Assembly (NCBI GenBank): GCA_024405635.1
Contig: JAKSOL010000001.1
Coordinates: 80,048-144,047 of the forward strand
DNA length: 64,000 bases
Reading direction: 5' to 3'
From: Salinivirgaceae bacterium
Lineage (GTDB): Bacteria > Bacteroidota > Bacteroidia > Bacteroidales > SZUA-534
The translations under genes and the position numbers were made by a program. The notes beneath the pieces were generated by a model that saw nothing but the letters and a program-made list of their open reading frames with translations, did no database searches and was not told where the DNA came from. This document shows, piece after piece, positions 1-64,000 of this stretch. The first letter of the stretch is position 1. Every line of letters starts with the position of its first letter.

Positions 1-3000
1 ATTATTGAAACACAAGTAGTTAATAAATATATTGAGAATGTTTATGCGTCGCAACCAAACGTTAATGTAGTGCCAACTGGTTCAAAAGACAACCCAGTGT
101 TGCGTTTGCGATTCCCAGTTATGGGTAACGACAACAAGCTAATGCTGCAAAAACTGACAGTTAATGCACTTATGCAAACCAAAGATGCAGTACCTGCCAA
201 TGGTGTAAAAATTTATCACACAACAACCGAGTATTTTAGCACCAACACGCTACTTGGTACAGCATCAATAGTAAACGGAAAAGCGGTTTTTAACAATATA
301 AACTACGACTTGCCATACGGAAACTCGTATGTGTGGGTTGCTTGCGATGTTAAGCAAGATAATAATCACGAACTTAAAGGTTACAACATCGACTTTTCGG
401 TTGATGCCAATGCTATAGCAATAAACGGAATAAATTATCCGTCGAGCGAACTGAACCCTACAGGTCAGCGTACTATTAACGAATCAATTTTGATTAACGA
501 CTTTGAGGAATCAATTGCTGGGTGGACTTTCACTGGCGAGTTTGAATGGTCAGAAGCCAAAGGTTTGGGCAGCGGATCGACAGGAGCAAAAGACCCAAGT
601 TATGCTCATAGTGGCAAAAAAATGATAGGAACCGACATTAGCGGTTTGGGAACTTATCCCGGAGACTACGAACTCGGCATTGAAGGTGCTGGGTATAAGG
701 CAGTTACTCCTGAATTGAATTGCTACCACTACAAAGACATCAGTCTTATGTTCTATCGTTGGTTTAATGTAAGCTTTGGCGATAGCGCAACTATTGACGT
801 GAGCCTTGATAACGGAACCACTTGGAACCCATTGTGGGAAAATGCCGTGTATATTTCAGAACGCGATTGGAGTTTCCATAAAATATCGTTGGGCAAATTT
901 GCCGACCGCGCACCAAGCGTAAAACTGCGCTTTACATTAGGACCAACGGGCGAGCTGATGCACCTTTCGGGTTGGAATATCGACGACGTTGCTGTGGTTG
1001 GTACCTTTGTTTATGTTGATGCTGCAGTTACCGCCATCAATTCTCCTATTGACGATTGCGGTCTTTCGTCGGCTGAAGAGGTTAGTGTTACCATTAAAAA
1101 TACAGGTTATAGTAACATAAGTAGCAGTTATAAAGTGAGTTACTCGCTCGATGGTAAAGATTGGGTAACCGAAACGGTTAATCATCCTCTTGTACGCGAC
1201 GAGGAGTTTGTTTACACTTTTAGTAAGAAAGCAGATTTTTCGGCACTTGGCAACCACAATCTTACAGTTCGTGTAGAATTGCCCGACGACGAGTATGCTA
1301 AAAACGACGAAGTAAGTACTGTAATTCGTTCTATTCCATACTTTGAACTCCCTTATGCTGAAGAATTTGAAGAAAACGATGGCTATTGGCGAAATATAGG
1401 CAACAGCACAACTTGGCAATATGGCCGTCCAACGGGCGATAACATATCGTCGGCATACAAAAGCAACAAATGTTGGTTTACTAAACCTGCCAATGGTTAT
1501 GAGGCAAACAATGTTGTTTATCTAGAGAGCCCTTGCTTTAATTTTAGCAACGTGCAACGCCCAATGATGAGTTTTGCAATAACTGGTCATTCAATTGAAA
1601 ATCAAGATGGTGTGGCAGTTTATTATACTACCGATAACGGTCGTACTTGGACTTTGCTACCTGCTGGTGTTGAGTACAGCAAACTACATTGGTACAACAA
1701 AAGCACTAACATTTCAGCTTTAGGCTCTAGCGGCTTTAGTGGCACATTTGGTTGGACTTACATTGAGCAACTTTTGCCTGTTGAATTGGCAGGAAAGTCG
1801 GCTGTAAAATTCCGAATAATGTTTGCCACCGGTGCAGCAAAAACTACTACCCAGAAGATAGAAAACGGAGATGGCGAAGAAGACGATGAATACGTTGATG
1901 TGATAGTTCCTTACGACGGTTTTGCTATCGATAACTTTAAAGTATTTGAGTGCCCTGTTGATGCTGGCGTGCTTGCTATTACTTCGCCAACAAGCGATTG
2001 CTATTTGAGCAAACAACAACAAATTAGCGTAAGCATTAAAAACTATGGTATTCGCGCCATTACTCCAGCCGACACGTTGAGCGCTGCTGTTGAATTGGGT
2101 AGCAAAGTATTCCATCAAAAATTCTTTGCAAGCACCAATATACCGGTTGGCCAATCTGCAACATTTACATTCGACACCACATTCAACATGTACGACAAAA
2201 AGACATATAACATTGTGGCTTACACCGAATTGTATGGCGACACATTGCTATTCAGCACAATAAATAACGACCAAGCTACAGCTCAAGTTTCGGTACTTGG
2301 CGAACCTGCCTACACTTTAGGTCCCGATATTGGTACACTTGATCCAGCAACTTGTGTGGTCGATGGCGGTAAACAATCAAACGGTTCCGATTTTGTTAGT
2401 TATGTGTGGAAGTGCGACGGTGCTCAGGTTTCAACAAACCGTAAAATAAACGGTGTGTCTTTTGCCGATGGAACCGACCGCAAAACTTACACTATTGAAG
2501 TACAAAACAGCAACAATTGTATTTCGCGCGACACCATTGTGGTAATCAATTCGGTGCGTAATATTGGCGTGTCGGCAGTTGAAGGCCTTACCAACAATGG
2601 CTCTATTTGTATTAACAAATTAAACAACGAGGTAACCGTTACAATTACCAACTTCTCAAATCGCGAAGACCTTCGTGTGGGCGAAACATTGGGCGTTGGT
2701 TACATTTTGTACGACGAAGAAGGCCACGAACAAAAAACTGTTGAAACGGTTCAAGTTCCAGGCACAATTGGCTATAACCAAAGTTTCCGATACAAATTCA
2801 CCAACAAACTGAATTTTATTACCAGCGGAGAGCAAAAGGTAAAATTCTTTACAGTGGTTGAGGCTGATATTCAGTACGATAACGACACCACAACGCTCAA
2901 TATGACAGTTAATCCTGTGCCAGTAGTAAACTTGGGCTCTCGTTATTGGCAAGTAGCCGATCCTACTACCATTACACTCGATGCCACCAACGATTTCCCT

Positions 3001-6000
3001 TGTACCTACGTTTGGCAAGACGGATCAACCAACCCAACATTAAGTATTACCAATCCAGCCTCGGCTCACTATGAAGTACGCGTAACCGATTCGCACAATT
3101 GTGCCACAGTTTTAGGTCAAACCGATATTAAAACCGACGATTGGCAAGTGGTTGAAATTACTTCGCCAACCGATATTTGTGCCCCCGAAAGTGACATTGC
3201 AGTGTCGTTTATTTTGAAAAACAATAGTGCCAATGTTTATTCTTCTAGCACCACATTAAAAGCCGATGTAATATTTGGAACAAAAAATTTCAGCGAGCAA
3301 TTTGCTTTGCCTGACAATGTTGGTGCATACGAGGAAATTGAATGCACGTTAAGTACCACCAAAGTTGATATGTCAAGCATTGGAGCTTATAACATAAAAC
3401 TCACCATTACTCCAAACTTCGACATCGACCGTACAAACAACCAAATTTTCGAAACGGTAAACTTGTGGGAGGTGAAAGACGTTGACCTTGGCGATCCTAT
3501 AATTTACACTCACCGTGCCGATACCATTACTCTTGATGCAGGCGCAGGTTGGGCTAGTTATAGTTGGAATGGTGGCCAGTCTGCTGCCCAAACATTTACC
3601 ATACCTAGCAACGAAGATGCTTCGTATTATGTCGAGGTTGAAGATATTCATGGTTGTCAGGGCTCTTTTGCACAAGTCGATATTGTTACTACCGATATTT
3701 ATGTAGAAGAAATTTTGTCGCCAACTACATCGTGCGACATTGCTGGAATTAGCACCATTAAATTGCGCATTCGCAACAACGGTATGAGCGCTATTTTGCC
3801 AGACACCGAACTGTCTTTTAAATTTACAATTGATAACGGAGTAGAGCAGAGCGAAACGTTTGTTTTAACCGAAGGCCTTGATTCTTGTGCAACTGCCATT
3901 GCCTTTTTCAATCACAACCTTAATCTAAATGCCAACTACGAGCACTCGTTCAAAATTCGTCTCGATTGGGACGAAGATCACTTCGTTGACAACAACTCGC
4001 TATCAACTCAAATTAAGCAATATCAACACCCAGAGTCATTTAACTTGGGCGACGATATGTACACTTCTCGCCCCGATACTTTGCATTATTCGTTGCCTAG
4101 CGGATATGTAAACTATATGTGGAGTCATGGCGAGCAAACCGCAGACGTTACCTTGCCATACACCGCTTCAACTCAATATTGGGCGCGTATCAGCAACGAG
4201 TATGGCTGCGTTTCAACCGACACATTCAACATTTACACTCACGACGTTGCGCTTAACATAACTGAAGGTGCAGTTGCACACTGCGAACCTTTTGAAGGTG
4301 AAACCGTTAAAGGCCAAATTGTAATGGAGTCGCTTGACGAAATTGACGAAACAACATCCTTTATTGTAACCTTTAGTGTAAATGGCTACACCGATAGCAA
4401 GACTATTACAGCTCCTAGTATTTCGCACACCGAGCCAGTTGACTTTAGTTTTGATGTGCCAATAACCTTACCTGAAATTGGCAACTACCAATTAACCACA
4501 AGCGTTGAAATGCTTGGTCATCGCGACGTTAACCTTGCAAACAATAACCAAGAGTCGGAAGTGCGAGTTGGCGCTTACCCTTTACCATTGCTCGATAAGG
4601 TTAAAACATACAACCAACTATCAGAAGGCTACGTAATTGATGCAGGTCCTAATTTCGTAAGTTTCGATTGGAGTGTTAGCGGTGAACACTCGCAACAACT
4701 AACCATCCACGAAACAGGAACATACAGCGTTACAGCAACCGACAATAATGGTTGCCAAACAACAGGCAAAACTTTTGTGTTCTTTGCCGAACCAAAATTC
4801 GAGATAACCGACCTTTATCAGTTTAACGACATGTGTAGCACAACCGACCCAGTTTCGGTTGGTTTCTTGCTGGCAAACTCGGGTAACGACACATTGTATG
4901 TTGGTAGCAAAATAGACATTGCATATACCATTGGCGCAAATGCTACAATTAACGAGCAATATGAAGTAACTACCGATATCTTACCAAAAGACACAATTCC
5001 TGTAGTGTTTAAAACTAAAGCCGATTTTAGCACCGCAAACGAAAGTGGCTATTTGGTTAATATCGAAGCATCGGTTGAGGGCGCAGCAAGCGTTTCGCGA
5101 CCTGTTATGATTCACGTTTGGCAACTCCCTAAAGTTGAACTCATTGAGGTGGTTAACGACAAAGATGGCGAACTCCTAACTCGTAACGTATCAACATTGA
5201 AATCAAGTTTCGAAATGGGAACCTCAGGAGTGTTTAACACCTATTTGTGGAGCAATAAATCAACCGGACAAACTCTAACCGTTGACAAAAGCGGCACTTA
5301 TTGGGTTACTGCAACCAACCAACATGGATGTAGAGCTGCCGATACCGTTGACCTCCACTTTATTCCTCCAACTGTGGCCATTATCGATATGAAAGCACCA
5401 AACTCGGTTTGTGGCAGCATCGACAACCAAACAGTAAGCGTGGTTATTATGAACAATGGCGAAAAAGTTGTTGATGCTGGAACCGACATCCATCTACATT
5501 ACATTGTTGACAAGTATGCCGATGTTTCAGAAGACTTGACTCTTAAATCCGATTTTGTTTATGGTGCAAGCATAAACTACGACTTTAAAAATAAACTAAC
5601 CATTGCCGAATCGGGCGACTATGCAGTCAAATTCATCTTAACAATAGGCGACGAAACAAAAGATACAAGCATATACAACTTGAGCGCTTATCCAGTGCCT
5701 GAATTTACTTTCCCACATGCCGAAATTAAGTCGAAAGAGTCTCCTTACACCATTGAGGCCCCAAAATCGGCAGTTTCCGACGTGGCTTACCTTTGGAGCA
5801 CTGGAGCAACATCAAACAGCATAAGTGTATTTGGCTCTGGTAAATACGAACTTACACTTACCACTCCACAAGGATGTAGCTTTACAAGTTCGGTGTCGTT
5901 TGTTTTAGAAAACAACCAAGGCATTGACGACGATAACATTTCAGAAGTGCAAATTCAAATGGTGAAACTATATCCAGTACCTGCGCGAAACTTGCTTAAC

Positions 6001-6189
6001 GTAAATTTGCCACATCAATTGCAAGGTTCAAACTTGGTAATAATGAATTCAGCAGGAATGGTTATTAGCAAAATTGATGCAGCTGAAATGGTAAATACTA
6101 TTGACGTTAGCAATTGGGCTCAAGGCGTTTACTTCTTGAATTTGGAAAACAACCAAGGTTCAGCAACATTCAAATTCATTGTTCAATAA
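1..6189 (+). CDS. Very large secreted surface protein, 5'-truncated by the window edge. It has two MAM/LamG-like (choice-of-anchor-J-like) jelly-roll domains, then alternating CARDB/Ig-like and 'YxW...G.Y.V...D..GC' beta-sandwich modules, and ends in a T9SS sorting domain.
   Basis: The reading frame is open from nt 1, with no stop upstream of the track's GTG at 70. 'SP(T/I)xxC...(V/I)x(V/L)xI(K/R)N(x)G' module starts recur at least 4 times. The 'Y(L/V/S/M)W..G......(I/L).V...G.Y.V...D..GC' module recurs about 7 times. The C-terminal ~80 aa (KLYPVPARNLLNVNL...GVYFLNLEN...FKFIVQ) match the T9SS type-A CTD pattern. Confidence 0.8.
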   Translation: MIETQVVNKYIENVYASQPNVNVVPTGSKDNPVLRLRFPVMGNDNKLMLQKLTVNALMQTKDAVPANGVKIYHTTTEYFSTNTLLGTASIVNGKAVFNNINYDLPYGNSYVWVACDVKQDNNHELKGYNIDFSVDANAIAINGINYPSSELNPTGQRTINESILINDFEESIAGWTFTGEFEWSEAKGLGSGSTGAKDPSYAHSGKKMIGTDISGLGTYPGDYELGIEGAGYKAVTPELNCYHYKDISLMFYRWFNVSFGDSATIDVSLDNGTTWNPLWENAVYISERDWSFHKISLGKFADRAPSVKLRFTLGPTGELMHLSGWNIDDVAVVGTFVYVDAAVTAINSPIDDCGLSSAEEVSVTIKNTGYSNISSSYKVSYSLDGKDWVTETVNHPLVRDEEFVYTFSKKADFSALGNHNLTVRVELPDDEYAKNDEVSTVIRSIPYFELPYAEEFEENDGYWRNIGNSTTWQYGRPTGDNISSAYKSNKCWFTKPANGYEANNVVYLESPCFNFSNVQRPMMSFAITGHSIENQDGVAVYYTTDNGRTWTLLPAGVEYSKLHWYNKSTNISALGSSGFSGTFGWTYIEQLLPVELAGKSAVKFRIMFATGAAKTTTQKIENGDGEEDDEYVDVIVPYDGFAIDNFKVFECPVDAGVLAITSPTSDCYLSKQQQISVSIKNYGIRAITPADTLSAAVELGSKVFHQKFFASTNIPVGQSATFTFDTTFNMYDKKTYNIVAYTELYGDTLLFSTINNDQATAQVSVLGEPAYTLGPDIGTLDPATCVVDGGKQSNGSDFVSYVWKCDGAQVSTNRKINGVSFADGTDRKTYTIEVQNSNNCISRDTIVVINSVRNIGVSAVEGLTNNGSICINKLNNEVTVTITNFSNREDLRVGETLGVGYILYDEEGHEQKTVETVQVPGTIGYNQSFRYKFTNKLNFITSGEQKVKFFTVVEADIQYDNDTTTLNMTVNPVPVVNLGSRYWQVADPTTITLDATNDFPCTYVWQDGSTNPTLSITNPASAHYEVRVTDSHNCATVLGQTDIKTDDWQVVEITSPTDICAPESDIAVSFILKNNSANVYSSSTTLKADVIFGTKNFSEQFALPDNVGAYEEIECTLSTTKVDMSSIGAYNIKLTITPNFDIDRTNNQIFETVNLWEVKDVDLGDPIIYTHRADTITLDAGAGWASYSWNGGQSAAQTFTIPSNEDASYYVEVEDIHGCQGSFAQVDIVTTDIYVEEILSPTTSCDIAGISTIKLRIRNNGMSAILPDTELSFKFTIDNGVEQSETFVLTEGLDSCATAIAFFNHNLNLNANYEHSFKIRLDWDEDHFVDNNSLSTQIKQYQHPESFNLGDDMYTSRPDTLHYSLPSGYVNYMWSHGEQTADVTLPYTASTQYWARISNEYGCVSTDTFNIYTHDVALNITEGAVAHCEPFEGETVKGQIVMESLDEIDETTSFIVTFSVNGYTDSKTITAPSISHTEPVDFSFDVPITLPEIGNYQLTTSVEMLGHRDVNLANNNQESEVRVGAYPLPLLDKVKTYNQLSEGYVIDAGPNFVSFDWSVSGEHSQQLTIHETGTYSVTATDNNGCQTTGKTFVFFAEPKFEITDLYQFNDMCSTTDPVSVGFLLANSGNDTLYVGSKIDIAYTIGANATINEQYEVTTDILPKDTIPVVFKTKADFSTANESGYLVNIEASVEGAASVSRPVMIHVWQLPKVELIEVVNDKDGELLTRNVSTLKSSFEMGTSGVFNTYLWSNKSTGQTLTVDKSGTYWVTATNQHGCRAADTVDLHFIPPTVAIIDMKAPNSVCGSIDNQTVSVVIMNNGEKVVDAGTDIHLHYIVDKYADVSEDLTLKSDFVYGASINYDFKNKLTIAESGDYAVKFILTIGDETKDTSIYNLSAYPVPEFTFPHAEIKSKESPYTIEAPKSAVSDVAYLWSTGATSNSISVFGSGKYELTLTTPQGCSFTSSVSFVLENNQGIDDDNISEVQIQMVKLYPVPARNLLNVNLPHQLQGSNLVIMNSAGMVISKIDAAEMVNTIDVSNWAQGVYFLNLENNQGSATFKFIVQ
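5947..6186 (+). other. T9SS type-A C-terminal sorting domain (Por secretion tail) of the large surface protein
   Basis: The terminal sequence VKLYPVPARNLLNVNLP...NLVIMNSAGMVISKID...GVYFLNLENNQGSATFKFIVQ is typical of TIGR04183-type CTDs. Confidence 0.75.
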
Positions 6190-6196
6190 ACTGAAT

Positions 6197-6949
6197 ATGG
6201 CGCGCTACTTTTTGGTACTCGATTACAACGGAACCAACTTTTTTGGCTGGCAGCGGCAACCAAAACAAATAACTGTGCAAGGTTGTATTGAGCAAGCCTT
6301 GTCAACCTTGTTGCACCAACCAACTGAGGTTACTGGTTGTGGCCGCACCGACACAGGTGTGCATGCAGTTAATTACGTTGCACATTTTGATGCCGAACAA
6401 ACCAACCTTCACACCGATAGTAAATTCTTGTATCAACTTAATAGCATGCTGCCATATCATATTTGCATCAAACGCATATCGCCAGTTCCGACCGAAGCGC
6501 ATGCAAGGTTTGATGCAACTTGCCGCACATATAAATATTATCTCACAACACGAAAAGACCCGTTTCGGCTCGATTTTGCAATGCTGCAACGTGGTAGCAA
6601 CGTGCCAAATATCGAATTGATGAACCAAGCTGCCGAACATTTGTTGCACATCAACGATTTTGCAAGTTTCTGCAAAGCCGGTAGCGACATTAAAACCACA
6701 CTTTGTGAAGTGAGCGTGGCACATTGGGAACAACAAGGCGATTTGCTAGTGTTTACAATAAGAGCCAATCGTTTTTTGCGAAACATGGTGCGTGCAGTAG
6801 TTGGAACATTACTCGAAGTAGGTACAGGCAAAATATCGGTTAACGATTTTTACAACATTGTTGAAAGCCATAACCGAGGCTGTGCAGGCACCTCTGCCGA
6901 TGCAAAAGGACTTTTTTTAGTTGACATTAAATACCCTTACGAATATTAG
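6197..6949 (+). CDS. truA: tRNA pseudouridine(38-40) synthase TruA
   Basis: MARYFLVLDYNGTNFFGWQRQP...GCGRTDTGVHA carries the catalytic Asp motif. The ATG at 6197 is preferred over the track's TTG at 6179, which overlaps the upstream stop. Confidence 0.9.
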   Translation: MARYFLVLDYNGTNFFGWQRQPKQITVQGCIEQALSTLLHQPTEVTGCGRTDTGVHAVNYVAHFDAEQTNLHTDSKFLYQLNSMLPYHICIKRISPVPTEAHARFDATCRTYKYYLTTRKDPFRLDFAMLQRGSNVPNIELMNQAAEHLLHINDFASFCKAGSDIKTTLCEVSVAHWEQQGDLLVFTIRANRFLRNMVRAVVGTLLEVGTGKISVNDFYNIVESHNRGCAGTSADAKGLFLVDIKYPYEY

Positions 6950-6950
6950 T

Positions 6951-7319
6951 ATGAAAACGTTTCTTACAATTACCTTGCTCGTGTTGAGCAACACTTTTAT
7001 GACCTTTGCGTGGTATGGCCACCTTAAGTTCAAAGAAATGAAATGGTTTAGTGCGCTACCATTGGTTGCTGTAATTCTCATTAGTTGGGGAATAGCACTA
7101 TTTGAGTACTTCTGTCAAGTGCCTGCCAATCGCATTGGTTTTCGCGAAAACGGTGGACCTTTTTCGTTGGTTGAACTTAAAGTCATTCAAGAAGTTATAA
7201 CACTTACTATCTTCACCATTTTTACATTGGTGTTTTTTAAAACCGAAACATTTCGTCTCAATCACCTAATTGGTTTTGTATTCCTTATTCTTGCAGTTTA
7301 TTTCATTTTTAAGAAATAG
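6951..7319 (+). CDS. Small DMT-superfamily membrane protein (DUF486-like)
   Basis: It begins MKTFLTITLLVLSNTFMTFAWYGHLKF, has about 4 hydrophobic helices and is 122 aa from the ATG at 6951. Confidence 0.7.
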   Translation: MKTFLTITLLVLSNTFMTFAWYGHLKFKEMKWFSALPLVAVILISWGIALFEYFCQVPANRIGFRENGGPFSLVELKVIQEVITLTIFTIFTLVFFKTETFRLNHLIGFVFLILAVYFIFKK

Positions 7320-7341
7320 GCAGTAGAATTACAAAAGGCAT

Positions 7342-7381
7342 AAAAAAAGCGAGAATCTTTTTTCAAGGTCCTCGCTTTTTA
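7342..7381. terminator. Bidirectional rho-independent terminator between convergent genes
   Basis: An A-run, the stem GCGAG(7349-7353)/CTCGC(7371-7375), then a T-run. Confidence 0.6.
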
Positions 7382-7400
7382 TTTTGTACAATTTTAAGAC

Positions 7401-7904
7401 TTATCTTGCAAATTTATCAAGGTCGCTAGCCATTTGCAATTTGTGAGCTGTTACGTTGTCTTTTCTAATCTCAATTTTAATCTTATCGTCTTGAACGTAA
7501 AAATTAATAGCCGAACCTTTTTCAAGTGAACCAGTACGTTCAGTAACAATCAATGTGCTAGCATCAGCCACAAGACCTGTTGCTTTTTCCATGTTTGCAG
7601 CATTGCTTACACCAGTTCCTAAAAACAAAATGTGGCATTTTGAAATTTCGTCAACGGTTTTCACTTTTCTAATAACAATATCTTGCATACCCAATTTTTT
7701 ACCTGTTGTAATGGTTGTCAATTGTGATGCAAGTTCATTGTGGTTAACAACACATATAACAAAATCGCCATTCTTGTCTGCCGATGGCCAGTTTATTTGT
7801 TTAGTGAAGTTATAGATAAACAGCGCCTTGTATTTCGCATCTTGAGCCTCTACGCACAGAGCGAATAGGAAAACGCTCGCAATGGTTAGAAGTATTCTTT
7901 TCAT
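7401..7904 (-). CDS. YfiR-family (DUF4154) periplasmic protein
   Basis: It has a signal peptide (MKRILLTIASVFLFALCVEAQ) followed by KYKALFIYNFTKQINWP, the typical DUF4154 N-terminus. Confidence 0.65.
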   Translation of the reverse strand: MKRILLTIASVFLFALCVEAQDAKYKALFIYNFTKQINWPSADKNGDFVICVVNHNELASQLTTITTGKKLGMQDIVIRKVKTVDEISKCHILFLGTGVSNAANMEKATGLVADASTLIVTERTGSLEKGSAINFYVQDDKIKIEIRKDNVTAHKLQMASDLDKFAR

Positions 7905-8214
7905 ATTCGTATAGTTTGTGGTTTGTGATAGTGTTGCTAAAATATGTATTAAAACTATTCACAATGCATTGTTAAGAAGTTTTTTTTGTTAAAAAGAACT
8001 TTTTTGTAGCAATAATTTGTTCAATAATGACATTTGTCATTAAAATATGTCACCTATTTGCATAATAGATAAATAGACCTATTGTACAAACGACAAATGT
8101 TATTGCATAGTTACTATGCTAGCTAATGGTTAAAGTTTTTTGATGCGAAAGGTGCTAATATCAAAAATTCATTGAATAAACCTTTTTACTTTTGTGCCGC
8201 TAAAATCAATGTAG

Positions 8215-9645
8215 ATGGAAGTAGGCAATTTGCTCAACAACGATATTTTTAAAGCAGTTTCGACCATTTTGGGGCAACGCAATCAGCAAGCTTTTGTAAT
8301 TGGAGGTTTTGTGCGTGATTGGAAATTGGGACGCCCATCAAACGATATCGATATAGTTACTGTTGGTAGTGGAATTGAATTGGCTACTGAAGTGGCTGCA
8401 TACCTTGGCAAAAAAGTGCATCGCAACATTAAAGTGTCGGTGTTTAAAAACTTTGGCACAGCCATGTTTAAGTTCAATAATATTGAGGTTGAATTTGTTG
8501 GTGCACGTAAAGAATCGTATAACCGAAATTCGCGCAAGCCTATTGTTGAAGATGGCACTTTAGAGGATGACCAATGTCGTCGCGATTTTACCATAAATGC
8601 ACTAGCCCTCAACTTACATCCCGACCATTATGGCGAATTGATTGACCCATTTGGTGGAATTCAGGACTTGGAAAATAAAATTATTCGCACTCCTCTTGAC
8701 CCCGATACCACATACTCTGACGACCCGTTGCGAATGTTGCGAGCCATAAGGTTTGCTACTCAACTCAATTTTATGATTGAAGACGAGTCGTTTGCCGCCA
8801 TTGAGCGTAATAAAGAGCGAATAAAAATTATTTCGCAAGAGCGTGTTATTGAGGAGTTTAATAAAATTATGCTTTCGCCGCAGCCGTCAGTGGGCATAAA
8901 GTTGCTTCAAAAAGTAGGGTTGCTTGCCATAGTTTTTCCTCAAATAGAGGCTCTTAAAGGTGTTGAGGTTATTGATGGTTGCCGACATAAAGACAATTTT
9001 TATCACACAATTGAGGTGCTTGATAATGTTTGCCGAACTTCTAACGACATTTGGCTTCGTTGGGCAGCATTGTTGCACGATGTGGGTAAACCAGTAACAA
9101 AAAAATATATTAAAGATCAGGGGTGGACTTTTCGTGGTCACGAATTTGTTGGCAGTAAAATGGTTCCACAAATCTTTAAACAGTTGAAACTTCCACTAAA
9201 TGAGAAGATGAAGTATGTGCAAAAAATGGTGTTGTTGCACATGCGCCCAATTGTTTTGGCCGAAGATATTGTGACCGATAGCGCAGTTCGTCGGTTGTTG
9301 TTTGAGGCTGGCGACGATATTGACGACCTAATGTTGTTGTGCGATGCCGATATTACTTCAAAAAATCCCGAAAAGGTTAGTCGTTACCTTGATAACTACC
9401 AACTTGTGCGAAGAAAATTGGTAGAGGTAGAGGAAAAAGATCGGGTGCGGAACTGGCAACCTCCTATTACTGGCGAAATGATTATTGAAACATTTAAGTT
9501 GTCGCCATGTAGGGCTATTGGTGATATAAAAAACGCAATAAAAGAGGCTATTCTTGATGGAGAGATTGAAAATTCGTACGAGGCTGCTTATGCGTTTATG
9601 CTTGAAAAAGGGCAAGAAATGGGCCTTAAAGTGGGGGGCAAATAG
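8215..9645 (+). CDS. CCA tRNA nucleotidyltransferase / poly(A) polymerase family protein with an HD domain
   Basis: It carries the nucleotidyltransferase motif [28 protein letters not shown], and the HD region ALLHDVGKP. Confidence 0.85.
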
Positions 9646-10185
9646 TTAATTGTCAATATATTCTTCTTCGTTGCCTTTATACCACTCGGCAAAGTCGATA
9701 TAGTGGTTGGCCGATTTGGTAATCATTGCTTCGCATTGTGCGGGCGAAAGGTCTTTTACTTTTTTTGCAGGAACTCCAGCATATACACTATTTGCCTCAA
9801 GTACAGTTCTTCCTAACACTAAGGCTCCAGCGGCAACAATTACGTTTGAGTTTACAACAGCATTGTCAAGTATGGTTGATCCCATGCCAATCAAAACATT
9901 GTCTTTTACTGTTGCTCCATGAACAGTGGCGTTGTGGCCAATGGTTACGTTGTTGCCAATAATGGTTTGCGATGTTTTAAAACTACCATGAATCACAGCC
10001 CCATCTTGAATGTTTGTGCAGTTGCCAATGCGTATTCCGCTAACGTCGCCGCGCAAAACTGCTCCGTACCAAATGCTGCAGTTGTCGCCGGTTTCAACAT
10101 CGCCAATTACAACGGCAGTTTCTGCTAAAAAATTGTTTTTGCCTAGTTTTGGTTTTACGCCATTCAGTGTTCTTATAAGTGCCAT
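9646..10185 (-). CDS. Gamma-carbonic-anhydrase-like / hexapeptide-repeat (LbH) protein
   Basis: Left-handed beta-helix hexapeptide repeats are present (VIGDVETGDNCSIWYGAVLRGDV..IRIGNCTNIQDGAVIH). The start is set at the ATG giving MALIRTLNG. Confidence 0.8.
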   Translation of the reverse strand: MALIRTLNGVKPKLGKNNFLAETAVVIGDVETGDNCSIWYGAVLRGDVSGIRIGNCTNIQDGAVIHGSFKTSQTIIGNNVTIGHNATVHGATVKDNVLIGMGSTILDNAVVNSNVIVAAGALVLGRTVLEANSVYAGVPAKKVKDLSPAQCEAMITKSANHYIDFAEWYKGNEEEYIDN

Positions 10186-10314
10186 AATTGTTAGTTTCTT
10201 TTGGCTCAAAAGTGCACAATTATCTTTTGCGTTTCAATAGCAAATGTTGGTTGTTGGGGAATAAAAAACGCCCGAATTAGTGTTCGAGCGTTTTGTGTTA
10301 ACTTATGCAAATGT

Positions 10315-11523
10315 TTATTTGTAAGTGCCTCGTTTTAGCATAATTACTTCTTTTTCTTCCAAAAAGCGCCATTTGCCGCGTGGAAGATTCTTTTTTGTTA
10401 AACCGGCATAGTAAACGCGGTCAAGTTTTTTCACTTTGTAGCCAAGTGCTTCAAACATGCGGCGTACAATGCGGTTGCGGCCACTGTGGATTAAAATTCC
10501 AACTTCGGTTTTGTCGCCTGGAGTGCAATATTCAAGGTCGTCGGCTTGGGCTGGACCATCTTCAAGAGTAATGCCGTTTAGTAGTTTTTCAATGTCGGCC
10601 TCGCTAACAGCGTGGTCAAGCGTTACTTGGTAAATTTTTTGTTTGTTGTAGCGAGGGTGCGACAATTGTTCGGCTAATTCGCCATCGTTGGTTAGTAGTA
10701 GCAAACCTGTTGTCGATTTGTCAAGTCGGCCAACTGGAAAAACTCTTCCATGTCCTGCGTTGCCAATAAGGTCCATCACTGTTTTGTCGGCATGAGGGTC
10801 GTCAAGTGTGGTAACGTAGTCTTTTGGTTTGTTTAGCAAAATGTAGGTTTTCTTTTCGGGCATTAGTGGTGCGTCGTTAAACTTCACTATATCGCCATAG
10901 TAAACTTTAGTTGCTAGTTCGGTTACAATTTTTCCGTTTATTGAAATAACACCAGCGGTTATGTATTTTTCAGCATCGCGACGGCTGCACACTCCAGCAT
11001 TTGCAATGTAGCGGTTAAGGCGTATGCCTTCTGGGTCGCTCATTGTTACTGCGGCATTTTGTGAGCGTGTTGGTTTGTCTTGTATAATGTCGGTTAACTT
11101 GTTTTCAAATTTTTTGGTGTTAAATGATTTTCTTTCACCATCGTTTTTGCTTCCAAAACGAGGTTTGCGGTCGGTTTTTTCGCCAAAACGAGGTTTGCGG
11201 TCAGTTCTTTCGCCAAAGCGAGGTTTACGGTCAGAGTCGTTGGCAAAGCGAGGTTTGCGTTCGCCTTCGGTTCTGTCGCCAAAGCGTTTTGTTTGAGCGC
11301 CAGATTTTTTCTCAAAAGAGTGGCGGCTGAAATGTTTTTGACCTTGTTCGTCGGTTTCAAACGATTTGTGTCCAAACGATTTGCGTGGACGTTCTCCGTC
11401 AGAGTCATCGCGACGTGGACGGGCTGAGTGACTTGGTTTTCGGTCGGAGCTACGGCCAAAACTTCTTCCTTCTTGGTTGCCGCCTTGGCGTGATGCTCTG
11501 CGGCTGTTGTTTGAATATTGCAT
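10315..11523 (-). CDS. RluB/RsuA-family pseudouridine synthase with an Arg/Lys-rich repetitive N-terminal extension
   Basis: It has an S4 domain (IRLNRYIANAGVCSRRDAEKYI) and the catalytic motif FPVGRLDKSTTGLLLLTNDGEL. The ATG at 11523 (MQYSNNSRR) avoids overlap with the upstream gene. Confidence 0.85.
   Translation of the reverse strand: MQYSNNSRRASRQGGNQEGRSFGRSSDRKPSHSARPRRDDSDGERPRKSFGHKSFETDEQGQKHFSRHSFEKKSGAQTKRFGDRTEGERKPRFANDSDRKPRFGERTDRKPRFGEKTDRKPRFGSKNDGERKSFNTKKFENKLTDIIQDKPTRSQNAAVTMSDPEGIRLNRYIANAGVCSRRDAEKYITAGVISINGKIVTELATKVYYGDIVKFNDAPLMPEKKTYILLNKPKDYVTTLDDPHADKTVMDLIGNAGHGRVFPVGRLDKSTTGLLLLTNDGELAEQLSHPRYNKQKIYQVTLDHAVSEADIEKLLNGITLEDGPAQADDLEYCTPGDKTEVGILIHSGRNRIVRRMFEALGYKVKKLDRVYYAGLTKKNLPRGKWRFLEEKEVIMLKRGTYK
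11153..11300 (-). repeat. About 30-nt tandem coding repeats (about 4-5 units) encoding (E/D)R(T/S)DRKPRFG(E)
   Basis: ccaaaacgaggtttgcggtcggttttttcg is followed by ccaaaacgaggtttgcggtcagttctttcg, ccaaagcgaggtttacggtcagag... and further units on the + strand. Confidence 0.85.
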
Positions 11524-11560
11524 TTTGTTTTTGTTTATAGGGCCGCAAAAGTAAGTAAAA

Positions 11561-13666
11561 TTACTTGCCTTTGGTTGCACCAATTTCACTCATAAGTATT
11601 TCTGTAATAGACTTGTCGCTCGTGCGGAATTTTTGGAATGTTTTGTATTGACGTTCCTCGTCGGCAAGCCATTGTTCAAGTCTTTTGGCGTCAAATTGTT
11701 CAAGATTTTGTTTTGCTACAAGTCGGCATATCACAGCGCACAACTTTTTGTAGCTCGATGGCAGAGCCTCGTCTGGTGTGATATTTTTCAGGTAATCAGT
11801 AGCTTCAGCGTATTTGTTTTGGTTGTAGCGCATTACACTCATTCCAAGTAGCGCCATGTTGTTACGGGGCGAAATGTCTAGTGCTTTTAGGTAGTATTTT
11901 TCAGCCTCTTCGTTTTGGTTTAGCAACACTAGCGACGATGCGTATTCGGTTAGCGATATAATGTGGTAAGGCGCATATTCAAGTCCTTTTTTGTAGGCTT
12001 CGGCAGCTTCTTTGCTTTTTTTCTGCAGAATGTATGCATGACCGCGATAATGTTGTATTGGCGCGCTATAGTTGTTAATGGTGTATATCGAATTGTCAAT
12101 TTTATTTGTCAGTTTTATCACTCGATCCCAATTAGCTTGATAGTAAGCCGAAAGAATTTTGCGAGCTCGAACTTCGCCGTTGTAGTATTTATAGGTAACA
12201 AATGAGGCTATTGATAATAGAACAAGAGCAGTGATACCAATTGCTATTGAAGTTTTGTGCCCCAAAGATTTAGGCTCACTTTTGCTTTGGTCTGATGAGT
12301 CGAAAAGAACAATGGCAGCAATTGTTAAATACATAAGGTTATGCTCAACTCGCTCGTGCGGAAAGTCGCAGAACGATACTGCAATAAATCCAACAAAAAA
12401 GCCAATTGCAATAATGCCAAATGTGCTTGAGTTTAGCGAACCTTTGGTTGTGTTGCGCAAGCAGAGCCACATTATGCCAAATAAAAACAAAAGGTAGCCA
12501 AACAGTCCTATGATGCCGTTTTCTGATAAAATCCAAAGGATGTCGTTGTGAGGACGTTGAAAGGTAAGCGAACCGTCGCGTAGGTTGTATTCAAATTCGT
12601 CAACGCCATATTTGGGTATAAGCAGTTGCCATTGCCCAGCTCCTGATCCAATAAAAGGATGCTCTTTAACCATTTGCATGGTTTTGTTCCAAACGGTTAC
12701 GCGCATGTGTGTCGATTTGTTATAGCCGTCGGGATTGTCGTCGTTGCTTAATGCGTTTGATATTTTTTCAACCACATAGTTGCGTGCTGTTTGGTTTTTA
12801 ATAATGAATCCAGTTGCTCCGCAAAGCAGTATTAAAGGAATAGCAATTGCTAATATGTTTACTATTAAACTGCGTTTTTTTCCAGCACGACGTTGAACTA
12901 CAAATATGTAGTAGTAAACTGCCGAAAACGAAACTCCAAAAAACAATATAACACCCATCCATGTAGCTCGACTGCTTAATAGTGCTATAAATACAATAGA
13001 AAGAACCAATTCAATGGATGCAATTATGCGCCATATAATATTACCTCGCAACATTTCGTATAAGCACAATGGAGTTAGGCAAAGCAACATTGACGAGAAA
13101 AGGTTTTTGTTTGAGCAATGCGAAATAATCTTGTTCATCGCAAGATTAAAATAGTATGAGTAGTCAGATGTTGCGGTTTTGAATGGTGTAAAATCAGCTT
13201 GCAATAATTGTTGGCAACCAAATGCTATAAAAAAGCCGCCCATTACCATAAGCGATTTTATTAAAATGTCACGGCTTTTGGGCTGATTTTTCATTGTTAC
13301 GTAAACAATAAAAAACCAAATGCCAAAGGTGAACTCTTTAAAAATGTGGAATAAAGCCTCGTAAATGTTTATGGCATTAACCGATGAAATAATTTGCATC
13401 AGTAGGTAAACCCCTAAACCACTGAATATAATGCACTCGGTTCGGCTGACCGATAATTTGAATGCGCCACGAATAAATTTTATTAAGAGTAGTGCTGAAG
13501 TAATAGTAATGCCAATGGTTGCAACCAATAGTCGAGGCAAAAGTGAAGCGTCGAGCATTCCTTTATTATCCCAAGCAAAAGGCAAGTATATAATCAAAAC
13601 CGAAATGACGGTTAAAAGCCCATATTCTGCCAAAAAATTCTTGGCTATTTGTGTGTTGAATTTCAT
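11561..13666 (-). CDS. O-antigen ligase (Wzy_C)-like polytopic membrane protein with C-terminal TPR repeats
   Basis: The N-terminal ~450 aa contain at least 10 hydrophobic helices with a loop resembling the Wzy_C region (HPFIGSGAGQW...RPHNDILWILSENG). The C-terminal ~200 aa are TPR-like (AAEAYKKGLEYAPYH..., AEKYYLKALDISPRN). Confidence 0.7.
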   Translation of the reverse strand: MKFNTQIAKNFLAEYGLLTVISVLIIYLPFAWDNKGMLDASLLPRLLVATIGITITSALLLIKFIRGAFKLSVSRTECIIFSGLGVYLLMQIISSVNAINIYEALFHIFKEFTFGIWFFIVYVTMKNQPKSRDILIKSLMVMGGFFIAFGCQQLLQADFTPFKTATSDYSYYFNLAMNKIISHCSNKNLFSSMLLCLTPLCLYEMLRGNIIWRIIASIELVLSIVFIALLSSRATWMGVILFFGVSFSAVYYYIFVVQRRAGKKRSLIVNILAIAIPLILLCGATGFIIKNQTARNYVVEKISNALSNDDNPDGYNKSTHMRVTVWNKTMQMVKEHPFIGSGAGQWQLLIPKYGVDEFEYNLRDGSLTFQRPHNDILWILSENGIIGLFGYLLFLFGIMWLCLRNTTKGSLNSSTFGIIAIGFFVGFIAVSFCDFPHERVEHNLMYLTIAAIVLFDSSDQSKSEPKSLGHKTSIAIGITALVLLSIASFVTYKYYNGEVRARKILSAYYQANWDRVIKLTNKIDNSIYTINNYSAPIQHYRGHAYILQKKSKEAAEAYKKGLEYAPYHIISLTEYASSLVLLNQNEEAEKYYLKALDISPRNNMALLGMSVMRYNQNKYAEATDYLKNITPDEALPSSYKKLCAVICRLVAKQNLEQFDAKRLEQWLADEERQYKTFQKFRTSDKSITEILMSEIGATKGK

Positions 13667-13845
13667 GAGATTCTAAAATTATAAAACGCACAAAAATAGT
13701 TTTTTGGTTAAAAAAAAACTTAAAGACCAACAGCGCATTTGCACGCTTAACGTTTTGTGGCGAAACATAAACTAATTGACAAAAAATAAGGTATCGTTAA
13801 AAAATACACTACCTTTACGCGGTTTGAACTAAAAGAAAGAAAATA

Positions 13846-14565
13846 GTGAGTAAGAAGATTAAATTATTGATTATAAGTTCTCTAGTAGTAATTTGTGTTG
13901 TTGCTATTATTGTATGCGCAGACCAATTGAGTGGTTTGTGGGGCAAAACAGCAAACATCATTTCGGGGAATACAAATTCTGGAAGTTTTAAGTACAAAAT
14001 AACCTATTTATCAAAGGAAGAAGAAAAACCAGTTGTGGGACTTCTGCCAAAAACACTTTCTTTAAAATATAAAGATAGTTGCGTAGTGATTGATGTTGAA
14101 GGATATGGACGGATATTTAAATCAACCTTTATTAAACATTCCGACAATTCAACCGACATGACACTGCGTATTTTGCGCGACAAACACAAATTGCATACCA
14201 ACCCGGGCGAAGGCTTTTATGGTTTAACATTGCCAGCCGAAACAACACTCGAAATTGACGAAACAACCGACAAAATACTTGGCTTTGATTGCCATCACGC
14301 TTTGTTGCACACCGCCGATTCGGTTTTCGAAATTTATTATACAAAAGAAATATCAGTAGGTCAGATTTATGAAAACACAGTGTTTGACCAACTAGAAGGC
14401 ATGCCTCTGAAATTATATATTGAAATGGCTGGCATACCAATGTATCTTGAGGCTATTGAATACAATAGAATTGCTGTTGAGGATGAAGCATTTGTCGTGC
14501 CCGACGATTATGAAGAAATATCGCGAGAGCGAATGGATAAATACTTCTCAGATTTGAGCAAATAG
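13846..14565 (+). CDS. Hypothetical membrane-anchored protein
   Basis: 239-aa ORF with a GTG start and an N-terminal hydrophobic anchor (LLIISSLVVICVVAIIVCA). I did not recognise any family with confidence. Confidence 0.5.
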   Translation: MSKKIKLLIISSLVVICVVAIIVCADQLSGLWGKTANIISGNTNSGSFKYKITYLSKEEEKPVVGLLPKTLSLKYKDSCVVIDVEGYGRIFKSTFIKHSDNSTDMTLRILRDKHKLHTNPGEGFYGLTLPAETTLEIDETTDKILGFDCHHALLHTADSVFEIYYTKEISVGQIYENTVFDQLEGMPLKLYIEMAGIPMYLEAIEYNRIAVEDEAFVVPDDYEEISRERMDKYFSDLSK

Positions 14566-14585
14566 CCATCTAATCCTATTTCAAT

Positions 14586-17120
14586 ATGGCTACCAAACAA
14601 GCACCATCGGCACAAGAACAGATGAGTTTAATTCGCATTTTTTGCGGATTGTTTCTTTGTGGCTTCACCTTCTTGTTGGCCTTTGCATTTGTATCGTATC
14701 TTTTTACATGGCGAAACGACCAAAGCATGCTCGACATACCATTGTCGGCTCTGTTTTCCGATAAAGATATTTTGGTGCAAAACTGGTCAGGTAAAGTAGG
14801 AGCATTGTTAGCTCACTGCTGCATGTATAAAGGCATTGGTGTTGCAGCCTTTGGTTTGGTCATTATTCTCTTTTGCGCAGTTTTCAATATCTTTTTAAAA
14901 GAAAACCGATTGCCATTGCTCACCATTATTGAATATGTGAGCGGATATGCTATTTGGACTTCCATTGCCATGGGATACTTTTTCCAATCGTCGCAATTTG
15001 CTCCCGGTGGAATGCAAGGTCACTTTGTTAGCGAATGGCTTAACGCAACAATTGGTAGGGCATCAACCTTTATGTTGCTGCTTATTTTTCTGTTTATATT
15101 AATGTCGCTAACCATAAAAGGTTTTGTTGATAAATGCCGAAGCTTAATTGATAGAGTCCGTAGCTTGCGAAATGTTAAAATGGTTGAAGTTGAGCCAATT
15201 GCAATAGGTCCAACCGACCAACCAGAAGTTGAAAATACAACTGACGTCGAAACTGAAAAATCGGAGGTTGATGACGCTGAACTTGTTGACGATAACTTGG
15301 ATAGCCAAAACGATGAGCAACCAAATGTAAACGAGGTTGATTTATCAATTAGCATTAGTGAAAAAGCAGAAGAAAGTTCAACTGACAGCGATTTTGAAAT
15401 AACTCACGCAGTTATTACCGATGATGGCGATTCTGACAACAACTATGAAGATAATCTTGAGGTGGTTGAAACTTCGCCAGCTGAAGAATTACCAAAGCAA
15501 GATGAGGTTGAACCAAAGGAACAACAAACCGAGTCAACCAAAACCGACATTGAAATTGATCACGGAGTAGAGGAGGAAGAGGCCAAAACAATTAGCGATA
15601 AACCTCTTGAAGACTATGATCCTAAATTGGAATTGTCGCACTATACTTTGCCATCAATCGATTTGCTAAAAGAGTACGAGACCAACAACGATAGCGTTTC
15701 TGAAGAGTTGGTAAAAGAAAACAAAGACAAGATTGTGCAATCGTTGGCCGATTTTAAAATTGAAATTGAAAGCATTAAAGCTACCATAGGTCCAGCAATT
15801 ACGCTATATGAAATAGTGCCAAAGCGCGGAACAAAAATTGCTAAAATAAAAAGTTTAGCCGACGATTTGGCTCTTAGTTTGTCGGCTTTGCAAATTCGTA
15901 TCATAGCCCCAATTCCCGGTAAAAACACAGTAGGTATTGAGGTGCCAAATGCAAAAGCATCAATGGTGTCGATGCGCTCAATGATTAAAACTGCCAAATT
16001 CCAAGAGTCGAAAATGGAACTGCCAGTAGCCATCGGTAGAACTATTACAAACGAGGTGTTTATGTTCGATTTGGCCAAAACTCCACACTTGCTTGTGGCT
16101 GGAGCAACTGGTCAAGGTAAATCGGTTGGTTTAAATGCCATTGTTACTTCTCTATTGTATAAAAAGCATCCTTCGCAACTAAAATTTGTGATGGTTGACC
16201 CTAAAATGGTTGAGTTCAGCATTTACAAGGATTTGGAAAAACACTACATGGCCAAATATCCCGATGATAACCCAATTATCATTACCGATTGCGATAAAGT
16301 GAAACAAACTTTGAACTCGCTTGTGCAAGAAATGGAAGACCGATACAAGTTGCTTATGGAGGCAAAATGCCGCAACATTGTTGAGTACAACAACCGTTTC
16401 ATAAAACGTCAGCTTAATCCAAATAATGGACACAAGTATTTGTGCTACATTGTAATAATAATCGACGAGTTTGGCGACTTTATTATGCAAGCAGGCAAAG
16501 AAATTGAAACGCCAATTGCACGTATTGCTCAAAAAGCTCGCGCTGTTGGTATGCACATGATTTTGGCAACCCAACGCCCAAGTGTCAACATTATTACTGG
16601 TATAATTAAAGCCAATGTTCCAGGTCGTATGGCATTCCGCACATCGTCAAGCATCGATAGCCGAACCATTCTTGATGCAAACGGAGCCGAGCGTCTTGTT
16701 GGTAAAGGCGATTTGCTTATTTCGCCTAACGGACAAGAACCTGAGCGTGTGCAATGTGCTTTTGTCGATACCGACGAGGTTGTAGCAATTGTTAACCACA
16801 TTAAATCGCAACAAAGTTACCTTGAACCATATATGTTGCCCGAGTTGCCCGATGAAACAGGTGGCGAGGCGGCAACTTTTGATACTAGCAAGAAAGATAT
16901 TTTGTTTGAGGAAGTTGCGCGATTTGTTGTTTCAACTCAAACAGGTTCAACGTCAAACATTCAGCGTAAATTCGAAATTGGTTATAACCGTGCTGGTCGC
17001 ATTATGGATCAGTTGGAAGGTGCGGGCATTGTGGGACCACAAGAGGGCAGCAAACCTCGTCGCGTGCAGATTCAAGATGAATTTTCGCTTGACCAACTTT
17101 TAGCAGCAATATCACGATGA
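14586..17120 (+). CDS. ftsK: DNA translocase FtsK/SpoIIIE
   Basis: It has N-terminal TM helices, an acidic linker, the Walker A motif VAGATGQGKSV, the motor domain (IIIDEFGD...ATQRPSV) and a C-terminal gamma/winged-helix region (STSNIQRKFEIGYNRAGRIMDQLE). Confidence 0.93.
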   Translation: MATKQAPSAQEQMSLIRIFCGLFLCGFTFLLAFAFVSYLFTWRNDQSMLDIPLSALFSDKDILVQNWSGKVGALLAHCCMYKGIGVAAFGLVIILFCAVFNIFLKENRLPLLTIIEYVSGYAIWTSIAMGYFFQSSQFAPGGMQGHFVSEWLNATIGRASTFMLLLIFLFILMSLTIKGFVDKCRSLIDRVRSLRNVKMVEVEPIAIGPTDQPEVENTTDVETEKSEVDDAELVDDNLDSQNDEQPNVNEVDLSISISEKAEESSTDSDFEITHAVITDDGDSDNNYEDNLEVVETSPAEELPKQDEVEPKEQQTESTKTDIEIDHGVEEEEAKTISDKPLEDYDPKLELSHYTLPSIDLLKEYETNNDSVSEELVKENKDKIVQSLADFKIEIESIKATIGPAITLYEIVPKRGTKIAKIKSLADDLALSLSALQIRIIAPIPGKNTVGIEVPNAKASMVSMRSMIKTAKFQESKMELPVAIGRTITNEVFMFDLAKTPHLLVAGATGQGKSVGLNAIVTSLLYKKHPSQLKFVMVDPKMVEFSIYKDLEKHYMAKYPDDNPIIITDCDKVKQTLNSLVQEMEDRYKLLMEAKCRNIVEYNNRFIKRQLNPNNGHKYLCYIVIIIDEFGDFIMQAGKEIETPIARIAQKARAVGMHMILATQRPSVNIITGIIKANVPGRMAFRTSSSIDSRTILDANGAERLVGKGDLLISPNGQEPERVQCAFVDTDEVVAIVNHIKSQQSYLEPYMLPELPDETGGEAATFDTSKKDILFEEVARFVVSTQTGSTSNIQRKFEIGYNRAGRIMDQLEGAGIVGPQEGSKPRRVQIQDEFSLDQLLAAISR

Positions 17121-17776
17121 AAAAACTATTGTTAATAATATCGGCATTGGTTGCTTCAACCTTTGCTAATGCCCAAGTTGATGAAGGTCGTCAACTGCTC
17201 GATAAAGTGGCGCAAAAGGCTAACAGCTACAAGAATATTTGCGCCGATTTTGTTTATGATTATGAGAATTTGGCCGAAGAAAAAACTGAAAGCCAACAAG
17301 GTACCTTGCTAATTAAGGGTAAAAAATTCCATATCGATTTTGAAGGTACAAGCATTTTTAGCGATGGAAAAAGTCGTTGGGTTTACCTTAAAGAAAGCAA
17401 CGAGGTTACCATTACCAAAATTGAAACCAAAGAATCGGACACTCCTGAAGATAGATTGCTAAGCGACCCAATGTCGTTGTTCTCATATCATAAAAATGGG
17501 TTCAAATATTTGTTGGTAGGTACCGAAATGGTTGCTGGCAAACAAATGCAAGTGGCTGAAATATCGCCAATTAACAAAAATCAAAAACTATTTAAGGTTA
17601 AGTATTGGATTGATGCAAACAACAACCTTTATCAAATAAAGTGTTTTCAAAAAGACGGAACACGCATCACTTTAACGCTAAATAACATGAAGGTGAATCA
17701 AAAAGTTGAGGATTCAAATTGCACCTTCAATGTGAGCCAATATCCTGATGTTGAGGTGATTGATATGCGCGACTAA
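17117..17776 (+). CDS. LolA-like outer-membrane lipoprotein carrier protein
   Basis: It has a signal peptide, its ATGA start overlaps the ftsK stop, and the ftsK-lolA pairing is the usual synteny. Length and beta-rich sequence are consistent with the LolA fold. Confidence 0.65.
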   Translation: MKKLLLIISALVASTFANAQVDEGRQLLDKVAQKANSYKNICADFVYDYENLAEEKTESQQGTLLIKGKKFHIDFEGTSIFSDGKSRWVYLKESNEVTITKIETKESDTPEDRLLSDPMSLFSYHKNGFKYLLVGTEMVAGKQMQVAEISPINKNQKLFKVKYWIDANNNLYQIKCFQKDGTRITLTLNNMKVNQKVEDSNCTFNVSQYPDVEVIDMRD

Positions 17777-18372
17777 ACGTTGTGTCCATTGTCGCGGCGA
17801 ATATCGTCAATCCATTTTTCAATTACTGGCGCTTTGTAACTTTTAAGTAAAGCAAACACCTCTTGTGGGGTATTTGCAAATAGGGCCATTGCCGAGTGCG
17901 GCTCAAGCAACATTTTGCTGCTAACCATGTGATTTAGTTGCTGTTGCAAATAACTGTAATAGTTTAGTGTATTGAGAAATACAACAGGTTTTTTGTGAAA
18001 TCCAAGTTGAGCAGCGGTAAGTACTTCAAAAGTTTCTTCTAATGTTCCAAAACCACCAGGCATTATTACAAAAGCATCGGCCAATTCTGCCATTTTTGCT
18101 TTGCGCTCTTGCATAGTTTCAACCACAATAAGTTCTTTTAGTCCTTGTTGGGTTAAGTGTTTTTGGGCTAAAAAGGTAGTTATAACGCCCGTAACTTCGG
18201 CACCACCTTGTATGGCTGCCTCGGCACAACAACGCATTAAACCCACATTGGCACCGCCATAAATCATGCCAAAACCTTGTTTGGCAATAAGTTGTCCCAA
18301 CTCGGTAGCTACCTTAGCATACTCGGGTTTGTCGCCCAAATTTGAACTACAAAACACACAAACGTTGTACAT
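17773..18372 (-). CDS. LOG-family protein (TIGR00730; cytokinin riboside 5'-monophosphate phosphoribohydrolase-like)
   Basis: It carries GGANVGLM and the PGGFGTLEE motif. The ATG at 18372 (MYNVCVFCSS) is preferred over the TTG at 18399. Confidence 0.85.
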   Translation of the reverse strand: MYNVCVFCSSNLGDKPEYAKVATELGQLIAKQGFGMIYGGANVGLMRCCAEAAIQGGAEVTGVITTFLAQKHLTQQGLKELIVVETMQERKAKMAELADAFVIMPGGFGTLEETFEVLTAAQLGFHKKPVVFLNTLNYYSYLQQQLNHMVSSKMLLEPHSAMALFANTPQEVFALLKSYKAPVIEKWIDDIRRDNGHNV

Positions 18373-18415
18373 AGTTTCATGTTGATGATGTTTTTGCAAA
18401 GGAACGAAAAAGATG
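18363..18415. repeat. Left copy of a 53-bp direct repeat (partner 25256-25308, 51/53 identical). It covers the first 10 nt of the LOG CDS plus 43 nt upstream.
   Basis: cgttgtacatagtttcatgttgatgatgtttttgcaaaggaacgaaaaagatg versus cgttgtacatagtttcaagttgatgatgtttttacaaaggaacgaaaaagatg. Confidence 0.95.
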
Positions 18416-18527
18416 GTAGTAAAGGTAATATTCCTATAATAGGTTTTTAATTAACGATTTTGAGTTGATACATGATTATACTTTACAACAAAAACATTCG
18501 CAACATTTAATAATTTGATACACAATC

Positions 18528-19808
18528 ATGCGACTCACAAAAGAGACTACTGGCAGCCAGTCAATAGCATATACCTACGACAGTTATAACCGCATCACAA
18601 AAAAGTCATACGTAATTGATGGCACAACCCTGAATTTTACCTATACTTACAACTCCAACGGGCAACTATCTTCAAAAACATTCCCCGACGGCATGACCGA
18701 AAACTACACATACGATAGCTACGGCAACCTATCATGCATTAAGATGGGCTCAACCCGTGTGTGGGAGCTTGATAGCTACAATGGTACAACACGCTCGGCA
18801 TATCTCGGCACGGCACCTTTGACGCATACAAAAAGCTATTCAACTAAAGGATTGCTCACAGGCACCTCAATAAAAAACGGCAGCACAACGCTCCACAGCT
18901 TTAGCTACACCATTGATGGCACCACAGGCAACCTTACTGCACGCACTGGCATGAACGGCTCTGAGAGTTTCACCTACGACCAGTTTGACCGACTTACAAA
19001 CGCAAAGGTTGGCAGTACCGACAATAAGGTAACTTACAAGTTAACTGGCAACATAAACAGCAAAACTAGCTTAGGCACATACTCCTACGATGCCACCAAG
19101 AAGCATGCCGTAACTAACATTGCTAACCTTAAGCCAACCAACCAAACCGTAACCTACAACGCATTCAACAAGGTGGCTAAAGTGGAAACCAACAGTGCCA
19201 CGCTAACCATAACCTACGGCCCCAACAGGCAACGGGTTAAAACCTACTACACAACCAGTGGTGTAACCCAAACCACGCTCTATGCCGATAACTACGAGCA
19301 GCGCACCGTAAACGGTACCGTGAGCACCTACCACTACGTGAGCAGTCCCGACGGACTGGTGGCAATATACGTAAAGAAAGGCACGGCGGCAATGACTCCC
19401 TATTACGTTGAGACCTACCACCTCGGCAGTATCTGCAAGATATACAACGCCGCAGGCACCAAGCAGTTTGATGCCACCTATGACGCATGGGGCAAGCAAA
19501 CCGTAAACGTCAACTACATAGGCATAACCCGCGGCTACACTGGCCACGAGCACTGGAACCAGTTTGGCTTGATAGACATGAACGGCAGGTTTTATGACCC
19601 AGTAGTAGGCCGTTTCCTCAGCCCCGACCCTTACGTGCAAGACCCCACCAACCTGCAGAACTTTAACCGCTACTCGTATTGCTTAAACAACCCACTGAAG
19701 TATAATGACCCGAGCGGGGAATGGATATTGACATGGGGTATTAATAAAGGAGGATTTAGTATTGGCTTGAATTTCGCGCCATATCCTGTTGGCTTTGGAA
19801 TCCAATAG
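18528..19808 (+). CDS. N-terminally truncated Rhs/YD-repeat protein with the RHS-repeat-associated core end and only a 28-aa tail
   Basis: YD repeats are present (YTYDSYNRIT, YTYNSNGQLS, YTYDSYGNLS, FTYDQFDRLT). The core end reads [60 protein letters not shown]. The ORF starts inside the repeat region, with AT-rich non-coding DNA upstream. Confidence 0.85.
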   Translation: MRLTKETTGSQSIAYTYDSYNRITKKSYVIDGTTLNFTYTYNSNGQLSSKTFPDGMTENYTYDSYGNLSCIKMGSTRVWELDSYNGTTRSAYLGTAPLTHTKSYSTKGLLTGTSIKNGSTTLHSFSYTIDGTTGNLTARTGMNGSESFTYDQFDRLTNAKVGSTDNKVTYKLTGNINSKTSLGTYSYDATKKHAVTNIANLKPTNQTVTYNAFNKVAKVETNSATLTITYGPNRQRVKTYYTTSGVTQTTLYADNYEQRTVNGTVSTYHYVSSPDGLVAIYVKKGTAAMTPYYVETYHLGSICKIYNAAGTKQFDATYDAWGKQTVNVNYIGITRGYTGHEHWNQFGLIDMNGRFYDPVVGRFLSPDPYVQDPTNLQNFNRYSYCLNNPLKYNDPSGEWILTWGINKGGFSIGLNFAPYPVGFGIQ

Positions 19809-19871
19809 GCGGTCACATGCGCGGACCAACCTCTTTCCTAAAAATTGGTTCAATCTTTTAACCTCACAGAA

Positions 19872-20486
19872 ATGAAAAATATATTGCTATTATTAATAAT
19901 GTTAGTAAGTTTTTCTGTTCAATCTCAAGATTGCGAATCTGCATTTATTGAAAGATTTACAAAGGCTTACACCAAAAATCAGAAATGGTTAAACAAGAAA
20001 GCTAAGAAAATATACCGCAATCATGGTAATGCTGATAGTGATAGCGTTAGCTTTATATTTGAAGTTGAAGTCTGGGCTAGTAAATTTAAAGAATGCGATT
20101 ACAATCCAGATATTGTTCTTTGTAAAATAGATTATTGGAACAAGAGATATACATATGCATTAGTATTTAAGGATACTCATTTTAAGGGTATAATAGATAT
20201 TTTTGATGAAGTTTATCACGATAGTGCTTTTGTTAATACATACTTCAAAGCACATTATAAACTATTTGAAGAGCTAAGGAATAATAAAATCGATTTGGCT
20301 TTCGACATCAATGGATTTGGAGGAAATTGTTATTGGTATATTGCAAATGAAAAATTATTTGTGTTGGCTCATTCTGAAAACGATAATGGCTACAAAATAT
20401 ATAATGCAAGTTCATATATGCACACTGTATATGACCCTCTAATGGCTCTTTTCGGAAGAAACAAGCGATTTAAAACGAAATACTAA
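19872..20486 (+). CDS. Candidate immunity protein 1 (signal peptide, AT-rich)
   Basis: It begins MKNILLLLIMLVSFSVQSQ and lies directly downstream of the Rhs tail. The call rests on position only. Confidence 0.5.
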   Translation: MKNILLLLIMLVSFSVQSQDCESAFIERFTKAYTKNQKWLNKKAKKIYRNHGNADSDSVSFIFEVEVWASKFKECDYNPDIVLCKIDYWNKRYTYALVFKDTHFKGIIDIFDEVYHDSAFVNTYFKAHYKLFEELRNNKIDLAFDINGFGGNCYWYIANEKLFVLAHSENDNGYKIYNASSYMHTVYDPLMALFGRNKRFKTKY

Positions 20487-20540
20487 CGATAATGAACTAT
20501 ACATGCACCTTTGGGAGTGTGTATAGTTCAATTTTTTAAA

Positions 20541-21776
20541 ATGATATCAGTTACAAGCATCTCATATTTTCAAGAGCAAGACTCAACCACAACCTCATAC
20601 TACGTTGAAACCGACCATCTTGGCAGCATCTGCAAAATATACGATGCCGCAGGCTCCAAGCAATACGACGCTACCTACGATGCATGGGGCAAGCAGACAG
20701 TTAATTACAACACGCTTGGCCTCACCCGAGGCTACTGCGCCCACGAGCATTGGAACCAGTTTGGCTTGATAGACATGAACGGCCGTTTCCTCAGCCCCGA
20801 CCCATACGTACAAGACCCCACCAACCTGCAGAACTTTAACCGCTACTCGTATTGCCTAAACAACCCACTGAAGTATAATGACCCGAGCGGGGAGTCTGCC
20901 GTATTGACTGCCGCAATTATAGGCGCAGTTGTTGGAACATATATAGGTGGAATAATGGCAAACAACACATACAATCCTATTAAATGGAACTATAACGAAC
21001 TCAAAACATGGGGCTATATGGGCGGTGGTGCAATAGTTGGTGCAGCTAGCGGTGCGGCGGGTGCCTACGTAGGAAGCACCGTAGGAGGTTATTTTGCAGG
21101 GTCAAGTTTTGTAGCAGGAGCGGCATCGGGCGCAGCGGCTGGAGCAGTTAGCGGCACTATTTCAGGAGCTGGGTATTCTTGGCTTAATGGAGCCTCTTTT
21201 AGACAAGGTGTTTGGAAAGGCTTTATTGGTGGCAATGTTGGTGGGCTAACTGGCGGTGTAATGGGAGGCTTGGCTGGAGGCATATCAGCATATAACAATG
21301 ATTGCAATTTCTGGAATGGCAAACCAAACACATTGTTAGATGAAATAGATTACAATCTTCCATTTTGCCCAAATGAAGGTAGTAATGATTGTTTTGTAAA
21401 ATCGGCCGAAGCTATTGAGAGCAAATTTGCCGAAAACCCTAGAACTTCTACACAATTAAGAACTAGTATTGGGAAGACAAAAAATGAATTGGTTAGTGTT
21501 GAGGATATGCAAAACAAAGCTGGATACAGGTTTACTACAACAAAGGACCGCTGTCAAGCATTTGAAAAGCTAAAAAATGGAAAACTATCTTTTCATGCAA
21601 CAGATTGGGGAGACGGCACTGGACATATGACAGCTGTTAATAAAATGCAAATGTGGCAACGAGCAAACGGTAAATTATATTTCCGATTATTTACTATGGA
21701 TTCTGCAAAAGGACAATATTCAAGAACATTAATAAATCGCTTTTACTTCGTTGAAGCCATCAGCCGAAACTTTTAA
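20541..21776 (+). CDS. Orphan Rhs core-tip (about the last 100 aa of the core), then a Gly/Ala-zipper segment and a variable C-terminal toxin-like domain (CT2, possible Cys/His peptidase fold)
   Basis: From about nt 20592, SYYVETDHLGSICKIYDAAGSKQYDATYDAWGKQTVN...[26 protein letters not shown]...KYNDPSGE aligns to 19390-19721 of the first Rhs ORF. The nearest in-frame ATG is at 20541. Confidence 0.75.
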   Translation: MISVTSISYFQEQDSTTTSYYVETDHLGSICKIYDAAGSKQYDATYDAWGKQTVNYNTLGLTRGYCAHEHWNQFGLIDMNGRFLSPDPYVQDPTNLQNFNRYSYCLNNPLKYNDPSGESAVLTAAIIGAVVGTYIGGIMANNTYNPIKWNYNELKTWGYMGGGAIVGAASGAAGAYVGSTVGGYFAGSSFVAGAASGAAAGAVSGTISGAGYSWLNGASFRQGVWKGFIGGNVGGLTGGVMGGLAGGISAYNNDCNFWNGKPNTLLDEIDYNLPFCPNEGSNDCFVKSAEAIESKFAENPRTSTQLRTSIGKTKNELVSVEDMQNKAGYRFTTTKDRCQAFEKLKNGKLSFHATDWGDGTGHMTAVNKMQMWQRANGKLYFRLFTMDSAKGQYSRTLINRFYFVEAISRNF

Positions 21777-21788
21777 TAACAGCTTACC

Positions 21789-22460
21789 ATGAAAAAAATT
21801 ATAAATCTAATAGTCTGCATGTTTGCTATTACTTGTAATGCTCAAAAAATTAAATACACTGAACGCGATATAGCAATAATTGACTCTTTGGCGAAAAAGG
21901 CTTTCGAAAAATGTATAACTAAAAACCAAATACAATCGATAGAAAAAATAGACCGTTCTTTATTTGAAGGATCCAAATTAATAGCAATACCTACTTGTAA
22001 AATACACAATGAACAATATTGGGTTATTGACACCTCACATGTTCCTTATTTGTCATTAATAATGAAAGATGAATCTTGCATTGGTGTTGTTAGTTCTGAC
22101 GATTGTAACAATAGTTATATTGATGTAAACTATTGCTACAAAAAGAATTTAGGGGGTTGTTCTAATGTTGGTCATATGGTAAATATTATTACCAATACAA
22201 AAGATAGTTTGATATTCAGCCTAAGAGGAACTGATGATAAAATACTTTTTATGTATAATCAAGACGAAATCAAATATGTTGATATAGTTGCCGATTATAT
22301 TGAAAATGAAGAAGTATATAATTCAGTTTCATTTGATATTAGAATGGTATCATTTAAATCATTAGATCAAATATCAAATTGTGGATTGCCAACAAGAGAA
22401 AAAAAGAAAAATTCAAAAAAGAATTTGCGACATCCACTAGAGAGTATTCTCTACGATTAA
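21789..22460 (+). CDS. Candidate immunity protein 2 (signal peptide / possible lipoprotein)
   Basis: It begins MKKIINLIVCMFAITCNAQ, starts 12 nt after the CT2 stop, and is AT-rich. Confidence 0.55.
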   Translation: MKKIINLIVCMFAITCNAQKIKYTERDIAIIDSLAKKAFEKCITKNQIQSIEKIDRSLFEGSKLIAIPTCKIHNEQYWVIDTSHVPYLSLIMKDESCIGVVSSDDCNNSYIDVNYCYKKNLGGCSNVGHMVNIITNTKDSLIFSLRGTDDKILFMYNQDEIKYVDIVADYIENEEVYNSVSFDIRMVSFKSLDQISNCGLPTREKKKNSKKNLRHPLESILYD

Positions 22461-22479
22461 CGAGTTAGTTCATTTTATT

Positions 22480-22526
22480 AAGCCGCAAGCGGAGTAATTT
22501 CTGCTTGCGGCTTATTACTAAAAAAC
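22480..22526 (+). terminator. Hairpin/terminator module, repeated at 25182-25228
   Basis: The stem is aagccgcaagc-ggagtaatttct-gcttgcggctt, followed by attactaaaaaa. A near-identical copy follows the last immunity-like ORF. Confidence 0.65.
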
Positions 22527-22558
22527 AACTTTTGAATATAACTTACACATATAACTAC

Positions 22559-23761
22559 AAGCAAACCGTAAACGTTAACTACATTGGCATAACCCGCGGC
22601 TACACAGGCCACGAGCACTGGAACCAGTTTGGTCTTATTGACATGAATTTTGCGATTGAGCGAGAGCAGAGTGAATATGTGGTAACATATTCAGCTATGC
22701 CGAGCGTGAGCAAAATGGGCGAAGCCAACTTCGGCCGTTTCTACGACCCAGTAGTAGGCCGCTTTCTCAGTCCCGACCCTTACGTGCAAGACCCAAGCAA
22801 CCCGCAGAACTTCAACCGCTACTCGTATTGCTTAAATAACCCGCTGAAGTATAATGACCCTAGTGGGGAATCTGCCGTATTGACGGCCGCAATTATAGGC
22901 GCAGTTATTGGAACATATATAGGAGGAACAATGGCAAACAACACTTATAATCCCATTAAATGGAACTATAGCGAACTCAAAACATGGGGATACATGGGCG
23001 GAGGTGCAATAGTTGGTGCGGCTAGCGGTGCAGCTGGTGCCTATGTTGGAAGCACCGTAGGAGGTTATTTTGCCAGTTCGAGTTTCGTTGCAGGATCTGC
23101 TTCGGGCGCAGCTGCTGGTGCCGTTGGTGGTACAATTTCAGGAGCTGGATATTCTTGGCTAGATGGAGCCTCTTTTAAACAAGGTGCTTGGAAAGGTTTT
23201 GTTAGCGGTAATGTTGGTGCTCTTACTGGCGGCTTGCTTGGTGGAATCGTTGGTGGCATTGATGCATATTGCGACGGCCGAAATGCGTGGACAGGCAAAG
23301 AAGTTGCCATGGGACGATCAAGGTTGGCTTTTAACAATACAGATTTGCTTGCAAACAAATACCAAGTTGGGCCAGGAGAAGTGCGAAATGCAAATTATAT
23401 AAATGAAGAAATGGCGAGCTCCAATCCAAAATATGACTATGCCAAATATGGTAAAGTTGATAAAAATGGCTTATCAACTGGTACTATTTCAAAGTACCAA
23501 AATTACACAATGGAAAGTAGAGAATATGAAGTGTTTCAGAATTTTAAAGGCAGGGCTTATTTGGAAGTAAAAAGCACAGGTACATTTGATGTTTCATTCA
23601 GTTTAGATGGTAAAATTATTACACCAGATTCAAATGGATTATTCCACTTACCCCAAGGATGTAAATTACTGCAAATAAATATGATTAGGTCAGAAACTTC
23701 ATCTATGATAAATGCGGTTTCACCTCTTAGATTTACAATTCAAGGCTACTCAATTCCTTAA
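22559..23761 (+). CDS. Orphan Rhs core-tip (about the last 60 aa of the core, with an 84-nt in-frame insertion), then the Gly/Ala-zipper and a variable C-terminal domain (CT3, unknown fold). It has no start codon at the homology boundary.
   Basis: [30 protein letters not shown][28-aa insert][46 protein letters not shown]. The frame is open only from 22469. The sole upstream start is a TTG inside the hairpin. Confidence 0.7.
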
Positions 23762-23775
23762 ATAAGTGTTTAAAA

Positions 23776-24465
23776 ATGAACAATTTTATATACGCAAAGA
23801 ACATACTTGTAAGTTTGTTCTTGTTACTTCCATTTTTTTCAATGTCACAATCAGATGAAATTGGTTGGGCAATATTCAATTATCCCCAAAATATTACGAT
23901 TAACGGGGCAAAATACACATATCATTATGCAAATGGTGATGAGGCAGAAACAGATTCGTTACTTTATGAACCAAACGAATATTTTAAGTTCTTTCCTAAA
24001 AATCATAAACTTAATGAATTGGACACTATGGATTTTGTGTATGGTTCAAGGAAAGTTCATAAAGTTTACGGGAAGAAAATTCAGTACAATAAGCAACATG
24101 ATTATGTGTCATTTTTATCTTGGAACGAAGGCACTGAATACCTACTAATTACGTTTAAAGAGAAGGATTTGTTTATTGAATATTGCGATTCAACCATTAA
24201 GTCACCTAATAGCATTGCGATGGTAAAAAGAATGAATAAAGTTAGAAGTGTTATTGTAAAGAGTAAGATTAAAAAAATAGAGAAACTAAGCCACAACATT
24301 GAGTACAATGCTGAATCTATTTCCACTCCCCCTATAGTTTTTGAATTGAAAATTGGAGATAATTACAAGATATTACCCATTCTAACCTTAGACGCGCCAA
24401 AAGCATTTAAAAAATCATATAGTTTGTACAAAAGGCTAATAAATAATGCAAAAAAAGGCATATGA
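23776..24465 (+). CDS. Candidate immunity protein 3 (signal peptide)
   Basis: It begins MNNFIYAKNILVSLFLLLPFFSMSQS, starts 15 nt after the CT3 stop, and is AT-rich. Confidence 0.55.
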   Translation: MNNFIYAKNILVSLFLLLPFFSMSQSDEIGWAIFNYPQNITINGAKYTYHYANGDEAETDSLLYEPNEYFKFFPKNHKLNELDTMDFVYGSRKVHKVYGKKIQYNKQHDYVSFLSWNEGTEYLLITFKEKDLFIEYCDSTIKSPNSIAMVKRMNKVRSVIVKSKIKKIEKLSHNIEYNAESISTPPIVFELKIGDNYKILPILTLDAPKAFKKSYSLYKRLINNAKKGI

Positions 24466-24600
24466 CTGCTGTAAATAAAATGCAAATGTGGCAACGAACT
24501 AATGGTAAAATTTATTATCGCTTATTTACAATGGATTCGGCCAAAGGACAATACACAAGAACCGCTATTAATCGGTTTTATTGTTGAAGCGATAAGAACA
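24459..24600 (+). pseudogene. Remnant of the 3' end of a CT2-like toxin gene
   Basis: tatgactgctgtaaataaaatgcaaatgtggcaacgaactaatggtaaa... aligns to 21624-21776 (HMTAVNKMQMWQRANGKLYFRLFTMDSAKGQYSRT...). A 1-nt deletion gives a premature stop (RFYC*). Confidence 0.85.
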
Positions 24601-24703
24601 TGACTTTAGATGTTACTTAAAATCATTTACTTCACGCTCAAATGTATTTACGCTCTGCTGGAGTGCGCCCTTTGCTTTATTCTTACTATTTAAACCAATA
24701 AAC

Positions 24704-25155
24704 ATGAAACTCCTAAGTATCATTATAATGATTTGCAGCATCGGATCAACAATAAAGTCAGATATCGATTTAATGAACTAAGCGAAGTTCAGCTATACTC
24801 TTATTTCACAGAACAAGGGGCCCGAAAACTTGAACTCAATTCTAAATTTGATGAATTCAAAAGAGATTCAATAAATAAAATAACTATTGAGCAAGAAGAC
24901 GTACAAGTAATTAGACAAATTTTGTCAACCGCAGAGAGATACAAATTAAAAGGTGATAAGGTTGGAATAAACTTATTGTATTTTGATTTTATTTTTTCTT
25001 CAAGCACTAATTCTCAGCAGTTTATATTAGTAAACAATAGCAGTTTTATCGACTTAAATAACAATTGTGCGTATATAGTTAACAACGATAAGCATCGTAT
25101 GTGGCTTAAAGAGTTTCTAAACAAATACAGAAATGTGGTATCCTCAATATTTTGA
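24704..25155 (+). pseudogene. Immunity-like gene 4, apparently frameshifted (signal peptide in one frame, body in another)
   Basis: The ATG at 24704 encodes MKLLSIIIMICSIGST... and stops at 24781. The 140-aa ORF (24733-25155) is in a different frame, has no ATG, and is open from 24694. Confidence 0.55.
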
Positions 25156-25181
25156 ATCGGAGTAACTTTATAAAAATCAAG

Positions 25182-25228
25182 AGCCGCAAGCGGAGTATTT
25201 TCAGCTTGTGGCTTATTGCTATAAAAAA
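25182..25228 (+). terminator. Second copy of the island hairpin/terminator module
   Basis: The stem is agccgcaagc-ggagtattttca-gcttgtggct, followed by tattgctataaaaaa. Confidence 0.6.
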
Positions 25229-25255
25229 GCCAACAATTAAACAGAGAGAATATTC

Positions 25256-25308
25256 CGTTGTACATAGTTTCAAGTTGATGATGTTTTTACAAAGGAACGA
25301 AAAAGATG
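25256..25308. repeat. Right copy of the 53-bp direct repeat flanking the Rhs island
   Basis: It matches 18363-18415 at 51 of 53 positions. Confidence 0.95.
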
Positions 25309-25416
25309 TCTGCAAAGACAATAAACAATAGCATTGCATCGTAAAAGTAAGTGCTATTTTATACCTTTGGAAACTATGCTAAAAAAGCATCACCACGAAT
25401 TAATTTGATAAATAAA

Positions 25417-27030
25417 ATGATACGTAAGTTATTCGCTATTACTTGTTTGGCTTTTGTTGGGCTAGCAACATCTGCGCAAAATACCTTTAGTGTGCAGAAC
25501 TACAAGATGAGCCGAGTGCTAACTTTAATCGACCATTTGTATGTTGACACCGTTGACGATGCAAAGATTGTTGAGGCTGGCATCGTTGCAATGCTCAAAG
25601 AACTTGACCCTCATTCGATATATGTTTCGCCCGACGAGGTAAAAGAAATGAACGAACCGCTTGAGGGTAATTTTGAAGGCATAGGCATTCAGTTTAGCAT
25701 TATTAACGATACACTGATGGCGGTAGGTATTATTCCCGGTGGCCCTTCGGAGCGGGTTGGACTAATGGCTGGCGACCGTATTCTGTATATCGACTCGACA
25801 AATGTTGCTGGAGTTGGAATAACAAACAACGATGTTTTTAAAAAGCTACGTGGCAAAAAAGGAACAAAGGTTACGGTAAAAATTCAGCGTCATGGTTCGC
25901 CCGAGTTGCTCGAATTTACCATCACTCGCGACAAAATTCCAATCTATAGTGTTGATGCATCGTATGTTATCGACAAAAAAGAAAAGATAGGATATGTTAA
26001 AGTGAACAAGTTTGCTGCAACAACAACCGACGAATATACCAAGGCAATGGAAAAATTGCGCAAGGCTGGTGTTCGTAATCTGATTCTTGACCTTACTGAC
26101 AATGGTGGAGGTTTCTTAAATTCAGGTTTTGACCTTGCTAGTCAATTCTTAAACGATGGACAAATGGTAGTTTATACCGATGGAGTTAAACAACCACGTC
26201 AAGATTACAGAGCGCGTGGCAAAAAAAGTTTGGACTACGATAGAGTTGTAGTAATGGTTGACGAGGGGTCGGCATCGGCAAGCGAAATTGTAACTGGTGC
26301 TCTTCAAGATTGGGACCGTGCTGTGGTTGTTGGTCGTCGCACTTTTGGTAAGGGATTGGTACAAAATCAGTTCCCGCTAACCGATGGGTCAATGATTCGA
26401 CTTACAGTTGCTCGCTATTACACACCAACAGGTCGTTGCATTCAGCGTCCATATTCGGCAGGCGTTGATCAGTACGAGCAAGATTTTATTGACCGTTACA
26501 ACAATGGCGAACTTAATAGTGCCGATTCAATTCATCTGCCAACTTCTGAAATTTATTATACACTTAATAGTCATCGTCCGGTGTACGGCGGTGGTGGCAT
26601 TATACCCGACATTTTTGTGCCTATCGATACAACTTATTATTCAGACTATTATGCAAGAATGATTCGTAGCGGCATATTTAATCGCTTTGTTATTGAGTAT
26701 ATCGACACTCATCGCGACTCGCTTGAACGTGTTTACAAAAGCACAAAAACCGATGCCGATTTTGACAAGTTTAATGCAAAGTTTGAGGTTACCGATGCTT
26801 TGCTGCAAGAATTGATTGATTATGCAGCAAAAAATAAACTTGAGTACGTTGATGCTGATTTTGCTCGTAGTAAAGAGTATATCCGTTTTTACTTAAAGGC
26901 GGCAATTTCGCGCGATTTGTACGATAGTGGAGAGTTTTACCAAATTTATAATTTGCATAACCCAATTTTTAAAGAGGCTGTAAGAGTTATTAAAGACGTT
27001 GATTTGTATAACTCAAAATTGGCAAAGTAA
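25417..27030 (+). CDS. S41-family C-terminal processing (tail-specific) peptidase with a PDZ domain
   Basis: It has a signal peptide (MIRKLFAITCLAFVGLATSAQ), a PDZ region (GIGIQF...GGPSERVGLMAGDRILYID) and the catalytic region VVMVDEGSASASEI...GRRTFGKG. Confidence 0.88.
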   Translation: MIRKLFAITCLAFVGLATSAQNTFSVQNYKMSRVLTLIDHLYVDTVDDAKIVEAGIVAMLKELDPHSIYVSPDEVKEMNEPLEGNFEGIGIQFSIINDTLMAVGIIPGGPSERVGLMAGDRILYIDSTNVAGVGITNNDVFKKLRGKKGTKVTVKIQRHGSPELLEFTITRDKIPIYSVDASYVIDKKEKIGYVKVNKFAATTTDEYTKAMEKLRKAGVRNLILDLTDNGGGFLNSGFDLASQFLNDGQMVVYTDGVKQPRQDYRARGKKSLDYDRVVVMVDEGSASASEIVTGALQDWDRAVVVGRRTFGKGLVQNQFPLTDGSMIRLTVARYYTPTGRCIQRPYSAGVDQYEQDFIDRYNNGELNSADSIHLPTSEIYYTLNSHRPVYGGGGIIPDIFVPIDTTYYSDYYARMIRSGIFNRFVIEYIDTHRDSLERVYKSTKTDADFDKFNAKFEVTDALLQELIDYAAKNKLEYVDADFARSKEYIRFYLKAAISRDLYDSGEFYQIYNLHNPIFKEAVRVIKDVDLYNSKLAK

Positions 27031-27056
27031 AATGAATTAACTTGCTGATTTATAAT

Positions 27057-27097
27057 AAAAAAGCGGTTGTGTTTATAATAAATACAACCGCTTTTTG
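27057..27097. terminator. Bidirectional terminator between convergent genes
   Basis: The stem aagcggttgt(27061-27070)/acaaccgctt(27084-27093) is flanked by an A-run and a T-run. Confidence 0.7.
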
Positions 27098-27104
27098 TTT
27101 GCTA

Positions 27105-28598
27105 TTATGGTTCAATGAATTTAGTTCCAGTGTTGTGGCAAAGTCGCTGAACTGCAAACTTGCCAGCTACCACAGCATTTGGTAAGCCGCCGGGAGGAAT
27201 AATCCATTGCCCTGCCATATATAAGTTGTCAATACCGGCAATGCGGCCGCAATGTGTTTCGCGAGGCGTTTCGCTAGTGGTTATAAAACTCATGTATGCG
27301 CCCTTGTGTGCACCGCAAAAACGGTGGAAACTATATGGAGTTACAATCTCAACAACAGTAAGTTTACCTTTTAGGTTAGGGTAGTGATCTTCAACTTGGG
27401 CAACTATTTCGTTTGCAATGCGTTCTTTTTCAGCACGATAGGTTGATGTGTCGATGTGTAGTTTTTCCCACTCATCAAACTCATTTTTTGTTTGCAAAAT
27501 CATCAGTTGAAGCAGGTTTTTGCCTTCGGGCGAGTACGATGGTTCGTAGTTGTAATTGTTTACCACTATTTTTTCGTATTTGTTGCCAAACACATCAATT
27601 GGTTTGTTGCATTTGAAGATTGACATGTTTGCCATGTTTTTGCAAGAGTCGTCAACTCCAACATAAACATTAAAACTGCTGAACACAGGGTGCTTTTGTG
27701 GCAAACTATAGCGCGATGTGAAGTAGTCGTCCATATAGCTTTTGCCAACAAGTTTGTATGTTACTTCGGTGTCGGTTGCTACAATAATATTCTCACAATC
27801 AATTGTTTCGCCATTTTTAAAACTAACACTTTTGGCTTTGCCGTTATCAATGTTGATTTTTGTTGCCTCGTAACCAGTGTGAATTTTACCTCCAAGGCTA
27901 ACAAAACGTTCTTCCATTCGTTTTGCAATGCCAAGTGAACCTCCGCGAGGAACAGCTCCATTTCCACTGATAAACGTGGAGTACATATAAACAATACCAA
28001 TGGTGTTGAAGTCGTCGGGTAGGTACGATAGAATCATTGTGCGAATAATGTCGCTTTTGAATCGTTTTACGTATTCGGTAAGTGGCACTTTGTTGTATTT
28101 GGCAGCGTGTGGAATAACTGGAAAAATTTTTGCCAACAAGCGCATCTTGTCCATAAATTTTTGTTGCTCAGGAGGTTTTATTGCTGGTACTTCCATGCTA
28201 CAAAACGCCTTAAGCATTTTAATAAAATGGCGAATTTCTTTTTTGTCTTCGGGCGATATGGCAATCATATCGGTTTGCAGTTTTTTCAAATCGTTCCAAA
28301 CGTTTAGTGTTTTGCCGTCTTGTTCAACTTGCATAAACGATTTGTGTTGAATAATTTCAACATCGTCGGTAATTGCGCCCACATCGCGCCATACTTTATG
28401 CACTTCTTTGCTGGGCAAAGTGCCAGTCATCCAGTGCACACAGTTGTCAATATGGTAGCCTTTTCGTGTCCAAGCCGTGCATTGTCCGCCAGTTATGGTG
28501 TGTCGCTCGTAAAGTTCGCATTCAAATCCCGATAGGAGTGCGTATATGCCTGATGCTAAACCAGATATGCCGCCTCCTATTATTGTCACTTTCCCCAT
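27105..28598 (-). CDS. FAD/NAD(P)-dependent oxidoreductase of the phytoene-desaturase (CrtI/CrtD-like) family
   Basis: It has the N-terminal Rossmann motif VTIIGGGISGLASG, is 497 aa long, and ends in a GQW..PGGGLP region. Confidence 0.7.
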   Translation of the reverse strand: MGKVTIIGGGISGLASGIYALLSGFECELYERHTITGGQCTAWTRKGYHIDNCVHWMTGTLPSKEVHKVWRDVGAITDDVEIIQHKSFMQVEQDGKTLNVWNDLKKLQTDMIAISPEDKKEIRHFIKMLKAFCSMEVPAIKPPEQQKFMDKMRLLAKIFPVIPHAAKYNKVPLTEYVKRFKSDIIRTMILSYLPDDFNTIGIVYMYSTFISGNGAVPRGGSLGIAKRMEERFVSLGGKIHTGYEATKINIDNGKAKSVSFKNGETIDCENIIVATDTEVTYKLVGKSYMDDYFTSRYSLPQKHPVFSSFNVYVGVDDSCKNMANMSIFKCNKPIDVFGNKYEKIVVNNYNYEPSYSPEGKNLLQLMILQTKNEFDEWEKLHIDTSTYRAEKERIANEIVAQVEDHYPNLKGKLTVVEIVTPYSFHRFCGAHKGAYMSFITTSETPRETHCGRIAGIDNLYMAGQWIIPPGGLPNAVVAGKFAVQRLCHNTGTKFIEP

Positions 28599-28703
28599 TA
28601 TTGTTGCTGATTTTTAGTGTCGCAAAAAAAGTAAAATGCATTTTTTGCGCCAAGCCAAATTGAGGCTTTTTTAGATAGTTTATAGTTCTTGTTGTTTTGC
28701 TAT

Positions 28704-28738
28704 AAAAAACGAGCAGGCGGGAGTTCCGTCTGCTCGCG
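28704..28738 (-). terminator. Rho-independent terminator downstream of the GH27 gene
   Basis: The stem cgagcaggcgg/ccgtctgctcg contains one G-U pair. On the minus strand it is followed by TTTTTT. Confidence 0.65.
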
Positions 28739-28760
28739 AATATGAAAAGTTATAGCTTGG

Positions 28761-30125
28761 TTATTCTTTAAAACTAACCAATATACTTTCGTGAGGTTTA
28801 AGTTCTTTGGTAAACGAATCGGATATTTCGCCCAAATCTTCGCCAGTCCACATATTAGTAGCAATGGCTGAAAATTCAATATTTAAGTCGGAAAGTTGAA
28901 CACTAATATTTTGGGAAACCGAGTCGCTAATGTTGAACATGGCGACGTACACATCACCGTTTTCAGCATTAGTTGATGTGATGCATACTTGGCCGTTTTG
29001 GTTAAACAACTGACGCACGTTGTTGCCTTGTTTGTGCATTTTAAGCACTTCGGTATTGGTAAGTAGGCTCAATGTAAAATCGTCGTTGCTTGGTAGGTCG
29101 CCACCAAACATTAAAGGCGAGCGGAAAATGGTGAACAGAGTCATCAGTGTGTATTGTTCGTCTTTTGTTAGTCGGGTATTGCGTTCTTCGCCACGTTCGC
29201 CGCGAATCGATATTCTGCCAAGAGGAATCATGTCGCAATCGGGCCAAGTGCCGTTGCCAATGTGCTCGTACCAACCTTGTGCCACGTCAATCAAATGTGG
29301 AATATCGCGCCACACGTCCCACACATCGTCAACCATGCGCCACATGTTGGCATGCTCTTTTACGTGTGCAGCTTCTTCAACTGGAGTTTTTCCGGGCGAA
29401 AGGCTTAGCACAATTGGACGGCCGCAATTGTCAATGGCATTGCGAATTAACTCAATTTCGGCTTTATGATAAGGACGGCTCAAATCGTCAATCTTAATAA
29501 AATCGACACCCCAACTTGCGTATAGTTCAAAAATGGAGTTGTAATATTCTTGTGCTCCGGGTTTTGATGCAACAATGGTGTAATTGTCGCGCAACCAAGG
29601 ACATTGAAGTTCGGTGCTGAATATTTGGTCGGCTGTTATGTTGGTGCCTTTAATTGGCATTTTGTTTTCAACTGCCACTTTTGGCACTCCGCGCATAATG
29701 TGAATACCAAATTTCAAACCTTGCTTATGAACGTAGTCGGCCAAAGTTTTAAATCCATTGCCGTTTGCTGCCGATGGAAAACGGTTTACTGCAGGGTTGT
29801 ACCGGCCAAAACTATCGATAACATATCGTGGGTCGTCTTGGTTGTAGCCTCCAGCTTTGTCGTTTTCAACAAACCAACGAATGTCAACCACAACATATTC
29901 CCAACCGTATTTTTTTAAGTTGGCAGCCATATAATCGGCATTTGACATTACTTCGCTTTCAACAACTGTAGGACCGTAGCAGTCCCAACTATTCCATCCC
30001 ATTGGTGGGGTTTGGGCCCATTGTTTAAATTCTCCTTTGGCAAATCCTGATGTTTGTGGTTGGTTGCTGCAAGCCGCAAGCATCAATGCCGATGCAATAA
30101 ACAGTACAGTTTTTTTCATATTCAT
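28761..30125 (-). CDS. Glycoside hydrolase family 27-like alpha-galactosidase (lipoprotein)
   Basis: It has a lipobox (LMLAACS), TPPMGWNSWDCYG, YVVVDIRWF and FIKIDDL, a TIM-barrel motif pattern typical of GH27. Confidence 0.75.
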   Translation of the reverse strand: MNMKKTVLFIASALMLAACSNQPQTSGFAKGEFKQWAQTPPMGWNSWDCYGPTVVESEVMSNADYMAANLKKYGWEYVVVDIRWFVENDKAGGYNQDDPRYVIDSFGRYNPAVNRFPSAANGNGFKTLADYVHKQGLKFGIHIMRGVPKVAVENKMPIKGTNITADQIFSTELQCPWLRDNYTIVASKPGAQEYYNSIFELYASWGVDFIKIDDLSRPYHKAEIELIRNAIDNCGRPIVLSLSPGKTPVEEAAHVKEHANMWRMVDDVWDVWRDIPHLIDVAQGWYEHIGNGTWPDCDMIPLGRISIRGERGEERNTRLTKDEQYTLMTLFTIFRSPLMFGGDLPSNDDFTLSLLTNTEVLKMHKQGNNVRQLFNQNGQVCITSTNAENGDVYVAMFNISDSVSQNISVQLSDLNIEFSAIATNMWTGEDLGEISDSFTKELKPHESILVSFKE

Positions 30126-30137
30126 AAGTATTTGGTT

Positions 30138-31112
30138 TTATTCAAATTTGTACTCGTCAATATTGCGGAATCCACACAAAAATTCGGCAACATTCATTCG
30201 TTTTTTACCTGCAATTTGCAAACTGCTTATCGAAATGGAGCCGCCGTTTACAAATACGTCAATTTTGTTTTTGTGGTTGGTTTCAATGGTGCCGTTAGTT
30301 TTTCCGTGGTTACATTCGGTAAACTTGGCTTCAAATATTTTAACCGAAACCGATTCTCCATTTTGAGAACGAAGTAACGACCACGCTGCTGGATAAGGAC
30401 TTAATCCGCGAATTTTGTTTATGATGCGTGAGGGCTCATCGTTCCAGTCAATTTGGCAATCTTCTTTAAATATTTTAGGTGCGGGTTTAAGTTCGGTATT
30501 TGGTGCAACCATTTCGCTTTGAGGCGTTTCGGTGTAGTTTTCGCTCATTACAGCATCAAGAGTTTTAAGCAACAATGGACCACTGCGGTACATTAGTTTG
30601 TCGTGCAAGGTACCTGCATTGTCGTCGGGAGTTATTTCAACTCGGTCGCAAAATAGAACGTTGCCTGTATCAATTTCGTGTTTCAGAAAGAAAGTTGTTA
30701 TGCCGCTTTCTTTTTCTCCGTTTATAATTGCCCAGTTGATAGGCGCTGCGCCGCGATAGTTTGGTAGTATTGACGCATGAATGTTTATTGAGCCAAGTTT
30801 TGGCATCGACCAAATGCTTTCAGGTAACATTCTGAATGCTACAATTATCTGAATGTCAGCATTTAGAGCTTTTAATTCTGAATAAAAAGTTTCGTCTTTT
30901 AACTTGTCGGGTTGCAGAATAGGTATGTTTAGGGTTTTGGCATATTGTTTAACAGCACTTTCGCTTAATTTTTGGCCTCTGCCAGCAGGTTTGTCTGGTG
31001 TTGTTACAACTCCAACTACATTAAAATTATTGTCAACCAGAGTTTTAAGTCCCTCAACTGCAAACTCGGGTGTACCCATAAATACTATTCGTAAATTTTC
31101 TTTTGTGTACAT
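30138..31112 (-). CDS. fmt: Methionyl-tRNA formyltransferase
   Basis: IVFMGTPEFAV...VVTTPDKPAGRGQK...NIHASILPNYRGAAPINWAIINGE. The ATG at 31112 is preferred because the longer ORF would run into the upstream terminator hairpin. Confidence 0.92.
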   Translation of the reverse strand: MYTKENLRIVFMGTPEFAVEGLKTLVDNNFNVVGVVTTPDKPAGRGQKLSESAVKQYAKTLNIPILQPDKLKDETFYSELKALNADIQIIVAFRMLPESIWSMPKLGSINIHASILPNYRGAAPINWAIINGEKESGITTFFLKHEIDTGNVLFCDRVEITPDDNAGTLHDKLMYRSGPLLLKTLDAVMSENYTETPQSEMVAPNTELKPAPKIFKEDCQIDWNDEPSRIINKIRGLSPYPAAWSLLRSQNGESVSVKIFEAKFTECNHGKTNGTIETNHKNKIDVFVNGGSISISSLQIAGKKRMNVAEFLCGFRNIDEYKFE

Positions 31113-31130
31113 AAATGTGTATAAATAAAT

Positions 31131-31151
31131 AAGGCTGCGCAAGGCAGCCTT
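31131..31151 (-). terminator. Terminator hairpin downstream of the GH16-like gene
   Basis: aaggctgc-gcaag-gcagcctt, followed on the minus strand by T-rich sequence. Confidence 0.55.
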
Positions 31152-31172
31152 AAATTTTTGAGTTATAGTAAG

Positions 31173-32582
31173 TTAGGCTTTTTCAAAGCATCTAACCCAA
31201 TCAATTTGCATTTTTGATGGTAAGTTATCGGCTTCGTGCATTAAACCTGCCGAAAGCACAATGTAAAGTGGCTCGTTTGGTAGTACGTTGCTTGATGTTA
31301 GAACCTCAACTCCGTTCACTTTCCAAGTTATTTGCTTTTGGTCCCACTCAATGCTATAAATAAAGAAGTCTTTACTCAAAGCTTTGCCACCAAATTTTGT
31401 TCCAACGGTGTTTTTGCCATCGTAAGCCGACATTTGCATTTGACCGTTTTTGCCAACATTGTATTTAAAAATGTCGATTTGTGGGGTGATTTTTTCGCCT
31501 TTCAACCAAAATGCTTGATAAACAGGAGCTTCTGCGTCAATTTTGATTTTGGCCTCAAAGCGACCGCATTTTTGACGGAACACTTGCGCTGTGTTTATCA
31601 TTCCCGATGTGTAATCAAATTCGCGTTGAATAAATCCGGCTTTTTCGTTCCAAACTTTGCCTGTAGCTTTCTCCTTTTTGGTTACTATTTTCAAAACCGA
31701 GTTGTCAATTTCAAAGTTTTTGCCGTCGGTGTGAACTTGTTTTTCGCCGTTGATAACATAACTATCGTTTATGCCCATTTTGCCCCAAAGGAAACTATTC
31801 ATCCATTTGCTATCGTCAACTTTGGCTGCTGTAAAATCGTCTTCAAAGGTTAATTTCCAAGCGTTTAGTTGGTCAAATTTGTTTGAGTCAACAACCGATT
31901 TAAACCATTTAATGTTGGCCGAGTTGAGTAATTCGTTGTATTGTTGCTCTTTTTTGGCCTCATCGGTTTTGCTGTATTTGTCTTTGTCAAGCAAATAGGC
32001 TTTTTCTTGTGCAAACTCGGCAGAGTTTATTTTTGTTTCAAGTTCGGCCAATTCGGTTAACATACTCGACTCTTTCGTGCGCAAGTATTGTTGGTATTTG
32101 CCTTTTTGGCTGAATTTGTGGTAGAATTTAATGTCGGCGTCTTTGCTCAAAATTTTTAGTTCGCCATCAAGGTCAGCCTCTGGTTGAGCTTGTTTTAGAG
32201 CTGCCATATTTTTGCTAAGGTCGTTAAAGCGAGCCAATTTTTCTGAAGTCTCAACTTGTTGCAAGTGTTTAAGTTCTTGCGAGTTAAGCACCTTGAAATA
32301 GTTTACTATGTTTTTGTCTTTCTTTAAAGATTTGTAGCGCAATTCGGCTTTCTCAATGTCGGAGCCTTTGTAGATTTTTGCAGATAAGTCAGCCTTTAGC
32401 TTTTTCAGTTCGGCTGAATTTGCAAATTGACTCAGTTCGTTGAATGCTTTTAGCTCGTCGGAGTTTTTGTACTCGTTAAGTTTTTGATATTCAGCAACTA
32501 AATCATTGTACTGTCCTTCAACTTTTTCGGTTTTTGGAAGTAGGCCCAAGGCCAAGCGTAGTGCGAAACTAAAATTTGCCAT
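31173..32582 (-). CDS. Two-part protein: an N-terminal ~240-aa helical repeat region and a C-terminal GH16/ConA-like jelly-roll lacking the catalytic ExDxxE glutamates
   Basis: The C-terminal region FDYTSGMINT...FEAKIKI...YQAFWLKG....PQIDIFKY...YSIEWD...ITWKVNG...LSAG resembles a GH16 scaffold. No signal peptide is evident. Confidence 0.6.
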   Translation of the reverse strand: MANFSFALRLALGLLPKTEKVEGQYNDLVAEYQKLNEYKNSDELKAFNELSQFANSAELKKLKADLSAKIYKGSDIEKAELRYKSLKKDKNIVNYFKVLNSQELKHLQQVETSEKLARFNDLSKNMAALKQAQPEADLDGELKILSKDADIKFYHKFSQKGKYQQYLRTKESSMLTELAELETKINSAEFAQEKAYLLDKDKYSKTDEAKKEQQYNELLNSANIKWFKSVVDSNKFDQLNAWKLTFEDDFTAAKVDDSKWMNSFLWGKMGINDSYVINGEKQVHTDGKNFEIDNSVLKIVTKKEKATGKVWNEKAGFIQREFDYTSGMINTAQVFRQKCGRFEAKIKIDAEAPVYQAFWLKGEKITPQIDIFKYNVGKNGQMQMSAYDGKNTVGTKFGGKALSKDFFIYSIEWDQKQITWKVNGVEVLTSSNVLPNEPLYIVLSAGLMHEADNLPSKMQIDWVRCFEKA

Positions 32583-32693
32583 CTATTTATTCATTTTACG
32601 AAACGCAAATATAGAAATTTACAATGCTATAGGGCAATTGTGTACAAGTTTTTATTTGCGTAGTTGCACAATTAAATGTTGTCTTTTGGTTGC

Positions 32694-33128
32694 CTATTTT
32701 CTGCTGTATTGCTCTTCAAGTTGGTTAAATTGTCGCAGGCGTTTTACCAATGGCACAAGCATCAGTTTCCATAGGGCAGGTTTGGCGTTAAGTACCGATT
32801 CAAGTTTGTCGGCGCTTAGCTCAAAGCACAGCACATCGGTGAGCGCAGTTGCGCTAGTTGATCGGGTGCCTCCGTCAATCAATGCGTATTCGCCCATAAT
32901 TTGTCCGCGACCAAGTGTTGCAAATACGTGTTCGTTGTGGTGTATGCTCACTTTGCCGTCAATAAGTATGTACATTGAATCGCCTTTGTCGCCTGCCGAA
33001 AAAATTAGCGTGCTGCAAGGTATCTTTTTGAGTGTCAGGTTACTTGCTAAAAATTGAAGGCTATTTGAGTCGAAGTTGTTGAATATGTCAATGCTTCGAA
33101 GTGTGTTTACCATTTTGTCAAATTCCAT
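32694..33128 (-). CDS. Stand-alone cyclic-nucleotide-binding (Crp/Fnr effector-type) domain protein
   Basis: IFSAGDKGDSMYILIDGKVSI...LGRGQIMGEYALIDGGTRSTSATA. There is no DNA-binding HTH. The ATG is at 33128. Confidence 0.75.
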   Translation of the reverse strand: MEFDKMVNTLRSIDIFNNFDSNSLQFLASNLTLKKIPCSTLIFSAGDKGDSMYILIDGKVSIHHNEHVFATLGRGQIMGEYALIDGGTRSTSATALTDVLCFELSADKLESVLNAKPALWKLMLVPLVKRLRQFNQLEEQYSRK

Positions 33129-33309
33129 AGCCAAAGTTGTTGGTTGTAAATGTTTGATTTGTTGCTAAATGTAGTACAAATGCAAAAAAAATGTGCTTGC
33201 ATTGTGCGGTTTTTCAGTAGTGTTTATGCGGTAATAATTGTTGTATGTTACGCTCACACTATTGTTTTTGCACTATTTTAGAGCAAAATTTTTAATTGTT
33301 TGGCGCATT

Positions 33310-35340
33310 ATGAATGTTCCTAAAATTGTTCAAAACGATCCATGGTTAAGTCCATTTAGTTCCATTATCACAAAACGAATGTCGAACTATTGTGAAACTT
33401 ACGATCGATTGCTAAAAAACCAAAGTTCGTTGCTCGATTTTGCTAATGGGCACTTGTTTTATGGCTGTTTTTGTAATGGCGATACAACAACCTTGCGCGA
33501 GCGTTTGCCAAATGCCACCGAGGTTTATTTAATTGGCGATTTTAATAACTGGCAAGCCACCCCCGAGTATAAACTTAAAAATATTGGTGGCGGCAATTGG
33601 GAAATAACATTGCCAGCTAGCGTGTTTGGTCATTTGAGCCTTTATCGACTTAAGGTTTGTTGGAAAGGCGGCAATGGCGAACGCATTCCTGCTTGGGCTA
33701 GGCGAGTGGTTCAGAACGAAAAAACAGCAATTTTTAGCGCACAAGTTTGGGCTCCATTGCAGCCGCATCAGTGGCAAGTAACCGACCAATTGCCAAATGC
33801 CGAACCATTTATTTACGAGGCTCACATTGGCATGGCTGGTGAAAAAATGGGAGTGTCAACTTTTGCTGAATTTCGCCAAAACGTGTTGCCTCGCATACAA
33901 AAATTGGGATATAACGTAGTTCAACTAATGGCCATTCACGAGCATCCATACTACGGCTCGTTTGGTTACCACGTGTCAAGCTTTTTTGCGCCATCGTCGC
34001 GATTTGGTACCCCAGAGGAACTTAAAGCCTTGGTTGACGATTGCCATTCGCGCGGCATACGTGTTGTTATGGATTTGGTTCATTCTCATGCAGTTAAAAA
34101 CATTAACGAGGGCTTGGGCCTATACGACGGAACTCGTTATCAGTTTTTTCACGAGGGCGAGCGTGGCGAGCATCCAGCTTGGGACTCGTTTTGCTTTAAT
34201 TATGCCAACGATAATGTGCTGCATTTCCTTTTGTCAAACATTAAATATTGGTTAACCGAATTCCACTTCGATGGTTTCCGTTTCGATGGTGTAACCAGTA
34301 TGATTTATTACAACCACGGACTAGGCAATAACTATACATCGTACGAGCAATACTTTGATGGCACGCAAGACGATGATGCTATTACGTATCTAAAATTGGC
34401 CAATAAACTTATTAAGGAGGTAAATCCTAATGCCATTTCAATTGCCGAGGAAATGAGTGGATATCCAGGTTTGGCAGCACCAATTGCCGATGGCGGTTTA
34501 GGTTTCGATTTTAGGCTTGCAATGGGTGTGCCCGACATGTGGATTAAAATTCTAAAAGAACAAACCGACGATAGTTGGGACCTTGGTCATATTTATCATG
34601 AACTTACATCGAAACGCGACGACGAGCGTGTGATTTCGTATGCCGAAAGCCACGACCAAGCTCTTGTTGGCGACAAAACCATAGCCTTTTGGCTTATGGA
34701 CAAGGAGATGTACTTCAACATGATGGTTGATTCGCAAAACTTGCAAATTGACCGTGGTATGGCTTTGCACAAAATGATTCGTTTGCTCACAGCATCAACA
34801 GCAGGTGGTGGTTATTTGAACTTTATGGGTAACGAATTTGGCCACCCCGAGTGGATCGATTTTCCTCGCGAGGGCAATAACTGGTCGTACCAATATGCAC
34901 GCAGACAATGGAGCCTTGTCGACCGAAAAGACCTTAAATATCAGTATCTTAACGAGTTTGACTTGGCAATGGTTCATTTGTTGCGACAATATAATGTGCT
35001 TGGCATATTCCCATTTTATGCGCAGCAGGTTAATCAACAAAACAAGGTCATGGCCTTTACTCGTGGCGATTTGTTGTTTGTATTCAACTTTAATTCAACC
35101 GAAAGTTTTACCAACTACGGCGTTCCTGTAATTCCAGGCAAATACAAAATTTTGATGGATACCGATGAACAACGTTTTGGCGGTTTTGGCCGAATTGACC
35201 ACAATATGTTATATATGACCGCTGCTGGAGGCGAAAGCAAAACTGCAAATCTTAACCTTTATTTGCCATCTCGCACAGCAATTATTCTTCAACGCCAAGC
35301 AATTCCAAGTGTTTATCAACGACTAACAAAAAAGAAATGA
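33310..35340 (+). CDS. 1,4-alpha-glucan branching enzyme (GH13, eukaryote-like GH13_8 type)
   Basis: YEAHIGM, VVMDLVHSH, GFRFDGVTSMIY, IAEEMSG, YAESHDQALVGDK and NFMGNEFGHPEW. The ATG at 33310 gives MNVPKIVQNDPWL. Confidence 0.88.
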   Translation: MNVPKIVQNDPWLSPFSSIITKRMSNYCETYDRLLKNQSSLLDFANGHLFYGCFCNGDTTTLRERLPNATEVYLIGDFNNWQATPEYKLKNIGGGNWEITLPASVFGHLSLYRLKVCWKGGNGERIPAWARRVVQNEKTAIFSAQVWAPLQPHQWQVTDQLPNAEPFIYEAHIGMAGEKMGVSTFAEFRQNVLPRIQKLGYNVVQLMAIHEHPYYGSFGYHVSSFFAPSSRFGTPEELKALVDDCHSRGIRVVMDLVHSHAVKNINEGLGLYDGTRYQFFHEGERGEHPAWDSFCFNYANDNVLHFLLSNIKYWLTEFHFDGFRFDGVTSMIYYNHGLGNNYTSYEQYFDGTQDDDAITYLKLANKLIKEVNPNAISIAEEMSGYPGLAAPIADGGLGFDFRLAMGVPDMWIKILKEQTDDSWDLGHIYHELTSKRDDERVISYAESHDQALVGDKTIAFWLMDKEMYFNMMVDSQNLQIDRGMALHKMIRLLTASTAGGGYLNFMGNEFGHPEWIDFPREGNNWSYQYARRQWSLVDRKDLKYQYLNEFDLAMVHLLRQYNVLGIFPFYAQQVNQQNKVMAFTRGDLLFVFNFNSTESFTNYGVPVIPGKYKILMDTDEQRFGGFGRIDHNMLYMTAAGGESKTANLNLYLPSRTAIILQRQAIPSVYQRLTKKK

Positions 35341-37043
35341 GCTTAATATCAATTTACCAAGTATTTACGCGTTTGGCAACCAACCATGTCAACTCGCCAG
35401 TTTATAACGGAACTATTGAGCAAAATGGAGTGGGCAAACTCAACGATTTTACTACCGAGGTATTAAAAGAAATAAAAAAACTAGGAGTAACTCACGTGTG
35501 GTACACTGGTGTTATTGAACATGCACGATGCACTGCTAATGCCGAATGTGGCATTGAAGGAGGCAACCCTCGTGTGATAAAAGGACGTGCAGGTTCGCCT
35601 TATGCTATTACTGACTATTACGACATTGACCCTGACCTTGCCGTGTCGGTGCCAAACCGCATGCAAGAGTTTGCTCGTTTGGTTAAACACACTCACGATG
35701 CAGGTTTAAAGGTGATTATTGATTTTGTTCCAAACCACGTATCGCGTCTTTATAAATCCGATGTTTTTCCTGAGCGCGATTTTGGCAAAGATGACAACCC
35801 AGCATGGGCTTTTTCTATTAAAAACGACTTTTACTATATTGTAAATCAAGACCTTGTGCTGCCTGAAAATTCGGGCGCCGAAGTTGAGGGCAAAGAAAAA
35901 CTTGCATTTTTCGAGTCTCCTGCAAAGGTTACTGGTAACAATCAGTTTTCGGCTTGGCCAACAATCGACGATTGGTACGAAACGGTTAAACTAAATTATG
36001 GCGTTGATTATCAGAATGGTGGAAAATGCTACTTTGTCCCTCAGCCATCGGTTTGGGGCAAAATGCTCGATATTCTGCTTTATTGGGCTAGCAAAGGAGT
36101 TGATGCTTTTCGCTGCGATATGGTTGAAATGACCCCAGTTGAGTTTTGGCAGTTTGCAATAGCCGAGGTTAATAAGCAATATCCAAACATTAAGTTTATA
36201 GCCGAGGTTTATAATCCATCAATGTATGCCGATTATGTTAAACGCGGCGGTTTTCATTATTTGTACGACAAAGTTGGACTTTACGACACTTTGCGTGCAA
36301 TTGTGAGCAGCGATGCTCCTGCCTACAACCTTTCTGGTTGCTGGCAACGTTTGGGTGGATTGGATGCAAACATGGTTCGTTTTCTCGAAAATCACGATGA
36401 GCAGCGTGTTGCATCGCGCTTTTTCTCGCCCGATCCGCAAAAAGCTATTCCCGCAATGTTAGCATCGGCCACAATGAACCAAGGTGCTATTATGACATAC
36501 TTTGGACAAGAAGTGGGCGAACCTGCACTTGGCAAAACAGGCTACAGCGGCGACGATGGCCGCACTACTATTTTTGATTATTACAACGTTCCTGCTTTTC
36601 AAAAGTGGTACAACAACGGCAAACCATCGTATGCAAATTTAACCCCTGACCAGCAACTTTTGCGCGACCAATATGCTGAAATTCTGAATCTTGCCATTTC
36701 AGAACCATGTTTTACCAATGGCGCATTTTACGACATTATGTGGGTTAACAATCCCGAATGTGGTGTTGATAACACTCGCATCTTTGCTTATTTGCGTTAC
36801 ACAGCAACAGAGGCAATGCTAGTGGTGCTAACATTTAATGGCGACAAACAACTTAACTTTAATATACGAATACCCGAGCACGCATGGAATGCTATGGGAG
36901 TTAGCCTTGCTTCGGCAGTAAAATTGAAACCGGTTTTGGGCATTGCTCAACCGTTTGATGCTAGTGTAGGTCAACTTATATACAATGGTTTACCAATGCA
37001 AATGCAGCCATCGAGTGGAGTGGTGTTCCGCGTTGTGTGGTAG
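35337..37043 (+). CDS. GH13 alpha-amylase-family glycosidase
   Basis: VIIDFVPNHV, DAFRCDMVEM, FIAEVY and FLENHDEQR are the four GH13 conserved regions. The ATGA start overlaps the branching-enzyme stop. Confidence 0.85.
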   Translation: MSLISIYQVFTRLATNHVNSPVYNGTIEQNGVGKLNDFTTEVLKEIKKLGVTHVWYTGVIEHARCTANAECGIEGGNPRVIKGRAGSPYAITDYYDIDPDLAVSVPNRMQEFARLVKHTHDAGLKVIIDFVPNHVSRLYKSDVFPERDFGKDDNPAWAFSIKNDFYYIVNQDLVLPENSGAEVEGKEKLAFFESPAKVTGNNQFSAWPTIDDWYETVKLNYGVDYQNGGKCYFVPQPSVWGKMLDILLYWASKGVDAFRCDMVEMTPVEFWQFAIAEVNKQYPNIKFIAEVYNPSMYADYVKRGGFHYLYDKVGLYDTLRAIVSSDAPAYNLSGCWQRLGGLDANMVRFLENHDEQRVASRFFSPDPQKAIPAMLASATMNQGAIMTYFGQEVGEPALGKTGYSGDDGRTTIFDYYNVPAFQKWYNNGKPSYANLTPDQQLLRDQYAEILNLAISEPCFTNGAFYDIMWVNNPECGVDNTRIFAYLRYTATEAMLVVLTFNGDKQLNFNIRIPEHAWNAMGVSLASAVKLKPVLGIAQPFDASVGQLIYNGLPMQMQPSSGVVFRVVW

Positions 37044-37065
37044 GTTTGAGTATTTGCTTTAATAA

Positions 37066-37106
37066 ACAAAAACGGGAATCTTTATTCAAAGGTTCCCGTT
37101 TTTTAT
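37066..37106. terminator. Bidirectional terminator
   Basis: The stem aacgggaa(37071-78)/ttcccgtt(37093-37100) is flanked by an A-run and a T-run. Confidence 0.7.
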
Positions 37107-37128
37107 TTTAAAGCTGTTATGCAATAAA

Positions 37129-39450
37129 CTATTTTCCGGCTGCCGAGGTTCCGCCTGAATTTTCGCTATTGTTGTTGATGCGTTTGTAATCTGAACTGTT
37201 GTGCTTTTTGCCCCAATTGACTTTATAATTCACTTTTACCAAAAATACATTTTCGGCCATGTTGCTACGAATACTGCGTTTGTATCCAGCCAATTGGTTG
37301 CGGTTTTCGCTGTCAACTTTCCATGTCGATAGAAAAGGATTTAAGCAACTTGCTGTTACTGTCCATTGCTTGTTTATGCGGTAGTCAAGCGACAAAAGAT
37401 TAACAAACTCGTTGCCCTCCATTGTTTCGCCATAAAATGAGTTGTGTGGCAGTTGGGTTAACCATTGCAAAGTGAAATCGTAGTGCGATAGTTCGGCCGA
37501 AATTGTGCCAGCAAAATTGTCGAATGTGTGCGAGTAGTTGTTACCAATTGAGTAGGTGTGTAAGTAGCGCACGTTTCCACCAACCGATAGCCAGTCTTTA
37601 ATCAACTCGGCGCGTGCACTTAAACTATATTTTGTTGAGTGAAGAGCCTTTTGATTAGCCGACGAACTGATTATTTGAGTGTGGTCGTCGTTCCAACGTT
37701 TTTCTTCCATTATAGGTTTCCATACATGCGAATACGAAACTCCAACTTTTACGTAAAGGCGATTGGTGTTGTAGTCTTGTTCGGTTGCAATGTTCAATCC
37801 GATGTAGTTTTTTAGGTTTGAGTTACCTGTCGACGACTGGTAAGCATCAACTTGTTGCTCAACTTGGCTTAACTGTCCAATGCTTGGTGTGCGGTTAAAA
37901 ACTTCGCTTGTAAGGTTAAAGTTGGCTTTGTTTGACCATCGCCAATGATAGCGAACTCGTGGTTGTACAATGGTTGAACTAATGCGGTCAATGCCTTCCA
38001 TTTTGGTAAAATTGTGGTTCACGGCCAAACCAGCAGTCAAATCCATGTTGTTGGCAATGTTGTACATTCCCTCCACAAATGCGTATGTAAAGCCCGATTG
38101 TGTGTTAACGGTTGTGTCGTTCAACATTTTGTATATAGTTTCGGTATGCGCCAAATTTTGTTTAACGCCAACAGTGATGCGGCCTTTTTCAAAACCTTTC
38201 TCGTAATCAACTTCGCCATTAAATTTTAGTTGAGGTTCGGTTATTTCTGTGGCGGTGCTAAATGTGTAGTAGTATGCCGAATCGATGCTATTTTCGTTGT
38301 AAGTGCGCGCTGAACTACTTTTATACCAGTTTCCGTTGGCACTAACAATAATCATTTGGTCGTTTTTCAGTTTTCGGTGGTAGTAAATATTTCCCCACGA
38401 ATTGATAATTTTTGAATTATTGTGGTCTTGCGCAAATGTTCTATAATTTGACATGTTACTACTAATAATGCCATTGTAGTGTTGCGTAGATTTGTTACCG
38501 CCAATGCCACCGCTTACCGATAGTAATTGAAGCGAATCGGTGATGCTATATTCCAAATAACCACCCAAATTCTGATTGTTTAATTTGCCTTTTTGTCCGT
38601 CTTCTTTGCGAATAAGATACGAACCGTCGGCGTTTTGATATTTTTCTTCGTTGATGCGGTAAAGGTTTAGCTTTTGGCGGTTCATGTCCCACAAATTAAA
38701 ACTCAATGCCGATTTGCCTTTAAATACCTCTATTTCTCCCCAACAATCGTTAAAGTACAAGTTGTTTAGTGCCTGATTATGTTGAACCACAGCATTTCCA
38801 CCGCCATCGGGATTTTCAACAATAAAATCGATAACAGCCTTTGCATCGCCCCAACGCATCGATGGTTTGTCGTGATACTCAACACGTTTAATGTTATTGG
38901 GGTCGATGGCTCTAATTTGCTCAGCATTTACAGGTCGTCCGTTGATGCAGAGGGTAACGTTTCCGTTGTCGGCCAACGAAATTGATCCATCTACTTTGTT
39001 TACAAACACATCGGGAATCTTCAGTTTCGAAAGGAAATCGGTGCCGTTTGTGCATCGTGCTGCCATTCCTTCTTTTGGTACATAAAGTTGGCGGTCACTT
39101 TTGGTTATTATGCTTGGAGCTTCAATGGTAATCTCGTCAAGGTTTTGGGCATCGTTGTTCATAACAATGTCGCCAATGTTGCCAATGCTTGTTTCAATGG
39201 TTTTGGTTTGGTATCCAACTGAACTGAATCGCAAAATTGATTTGGGCTCGCTGCTTGCTATTACAAAATTGCCCTCAAAATCTGTTGTGGTTCCAGTTAT
39301 TATGCTCGAGTCGGTTTGATTTAGCAACGCTACGGTTACAAATTCAAGAGGTTGCGCATTTTCGTCAACCACACGTCCCTTAATTTCGTTCTTTGCTGAA
39401 AGTTGAATACTTACAGCAGTCATAATTAAAAATGATAATAAGCGTTTCAT
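37129..39450 (-). CDS. Outer-membrane beta-barrel / TonB-dependent-receptor-like protein with an N-terminal CarboxypepD_reg domain
   Basis: It has a signal peptide, IKGRVVDENAQPLEFVTVALL, and a plug-like region. The long beta-rich C-terminus ends in an aromatic-rich strand before a low-complexity tail. Confidence 0.75.
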   Translation of the reverse strand: MKRLLSFLIMTAVSIQLSAKNEIKGRVVDENAQPLEFVTVALLNQTDSSIITGTTTDFEGNFVIASSEPKSILRFSSVGYQTKTIETSIGNIGDIVMNNDAQNLDEITIEAPSIITKSDRQLYVPKEGMAARCTNGTDFLSKLKIPDVFVNKVDGSISLADNGNVTLCINGRPVNAEQIRAIDPNNIKRVEYHDKPSMRWGDAKAVIDFIVENPDGGGNAVVQHNQALNNLYFNDCWGEIEVFKGKSALSFNLWDMNRQKLNLYRINEEKYQNADGSYLIRKEDGQKGKLNNQNLGGYLEYSITDSLQLLSVSGGIGGNKSTQHYNGIISSNMSNYRTFAQDHNNSKIINSWGNIYYHRKLKNDQMIIVSANGNWYKSSSARTYNENSIDSAYYYTFSTATEITEPQLKFNGEVDYEKGFEKGRITVGVKQNLAHTETIYKMLNDTTVNTQSGFTYAFVEGMYNIANNMDLTAGLAVNHNFTKMEGIDRISSTIVQPRVRYHWRWSNKANFNLTSEVFNRTPSIGQLSQVEQQVDAYQSSTGNSNLKNYIGLNIATEQDYNTNRLYVKVGVSYSHVWKPIMEEKRWNDDHTQIISSSANQKALHSTKYSLSARAELIKDWLSVGGNVRYLHTYSIGNNYSHTFDNFAGTISAELSHYDFTLQWLTQLPHNSFYGETMEGNEFVNLLSLDYRINKQWTVTASCLNPFLSTWKVDSENRNQLAGYKRSIRSNMAENVFLVKVNYKVNWGKKHNSSDYKRINNNSENSGGTSAAGK

Positions 39451-39603
39451 TTTAAGTTTTAGTTTGGTGATTTTTAATTCTGAACTAATGACTTTTGCTG
39501 AATTAAAATGTTACACACAAACGATTATTTTTTTTTTTGAAAGCACTCTTATCTTTTTGCCAAAGTGTTGATTATTAGACTGTAAAGACGATTGCTTATA
39601 AAC

Positions 39604-39636
39604 AAAAAATCCGCCCCGAATTGAGGCGGATTTTTA
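39604..39636 (-). terminator. Terminator downstream of the fumarate hydratase gene
   Basis: The stem is atccgcc/ggcggat. On the minus strand it is followed by TTTTTT. Confidence 0.7.
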
Positions 39637-39657
39637 GTGCTATTTATTTGGTAACTG

Positions 39658-41310
39658 TTATTTCAAAATTGTGCAACCTGGATTTGGTTGTAGTTGTTTG
39701 AAAAAGTCGTTGCCTTTGTCGTCAACCAAGATAAATGCAGGGAAGTTTTCAACTTCGATTTTCCAAATGGCTTCCATTCCAAGTTCTGGATACTCAACAC
39801 ATTCAATTGATTTGATGTTGTTTTGAGCCAAGATGGCAGCTGGACCACCAATTGAACCAAGGTAGAAACCACCATGATCTTTACATGCATTAGTAACGTC
39901 GATTGAACGGTTACCTTTTGCCAACATAATCATTGATCCTCCGTTGTCTTGGAACTCGTAAACGTAAGGGTCCATACGTCCAGCGGTGGTTGGGCCCATT
40001 GAACCGCATGCCATACCAGCAGGAGTTTTAGCAGGACCAGCATAGTAAATAGGGTGGTCTTTCAAATATTGTGGCATGCCTTCGCCAGCATCCAAGCGAG
40101 CTTTAATTTTAGCGTGTGCAATATCGCGACCTACAATGATAGTACCATTCAAACTTAAGCGGGTGCCGATTGGGTATTTGGTTAAAATTTTGCAAACATC
40201 AGCCATTGGTTGATTCAAGTCGATTTTAACAGCGTCGCCTTCGCCAGCATTGCGCAATTCTTCTGGAATGAGTTCGTATGGTTTGTCGTCCATCTTTTCA
40301 ATCCAAATACCGTCTTTATTGATTTTAGCTTTAATGTTACGGTCGGCTGAGCAACTTACACCCAAACCAATAGGGCAACTAGCACCGTGGCGAGGTAAAC
40401 GAACTACGCGAACGTCGTGTGCCATGTATTTGCCTCCAAATTGAGCGCCCAAACCAATTTTGTAAGCCTCTTGAAGCAATTGCTTTTCAAGTTCAATGTC
40501 GCGGAATGCGCGGCCAGTTTCGTCGCCAGTTGTTGGAAGCGAATCGTAGTAGTGAGTTGACGCCAACTTAACTGTAAGCAAGTTCTTTTCGGCTGAAGTA
40601 CCACCAATAACAATTGCAATGTGATATGGAGGGCAAGCTGCAGTACCCAAACTCTTCATTTTTTCAACCAAAAAAGGAATAAGAGTGCCAGGGTTTTGTA
40701 TGCGAGCTTTGGTTTCTTGATACAAGTATGTTTTGTTTGCCGAACCGCCGCCTTTGGTTACGCAAAGAAAACGATATTCCATGCCTTGAGTAGCCTCAAT
40801 GTCAATTTGAGCAGGAAGGTTGCATTTTGTGTTAACCTCGTTGTACATATCAAGTGGCGCATTTTGGCTATAGCGAAGGTTTTCTTCGGTGTATGTTTTG
40901 TAAACGCCTTTTGCAATGGCTTCTTCATCTTCAAATCCAGTCCAAACTTGTTGTCCTTTTTCGCCGTGAACAATAGCGGTACCAGTGTCTTGGCAAAGAG
41001 GTAGTTTTCCTTTTGCGGCAATTTCGGCATTGCGTAAGAAGGTAAGTGCTACATATTTATCGTTGTCAGAAGCCTCTGGGTCGCGAAGAATTTTAGCTAC
41101 TTGTTCGTTGTGTGAGCGGCGAAGCAAGAAACTAACATCGCGAAAAGCTGCGTTGGTCATTTTTGTAAGTGCCTCTTCTGTTACTTTAAGGATTGGTTTT
41201 CCTTCAAATTCGCTAACAGAAACACCCTCTTTGGTTAAGAGGTAGTATTCGGTATCGTCTTTGCCCAATTGGAACATTGGGGCGTACTTAAACTCTGGTA
41301 TTGTTGCCAT
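39658..41310 (-). CDS. Class I (Fe-S) fumarate hydratase, fused alpha/beta type
   Basis: [20 protein letters not shown] and GPTTAGRMD, in a 550-aa protein typical of FumA/FumB-type enzymes. Confidence 0.9.
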
Positions 41311-41366
41311 AGTAGTATTTATTTTTGTGTTAAAATTTGCTGCGAATGTAGTGAAAAGCCTTGGTA

Positions 41367-41984
41367 TTAATTTGGGGCTTCTAAATGTAGTTCGGTAATT
41401 AGTTTTTCAATCAAGTTGTTGCGCGATCGCATTTCGCTTAACCTTTCAAGTGGTGTTTTTTCGTAGTCTATGATAGGGCGTTTTCCTAGTGCTGATACGC
41501 AGAACTGAAGTTTTATGTTGTCATTTTTAAGTTCGCGACGTAAGGTCGTTTGCAAGTGCTGCAACACGTTTTTGTCCATGTAGTCTTTGTAGAACGATGT
41601 TTCAACGTAAAATGTTAATTGTGTTCCTAATGTAATAGTAGGTGCTTGATTTTCAAGAATTTGACCTAAATGTGGTAGGTTTTTCTTTATATGACGAGCA
41701 TACTCAATCCACACTTCGTGTAGTCGTTCGGCTTCAAAACTATTGTTTTGTATTGTTCCAGTATCTTGAGTTGATTCTGTTTTTTTGCCAATTTGGTTCA
41801 GCTTTGGGGTTGGCTGGTATCCTGTGTACACAGCGGGCCCCGTTTTCTTTTGGCTTATTGTAATGTTAGGTCTTCGATGTGTTGAGTTTGAAGCATTGGC
41901 GTTTGGCCCTATAATATTTAGTTCGGCCATTCGTTTTTGTCGCCATGCTAATTGTTTGGCTAAACGTCGTTCTCTTTTTTTTTT
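41367..41984 (-). CDS. dnaX: DnaX tau-specific C-terminal segment. It is open only in the -1 frame relative to the dnaX N-terminal ORF, and that frame opens inside the A11 run.
   Basis: The -1 frame reads (TGA)[28 protein letters not shown]... The C-terminal ~110 aa ([19 protein letters not shown]...[17 protein letters not shown]...[21 protein letters not shown]) resemble the C-terminus of Bacteroidota DnaX proteins. Confidence 0.7.
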
Positions 41985-43078
41985 TCAGCCTTCAAGTTGC
42001 ACAAACCAATAAGAGCCAACTCAACTACCAAGCGTTTGTTTTGTGTGCTACGGTAGTTTATCTCAGCATCGTTTAGGGTTCTTAGAGCATCAAAAATGAA
42101 CCAAGGTTCGCATTTTTGAGTTTGTTCAAGGTATTTGGCGCGAGTGCTATCGCCTGCTTCAATCAATTTTACAGTGCGCTCGTCTTTTGATACTAGCAAG
42201 TCGCGAAAATGTTTGCTCAAGCCCGAAAGAAATACTTGACCATCAAAACCTTTTTCAAGCACATCGTTGTATATGTCGAGGCATGTGTGAGAGTTTTCGT
42301 CAATTGCGGCATCAACAACCTTGAAAAAGTAATCGTAGTCTAGTACATTGAGGTTCGCAATGGCTTTTTCGTAAGTTATTTCGTTGCCCGAAAAGCTAAC
42401 TATTTGGTCAAAAATTGACAATGCATCGCGCATTGCGCCATCGGCCTTTTGTGCTATTATATTAAGAGCCTCAGGGTCGGCTGTAACACCTTCGCATTTA
42501 GCAACATATTCAAGATGTTTTGCTGCATCGGCTATTGTTATACGACCAAAGGTAAATACTTGGCAGCGCGATAATATGGTTGGCAACACTTTGTGTTTTT
42601 CGGTTGTTGCCATAATAAATACTGCATGTTGTGGTGGCTCTTCAAGTGTTTTCAAAAACGCATTAAAGGCGGCTGTGGTAAGCATGTGCACCTCATCGAT
42701 AATGTACACGCTGTAGTTGCCTATTTGTGGTTTTACGCGCACTTGGTCTATCAACGATCGAATGTCGTCAACTGAGTTGTTTGATGCAGCATCAAGTTCG
42801 TGAATATTGTATGAACGGTCTTGGTTAAATGCCATGCACGACTCGCATTCGTTGCAAGGCTCCATGTTGGCGGTTGGATTTAGACAATTTATTGTTTTGG
42901 CAAAAATGCGGGCGCATGTGGTTTTTCCAACACCGCGTGGGCCACAAAACAAGTAGGCATGTGCCATGTGTTTGTTCTGAATGGCGTTTTTTAGAGTGGT
43001 GGTAATTGCACTTTGACCAACAACACTTTCAAATGTTGTGGGGCGATATTTTCGTGCTGAAACAATAAACTCGTTCAT
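41960..43078 (-). CDS. dnaX: DNA polymerase III subunit gamma/tau, 0-frame product (372 aa, clamp-loader domains I-III, gamma-like)
   Basis: It has Walker A (GPRGVGKTT), a Zn module (CNECESC), the DEVH box (IIDEVHML) and the SRC motif (LSRCQ). The ORF ends 4 codons after the A11 run (..AEKKKENDV*). Confidence 0.92.
   Translation of the reverse strand: MNEFIVSARKYRPTTFESVVGQSAITTTLKNAIQNKHMAHAYLFCGPRGVGKTTCARIFAKTINCLNPTANMEPCNECESCMAFNQDRSYNIHELDAASNNSVDDIRSLIDQVRVKPQIGNYSVYIIDEVHMLTTAAFNAFLKTLEEPPQHAVFIMATTEKHKVLPTILSRCQVFTFGRITIADAAKHLEYVAKCEGVTADPEALNIIAQKADGAMRDALSIFDQIVSFSGNEITYEKAIANLNVLDYDYFFKVVDAAIDENSHTCLDIYNDVLEKGFDGQVFLSGLSKHFRDLLVSKDERTVKLIEAGDSTRAKYLEQTQKCEPWFIFDALRTLNDAEINYRSTQNKRLVVELALIGLCNLKAEKKKENDV
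41975..41985 (-). promoter_or_regulatory. A11 homopolymer (T11 on the + strand): candidate slippery site for -1 ribosomal frameshifting or transcriptional slippage in dnaX
   Basis: The minus strand reads GCT GAA AAA AAA AAA GAG AAC GAC GTT TAG. The -1 frame is open from the TGA immediately 5' of the run. Confidence 0.6.
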
Positions 43079-43151
43079 AATTCTTGTTGTAACTCCACAA
43101 ATATAAATAAAGCCTTATTTCTGCCGCGTAATACTTTTTAACAATTTAACA

Positions 43152-44441
43152 TCATTTTACTTTCAGTAGTTCGTTCCAATTGGTTGTGTAACGCTCTGAA
43201 AGGTGTTCGCGGCGCAAGTTATTGTTAAAAAGTGGTTGGGTATTGTCGTTATTTGGTTCCGATAGTTGTGCTGCAAGGCAAATTGTGTCGCGACCGTTTG
43301 CTTTGTTTATGCTGTCGATAAGTGCCGATAGTCGGTTGTCTTTGTCGCGTCGGTTTTGATTTTCGTCAAACATCGATGTTTGAATGGCATTGGCAGGGCT
43401 TATGTCGCATAGCACAACTCCAGCTTTTTTGTACTGAACGCCTTTTTTGAAAATCTTATGCAGCGCCAAACTGGCGGCCGATACAATTTCGTATGTGTTT
43501 GATGCAGCAACCTCAAGCATTTGTGTGCATGCGTTTGAGTATTGTTGCAGGTCGGTGCGGAATCGGTTTGAAGAAATAAAAACCATAACTGATTGTGCAG
43601 CACTATGTTGCTTGCGCAGTTTCATTGCACATTGAGCGGCAAAGTTGGCTATGTGGGTTTGCAGTTGCTCTTCGTTATCAACCATTTGTGCAAACGACCT
43701 CGATGTGCAAATGCTTTGTTTGTTGTCGCCTTTTTCAATGTCGATGCAGTCAATGCCATTTAGTTCTTTCCATGTTTGGGCGAGTGGCAATCCAAATTCG
43801 CGGCGAATATCTTTTTCGTTTAGTCTTAGAAAATCGGCGGCGGTTACTATTCCTTTTTGTTTTAGCGTTGGAATGGTTCTGCGCCCAATTCCCCAAACAT
43901 CTTCAATGGCAGTTAATTGCAACGCTTTCATTCGTTTTTCGTCGGTGTTTATTATACATGCCGATTTGTAGCCTTTGAGTTTCTTGGCAAATTTGCATGC
44001 TACTTTTGCCAGTGTTTTGGTTGGTGCAATGCCAATGCTAACTGGTATTCCTGTTGATTGATGTATGTTTTTTGCTAACGCAACAGCTTTTGTGTGAGGG
44101 AGTTGCTGAAAGTTATCAATAGCAAAAAACGATTCGTCAATTGAGTAGGGAATAATGTTGCCAATGGTGTTTGATAGTATGCTCATAACCCGGTGCGACA
44201 TGTCGCCATATAGCACGTAGTTTGATGAGAATGCTGTTACTATGTTGTTTTTGTCGTGTTCTTTGAGTTGATAAAACGGCATGCCCATTGGAATGTTCAT
44301 GGCTTTGGCCTCGTTGCTTCGCGACACAACACAACCGTCGTTGTTTGATAGCACTACAACAGGTTTGTTGTTTAGTTCGGGCCTAAACACTCGTTCGCAC
44401 GACACAAAAAAGTTGTTGCAATCAACCAATCCGTAGGGCAT
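43152..44441 (-). CDS. umuC: Y-family translesion DNA polymerase (UmuC-like, Pol V catalytic subunit)
   Basis: LVDCNNFFVSCERVFRPELNNKPVVVLSNNDGCVVSRSNEAK, YSIDESF and VWGIGRR, with the gene immediately downstream of umuD. Confidence 0.9.
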   Translation of the reverse strand: MPYGLVDCNNFFVSCERVFRPELNNKPVVVLSNNDGCVVSRSNEAKAMNIPMGMPFYQLKEHDKNNIVTAFSSNYVLYGDMSHRVMSILSNTIGNIIPYSIDESFFAIDNFQQLPHTKAVALAKNIHQSTGIPVSIGIAPTKTLAKVACKFAKKLKGYKSACIINTDEKRMKALQLTAIEDVWGIGRRTIPTLKQKGIVTAADFLRLNEKDIRREFGLPLAQTWKELNGIDCIDIEKGDNKQSICTSRSFAQMVDNEEQLQTHIANFAAQCAMKLRKQHSAAQSVMVFISSNRFRTDLQQYSNACTQMLEVAASNTYEIVSAASLALHKIFKKGVQYKKAGVVLCDISPANAIQTSMFDENQNRRDKDNRLSALIDSINKANGRDTICLAAQLSEPNNDNTQPLFNNNLRREHLSERYTTNWNELLKVK

Positions 44442-44461
44442 AGCAAATTATGTTCATTGGT

Positions 44462-44911
44462 TTAAATGCGCGAGTTGCGTTTTTTTATAGTATAGGTTAC
44501 TATGCCCCAAACCATAAAGTCGCTTTCGGGCTGAACTTCAATGTCTTTGTAGGCTTTGTTTCCCGACACTAAAAATAGTTTTCCCTTGCGTTGACTGATA
44601 AACTTTAATGCAAATTCGCCATCAATAAAGCACACTGCCATGTCTCCGTTTTGTGGTTCAAGCGATTTGTCAACTACTAAAACATCGCCTTCGTCAATGC
44701 CTTCATCTTGCATTGAATTGCCAACCACGCGAGCATAAAATGTGCTTGCTGGGTGTCTTACAAGTTCACGGTTCAGGTCAATCGACTGTTCAGCATAGTC
44801 TTGCGCTGGACTAGGGAATCCTGCGTGTACATCGCTACCAGCCAATGGAATTGACATGTACGATTGAGTTTCGGGCTCAAAAAATTCAATCTGGTTGTTT
44901 TGTGTGGCCAT
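44462..44911 (-). CDS. umuD: UmuD-like S24 peptidase (LexA-family self-cleaving accessory protein)
   Basis: HAGFPSPA, the Ser nucleophile in VVGNSM, the Lys in FALKF, and a size of 149 aa. Confidence 0.88.
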   Translation of the reverse strand: MATQNNQIEFFEPETQSYMSIPLAGSDVHAGFPSPAQDYAEQSIDLNRELVRHPASTFYARVVGNSMQDEGIDEGDVLVVDKSLEPQNGDMAVCFIDGEFALKFISQRKGKLFLVSGNKAYKDIEVQPESDFMVWGIVTYTIKKRNSRI

Positions 44912-44965
44912 TTTATGTGTGTTTCAGTTGGCAAAGTAACCAATTTGTGTAGGCTTTTTATCTAA

Positions 44966-45005
44966 ATAAAAAAGCCAGCCTTAATTTTTTTAAAGCTGGC
45001 TTTGG
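44966..45005 (-). terminator. Terminator downstream of the multi-sensor gene
   Basis: The stem is aaagccagc(44971-79)/gctggcttt(44995-45003). On the minus strand it is followed by TTTTTT. Confidence 0.65.
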
Positions 45006-45025
45006 AGTATTGTTTTGAGTTGTTG

Positions 45026-47707
45026 CTATTGTAACTTAATGGCAAACTCTTTAAGCTGCTTGTAGTGCTTAGGCAACCATTTGTAAATAATGTTGAGCAA
45101 TGCGGCAACCGCTTTTGCTTTTCCGTTGTTGAATTGTTCTTGGCATTTTTTAAGTTCTTTTGTAATGTCTTGGTTTGCTTCAACATAATGAACCATTTCG
45201 GTATAGTTGTGCATCTTCATTGCATCTTCGGTTGAGCCAAAATGGTAAGACGTAAAGTCAATCAAGCTTTGTATTATTTCCTTTGTCTCTTTCTTTGATT
45301 TGCTCTTTTTGTACGATTCGCAAAGCTCATTTATCAAATAGAGTAGTTGTTGGTTTTGTCCGTCAAAATCGGGATTTCCGTTGTCGTAAGCAGGGTCCCA
45401 ATGTTGTGGTTCTGGTTCTGGAATTTCGGGTTCTGATTCTGAAATTATTTTTGCCACATCGGTTTGGTTGTTGCTGCTTTGTGCTGCTTTTCCCAATTCA
45501 AGTTGCAAAGCCGAAACTTGCGATTCAAGTTCCATAATTCGCATCTCGTCGGCGCGTTGTTTGGTAATGTTTATAGCTACAAGATGCACTTTGTAAGGTT
45601 GACCGGTAAGGTCGTCAACTAGTGGAGAATAAAGTTCAAGCAACCATTCTTCGTTGTTGTTCATGGTTACATGAGCAGTTCTGTTTTGTGTTTTTCCGCG
45701 TTTTAGTTCGGCCCAAATGCGATTGTATTCAGGTAGGTCGGCGGTTGTAATATTCATCACGTCTTTGTGCGATTTGCCAAGCAGTGCGCTCTCTGGTATA
45801 CCAACCAAGTCGCAGAAGTTTTGGTTTGCGCTTAAGAAGTAACCATCAAGATCAAACTCGCAATTGTAGCCTAACGAACTGATAATGTTTATCATTTTCT
45901 CTGATTCGCGAGCTTTGCGGTCCGATTCTTCTTGTGTGGCTTGCAATTCTTCCATGTTTTGTCGCATCTCTTCTTCTTGAGCAGCTAGCTCTTCTTTTTG
46001 GAACTGAGCGTTTTGTGCCATCAAAGCTGTGCGTTCAGCAGTTTTGGCTGTTGATATGGTAGATGCAATGTTTTCGGCAAGTCGTTCAATAAAGTCAATT
46101 TTGTAGTTGTCAATAGGTTGGAATGATGCCAACTCAATAATACCAAACACTTCGTTGTTTATAACCAATGGTACAATAAGCAAAACAGATGCAGTAGCTT
46201 CGCCTAAACCTGAAGTTATTGTAATGTATCCTTGTGGGACGTCGGTCATGTAAATGGTTTTACGCTCGTATGCGCAACGACCAATTAAATCTTCGCCAAC
46301 GCGGAATTGCTTTTGCATGAATTTGCGGCGGTCGTATGCGATGGCCGAAGTCATATCGTAAACTTCGTCGTTGGTTTCTTCGTCAACATTTTTGATATAG
46401 AAAGCACCTTGGTTTACTCCAACGTATTCAATCAAGTTTTTCAAAATGTTGTATGAAAGGTCTTTGATGTTGTTGTTGCCATTGTCGGCATGTAGCACGT
46501 TTCCTAGTTTAGCTAATCCCGATGTTGCCCAGTTTACTTTGTCGTCTTCAATCTTGCGGCGTTCTGCTTCTTCGCGGTTCGATTGTAGGTTAGCGCGCAT
46601 CTCTAGTAGCGAGTTTCCAAGTGTGTCGACTTCGCTTAATGGGGTAAATTGGGCATCAAGGTTGCCGGTTCCAATTTGGTTGGCAAATTCGGTAGTGTCT
46701 TTCAGTCCGTTAAGTAACTTGTCTAGGGCAATGTGAATTTTTTCAATGTCGCTACTTGCAGCTGCTATAGTTATTTGAGCATTGTTTACATCGCCAAGGG
46801 CAAGTTTATTGAGCGATTCGGTAAGTTCTTTGATTGGTGCAATAATTTTGTTTGCGGTTAACCAAACTAAAAGAGTGATGGCAAATGCGCCAATGATGGA
46901 TAGTAGTACAACAACTTTTGATGCTTTGTTTGCGTTGTTTAGTACAGCACCTTTGTTGTATGTGGTGCATAGTGTCCAATATTTTCCTTTGCTATATTCA
47001 ATTGGAGTTACACGCATCATTACGTTGCCCATTCCTTGAACGTGTCCGGTAAAGTCAAATTGTTTGTCGGTGCCAATGTTGGCAGAAAGGTTGGAGGCTT
47101 CGTCAAGAGCGGGTAATACTTCTGAAACTGTAAGCCCGCATTGTAGAGGCGATGTGCTCCAGAAAATTACATTATCGCTCGATACTAAAAAAGCAAGGTT
47201 CTCGCCACAAGTTTCGGTCAATTTTGCTTTAAGAGTGTCTAGTTGTATGGTTGCGGTGATGGCTCCAATAAAGTAGTCGTCCTCGGTAAGTGGTGATGCA
47301 ATGTTGAGTGATGTTGTTGTTGTCTCAACGCGTGGTGCTGATACTTCAACAAAATCAGATTCAAGCATTATCCAGTTTTCTTTAATTGATTTAAAGTTTG
47401 GGTGCTTGTTTAGTAATTGCTTATCAATGTTCATCAAGTTGTATGAGCGGTCGTCTTCGTCTTCAAATTGAAAATGGCTATATGAATGTGCCAATGTTCC
47501 AATAATGGCTTTGGCGTTTGATAGTTCAGCATTGATAAGTTCGCTACAGTTTGCTGTTATTGCTGAAAGTTGGTCCTTTTGTGTGGTTTTTACCATCTTC
47601 AGAATATTGGCATTGCTGTAAACTGCCATTACCAAAAATACTACTAACGATGTTGCTGCTGCGTAGAGCAGCATTTGTGCTTTGATTGATAGTTTTCTTG
47701 ACTTCAT
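45026..47707 (-). CDS. Membrane-bound multi-sensor protein: TM, a ~250-aa extracytoplasmic (Cache-like) domain, TM, HAMP(s), GAF, a Glu/Gln-rich coiled coil, PAS, and a degenerate hemerythrin-like C-terminus. No recognisable catalytic output domain.
   Basis: Two TM segments are present (LLYAAATSLVVFLVMAVY; VVVLLSIIGAFAITLLVWL). There is a GAF-like block (...IGRCAYERKTIYMTDVP...NNEVFGIIELASF), the coil QEEEMRQNMEELQATQEE, a PAS-like block, and a C-terminal W..Y..G...FD.QN..L..LINEL...YHF..TED.M....Y....H pattern. The ATG is at 47707. Confidence 0.65.
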   Translation of the reverse strand: MKSRKLSIKAQMLLYAAATSLVVFLVMAVYSNANILKMVKTTQKDQLSAITANCSELINAELSNAKAIIGTLAHSYSHFQFEDEDDRSYNLMNIDKQLLNKHPNFKSIKENWIMLESDFVEVSAPRVETTTTSLNIASPLTEDDYFIGAITATIQLDTLKAKLTETCGENLAFLVSSDNVIFWSTSPLQCGLTVSEVLPALDEASNLSANIGTDKQFDFTGHVQGMGNVMMRVTPIEYSKGKYWTLCTTYNKGAVLNNANKASKVVVLLSIIGAFAITLLVWLTANKIIAPIKELTESLNKLALGDVNNAQITIAAASSDIEKIHIALDKLLNGLKDTTEFANQIGTGNLDAQFTPLSEVDTLGNSLLEMRANLQSNREEAERRKIEDDKVNWATSGLAKLGNVLHADNGNNNIKDLSYNILKNLIEYVGVNQGAFYIKNVDEETNDEVYDMTSAIAYDRRKFMQKQFRVGEDLIGRCAYERKTIYMTDVPQGYITITSGLGEATASVLLIVPLVINNEVFGIIELASFQPIDNYKIDFIERLAENIASTISTAKTAERTALMAQNAQFQKEELAAQEEEMRQNMEELQATQEESDRKARESEKMINIISSLGYNCEFDLDGYFLSANQNFCDLVGIPESALLGKSHKDVMNITTADLPEYNRIWAELKRGKTQNRTAHVTMNNNEEWLLELYSPLVDDLTGQPYKVHLVAINITKQRADEMRIMELESQVSALQLELGKAAQSSNNQTDVAKIISESEPEIPEPEPQHWDPAYDNGNPDFDGQNQQLLYLINELCESYKKSKSKKETKEIIQSLIDFTSYHFGSTEDAMKMHNYTEMVHYVEANQDITKELKKCQEQFNNGKAKAVAALLNIIYKWLPKHYKQLKEFAIKLQ

Positions 47708-47811
47708 TTCTCTTTTAGTTAAAAGGGTGTGCACCCGACAAACAAAGTGCTATTTTAAGAAAAAAAGAGAAATGCGATAGTGTTTTTCTGAAAAATGATT
47801 TGATTGCAAAT

Positions 47812-47848
47812 AAAAAACGCTCTTAAAGAATGTCTCTAAGAGCGTTTT
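47812..47848 (-). terminator. Terminator downstream of clpB
   Basis: The stem is cgctctta(47818-25)/taagagcg(47837-44). On the minus strand it is followed by TTTTTT. Confidence 0.7.
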
Positions 47849-47867
47849 GGTATCAACCTTGACTGGG

Positions 47868-50453
47868 TTATTTGTTTGTTAGCACAATTTGGCCGTTTTG
47901 TCCACTAATGTTAATGGTCTTGTCTTTGTTAACGTCTCCGCTGATTATTGCGGTTGATAGTGGATTTAGAATTGCGCGTTCAATAAGTCGTTTTATTGGG
48001 CGAGCTCCGTAGTTAATGTCAAAACCTTGGTCGGCAATTGCGTCAATGGCTGTGTTGTCGATTGTTATGTTAACACCTTGTGCAGCAAGTCGTTCTGATA
48101 GGTGATGCATTTGCAATTCTACAATTTTCTTTATGTCGGTTTTTAATAGTGGCGAAAACATTATTATTTCGTCAATTCGGTTTAAAAACTCGGGTTTTAC
48201 AGTGGCTTTTAGCATGTTTAGTGCTTTTTCTTGTGCCGATTCAATTACCATTTGACGGTTGTTGTCGTTCATTTTTTCAAACTCTTGTTGTATTAGTTCC
48301 GAACCAATGTTTGACGTCATTATAATAATGGTGTTTTTAAAGTTCACTGTTCGTCCTTTGTTGTCGGTTAGTCGTCCGTCGTCGAGCACTTGCAGTAGAA
48401 TGTTGAAAACATCGGGGTGAGCTTTTTCAATTTCGTCGAGCAAAACAACTGAATATGGCTTGCGGCGAACGGCTTCGGTTAGTTGACCTCCTTCGTCGTA
48501 GCCTACATATCCCGGAGGTGCTCCTATTAGACGCGAAACGGAGTATCGTTCTTGGTATTCCGACATGTCAATTCGTGTCATTTGAGTGTCGTCGTTGAAC
48601 AGAAACCCTGCTAATGCTTTTGCTAGTTCGGTTTTTCCAACACCGGTTGTGCCTAAAAAGATGAATGATCCAATGGGCTTGTTGGTGTCTTGTAGTCCGG
48701 CACGGCTACGGCGCACAGCATTTGATATTGCCGATATAGCCTCGTCTTGACCAATAACGCGTTTGTGAAGTTCTTGCTCAAGGTTAATTAGTTTTTCGCG
48801 TTCGGCTTGCATCATTTTCGAAACTGGAATGTGAGTCCATTTTGATACAACTTCGGCAATGTCTTCTGGTGTAACAACCTCGCGAATCATGGCTTCGGTT
48901 TGTGTTTGCAGTTTGGCTTTTTGTTGTTCAATAATGTTTTCGCATTCTTTGATTTTTCCATAGCGAATTTCGGCTACTTTGCTGTAGTCGCCGTTGCGCT
49001 CGGCTTGTTCGGCTTCAAGTTTTAGTTCTTCAATGCGTTTTTTATTGTTCTGAATGTCGTCTAATACAGCTTTTTCGGCCTTCCATTTTGCTGTTTTTGC
49101 AGTCAACTCGGCATTTTTTTCGCTCAGTTCTTTGTTTATTGAGTTGAGTTTTGCCGAGTCGCCTTCGCGTTTTATGGCTTCTTTTTCAATCTCAAGTTGC
49201 ATCACATCGCGTTGTAGTTCGTCAATGTCTTCGGGTACCGAGTTCATTTCCATTCTTAGTTTTGATGCAGCTTCGTCAATAAGGTCTATGGCTTTGTCGG
49301 GAAGGAAACGATCTGATATATAGCGGTTTGATAGTTCAACGGCGGATATTAAAGCATCGTCAAGAATTTGCACTTTGTGGTGCATCTCGTAGCGCTCTTT
49401 CAGTCCTCGCAAAATTGATATTGAACTGCATGTGTCGGGTTCGTCAATTATTACTTTTTGAAAACGGCGTTCAAGTGCTTTGTCTTTTTCAAAGTATTTT
49501 TGGTATTCGTCAAGTGTGGTGGCACCAATTGAACGCAGCTCGCCACGAGCAAGCGCGGGTTTTAAAATGTTGGCAGCGTCCATTGCTCCGTCGCCTTTTC
49601 CTGCTCCCACAAGCGTATGAATCTCGTCAATGAAAAGAATTATTTCACCGTTTGTGCTAATCACTTCGTTTACAACACTTTTCAATCGTTCTTCAAATTC
49701 GCCTTTGTATTTTGCGCCAGCCACAAGTGCGCCCATATCGAGCGAGTAAATTTTTTTGGTTTTCAAATTTTCGGGCACATCGTTTCGTACTATACGGTGA
49801 GCAATGCCTTCGGCTATTGCTGTTTTTCCGGTGCCGGGTTCGCCAATAAGAATGGGGTTGTTTTTGGTGCGGCGACTAAGTATTTGCAAAATGCGTCGAA
49901 TTTCGTCGTCGCGACCAATTACTGGATCGAGTTTGCCTTGGGCGGCTTGCTCGTTAAGGTTAATGGCATATTTGGCAAGCGACATGTAGTTGCTGTCAGC
50001 GTTCTCGCTGGTTACTTTTTGTCCTTTGGTTATTTCTAATATGCAGGTTTCAACTGTTTTGGGGGTCAAACCTTGGTCGCGTAGCATTTTTCCAATTTGG
50101 CTGCGGTCGTCAACAATTGCTAGCCAAAGATGCTCAACCGACACAAATTGATCGCCTTTTTTGTTGGCTAATTGTTGTGCGTTTGCAAGAATTGCATTTG
50201 AGTCGTTTGATAAATATACATCGCCTCCTGAAACTTTTGGGTATGAGTAGTTTATACTATCAATTATGCCATTAAGTGTTTGTTCTGAAATGTTGTGTTT
50301 TTGCAAAATGTAACGGCTTACGTCTTTCTCAACATCGAGCAAGGCTTTTAGTATATGACCTGGCTCAATGGCTTGGTTTCCAGATGCATTAGCAATGTTT
50401 ACTGCGTTTTGCAGAACTTCTTGCGTCTTAATTGTGAAATTGTTAGTGTTCAT
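47868..50453 (-). CDS. clpB: ATP-dependent chaperone/disaggregase ClpB
   Basis: It has a Clp_N domain, two AAA+ modules (GEPGTGKTA; GTTGVGKTE) and a long middle coiled coil between them. It is 861 aa. Confidence 0.95.
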
Positions 50454-50782
50454 AGTGCTTATGATTTATGTGTGTTAATTATAAACAGTTTTTTTTATCG
50501 CTTTGTTGAATGGCAAATTGTAAGCCAAGCCTTATGGTAAAATGGCTTTCTTTTTGTTTGCGTTTTGTAAATCGTTGTTAATTAGGCGATTGCATGTAAT
50601 GTGGCAAATTGTTACATGCATGACAATTTTTCATAAATAATTGAAAAGTAATGCCAAAATGACAAATTGGTCATTTTTATTAACGAGGTTAACCTATGTG
50701 TAAAGAGTGTTAATTTTCGATAAAAGTTTGCGTAGTAATAATATATAACTACATTCGTGCCCAACAATACTGACAAAAATCA

Positions 50783-51736
50783 ATGAAAACTGCCTATTAT
50801 TTCGATGAAGATTCGCTGCAAATGGTTGAGCGGCGTACTTCGTGGGTAAGCAGTGCGGTGCAAAAAGCAAAACCTTATTTTTGGGGGTCGCTTGTTGTTT
50901 CGGCACTAGCTTGGGGCGCAATGTCATTTGGTTTTTTGCCTTCAATTGGTAATTCAAATCTCCAAACCGAGCAAATTGAAATTAAAGCAAAGTTGGATCA
51001 ACTTAACAGCCGTTTTGCTGATGTTGAAGATTTCCTTTCGCTTGTTCAATACCGCGACGATAGTTGTTTTCGTGTGATTGCACAAAAACAACCTATTCCA
51101 ATGTCGGTTCGTCAGCCTAACTTTGGTGGTATTAATAAATATGAGTCGCTTGAGAGTTTTCCTTTTGGCGATGATTTGGTTGATGCTAATAACCGCGCCG
51201 ATTACCTTCAACGTAGATTGAATGTGCAATTGAGTTCGTATCGTTCAATGGAAAAGAATGCAAGTTTATACAACGATAGTTTGTTAGCCATGCCAGCTAT
51301 TTCTCCAATGGCTCCACATCGTTTCAGAATATCATCATCGTTTGGAACTCGTATTCACCCAATCTTACGTGCGCGTTTTCATCACGATGGTGTTGACTTT
51401 GCCGCAAAAGAAGGTACCGAAATCTTTGCAACTGGTAGCGGAGTTGTTACAAAGGTGATTCGTAGCAAATCGGGCTACGGAAATATGGTTGTTATTAATC
51501 ACGGTTACGGATATACATCGCGTTATGCTCACTTGAGCAAAATTAAAGTTGCTGTTGGCGATACTGTTCAACGAGGAACTGTTATTGCATTGTGTGGCAA
51601 TACCGGTTTGTCAACAGGTTCGCATCTTCATTACGAGGTGATTAGTAATGGCACAAAGAAAGATCCTCAAGGATTTATGGCATTTGACTTGAACTCTACC
51701 GAGTTTAAGGAAATGCGTAATGCTTTTGCTGAATAA
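50783..51736 (+). CDS. M23-family (LytM-type) metallopeptidase with an N-terminal membrane anchor
   Basis: HHDGVDFAA...GNMVVINHGYGYTSRYAHLS...GNTGLSTGSHLHYEV, giving the HxxxD and HxH motifs. Confidence 0.88.
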   Translation: MKTAYYFDEDSLQMVERRTSWVSSAVQKAKPYFWGSLVVSALAWGAMSFGFLPSIGNSNLQTEQIEIKAKLDQLNSRFADVEDFLSLVQYRDDSCFRVIAQKQPIPMSVRQPNFGGINKYESLESFPFGDDLVDANNRADYLQRRLNVQLSSYRSMEKNASLYNDSLLAMPAISPMAPHRFRISSSFGTRIHPILRARFHHDGVDFAAKEGTEIFATGSGVVTKVIRSKSGYGNMVVINHGYGYTSRYAHLSKIKVAVGDTVQRGTVIALCGNTGLSTGSHLHYEVISNGTKKDPQGFMAFDLNSTEFKEMRNAFAE

Positions 51737-51952
51737 TATTTTTCTTTCTGTTTTTTTACTTTGAGGCAAATGGTTTAAACTTTGCTTTGTTTTATGCGCA
51801 CAATTGTATTTGTTGTGCTAACAATCGGTTTTTTCTTCTTCAATAAGTAAAAATTGAACATGCGGAATTGGTTGTTCTGCATCTTGTTCAATAAAAACTA
51901 ACATTGGTGCAGGGCCATTATATTTCAGTCATAAATGAATGATGATGAGCAT

Positions 51953-54310
51953 TTATGGTTGTGAAGTTTGAAAAACGATTTTTACAGGAGCTAAACCGGG
52001 CGAAGTGGCTGATAGTGTAACAATGCCGCTTTGTCGTTTTGAGCGAAGAATAACCGTTGTTTCTCCATTCCAAAGGCGGCGAGTGTTGCTAATGTATGGT
52101 TCTTCGCTTTGTATGTCGCCATTTGTTACGGCAACAATTTCAGCAGGGCCTTCAACGTTGAATGTTATTTGATTTCGGTAAGTTTGGTTTAGTCGGTCTT
52201 GGTTGTCAAGTGCCGATATGGTAATGTGTTGAAGGTCGTATCCATCGGCTTTCCAATTGTTATTGTCGTGTTGGGCAAATAGGTGAGTAGCTGATGTTGC
52301 TGTTTCAATTTTGTGGTAAGCAACCACCTTGCCGTTGGTGCGAGCAATGGCAACAAGTGTTCCTTGCTCAAATGGTACTTTTTTCCATGCGGTGTGGTTT
52401 GCTATATGCGATATCGATCTGTCGTTTTGTTTTGTGCCAAGACTTTTGCCGTTTAAAATCAGTTCCATTTCGTCGGCATTGCTAATAACCCAAAGGTTAA
52501 GAGAGTCGCCTTGTCGAAAATTCCAATGGTCGAGTATGTTGGTTGTGCTAATTTGTTCGCCTGTCCATCTGCTGTTGTTGGTTATACTTGAAATGCAAAT
52601 GTGAACAGTTGGCTCTTCAGGCATAAAGAACGATTTTAAAAGATATGCGCTTGGTTTTGGTTCCATGTTGATATAGAATGTGCCTTGTCCCCATTTTAAA
52701 GCTGGCCAATGGCTTGTCTCGCGCAAATAGTCGATTAGTCCCCAGTATGCAATTCCAATATTTTTTTCTTTTTCAAAATCGATAAAACTTTGGCCTATCA
52801 TTGCCACGTTTGCCTCGCTTAAGTAAAAATTCATCCAAGGGAAAAGGCGTTTATCGTTGTTTGTGTATGCAAATCGGTAGTTATATGCCTGAATGTCGGT
52901 AATGTATGCCAAGTCCGATGGTAGAGAGTCGGTGTTTAAGTTGCGTCCGTGAGGGTGCATTGTGGCAGTGGTAGGGCGAGTGGTGTCGTATCGCTGAACT
53001 AGTGTGCGCATCAATTTATAAGGAGTTACGCCCCAGTCGGCAAAGGGGAGGTTGGGGGTTAATTGGTTTTCGTTGCCAAGGCTCCACATTATTACGCAAG
53101 GGTGGTTGCGGTCGCGTTTTATGAATTCAGAAACATTGCTTTGCCATAAGCTGTTCCAATCGCGGCGTCCGCCTGCATATTGCGTGAGCCATTTGTCGTA
53201 AAGTTCGTCAACTACTAAAATTCCGTATTGGTCGCAAAGGTTCAGAAATGTTTCGCTATATGGGTTGTGCGATGTGCGAATGTGGTTTACACCAAATTGT
53301 TTTAGCGTTTGTATGCGTTTTTCGTTGGCACGTTCGTAATCGGCAGCGCCAAGTGCGCCAAGTGTATGGTGGTTGGCCATGCCTTTTAGCAACACTTTTT
53401 TCCCGTTTAGCTTAAAGCCAAATTCTGGGCCATATTCAATGCTGCGTATGCCAAAAGTGCTTGTGGCAATGTCAATTATCGAATCTTTGGTAATTATTGC
53501 CGATTCAACGGTGTATAGTTTTGGCGAGTCGAGGTCCCACAATTCGGGATTATTTATGCTAATGCTGTCAATTCGATATTCAAATGTGTTGGCTATTTGC
53601 TTTAATGATACAGTGTTTTTCGATACTGCTTTTCCTTCGGGATTGCGAACTATGGTTTGAACGTAGATTGGTTCTTTTGATTTTGGGCGACTTATTTCAG
53701 CATTGATAATAACAGTGGCTTGTTTGTCGCTAACGTTAGGTGTGATTATTTGCAAGGGGTGGCGCTCAAAGTAAGTGGTGCGGTTTGTAACTATTAGTTT
53801 AACGTTTCTTGTTAATCCACCGCCAGTGTGCCAGCGCGAGTTTTCGGGGTTTTGCAAGTTGGCTTTCACTGCAATTATGTTTGGTCCGTTCCAGTTTACG
53901 TGGTCGGTTATGTCAACTTCAAATCCAAGGTAACCATAGTCGGTGCTGCCAACGTGTTCACCGTTTAAATAAACATCGCCAACGTACATAATGCTTTCAA
54001 AATCAAGCAATAGGCGCTTGCCTTTCCATTCGTTGCGCAAGTTTAGTTGGCGACGGTACCAACCTATGCCGCTTTTTACCAATCCTGCCGAAATGTTGTT
54101 GGGTTGCTTTGGGTACGATGGGTGGGCTATTTGAAAGTCGTGTGGAACATTTATTATGCGCCAATCGGAGTCGTTTAATTCTACCGATTCGGCATTGTTT
54201 AAATCGCCAAAATGAAATTTCCAACTAAAATTGAGGTCATATACTTCGCGCGATGTTGCTATGTTGTTGAATAGTAATAGAGTAGCGAGTATTGCAAAAA
54301 GCCTTTTCAT
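51953..54310 (-). CDS. Glycoside hydrolase family 2 (beta-galactosidase/beta-glucuronidase-like)
   Basis: It has a signal peptide from the ATG at 54310 (MKRLFAILATLLL) and a sugar-binding region (WYRR...GKRLLLDFESIMYVGDVYLNGEHVG). The TIM barrel carries NHIRTSHNP and the acid/base region WSLGNE. Confidence 0.85.
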   Translation of the reverse strand: MKRLFAILATLLLFNNIATSREVYDLNFSWKFHFGDLNNAESVELNDSDWRIINVPHDFQIAHPSYPKQPNNISAGLVKSGIGWYRRQLNLRNEWKGKRLLLDFESIMYVGDVYLNGEHVGSTDYGYLGFEVDITDHVNWNGPNIIAVKANLQNPENSRWHTGGGLTRNVKLIVTNRTTYFERHPLQIITPNVSDKQATVIINAEISRPKSKEPIYVQTIVRNPEGKAVSKNTVSLKQIANTFEYRIDSISINNPELWDLDSPKLYTVESAIITKDSIIDIATSTFGIRSIEYGPEFGFKLNGKKVLLKGMANHHTLGALGAADYERANEKRIQTLKQFGVNHIRTSHNPYSETFLNLCDQYGILVVDELYDKWLTQYAGGRRDWNSLWQSNVSEFIKRDRNHPCVIMWSLGNENQLTPNLPFADWGVTPYKLMRTLVQRYDTTRPTTATMHPHGRNLNTDSLPSDLAYITDIQAYNYRFAYTNNDKRLFPWMNFYLSEANVAMIGQSFIDFEKEKNIGIAYWGLIDYLRETSHWPALKWGQGTFYINMEPKPSAYLLKSFFMPEEPTVHICISSITNNSRWTGEQISTTNILDHWNFRQGDSLNLWVISNADEMELILNGKSLGTKQNDRSISHIANHTAWKKVPFEQGTLVAIARTNGKVVAYHKIETATSATHLFAQHDNNNWKADGYDLQHITISALDNQDRLNQTYRNQITFNVEGPAEIVAVTNGDIQSEEPYISNTRRLWNGETTVILRSKRQSGIVTLSATSPGLAPVKIVFQTSQP

Positions 54311-54392
54311 TTGTTTATTCAAGTTTTTTTTGTTGTGGCGCAAATATAAGGCTTGGTTGCTAATGGTTTTGTTTGGGCTGTTTAAAACCGAA

Positions 54393-54435
54393 TAAAAAAA
54401 ACGGCAGCACTCGTGTTTTGAATGCTGCCGATTTT
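54393..54435 (-). terminator. Terminator downstream of the acyl-CoA ligase gene
   Basis: The stem is cggcagca(54402-09)/tgctgccg(54423-30). On the minus strand it is followed by a T9 run. Confidence 0.75.
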
Positions 54436-54462
54436 AGTCTTAATTCAAGTTTTGGTACTGAA

Positions 54463-56118
54463 TTATATTTGATAGATAAAGCGTTTGATGCTCTTTTTAG
54501 GAGTTTTTTCAAACTCTTCGTTGTAAATCTTAACACCAGCAATTTGGCTGAAGTTTGGAAGATCTTTGTTTAGTTGGAACACCAATTGCTCAATTGTAGT
54601 TTTAATGTCGTTGTCGTGAATACCTTGTTGAGTAAGTGCTTCAAAATCAGGATAAATCAAGGCGTAAAGTTTTCCATCTTTTTCAGCAACAATCGATTCG
54701 GTAACATAGAACAAGTTGTTGATGCGATCCTCAATCTCTTCGGGGTAAATGTTTTGTCCGCTAGGACCAAGAATCATATTCTTGCTACGACCTTTGATAA
54801 ATACGTTGCCATCTTTGTCCATAAGGGCAAGGTCGCCAGTGTGGCCCCAACCTTCAGAGTCAATGAATTGTTTTGTAGCTGCTTCGTTTTTGTAGTAGCC
54901 AATCATCATATTGGTACCGCGTGCAAGAATTTCGCCTGGAATATTCTCTGGGTCGCTTGAGTCGATTTTAATTTCCATGCGTTCAACAGGGCGGCCGCAC
55001 GAACCTTTTGCAAAGGTGCTCCAATCGGAGAATGTTAAAATTGGCGCAAACTCGGTCATGCCGTAACCTACGGTGTATTCAAACTTAATTTTCTTCAAAA
55101 AGTCTTCAATACCTTGGTTTAGTGGAGCACCACCAATAATAACCTCTTTAAAATTGCCACCCAAAGCCTCGCGTACTTTTGAGCGTATATTGCTGTAAAT
55201 CTTATCGTTAATTACAGGAATGTTTAGCATAAAGTTGATAATTGGACGCTCGATTTGTGGGAATACTTTCTTGCGGATAATCTTTTCAAGAATAAGTGGA
55301 ACCGAGATGATAAGGTCTGGTTTAACTTCAGCAAATGCATCGGTAATGATTTTTGGCGATGGGGTACGAGTTAAGAAATAAATGTGAGTACCAACACCAA
55401 ATCCATAAAGGAACTCAAATGCTAAACCGTACATGTGTGCCATTGGTAGAATTGACACTAACTTTTGTCCGCTCTCGCTGCCAATTGCGTTTACTGCAAA
55501 TACATAGTTTGAATATAGCGTGCGGAATGGAAGCATAACGCCCTTTGATGCGCTTGTTGTTCCCGATGTGTAGTTGATTAGTGCAAGATCTTCCCAGTTT
55601 TCGGCTGCAAGACTAAAGTCGTTTGGTAGGAACTTGTGTGGGAAACGTTGTGCAAACATCAAGTTTAGGTTGTTGCGCGCATAGGTTAGTTTTTCGTTGC
55701 GCGATACGCGGATTTCATAATCTTCCATGCGTATAATGCCTAATAAATCAGGCATTGAAGCTTCATCTAGTCCGCTCCAAACATTGTCGCCAACAAATAG
55801 CAAGCGCGACTCGCTATGGTTAACAATGTGATGAATGTTATCGGGTTTGAATTCGCTCAAAATAGGTACGGCAACTGCTCCATACGACAATGTTGCCAAA
55901 AAGGCTATGCCCCAAGCCGATGAGTTGCGGCTACATAGTGCAATGCGGTCGCCTTTTTCTATACCGCACTCTTCAAACAAAATGTGAAGTTTCACAATTT
56001 GGCGAGCAACATCGCGGTATGTGTTGGTTGTTCCTTGATAATCGGTAAGTGAAGGTTTACCCCAATTGTCTCGAATGGTTTTTTCGAAGACGGTCATGAG
56101 GTTGCTATTCATTTCCAT
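54463..56118 (-). CDS. AMP-dependent synthetase/ligase (long-chain fatty acid-CoA ligase-like)
   Basis: It has the AMP-binding motif INYTSGTTSASKGV, plus YGMTE and GWGHTGDLALMDKDGNVFIKGRSK. Confidence 0.85.
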   Translation of the reverse strand: MEMNSNLMTVFEKTIRDNWGKPSLTDYQGTTNTYRDVARQIVKLHILFEECGIEKGDRIALCSRNSSAWGIAFLATLSYGAVAVPILSEFKPDNIHHIVNHSESRLLFVGDNVWSGLDEASMPDLLGIIRMEDYEIRVSRNEKLTYARNNLNLMFAQRFPHKFLPNDFSLAAENWEDLALINYTSGTTSASKGVMLPFRTLYSNYVFAVNAIGSESGQKLVSILPMAHMYGLAFEFLYGFGVGTHIYFLTRTPSPKIITDAFAEVKPDLIISVPLILEKIIRKKVFPQIERPIINFMLNIPVINDKIYSNIRSKVREALGGNFKEVIIGGAPLNQGIEDFLKKIKFEYTVGYGMTEFAPILTFSDWSTFAKGSCGRPVERMEIKIDSSDPENIPGEILARGTNMMIGYYKNEAATKQFIDSEGWGHTGDLALMDKDGNVFIKGRSKNMILGPSGQNIYPEEIEDRINNLFYVTESIVAEKDGKLYALIYPDFEALTQQGIHDNDIKTTIEQLVFQLNKDLPNFSQIAGVKIYNEEFEKTPKKSIKRFIYQI

Positions 56119-56373
56119 GTTAATTAGTTTTTTAGTGTTACGAGATTGTTTTATGCAACTATTGTTCCAAAATCAATCGATGGATTGATGGCGAATGTTA
56201 AAAGTGCATGCTTTGGGGTGGGTGAATGTTGTAAGTTGTTGTTAATTAGTATGTTGATGCGTTAGGGGGAGATGATAAAAAACGTTTTGTCGCTCTTTTT
56301 TTTGTTTGCTGAATTTGTTTTGATGTGTGCAGTTAAACCACGATACAAACACAATTTCCCATATTAACGCCCG

Positions 56374-56545
56374 TAGAGACGCGGCATGCCACGTCTCATT
56401 GTATTTTTTTTGGGGGAGATGGCGTGTGCCATTTCTGTGTTTGGTGAAAATCCGTTGGTATTTGGAGACGCCGCGTGCGACGTCTCTACAAACGCAACAT
56501 GCCACATCTCATTGTATTGGTTTTTGGGAGATGGCGTGTGTAACG
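56374..56545. repeat. Pair of imperfect direct repeats in non-coding DNA. Each can form an 11-bp bulged hairpin and is associated with a GAGACG/CGTCTC palindrome.
   Basis: catgccacgtctcattgtattttttttgggggagatggcgtgtgcc (56385-56430) versus catgccacatctcattgtattggtttttgggagatggcgtgtgta (56498-56542). GAGACG...CGTCTC arms lie at 56376-56397 and 56465-56486. Confidence 0.8.
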
Positions 56546-56558
56546 TTTTTACAGGAAA

Positions 56559-56595
56559 CAAAAAAAGGCATTGCCGTGAGTTGACAATGCCTTTG
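56559..56595 (-). terminator. Terminator downstream of the 1266-aa surface protein gene
   Basis: The stem is aaggcattg(56566-74)/caatgcctt(56585-93). On the minus strand it is followed by T7. Confidence 0.8.
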
Positions 56596-56617
56596 TATGG
56601 TTGCGGTTTACGTTATT

Positions 56618-59600
56618 CTATTGTTCGCAAACTGGGCGCACAGAGTAACCGTAGCATCGATATTCTCTGTTAATTTTTAAATCATTCATCTCTATAACCA
56701 AGTACGTCGCTTCAAATGCGCTGTAGCCTATTGAACGTGACCCATAGATGCCGCAAGTGGTGTATTTGGCTGTTTTTCTTATGCAGCCTGCTATAGGAAG
56801 AAAAATATGCTTATCATCAATAGTGTATTCGGTCGTTGATTTTTCGCTGCTTTTTAAAACCCTTTTGCCCATGTCGGCAGAGTCCTTCGCCTTATAGACA
56901 ATATATCCATTAACTTTTTTGCCGTTGTATGATTCGGTAAATTCCCAATAGCAGGTGTTGTAGAGTTCCTCCAGTTGATCGTATGTCGGCATTTTCCAAT
57001 TGCCGCCCCATGTCTGCACGGCTACATCATCGTCATCGTCAAGTTCTTTCTTATCGTCAATAATTGAGCCATAACGGTCGTTATACTTGGTTAGAGTGTT
57101 ATAGGTACCTTCACTCCATTTGTATGTGCTCCAGTCGTATCCAACCGAATAGCCATCTTTCCATGTCGGTTCGTCTGTGTTGCCGCCTGCTGAATAGTGA
57201 GTCTCAGTCTCACCCCATGCGTAGTAGTCGCCAAATTCTTCGGGGGTGTTAGCTCCTATGTTAGTGGTTGCCCAAAGGGTGCCGCTTGGCAGTTCAAGGT
57301 CAACATATTCAGGCTCTTTTATGGTTGTAAACTCAAAAGTTTTGCTTTTTAATGTGATGTTGTTGTAATCAATTTGGGTGTAGTATTGGTATTTAGTCTC
57401 TGGGGTTAAGTCAGTTAAAACAAATACAAAGTTTGAGTCGTTAAGCTCTTGTGTTTGCCAATCTTCTGACGATGTTTTGTAGTATATTGAATATTTGGCA
57501 CCATCGAGACTTGTAGTTTCAAGTTTTATGCGTGCTTGGTTGAAACCAACAGATGCTGAACTTGTTTGCGGGATATTAATAACTGGGCGCACAGAGAACC
57601 CAGCGCTGCGATCGTAGTCGGATAAACTCACGTTGCTCGCGCTGAAGTCCAAGTAGTACGCGGCGTCGGATTCGTCCGCGCTGAGCGAACGCGACCAGTA
57701 GCAGCCGTTGTAGGCATGGAGATTCATATCCCAATAGCCAGCGACAGGAAGGAAAATAAAGTTGTCGTTCACGCGGCTCTTTACCTTATAGCCATAGACA
57801 TCGTTTATTGATGTCCATTCCCAGTCGCACTCATTACGGAGTTCGTCCTGCTGTGTCTTGGTAGGCATCTTCCACGCTCCGCCCCATGCCTGTGCAGCTG
57901 CGTCGTCAGCATCTTCGAACTCGGTTTTGTTGTCAACAGTACCGTATGAACTGCTTGTGCAATATTTGGTCATTGTTGATGACGAATCATAGTACCACTT
58001 GTATGTGCTCCAGTTGTACTCACTTTTTGCTTCAGTTTCGCCCCAAGCAAAAAAGTTGCCTGCATCTTCGGGATTAAATGCTCCAACGTTGGTTGTTGCC
58101 CAAAGAGTGCCGCTTGGTAGTCCAAGGTCAATATACTCAGGTTCATTTGTGGTTGTGAATTTTAATGTGTCGCTGGTGTATGTGCGGTTGCGGTAATTAA
58201 CTTGGGTGTAGTATTGGTACTCAGTGTTGCTGGTTAAGTCAGTCAAAACAAATACAAAGTTTGTGTCGTTAAGCTCTTGTGTTTGCCAATTTTCTAACGA
58301 TTCTGTTTTGTAGTATATTGAATATTTGGCACCGTTGAGACTTGTAGTTTCAAGTTTAACGCGGGCTTGGTTGTAACCAATGGTTACAGTGCTTGTTTGC
58401 GGAATACTAATTTCTTTGTACTGAACTGGGCGAACAAACATGGGCACTGTATCAACTTCGCTAATTAAAATTTTGTACTGCCAATTTTCTTCTTTGGCAG
58501 TTTTCCTGAAGGTTAGATATTTGCGAGAATTGGTTTTTTCGTCAATTGTCGATGTCCAATAGTTGCCGTAATAGAAATTGTTTTCGTAAGTGAATTTATC
58601 TGCGCGGAAGTAAATAGAATTGCCTTCGTATCCCTCAATTTTGCTAGTTACTTTATATCCTAACGTGGTGTGATAATCTGGGGTGTAGCTAATTAATTCC
58701 CATTCACAATATTTTTCGTTAAATAAATCTGCAAAATCTTCTGCGCTAGGCAAACTCCAGTTTTCGTTCAATTCTTTTGATAGATATTCATTTCCTTCTT
58801 CGTAATTGTTGTCGGCGCCAATGTTGGTGGTTGCCCAAAGTGTGCCGCTTGGTAGTCCAAGGTCAACATATTCAATTTTAGGATTACGATTAACCTTCAC
58901 TTTATACTCAACAACATCGCAAGTGTCGTATCGTTGAGTGTCTCCAGTGCCGCTGTATATAACTGGCTGAATTACAATAGTTACCGAGTCGTCTTTGTCG
59001 GCATATTGTTTTATGCTCGATTGATAGTCAATTGACAATGTGGCATTTTTTTCGCTTTGTTCAGTACCATAAATTGATAATGCACTGTCGTCTTCAATAA
59101 GAGTAATTTCAGAAATGGCATCTTCGTATAGTCGTGTTTGTTTAATTTTTACTGATGCTGAAACTAATGCCAATGCCTCATCTCCATCGTTAAGTGCGGT
59201 TATTTTTTGCGAAGGAACAAGTTCAAAACGCAGACCAATTATACCAGTGTTAACTCCTTCTTCATTGTTCCAACTTTCCAATAGCTTTAAGTTTGGATTT
59301 TCGGGAATACCTAAAACTCCAACCTCTCCGGTTTCGGTTACAACCTTTTCGGTAGCAACCACTTCTTCAACAGTAAAAGTAACGCTGTCGGTGCTAACAA
59401 CCATAAGTTGCACTTGAGGTTCGTCAACCTTGGCAATTGCAAAAGTAGCATTGTCGTTTAGGTAAATGCGGGTGCTGTCGGCCGAAAGGGTAAAGTAGTC
59501 GCGTTCGCTGGTTGTGTTTTTAGCGCCGCTGCGTCCACGTACAGCAAAAGCCGATTTTGCAGCTTTTGACTCGTCGGTGTTAACGTAAATAACTGTGCCG

Positions 59601-60418
59601 GTAGCATCAATTTTAAAAGTTACGTTTGATTTAGCGCCGCTGCGTCCGCGCACTGCAAAGGCCGATTTTGCAGCTTTTGAGTCTTCGTCGTCAATGTAAA
59701 CAACGGTGCCGTTGGCATCAACCACAAAACTATCGTCGCCACCTTTAGCGCCGCTGCGTCCACGCACTGCAAAGGCCGATTTTGCGGCTTTCGATTCGTC
59801 GTCGTTAACATAAACGGTTGTACCATCGCTGTTTACAACCAAAATATCTTCGGTGCTTTTAGCTCCGCTACGTCCGCGAACAGCAAAAGCCGATTTTGCA
59901 GCTTTTGAGTCGTTGGCGTCAATGTAAACAGTTGCGCCGTTTTCGGTAATTTCAAACACAACATCGCCGTTTGCGTTAACCACGCTGAATATTGAACCGG
60001 TTGTGTTGCCGTCGGCTTGTATGGCTTTTGGGTATTGTGCAGCGTACAAAGCGTAAGGAACGGCATTTAGTTTGTTGGTTATCATTGCGCCAAAGTTTGA
60101 CCCGTTTTTCAAATCGAACTCAAGGCCAATGTTTAAGTTCATTTTGCTCCAAGGTATAGCGTCAAAACTGCCTGCAAGAGCATTGCCCATGCCAACATTT
60201 AGCGAAACGTGACCAAAGGAGTTGGTTTTAACCGATTGCAGTTCTTTGTAGCAAACCGAATCGTTTGCCAAAATGCTGATGCGCACTGCAACTTGTTGGT
60301 TGCTTACAACAGCTTGGTTAGCATCGCGCACAACTGCTTGATATACAAAACTTTTTTGAGCAAAAGAGTGGCTTAAAACACCGCAAAGCATTAGAGCCAG
60401 CAAAAGGATTTTTTTCAT
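56618..60418 (-). CDS. 1266-aa secreted multi-module surface protein: conserved N-terminal beta domain, 4 tandem ~38-aa repeats, then three lectin-like modules (G(L/E)PSGTLWATTN; FISUMP/DUF1566-like family, assignment tentative), the last two each preceded by an Fn3-like domain
   Basis: It has a signal peptide (MKKILLLALMLCGVLSHSFAQ). The repeated motifs are EPEY(V/I)DL(G/E)LPSGTLWATTN(I/V)GA...WGETE...W(G)G.WKMPT...IFLP.AG...YWS.S...G(F/Y)SVRPV, and Fn3-like IPQTS..V.(I/V)G(Y/F)NQAR(V/I)KLETTSL(N/D)GAKYSIYYKT. Confidence 0.75.
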   Translation of the reverse strand: MKKILLLALMLCGVLSHSFAQKSFVYQAVVRDANQAVVSNQQVAVRISILANDSVCYKELQSVKTNSFGHVSLNVGMGNALAGSFDAIPWSKMNLNIGLEFDLKNGSNFGAMITNKLNAVPYALYAAQYPKAIQADGNTTGSIFSVVNANGDVVFEITENGATVYIDANDSKAAKSAFAVRGRSGAKSTEDILVVNSDGTTVYVNDDESKAAKSAFAVRGRSGAKGGDDSFVVDANGTVVYIDDEDSKAAKSAFAVRGRSGAKSNVTFKIDATGTVIYVNTDESKAAKSAFAVRGRSGAKNTTSERDYFTLSADSTRIYLNDNATFAIAKVDEPQVQLMVVSTDSVTFTVEEVVATEKVVTETGEVGVLGIPENPNLKLLESWNNEEGVNTGIIGLRFELVPSQKITALNDGDEALALVSASVKIKQTRLYEDAISEITLIEDDSALSIYGTEQSEKNATLSIDYQSSIKQYADKDDSVTIVIQPVIYSGTGDTQRYDTCDVVEYKVKVNRNPKIEYVDLGLPSGTLWATTNIGADNNYEEGNEYLSKELNENWSLPSAEDFADLFNEKYCEWELISYTPDYHTTLGYKVTSKIEGYEGNSIYFRADKFTYENNFYYGNYWTSTIDEKTNSRKYLTFRKTAKEENWQYKILISEVDTVPMFVRPVQYKEISIPQTSTVTIGYNQARVKLETTSLNGAKYSIYYKTESLENWQTQELNDTNFVFVLTDLTSNTEYQYYTQVNYRNRTYTSDTLKFTTTNEPEYIDLGLPSGTLWATTNVGAFNPEDAGNFFAWGETEAKSEYNWSTYKWYYDSSSTMTKYCTSSSYGTVDNKTEFEDADDAAAQAWGGAWKMPTKTQQDELRNECDWEWTSINDVYGYKVKSRVNDNFIFLPVAGYWDMNLHAYNGCYWSRSLSADESDAAYYLDFSASNVSLSDYDRSAGFSVRPVINIPQTSSASVGFNQARIKLETTSLDGAKYSIYYKTSSEDWQTQELNDSNFVFVLTDLTPETKYQYYTQIDYNNITLKSKTFEFTTIKEPEYVDLELPSGTLWATTNIGANTPEEFGDYYAWGETETHYSAGGNTDEPTWKDGYSVGYDWSTYKWSEGTYNTLTKYNDRYGSIIDDKKELDDDDDVAVQTWGGNWKMPTYDQLEELYNTCYWEFTESYNGKKVNGYIVYKAKDSADMGKRVLKSSEKSTTEYTIDDKHIFLPIAGCIRKTAKYTTCGIYGSRSIGYSAFEATYLVIEMNDLKINREYRCYGYSVRPVCEQ
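59453..59998 (-). repeat. Four tandem ~114-nt coding repeats with an invariant core encoding SKAAKSAFAVRGRSGAK
   Basis: The protein reads ...ATVYIDANDSKAAKSAFAVRGRSGAK / TTVYVNDDESKAAKSAFAVRGRSGAK / TVVYIDDEDSKAAKSAFAVRGRSGAK / TVIYVNTDESKAAKSAFAVRGRSGAK. The nucleotide core gc(g/t)cc(g)ct(g/a)cgtcc(a/g)cg...gccgattttgc(a/g)gc recurs. Confidence 0.9.
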
Positions 60419-60560
60419 TTTATATAGTACTTATAAATGCGGCCCAAAGTTAATTCAATTATTAGAATTGAGGATTGAAAATATGACTTATGTCAATGAA
60501 ATTTTTTGTGTTTTACACACAATGAAGTGGAGCCTTAGGCACCAAGTGAGGTTTAGACAT

Positions 60561-60611
60561 AAAAAATCCCAATTCCTAAAAAGCCGAGAGGCAATAAGGT
60601 AATTGGGATTT
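60561..60611 (-). terminator. Terminator downstream of thiC (long-loop hairpin with a nested mini-hairpin)
   Basis: The stem is aaatcccaatt(60564-74)/aattgggattt(60601-11). On the minus strand it is followed by TTTTT. The inner element is gcctctcggc+TTTTT. Confidence 0.6.
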
Positions 60612-60633
60612 GTGGGAAAAATGTAACAAGCCG

Positions 60634-62361
<1,728 letters not shown>

Positions 62362-62568
62362 TTATTTCAAAATGTCGTTTGTAGCATGCACTTTTATTTG
62401 TGCGGTTCAAAGGTAATTCGTTCGGTTGATTTATAGTTGCATTTTATTCACGTTTAGCAAACATGCGGTGTTAAATTATGGTTTGAGACGTGTTTTATGT
62501 TGTGTAATAGCTTGTTTGTGTCGATAACAAATGCCTTTGATATTTGTTTTTAATTGTTAGCAAAACTA

Positions 62569-62600
62569 AAAAGCGAGACTTGTTGGCCTCGCTTTTTGTA
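62569..62600 (-). terminator. Terminator downstream of the partial paralog gene
   Basis: The stem agcgag(62573-78)/ctcgct(62590-95) has flanking A and T runs. Confidence 0.6.
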
Positions 62601-62626
62601 TTATTAACTGACTTGGTTATTATTTA

Positions 62627-64000
62627 CTAATGAACCCCTGCATTTAAATCCTCTGATGGAATTGGTGGGGTTAGAGAATGTATTTTAACTGGGCGAATTG
62701 GAATTCCGTATTTGCGATTAATGTGGTCGTTTTTAATTTCAGATTGCTCGAGGTATATTACTTTAGCATAATCTGAATAGCTTACAGATAGAGAATTTAA
62801 CCAATAATAGTTGTTGTAACTTGCGATTTCTGTGTTAACGAAGTAATGTGCAGCGGGAAGGAAAATATGGGAATCACTTAAGCCGTATTCACCTGTTGGG
62901 TTAATCACCGAGTTACTATTTACTATTTTGCCTTTGTCGCTATCGTCTTTTGTTTGATAAACGATGAATCCTGATGTGTTTGTGTTGTTGTAATCGTTTG
63001 TCCACTCAAAATAGCAATTTCTAAGGAGCTCATTGAATTGTTCGTTTGTTGGCATTTGCCAGCCGTCTCCCCATATTTGTGCGGCTGCGTCGTCTTCTTT
63101 TTCTAGTACAATTATGCTATCGCCAATAAAATTATTGTTTGAATCATACCATATACCGTTATACTGGCCGTCTGCTGCCTGGTATTTATTCACGAAATTC
63201 CATTCAGATTTACCATCCTGCATGTGCTTATAGGTACTCCAAGAGTAGTTTTCTTTGGCTTCAGTTTCGCCCCAAGCAAAATAGTCGCCTGCATCTTCGG
63301 GATTTAATGCTCCAACGTTGGTTGTTGCCCAAAGAGTGCCGCTTGGTAGTCCAAAGTCAACATACTCAGGTTCATTAGTGGTTGTGAATTCTAATGTGTC
63401 GCTTTTAAATGTGCGGTTGCGGTATTCAATTTGGGTGTAGTATTTGTATTTAGTGTTGCTGGTTAAGTTAGTTAAAACAAATACAAAGTTTTCGTTTCCA
63501 AGTCCTTTTGATTGCCAATCTTCTGACGATGCAGCTTTGTAGTGTATTGAGTATTCTGCGTCATTCAAACTTGAAGTTTCAAGTTTTATGCGAACTTGGT
63601 TGTATCCATTAGTTATTGTGCTTGTCTGCTTTATTCCTGCTTTACCATTAATCTTCAATTTGTATTCTATGCTTTGACAATCATAATTTTCGGCATCAGT
63701 AACACCAATACTTAATATTGGATGTATTAAAAGAGAAATATTTTCTTCTTCGTCAACATATTGCCCCGCGTATTCAATGTTATAACCAAAACTTAGCGTT
63801 GCTTGATTTCTGTTTGGGTCTAAATATGATGTTGTGTAATAAATAAAATTACTATTTGTAGTGCTATCGGGCATTATTACAATGTTACAGTTGATATTTG
63901 CACTAATATTGTTTAGTGTAGGCACTTTTTGACAAGGAATGTAGTTGAATGTAATGCAAACCTGTTTTTGGTTTACATCTAGACTATCAATTTCAATAGA
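62627..64000 (-). CDS. Paralog of the 1266-aa surface protein (Fn3-like plus lectin-like module), 5'-truncated by the window edge
   Basis: The frame stays open from 63925 to nt 64000, with no stop upstream of the track's GTG. The motifs are TNGYNQVRIKLETSSLNDAEYSIHYKA...EPEYVDFGLPSGTLWATTNVGA...WGETE...WGDGWQMPT...IFLPAA...YYWLNS...GIPIRPV. Confidence 0.8.
   Translation of the reverse strand, partial: SIEIDSLDVNQKQVCITFNYIPCQKVPTLNNISANINCNIVIMPDSTTNSNFIYYTTSYLDPNRNQATLSFGYNIEYAGQYVDEEENISLLIHPILSIGVTDAENYDCQSIEYKLKINGKAGIKQTSTITNGYNQVRIKLETSSLNDAEYSIHYKAASSEDWQSKGLGNENFVFVLTNLTSNTKYKYYTQIEYRNRTFKSDTLEFTTTNEPEYVDFGLPSGTLWATTNVGALNPEDAGDYFAWGETEAKENYSWSTYKHMQDGKSEWNFVNKYQAADGQYNGIWYDSNNNFIGDSIIVLEKEDDAAAQIWGDGWQMPTNEQFNELLRNCYFEWTNDYNNTNTSGFIVYQTKDDSDKGKIVNSNSVINPTGEYGLSDSHIFLPAAHYFVNTEIASYNNYYWLNSLSVSYSDYAKVIYLEQSEIKNDHINRKYGIPIRPVKIHSLTPPIPSEDLNAGVH

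Follow-up and report, generated by a model that had tools for sequence, protein, structure and literature searches.

An apparently headless array of Rhs toxin-tip and immunity cassettes between a LOG and an S41 peptidase gene in a Bacteroidales metagenome bin

Introduction

RhsE of E. coli K-12 is a 5'-truncated Rhs element composed of the 3' part of the core, an extension and a downstream ORF. To our knowledge, there is no evidence that it constitutes a horizontally shared, repeat-bounded unit. Orphan rhs-CT/rhsI modules and displaced C-termini are known from the rhs loci of enterobacteria (Poole et al., 2011, PMC3150448; Koskiniemi et al., 2014, PMC3967940; Jackson et al., 2009, as cited in PMC6421346). 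A large rhs gene of the SpvB/TcdB type with 'dissociated tips' is carried by a member of the Flavobacteriaceae, 'Candidatus Ornithobacterium hominis' (Salter et al., 2019, PMC6421346). Furthermore, AID and rAID-1 immunity islands have been reported for gut Bacteroidales (Ross et al., 2019, bioRxiv 10.1101/471110).

The locus described here belongs to this familiar kind of bacterial warfare. Only the lack of the main gene and the apparent sharing of the island between species set it apart. It was found in the window, i.e. the whole 64-kb stretch of DNA that was analysed, which originates from a gut-type Bacteroidales genome assembled as a metagenome bin (MAG, GCA_024500545.1).

Layout of the island

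The island is a discrete unit of 6.9 kb (window 18363-25323). The coordinates of the neighbouring genes (Table 1) bear out its placement between LOG and S41 peptidase in the first-pass annotation. Its largest Rhs piece is ORF1 (426 aa); two shorter pieces of Rhs core each continue into a predicted toxin tip. In addition, it comprises three immunity-like ORFs with putative export signals (judged by eye alone), a 41-codon remnant of a fourth toxin (frag4) and one more small ORF (ORF8). The latter two had been overlooked before. As had been noticed, the G+C content is higher in the core and glycine-rich parts (0.46-0.54) than in the immunity-like ORFs (0.27-0.33), and the locus has no full-length rhs gene. 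Such a gene was not found elsewhere in the 64-kb window either.

Two repeat families had escaped the first reading. The 68-nt direct repeat (family D7), whose left and right copies are 88% identical, is located at both ends of the island. The G+C-rich 45-nt hairpin D8 has just two copies in the 64-kb window (at 22481 and 25182), and none would be expected by chance. A right-end block (about 25124-25255) is conserved and common to all three island variants (see below). The Bacteroidetes -7 motif TAnnTTTG was not found upstream of ORF1 or elsewhere in the promoter-motif check, which is weak evidence of silence.

Table 1. Features of the island and its neighbours (window positions).
Feature	Position	Strand	Description
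LOG gene	17773-18372	minus	left neighbour
Left direct repeat	18363-18430		68 nt; covers first 10 nt of LOG CDS and 58 nt upstream
Leader	18431-18527	plus	97 nt, AT-rich, upstream of ORF1, not Rhs-derived
ORF1	18528-19808	plus	426 aa: 397 aa YD-shell and core, DPSGE at 19721, 28-aa CT1 stump
IMM1	19872-20486	plus	204 aa, N-terminal signal-peptide-like segment, G+C about 0.28; MCQ2374356.1
ORF2	20541-21776	plus	core copy 2, glycine-zipper pre-toxin region (to about 21323), CT2
Core copy 2	20565-20894	plus	TIGR03696 2.2e-9
IMM2	21789-22460	plus	223 aa, immunity-like, lipoprotein-like signal sequence
Hairpin D8 copy 1	22479-22525		cassette 2/cassette 3 boundary
ORF3	22532-23761	plus	core copy 3, glycine-zipper region shared with ORF2 (to about 23299), CT3
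Core copy 3	22559-22870	plus	TIGR03696 2.3e-12
IMM3	23776-24465	plus	229 aa, immunity-like, signal-peptide-like N-terminus
frag4	24462-24587	plus	last 41 codons of a CT2-like toxin
ORF8	24733-25155	plus	140 aa, no signal peptide; without NCBI annotation
Hairpin D8 copy 2	25181-25226		inside conserved right-end block
Right direct repeat	25256-25323		68 nt; 94 nt upstream of S41 peptidase ATG
S41 peptidase gene	25417-27030	plus	right neighbour

ORF1 and its full-length relatives

ORF1 matches the profiles RHS_repeat PF05593 (3.7e-11) and YD_repeat TIGR01643. As predicted from the letters alone, all three core copies are recognized by Rhs_assc_core TIGR03696 above its curated cut-off of 32.5 bits (67.9 bits, 8e-19, for ORF1; 37.7 and 47.3 bits for core copies 2 and 3) and terminate in the same boundary, [12 protein letters not shown]. 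The first 409 residues of ORF1 can be aligned with positions 1279-1682 of the protein P0265 (1964 aa), and nucleotide homology to the full-length gene starts exactly at 18529. About 100 of the top 150 representatives comprise 1100-2600 aa, and ORF1 matches near their C-terminal third. Since it aligns only to 1279-1682 of ~2000-aa relatives, ORF1 is truly decapitated, in agreement with the proposed 5' truncation of the first copy. These alignments identify it as the remainder of a full-length-type gene from which codons 1 to ~1278 and the greater part of the tip have been lost: the 28-aa CT1 stump corresponds to the beginning of the tips of three relatives (P0002, P0012, P0287), which comprise ~250 aa.

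The family consists of secreted Bacteroidales Rhs proteins (~2000 aa) with a Sec signal peptide, SpvB, an FG-GAP propeller, the RHS shell, the core, a glycine zipper (present on P0265, P0384 and P0386) and the tip. According to this domain content, it is of the Sec-signal/SpvB/FG-GAP (TcB-TcC-fusion-like) type and not of the enterobacterial T6SS type. The first-pass annotation had not foreseen this family type. One related locus (L010) has the canonical layout: the main gene is followed by an immunity gene, a 642-aa orphan and another immunity gene.

Tip cassettes and immunity-like ORFs

In the tip cassettes, a partial core is combined with a glycine zipper, a predicted toxin and an immunity-like ORF with a putative export signal. 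Core copies 2 and 3 are indeed shorter than that of ORF1, but the ~100 and ~60 codons originally estimated have to be corrected: tblastn and DNA alignment revealed that copy 2 retains 118 ORF1 codons (residues 281-398) less a 24-nt deletion, and copy 3 retains 76 codons plus an 84-nt in-frame insertion at 22648-22731. Neither are the copies near-identical, as had been stated, since copy 3 is 92% and copy 2 about 80% identical to copy 1. The proposed difference between the tips applies to the last ~150 aa of CT2 and CT3, but not to the ~145 residues after DPSGE, a shared glycine-zipper stretch with 90% nt identity. CT2 (about 150 aa, Cys/His-containing) and CT3 (about 150 aa) are predicted toxin tips. 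All start candidates of ORF3 are TTG, so that this copy lacks the usual start, as suspected.

Neither the toxin tips nor the immunity-like ORFs yielded Pfam, NCBIfam or PDB matches, and the AlphaFold pLDDT was about 36; IMM1 had no family match in profile searches. The cassette-3 module (22544-24512) recurs in four other arrays (L024-L027) at 90-95% identity, and IMM3 adjoins CT3 in four other contigs. frag4 shares 88% aa identity with ORF2 residues 372-412 and appears to be the remnant of a displaced cassette; in L027, its homologue is followed by an IMM2-like gene. ORF8 is possibly a leftover immunity gene.

A Salmonella orphan rhs has been reported in internal toxin-antitoxin use (PMC7043789). 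By analogy, expression of the orphan tips might begin at internal starts, and the tips would then act within the producing cell alongside their immunity partners. The in-frame ATG at 20541 in ORF2, from which a 411-aa protein is annotated, and the tight toxin-immunity spacing (gaps of 12-14 nt) would be compatible with such a use. However, the export signals seen by inspection would place the immunity-like proteins outside the cytoplasm, unlike a cytoplasmic antitoxin, and promoter motifs were not found. Therefore, we consider an internal toxin-antitoxin function very improbable.

Assembly support and island variants

The repeated cores could have led the MAG assembler to join cassettes of different strains or loci. 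The source is a metagenome bin, and the Logan contigs of SRR17543910, which carry the same sequence as the window, break off at 19583 and resume at 20864. Hence, the ORF1-IMM1-ORF2 join (19583-20864) is provided by the MAG assembly alone. On the other hand, GCA_045643365.1 (L002) has the same LOG-leader-ORF1 junction, and so do the Logan contigs L001 and L022/L023 and, as it seems, a JGI contig represented by protein-cluster records alone, without DNA. Because independent assemblies have the same LOG-side junction, the truncation is not a mis-assembly. The right half, IMM2 through S41, is reproduced by the independent Logan contig L004. Moreover, a difference of 8-20% between the core copies suffices for an assembler to tell them apart, and the affected order is limited to the surroundings of IMM1 and core 2. 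An artefactual array is, thus, highly unlikely.

Three island variants have the repeats, the leader and the truncated start in common, including the ATG of ORF1, and differ in their downstream parts. Two of them, B and C, arose as deletion derivatives (1.8-2.1 kb) and have their break points at 19582 and 19554, respectively, both inside the core. Variant C carries ORF8, but with a frameshift near codon 117. The core of L002 is a core1/core2 mosaic.

Horizontal sharing and exchange

Between lineages, divergence amounts to 1-3% at the ends of the island and to 10-19% in the flanking genes (dS 0.75-0.83). L002 and L001 share the leader of the window with 100% identity, and in L022 three of its 97 nt differ; at the right end, identity is 98%. 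The limits of this similarity fall on the 68-nt direct repeats: the left edge is the left copy, and beyond the right copy similarity drops from ~97% to ~85%. Logan contigs of several other samples end in the left and right copies. The L022 island contig would be connected to the lineage-C flanks through an overlap of 27-30 nt between left-flank and right-flank contig ends and through near-identical LolA/LOG tracts; no contig spans the connection. That the ends are far less diverged than the flanking genes points to a repeat-bounded unit horizontally shared between species-level lineages. Such a unit was not foreseen in the first reading.

In ORF1, the mismatches between window and L022 are clustered (variance/mean 4, P about 1e-8) at 18606-19325, a stretch without a second copy in the island. 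Consequently, their source would be a longer rhs outside the island, and it is from these conversion patches alone that we infer a full-length partner. The substitutions are mainly synonymous (omega 0.06-0.16; P under neutrality 1e-7 to 1e-24), in line with such an exchange. Alternatively, the low omega might reflect translation and use of ORF1 itself. ORF1 might, for instance, be a working TcC-like C-terminal shell subunit whose N-terminal (TcB-like) part is encoded elsewhere, as the purifying-type pattern, the ATG start and leader conserved in three variants and the TcB-TcC-fusion-like family would allow. However, ORF1 has lost its toxin, with only 28 aa left after DPSGE, and is truncated further, in the core, in variants B and C. 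The RHS part of a TcC subunit is longer than the ~390 aa that ORF1 has before the core end. Given the clustering of the mismatches, the low omega is accounted for by conversion from functional donors. On the whole, a split Rhs is extremely improbable.

Probable role of the island

In our opinion, the island is probably an orphan-only ('headless') Rhs toxin-tip/immunity array, partly decayed, which owes its retention mainly to immunity and to its value as a reservoir for recombination. Behind the decapitated ORF1, two displaced tip cassettes are followed by the stump of a fourth toxin. Since a signal peptide, SpvB, propeller and complete shell are lacking in all three toxin ORFs, these are presumably not deliverable as encoded, and the island is most likely kept for its immunity genes. 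These would guard against the same tips fired by neighbours with full-length genes. In addition, CT2 and CT3 might be a store of tips to be grafted onto a full-length rhs elsewhere by homologous recombination in the conserved core, into which the break points and mosaics fall; the same route could also bring in sequence from a full-length rhs.

Parts of the island seem to be decaying already. The first-pass annotation had offered a silent reservoir or a decaying array as alternatives, and each receives some support: the reservoir from the L002 mosaic and the clustered ORF1 patches, the decay from the 28-aa CT1 stump, the 41-codon frag4 and the deletion derivatives in two other strains. Pure decay would mean a non-functional wreck of an rhs locus, whittled by core-repeat deletions and retained by chance. 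Apart from the stumps and deletions, the frameshift in ORF8 of variant C, the lack of an ATG in ORF3 and the -7 motifs not found would suit such a wreck. By contrast, the ORFs of CT2, CT3 and IMM1-3 are intact (200-420 aa), four other arrays have cassette 3 with 90-95% conservation, and ORF1 substitutions are strongly biased to synonymous ones. Furthermore, the island is far more alike between lineages than housekeeping genes, which argues for recent spread over passive retention. Thus, decay alone is an unlikely explanation.

Comparison with known systems

The initial reading as a Rhs core-tip/immunity cassette array stands, and its likening to enterobacterial loci holds for the arrangement but not for the family type. 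Like the enterobacterial orphans, the cassettes have a partial core that ends at the DPxG boundary and precedes a variable toxin tip, with a small immunity ORF downstream; they are without proper starts, recombination uses the core as its substrate, and other arrays contain the same modules. In contrast, no full-length rhs heads the island array, the family is Sec/SpvB/FG-GAP instead of T6SS PAAR/VgrG-linked, the DPSGE boundary is followed by a ~145-aa glycine-zipper region, and the repeat-bounded unit appears to be shared between species.

The rhs gene of 'Ca. O. hominis' comes from the same phylum and belongs to the same SpvB/TcdB-signature family with a TIGR03696 core. Its C-termini are likewise hypervariable, the small ORFs downstream of it are unique, and smaller ORFs were interpreted as displaced tips. 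There, the tips accompany a >9-kb main gene, whereas in the island this gene is absent and the first copy decapitated. RhsE from E. coli K-12 likewise has only the 3' core part, an extension and a downstream ORF, but it is a single remnant and not a multi-cassette array.

With AID and rAID-1, the island shares low-G+C orphan immunity gene arrays, pseudogenised remnants, horizontal sharing among Bacteroidales and a plausible benefit, protection from neighbours' toxins. However, AID genes are homologues of T6SS immunity genes, and the island has neither of the defining features of rAID-1, a XerD-like recombinase at the 5' end and intergenic repeats of the integron-like kind. Unlike both, the island still bears two intact toxin tips and Rhs core fragments.

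Gene content of the island

The island is a block of 6.9 kb between a LOG-family gene and an S41 peptidase gene in a metagenome-assembled genome of the Bacteroidales. All its ORFs are located on the plus strand. They form three tandem units, each composed of a partial Rhs core, a toxin tip (CT1 to CT3) and a small downstream immunity-like ORF (IMM1 to IMM3), plus a fourth remnant. The first-pass annotation had described an Rhs core-tip/immunity array, which is correct in substance: ORF1 matches RHS_repeat (PF05593; 3.7e-11, 43.6 bits, cut-off 22), YD_repeat (TIGR01643; 1.6e-7) and the RHS-associated core model TIGR03696 (8e-19). The three core copies score 67.9, 37.7 and 47.3 bits with the latter (curated cut-off 32.5 bits). 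Copies 2 and 3 have kept no YD/RHS repeats 5' of the core. As noticed before, all three copies end with the same 12 residues. They are less similar than the 'near-identical' of that annotation: only ~80% identity to copy 1 was found for copy 2, whose core has a 24-nt deletion, and 92% for copy 3.

After each core-tip unit follows, as had been stated, a small AT-rich ORF with an N-terminus that, by eye, resembles a signal peptide. The G+C content of these ORFs is 0.27-0.33 versus 0.46-0.54 in the core and glycine-rich parts, in agreement with the earlier remark on composition. No island ORF matched a recombinase family in a Pfam/NCBIfam-type profile search, and no integrase was detected. Rfam yielded a single match on the island with an E-value of 0.96, far below the gathering score and thus not credible. 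Scans of the island for sigma-70 promoters and terminators remained at chance level.

Features of the island and its flanks (window positions)
Feature	Position	Strand	Remarks
LOG-family gene	17773-18372	minus	
Direct repeat, left copy	18363-18430		68 nt; contains LOG start codon
ORF1	18528-19808	plus	426 aa; PF05593, TIGR01643 and TIGR03696 matches
Core copy 2	20565-20894	plus	above curated TIGR03696 cut-off
Hairpin repeat, first copy	at 22481		45 nt
Core copy 3	22559-22870	plus	above curated TIGR03696 cut-off
frag4	24462-24587	plus	41-codon remnant of CT2-like toxin; 3' of IMM3, followed by ORF8
Hairpin repeat, second copy	at 25182		45 nt
Direct repeat, right copy	25256-25323		68 nt
S41 peptidase gene	25417-27030	plus	

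Toxin tips and immunity-like ORFs

A different tip had been assigned to each core copy. This applies to the last ~150 aa of CT2 and CT3, where alone the two diverge, but not to the ~145 residues before them: This glycine-zipper region, which follows the DPSGE motif at the core end, is common to both (90% nucleotide identity). It is also present on the full-length proteins P0265, P0384 and P0386. Of CT1, only a 28-aa stump is left; in relatives, this tip has a length of ~250 aa, and the stump type occurs on the 1791-aa protein P0287 as well. In the sequences fetched, the last ~150 aa of CT2 and CT3 occurred in orphan contexts only. Comparison of the tips and immunity-like ORFs with Pfam, NCBIfam and PDB sequences yielded only weak sub-threshold matches, and single-sequence AlphaFold models of the toxin/immunity candidates (pLDDT 36) gave no confident fold. 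That CT2 is papain-like (Cys, His) is a guess. The putative export signals on the immunity-like proteins together with the glycine-zipper region suggest targets in the envelope or periplasm.

ORF1 is a truncated member of a long Rhs family

An exhaustive representative search with ORF1 identified many relatives of 1100-2600 aa. Residues 1-409 of ORF1 correspond to residues 1279-1682 of the 1964-aa protein P0265 (65% identity), which substantiates the claim that the first copy lacks the N-terminal delivery part. At the nucleotide level, homology to the full-length gene begins exactly at 18529, and the 97-nt leader 5' of ORF1 is not Rhs-derived. According to these alignments, the decapitation of ORF1 is real. 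Among the closest full-length relatives, P0265, P0270 and P0274 combine SpvB, an FG-GAP propeller and RHS repeats in a TcB-TcC-fusion-like architecture. P0266 (1459 aa) has FG-GAP and RHS matches but no SpvB match. By eye, the N-terminus of P0265 is signal-peptide-like, too. A Pfam search found neither the SpvB domain nor an FG-GAP/VCBS propeller in the window ORFs. The window sequence is therefore a fragment of the SpvB/FG-GAP/RHS family and not a complete member. A complete shell and an N-terminal delivery/secretion region are not present at the island, and tblastn detected no other Rhs sequence in the 64-kb window. Hence, the statement that the locus has no full-length rhs gene holds.

A first word-index homologue search with ORF1 had found no protein above 745 aa, as a naturally short Rhs family would suggest. 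This idea was dropped when the exhaustive representative search revealed relatives of ~2000 aa. A control query with the 118-aa ORF1 core found no protein longer than 205 aa and failed to recover ORF1. The word-index search appears to be length-biased, with matches only up to ~1.75 times the query length, so that the lack of long homologues in its output is not evidence. The 2039-aa ORF at window 70-6189 was considered as the missing full-length rhs and discarded: It has no Rhs signal, but a T9SS C-terminal sorting domain (PF18962, 5.6e-12) and Ig, BNR and Reelin-like repeats. By domain content, its product is a surface protein of giant size that is secreted, and a type IX secretion system can accordingly be presumed for the organism. 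Outside the window, an exact core pattern retrieved a single contig from GTDB genomes, L003 (3.7 kb, from a MAG), with another orphan array. No close relative emerged when metagenome contigs were scanned by LolA.

In the relative locus L010, a main gene is followed by an immunity gene, a 642-aa orphan and a second immunity gene, which is the canonical layout. At the corresponding place, 155 nt 5' of ORF1, the window, L001, L002 and L022 have the divergent LOG gene and no full-length rhs. In both full-length rhs loci fetched, a 159-aa gene (L010:9509-9988 and L007:9509-9988) precedes the SpvB/FG-GAP/RHS gene of ~1970 aa at a distance of 13 nt. Its product has a T9SS C-terminal sorting domain (PF18962, 9e-15) and a single, weak match to the RHS repeat. 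The window island has no counterpart of it. This gene hints at a T9SS-linked partner for Sec-signal Rhs proteins.

Three variants of the island

The truncated junction is not an assembly artefact. The junction of LOG, leader and ORF1 was also found in GCA_045643365.1 (L002), in Logan contigs of four runs (L001, L022, L023) and apparently in a JGI contig, where it is known from protein-cluster records alone. For the right half (IMM2 to the S41 gene), Logan contig L004 provides confirmation. Only the stretch 19583-20864 is known from no assembly but the MAG.

Three versions can be distinguished. Variant A is the window itself. Variant B (L002 and, judging by common protein clusters, apparently the JGI contig) has kept ORF1 to 19582. 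It continues with 20-27 nt of an 84-nt insertion, within which its break point is located, unique sequence and a 165-aa membrane ORF, and meets the window again at about 25124. Variant C (L022/L023), an 1895-nt repeat-to-repeat contig, has kept ORF1 to 19554, followed by 38 unique nt and then by window 24625-25285. All three have the same repeats, leader, truncated start and hairpin block at the right end; they differ only between the core and this block. The L002 core is a mosaic of cores 1 and 2. In addition, cassette 3 (22544-24512) was found as one unit in four unrelated arrays with 90-95% identity; in one of them, an IMM2-like gene follows the frag4 remnant. A rearrangement hot spot is expected to behave in this way.

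In the window, the 84-nt insertion is located at 22648-22731 in core copy 3, where it adds 28 aa in frame between DMN and GRFYDP. It folds as an imperfect palindrome (z -4.9) and is 95-96% identical between arrays versus 82-90% in the surrounding core. A one-off MITE was rejected, since the insertion is in frame and recurs in four core copies of other arrays (L024:2227-2324, L024:4244-4343, L025:2681-2780 and L025:5441-5527). To judge from these copies, the insertion is a conserved variant of the core or a conserved element.

Two observations were made in other arrays. At L024:1275-2186, the first 17 codons of a frag4-type toxin remnant (MTAVNKMQMWQRANGKL) continue in frame into a 303-aa protein whose N-terminus is signal-peptide-like; here, cassette displacement makes a chimeric start for a downstream immunity-like gene. 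The orphan array on L003 contains at 1037-1981 (minus strand) a PD-(D/E)XK nuclease-family 'transposase' (PF12784, 2.9e-74), and in P0058 a fragment similar to it is fused in front of the Rhs part. The L003 protein may be a recombination-promoting nuclease tied to orphan Rhs arrays.

Clustered mismatches in ORF1

ORF1 alleles differ mostly by synonymous substitutions (omega 0.06-0.16; P under neutrality 1e-7 to 1e-24), which was first interpreted as purifying selection in situ. This interpretation had to be tempered, as the mismatches are clustered like conversion tracts (variance/mean 4, P ~1e-8). Four patches (18606-18665, 18906-19025, 19266-19325 and 19446-19505) contain 7-12 mismatches per 60 nt versus 0-1 in most other stretches. 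Most of them are located within 18606-19325, the shell part that has no second copy in the island. The patches are most simply explained by gene conversion, with a longer rhs outside the island as donor. If the donors were functional, ORF1 would have inherited its low omega from them. Conversion would indirectly favour the earlier idea of a cassette reservoir; it is no proof of a full-length gene in the window's genome.

Horizontal sharing and island edges

Housekeeping genes of the window lineage and of lineage C, the bearer of variant C, show a dS of 0.75-0.83 (~10-19% nucleotide difference), whereas the leader has only 3 mismatches in 97 nt and the right end of the island is 98% identical. 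Divergence switches between low and high at the outer edges of the direct repeats (about 18350-18363 and 25323-25358). This drop argues for a discrete unit that moved between species-level lineages. The lineage-C island contig was joined to its flanks by graph overlap and by LOG/LolA tracts and not by a spanning contig. Logan contigs of several other samples end inside one or the other direct-repeat copy, and the contig ends of the left and right flanks share 27-30 nt, which is what a repeated k-mer would produce. The direct repeats may be att-like sites or substrates for Campbell-type homologous integration. An empty LOG|S41 site, which would read LOG start ...CACACAAACGTTGTACATAGTTTCAWGTTGATGATGTTTTTRCAAAGGAACGAAAAAGATGTCTGCAAAG... 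S41 side, was not found.

Near-identical tracts between the window lineage and lineage C are also present in LolA and LOG. Compared with L018, whose lineage is elsewhere 10-15% diverged from the window, tracts of 0-2% divergence in the LolA 3' end and LOG (window 17500-18200) alternate with tracts of 9-19%. This looks like inter-species homologous recombination beside the island.

Proposed function and comparison with known systems

Taken together, the sequence data portray the island as an orphan-only array of the Sec/SpvB-type Rhs family that is partly decayed and recombinationally active, repeat-bounded and horizontally shared. As encoded, the toxin ORFs would not be exported. The putative exported immunity proteins could guard against the same tips fired by neighbours, a role comparable to that of AID islands in gut Bacteroidales (bioRxiv 10.1101/471110). 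Core recombination could re-arm the intact tips CT2 and CT3, as was demonstrated experimentally for a Salmonella orphan (PMC3967940). In a rather improbable reading, the headless array is not a wreck but a 'tip and immunity exchange platform' that is self-contained and mobilisable, which would make it a defence island of the AID kind for Rhs toxins of the Sec/SpvB type (possibly T9SS-linked). Such a platform would enter at the LOG|S41 site via 53-68-nt repeats, by att-like or Campbell-type recombination of an excised circle. Cassettes would be captured or swapped between the truncated Rhs core as left and the hairpin block as right handle, and the conserved 84-nt structured insertion of some cores might be a preferred break point.

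For the orphan-only array, known systems provide close parallels, and current understanding is not overturned. E. coli RhsE is a 5'-truncated Rhs element. Published examples include orphan rhs-CT/rhsI modules (PMC3150448) and, in Bacteroidetes, rhs genes of the SpvB/TcdB type with dissociated tips (PMC6421346). With the island, the picture of orphan Rhs tips and immunity genes, worked out in enterobacteria, is widened to the Sec/SpvB/FG-GAP Rhs family of Bacteroidales, which has been little studied. It is a clean natural case in which the delivery gene is gone, while putative immunity genes and spare tips persist and cross species. If the immunity reading is right, Rhs warfare in gut and rumen Bacteroidales would select portable defence islands, as the T6SS does with AID systems. 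Furthermore, the rate of array rearrangement could readily be measured with the three strain variants and the conversion patches.

With the orphan rhs-CT/rhsI arrays that arise by C-terminal displacement, the island has the tandem order of partial core, tip and small ORF in common. However, those arrays lie downstream of a full-length rhs, and here a divergent LOG gene takes this place. With rAID-1, it shares co-directional putative orphan immunity genes of low G+C content (41% or less in rAID-1, 0.27-0.33 here) on a horizontally acquired element, in this case an island less diverged than its flanks. Yet, rAID-1 is defined by a recombinase, and the island has none between LOG and the S41 peptidase. 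An integron-like cassette array would have an integrase and an attC-type site at every boundary, whereas the island has no integrase and its hairpin repeat is present at only two of five cassette boundaries. Membership in rAID-1 or integrons was rejected, as there is no recombinase. The only unusual aspect of the island compared with these systems is its repeat-bounded, cross-species, headless state.
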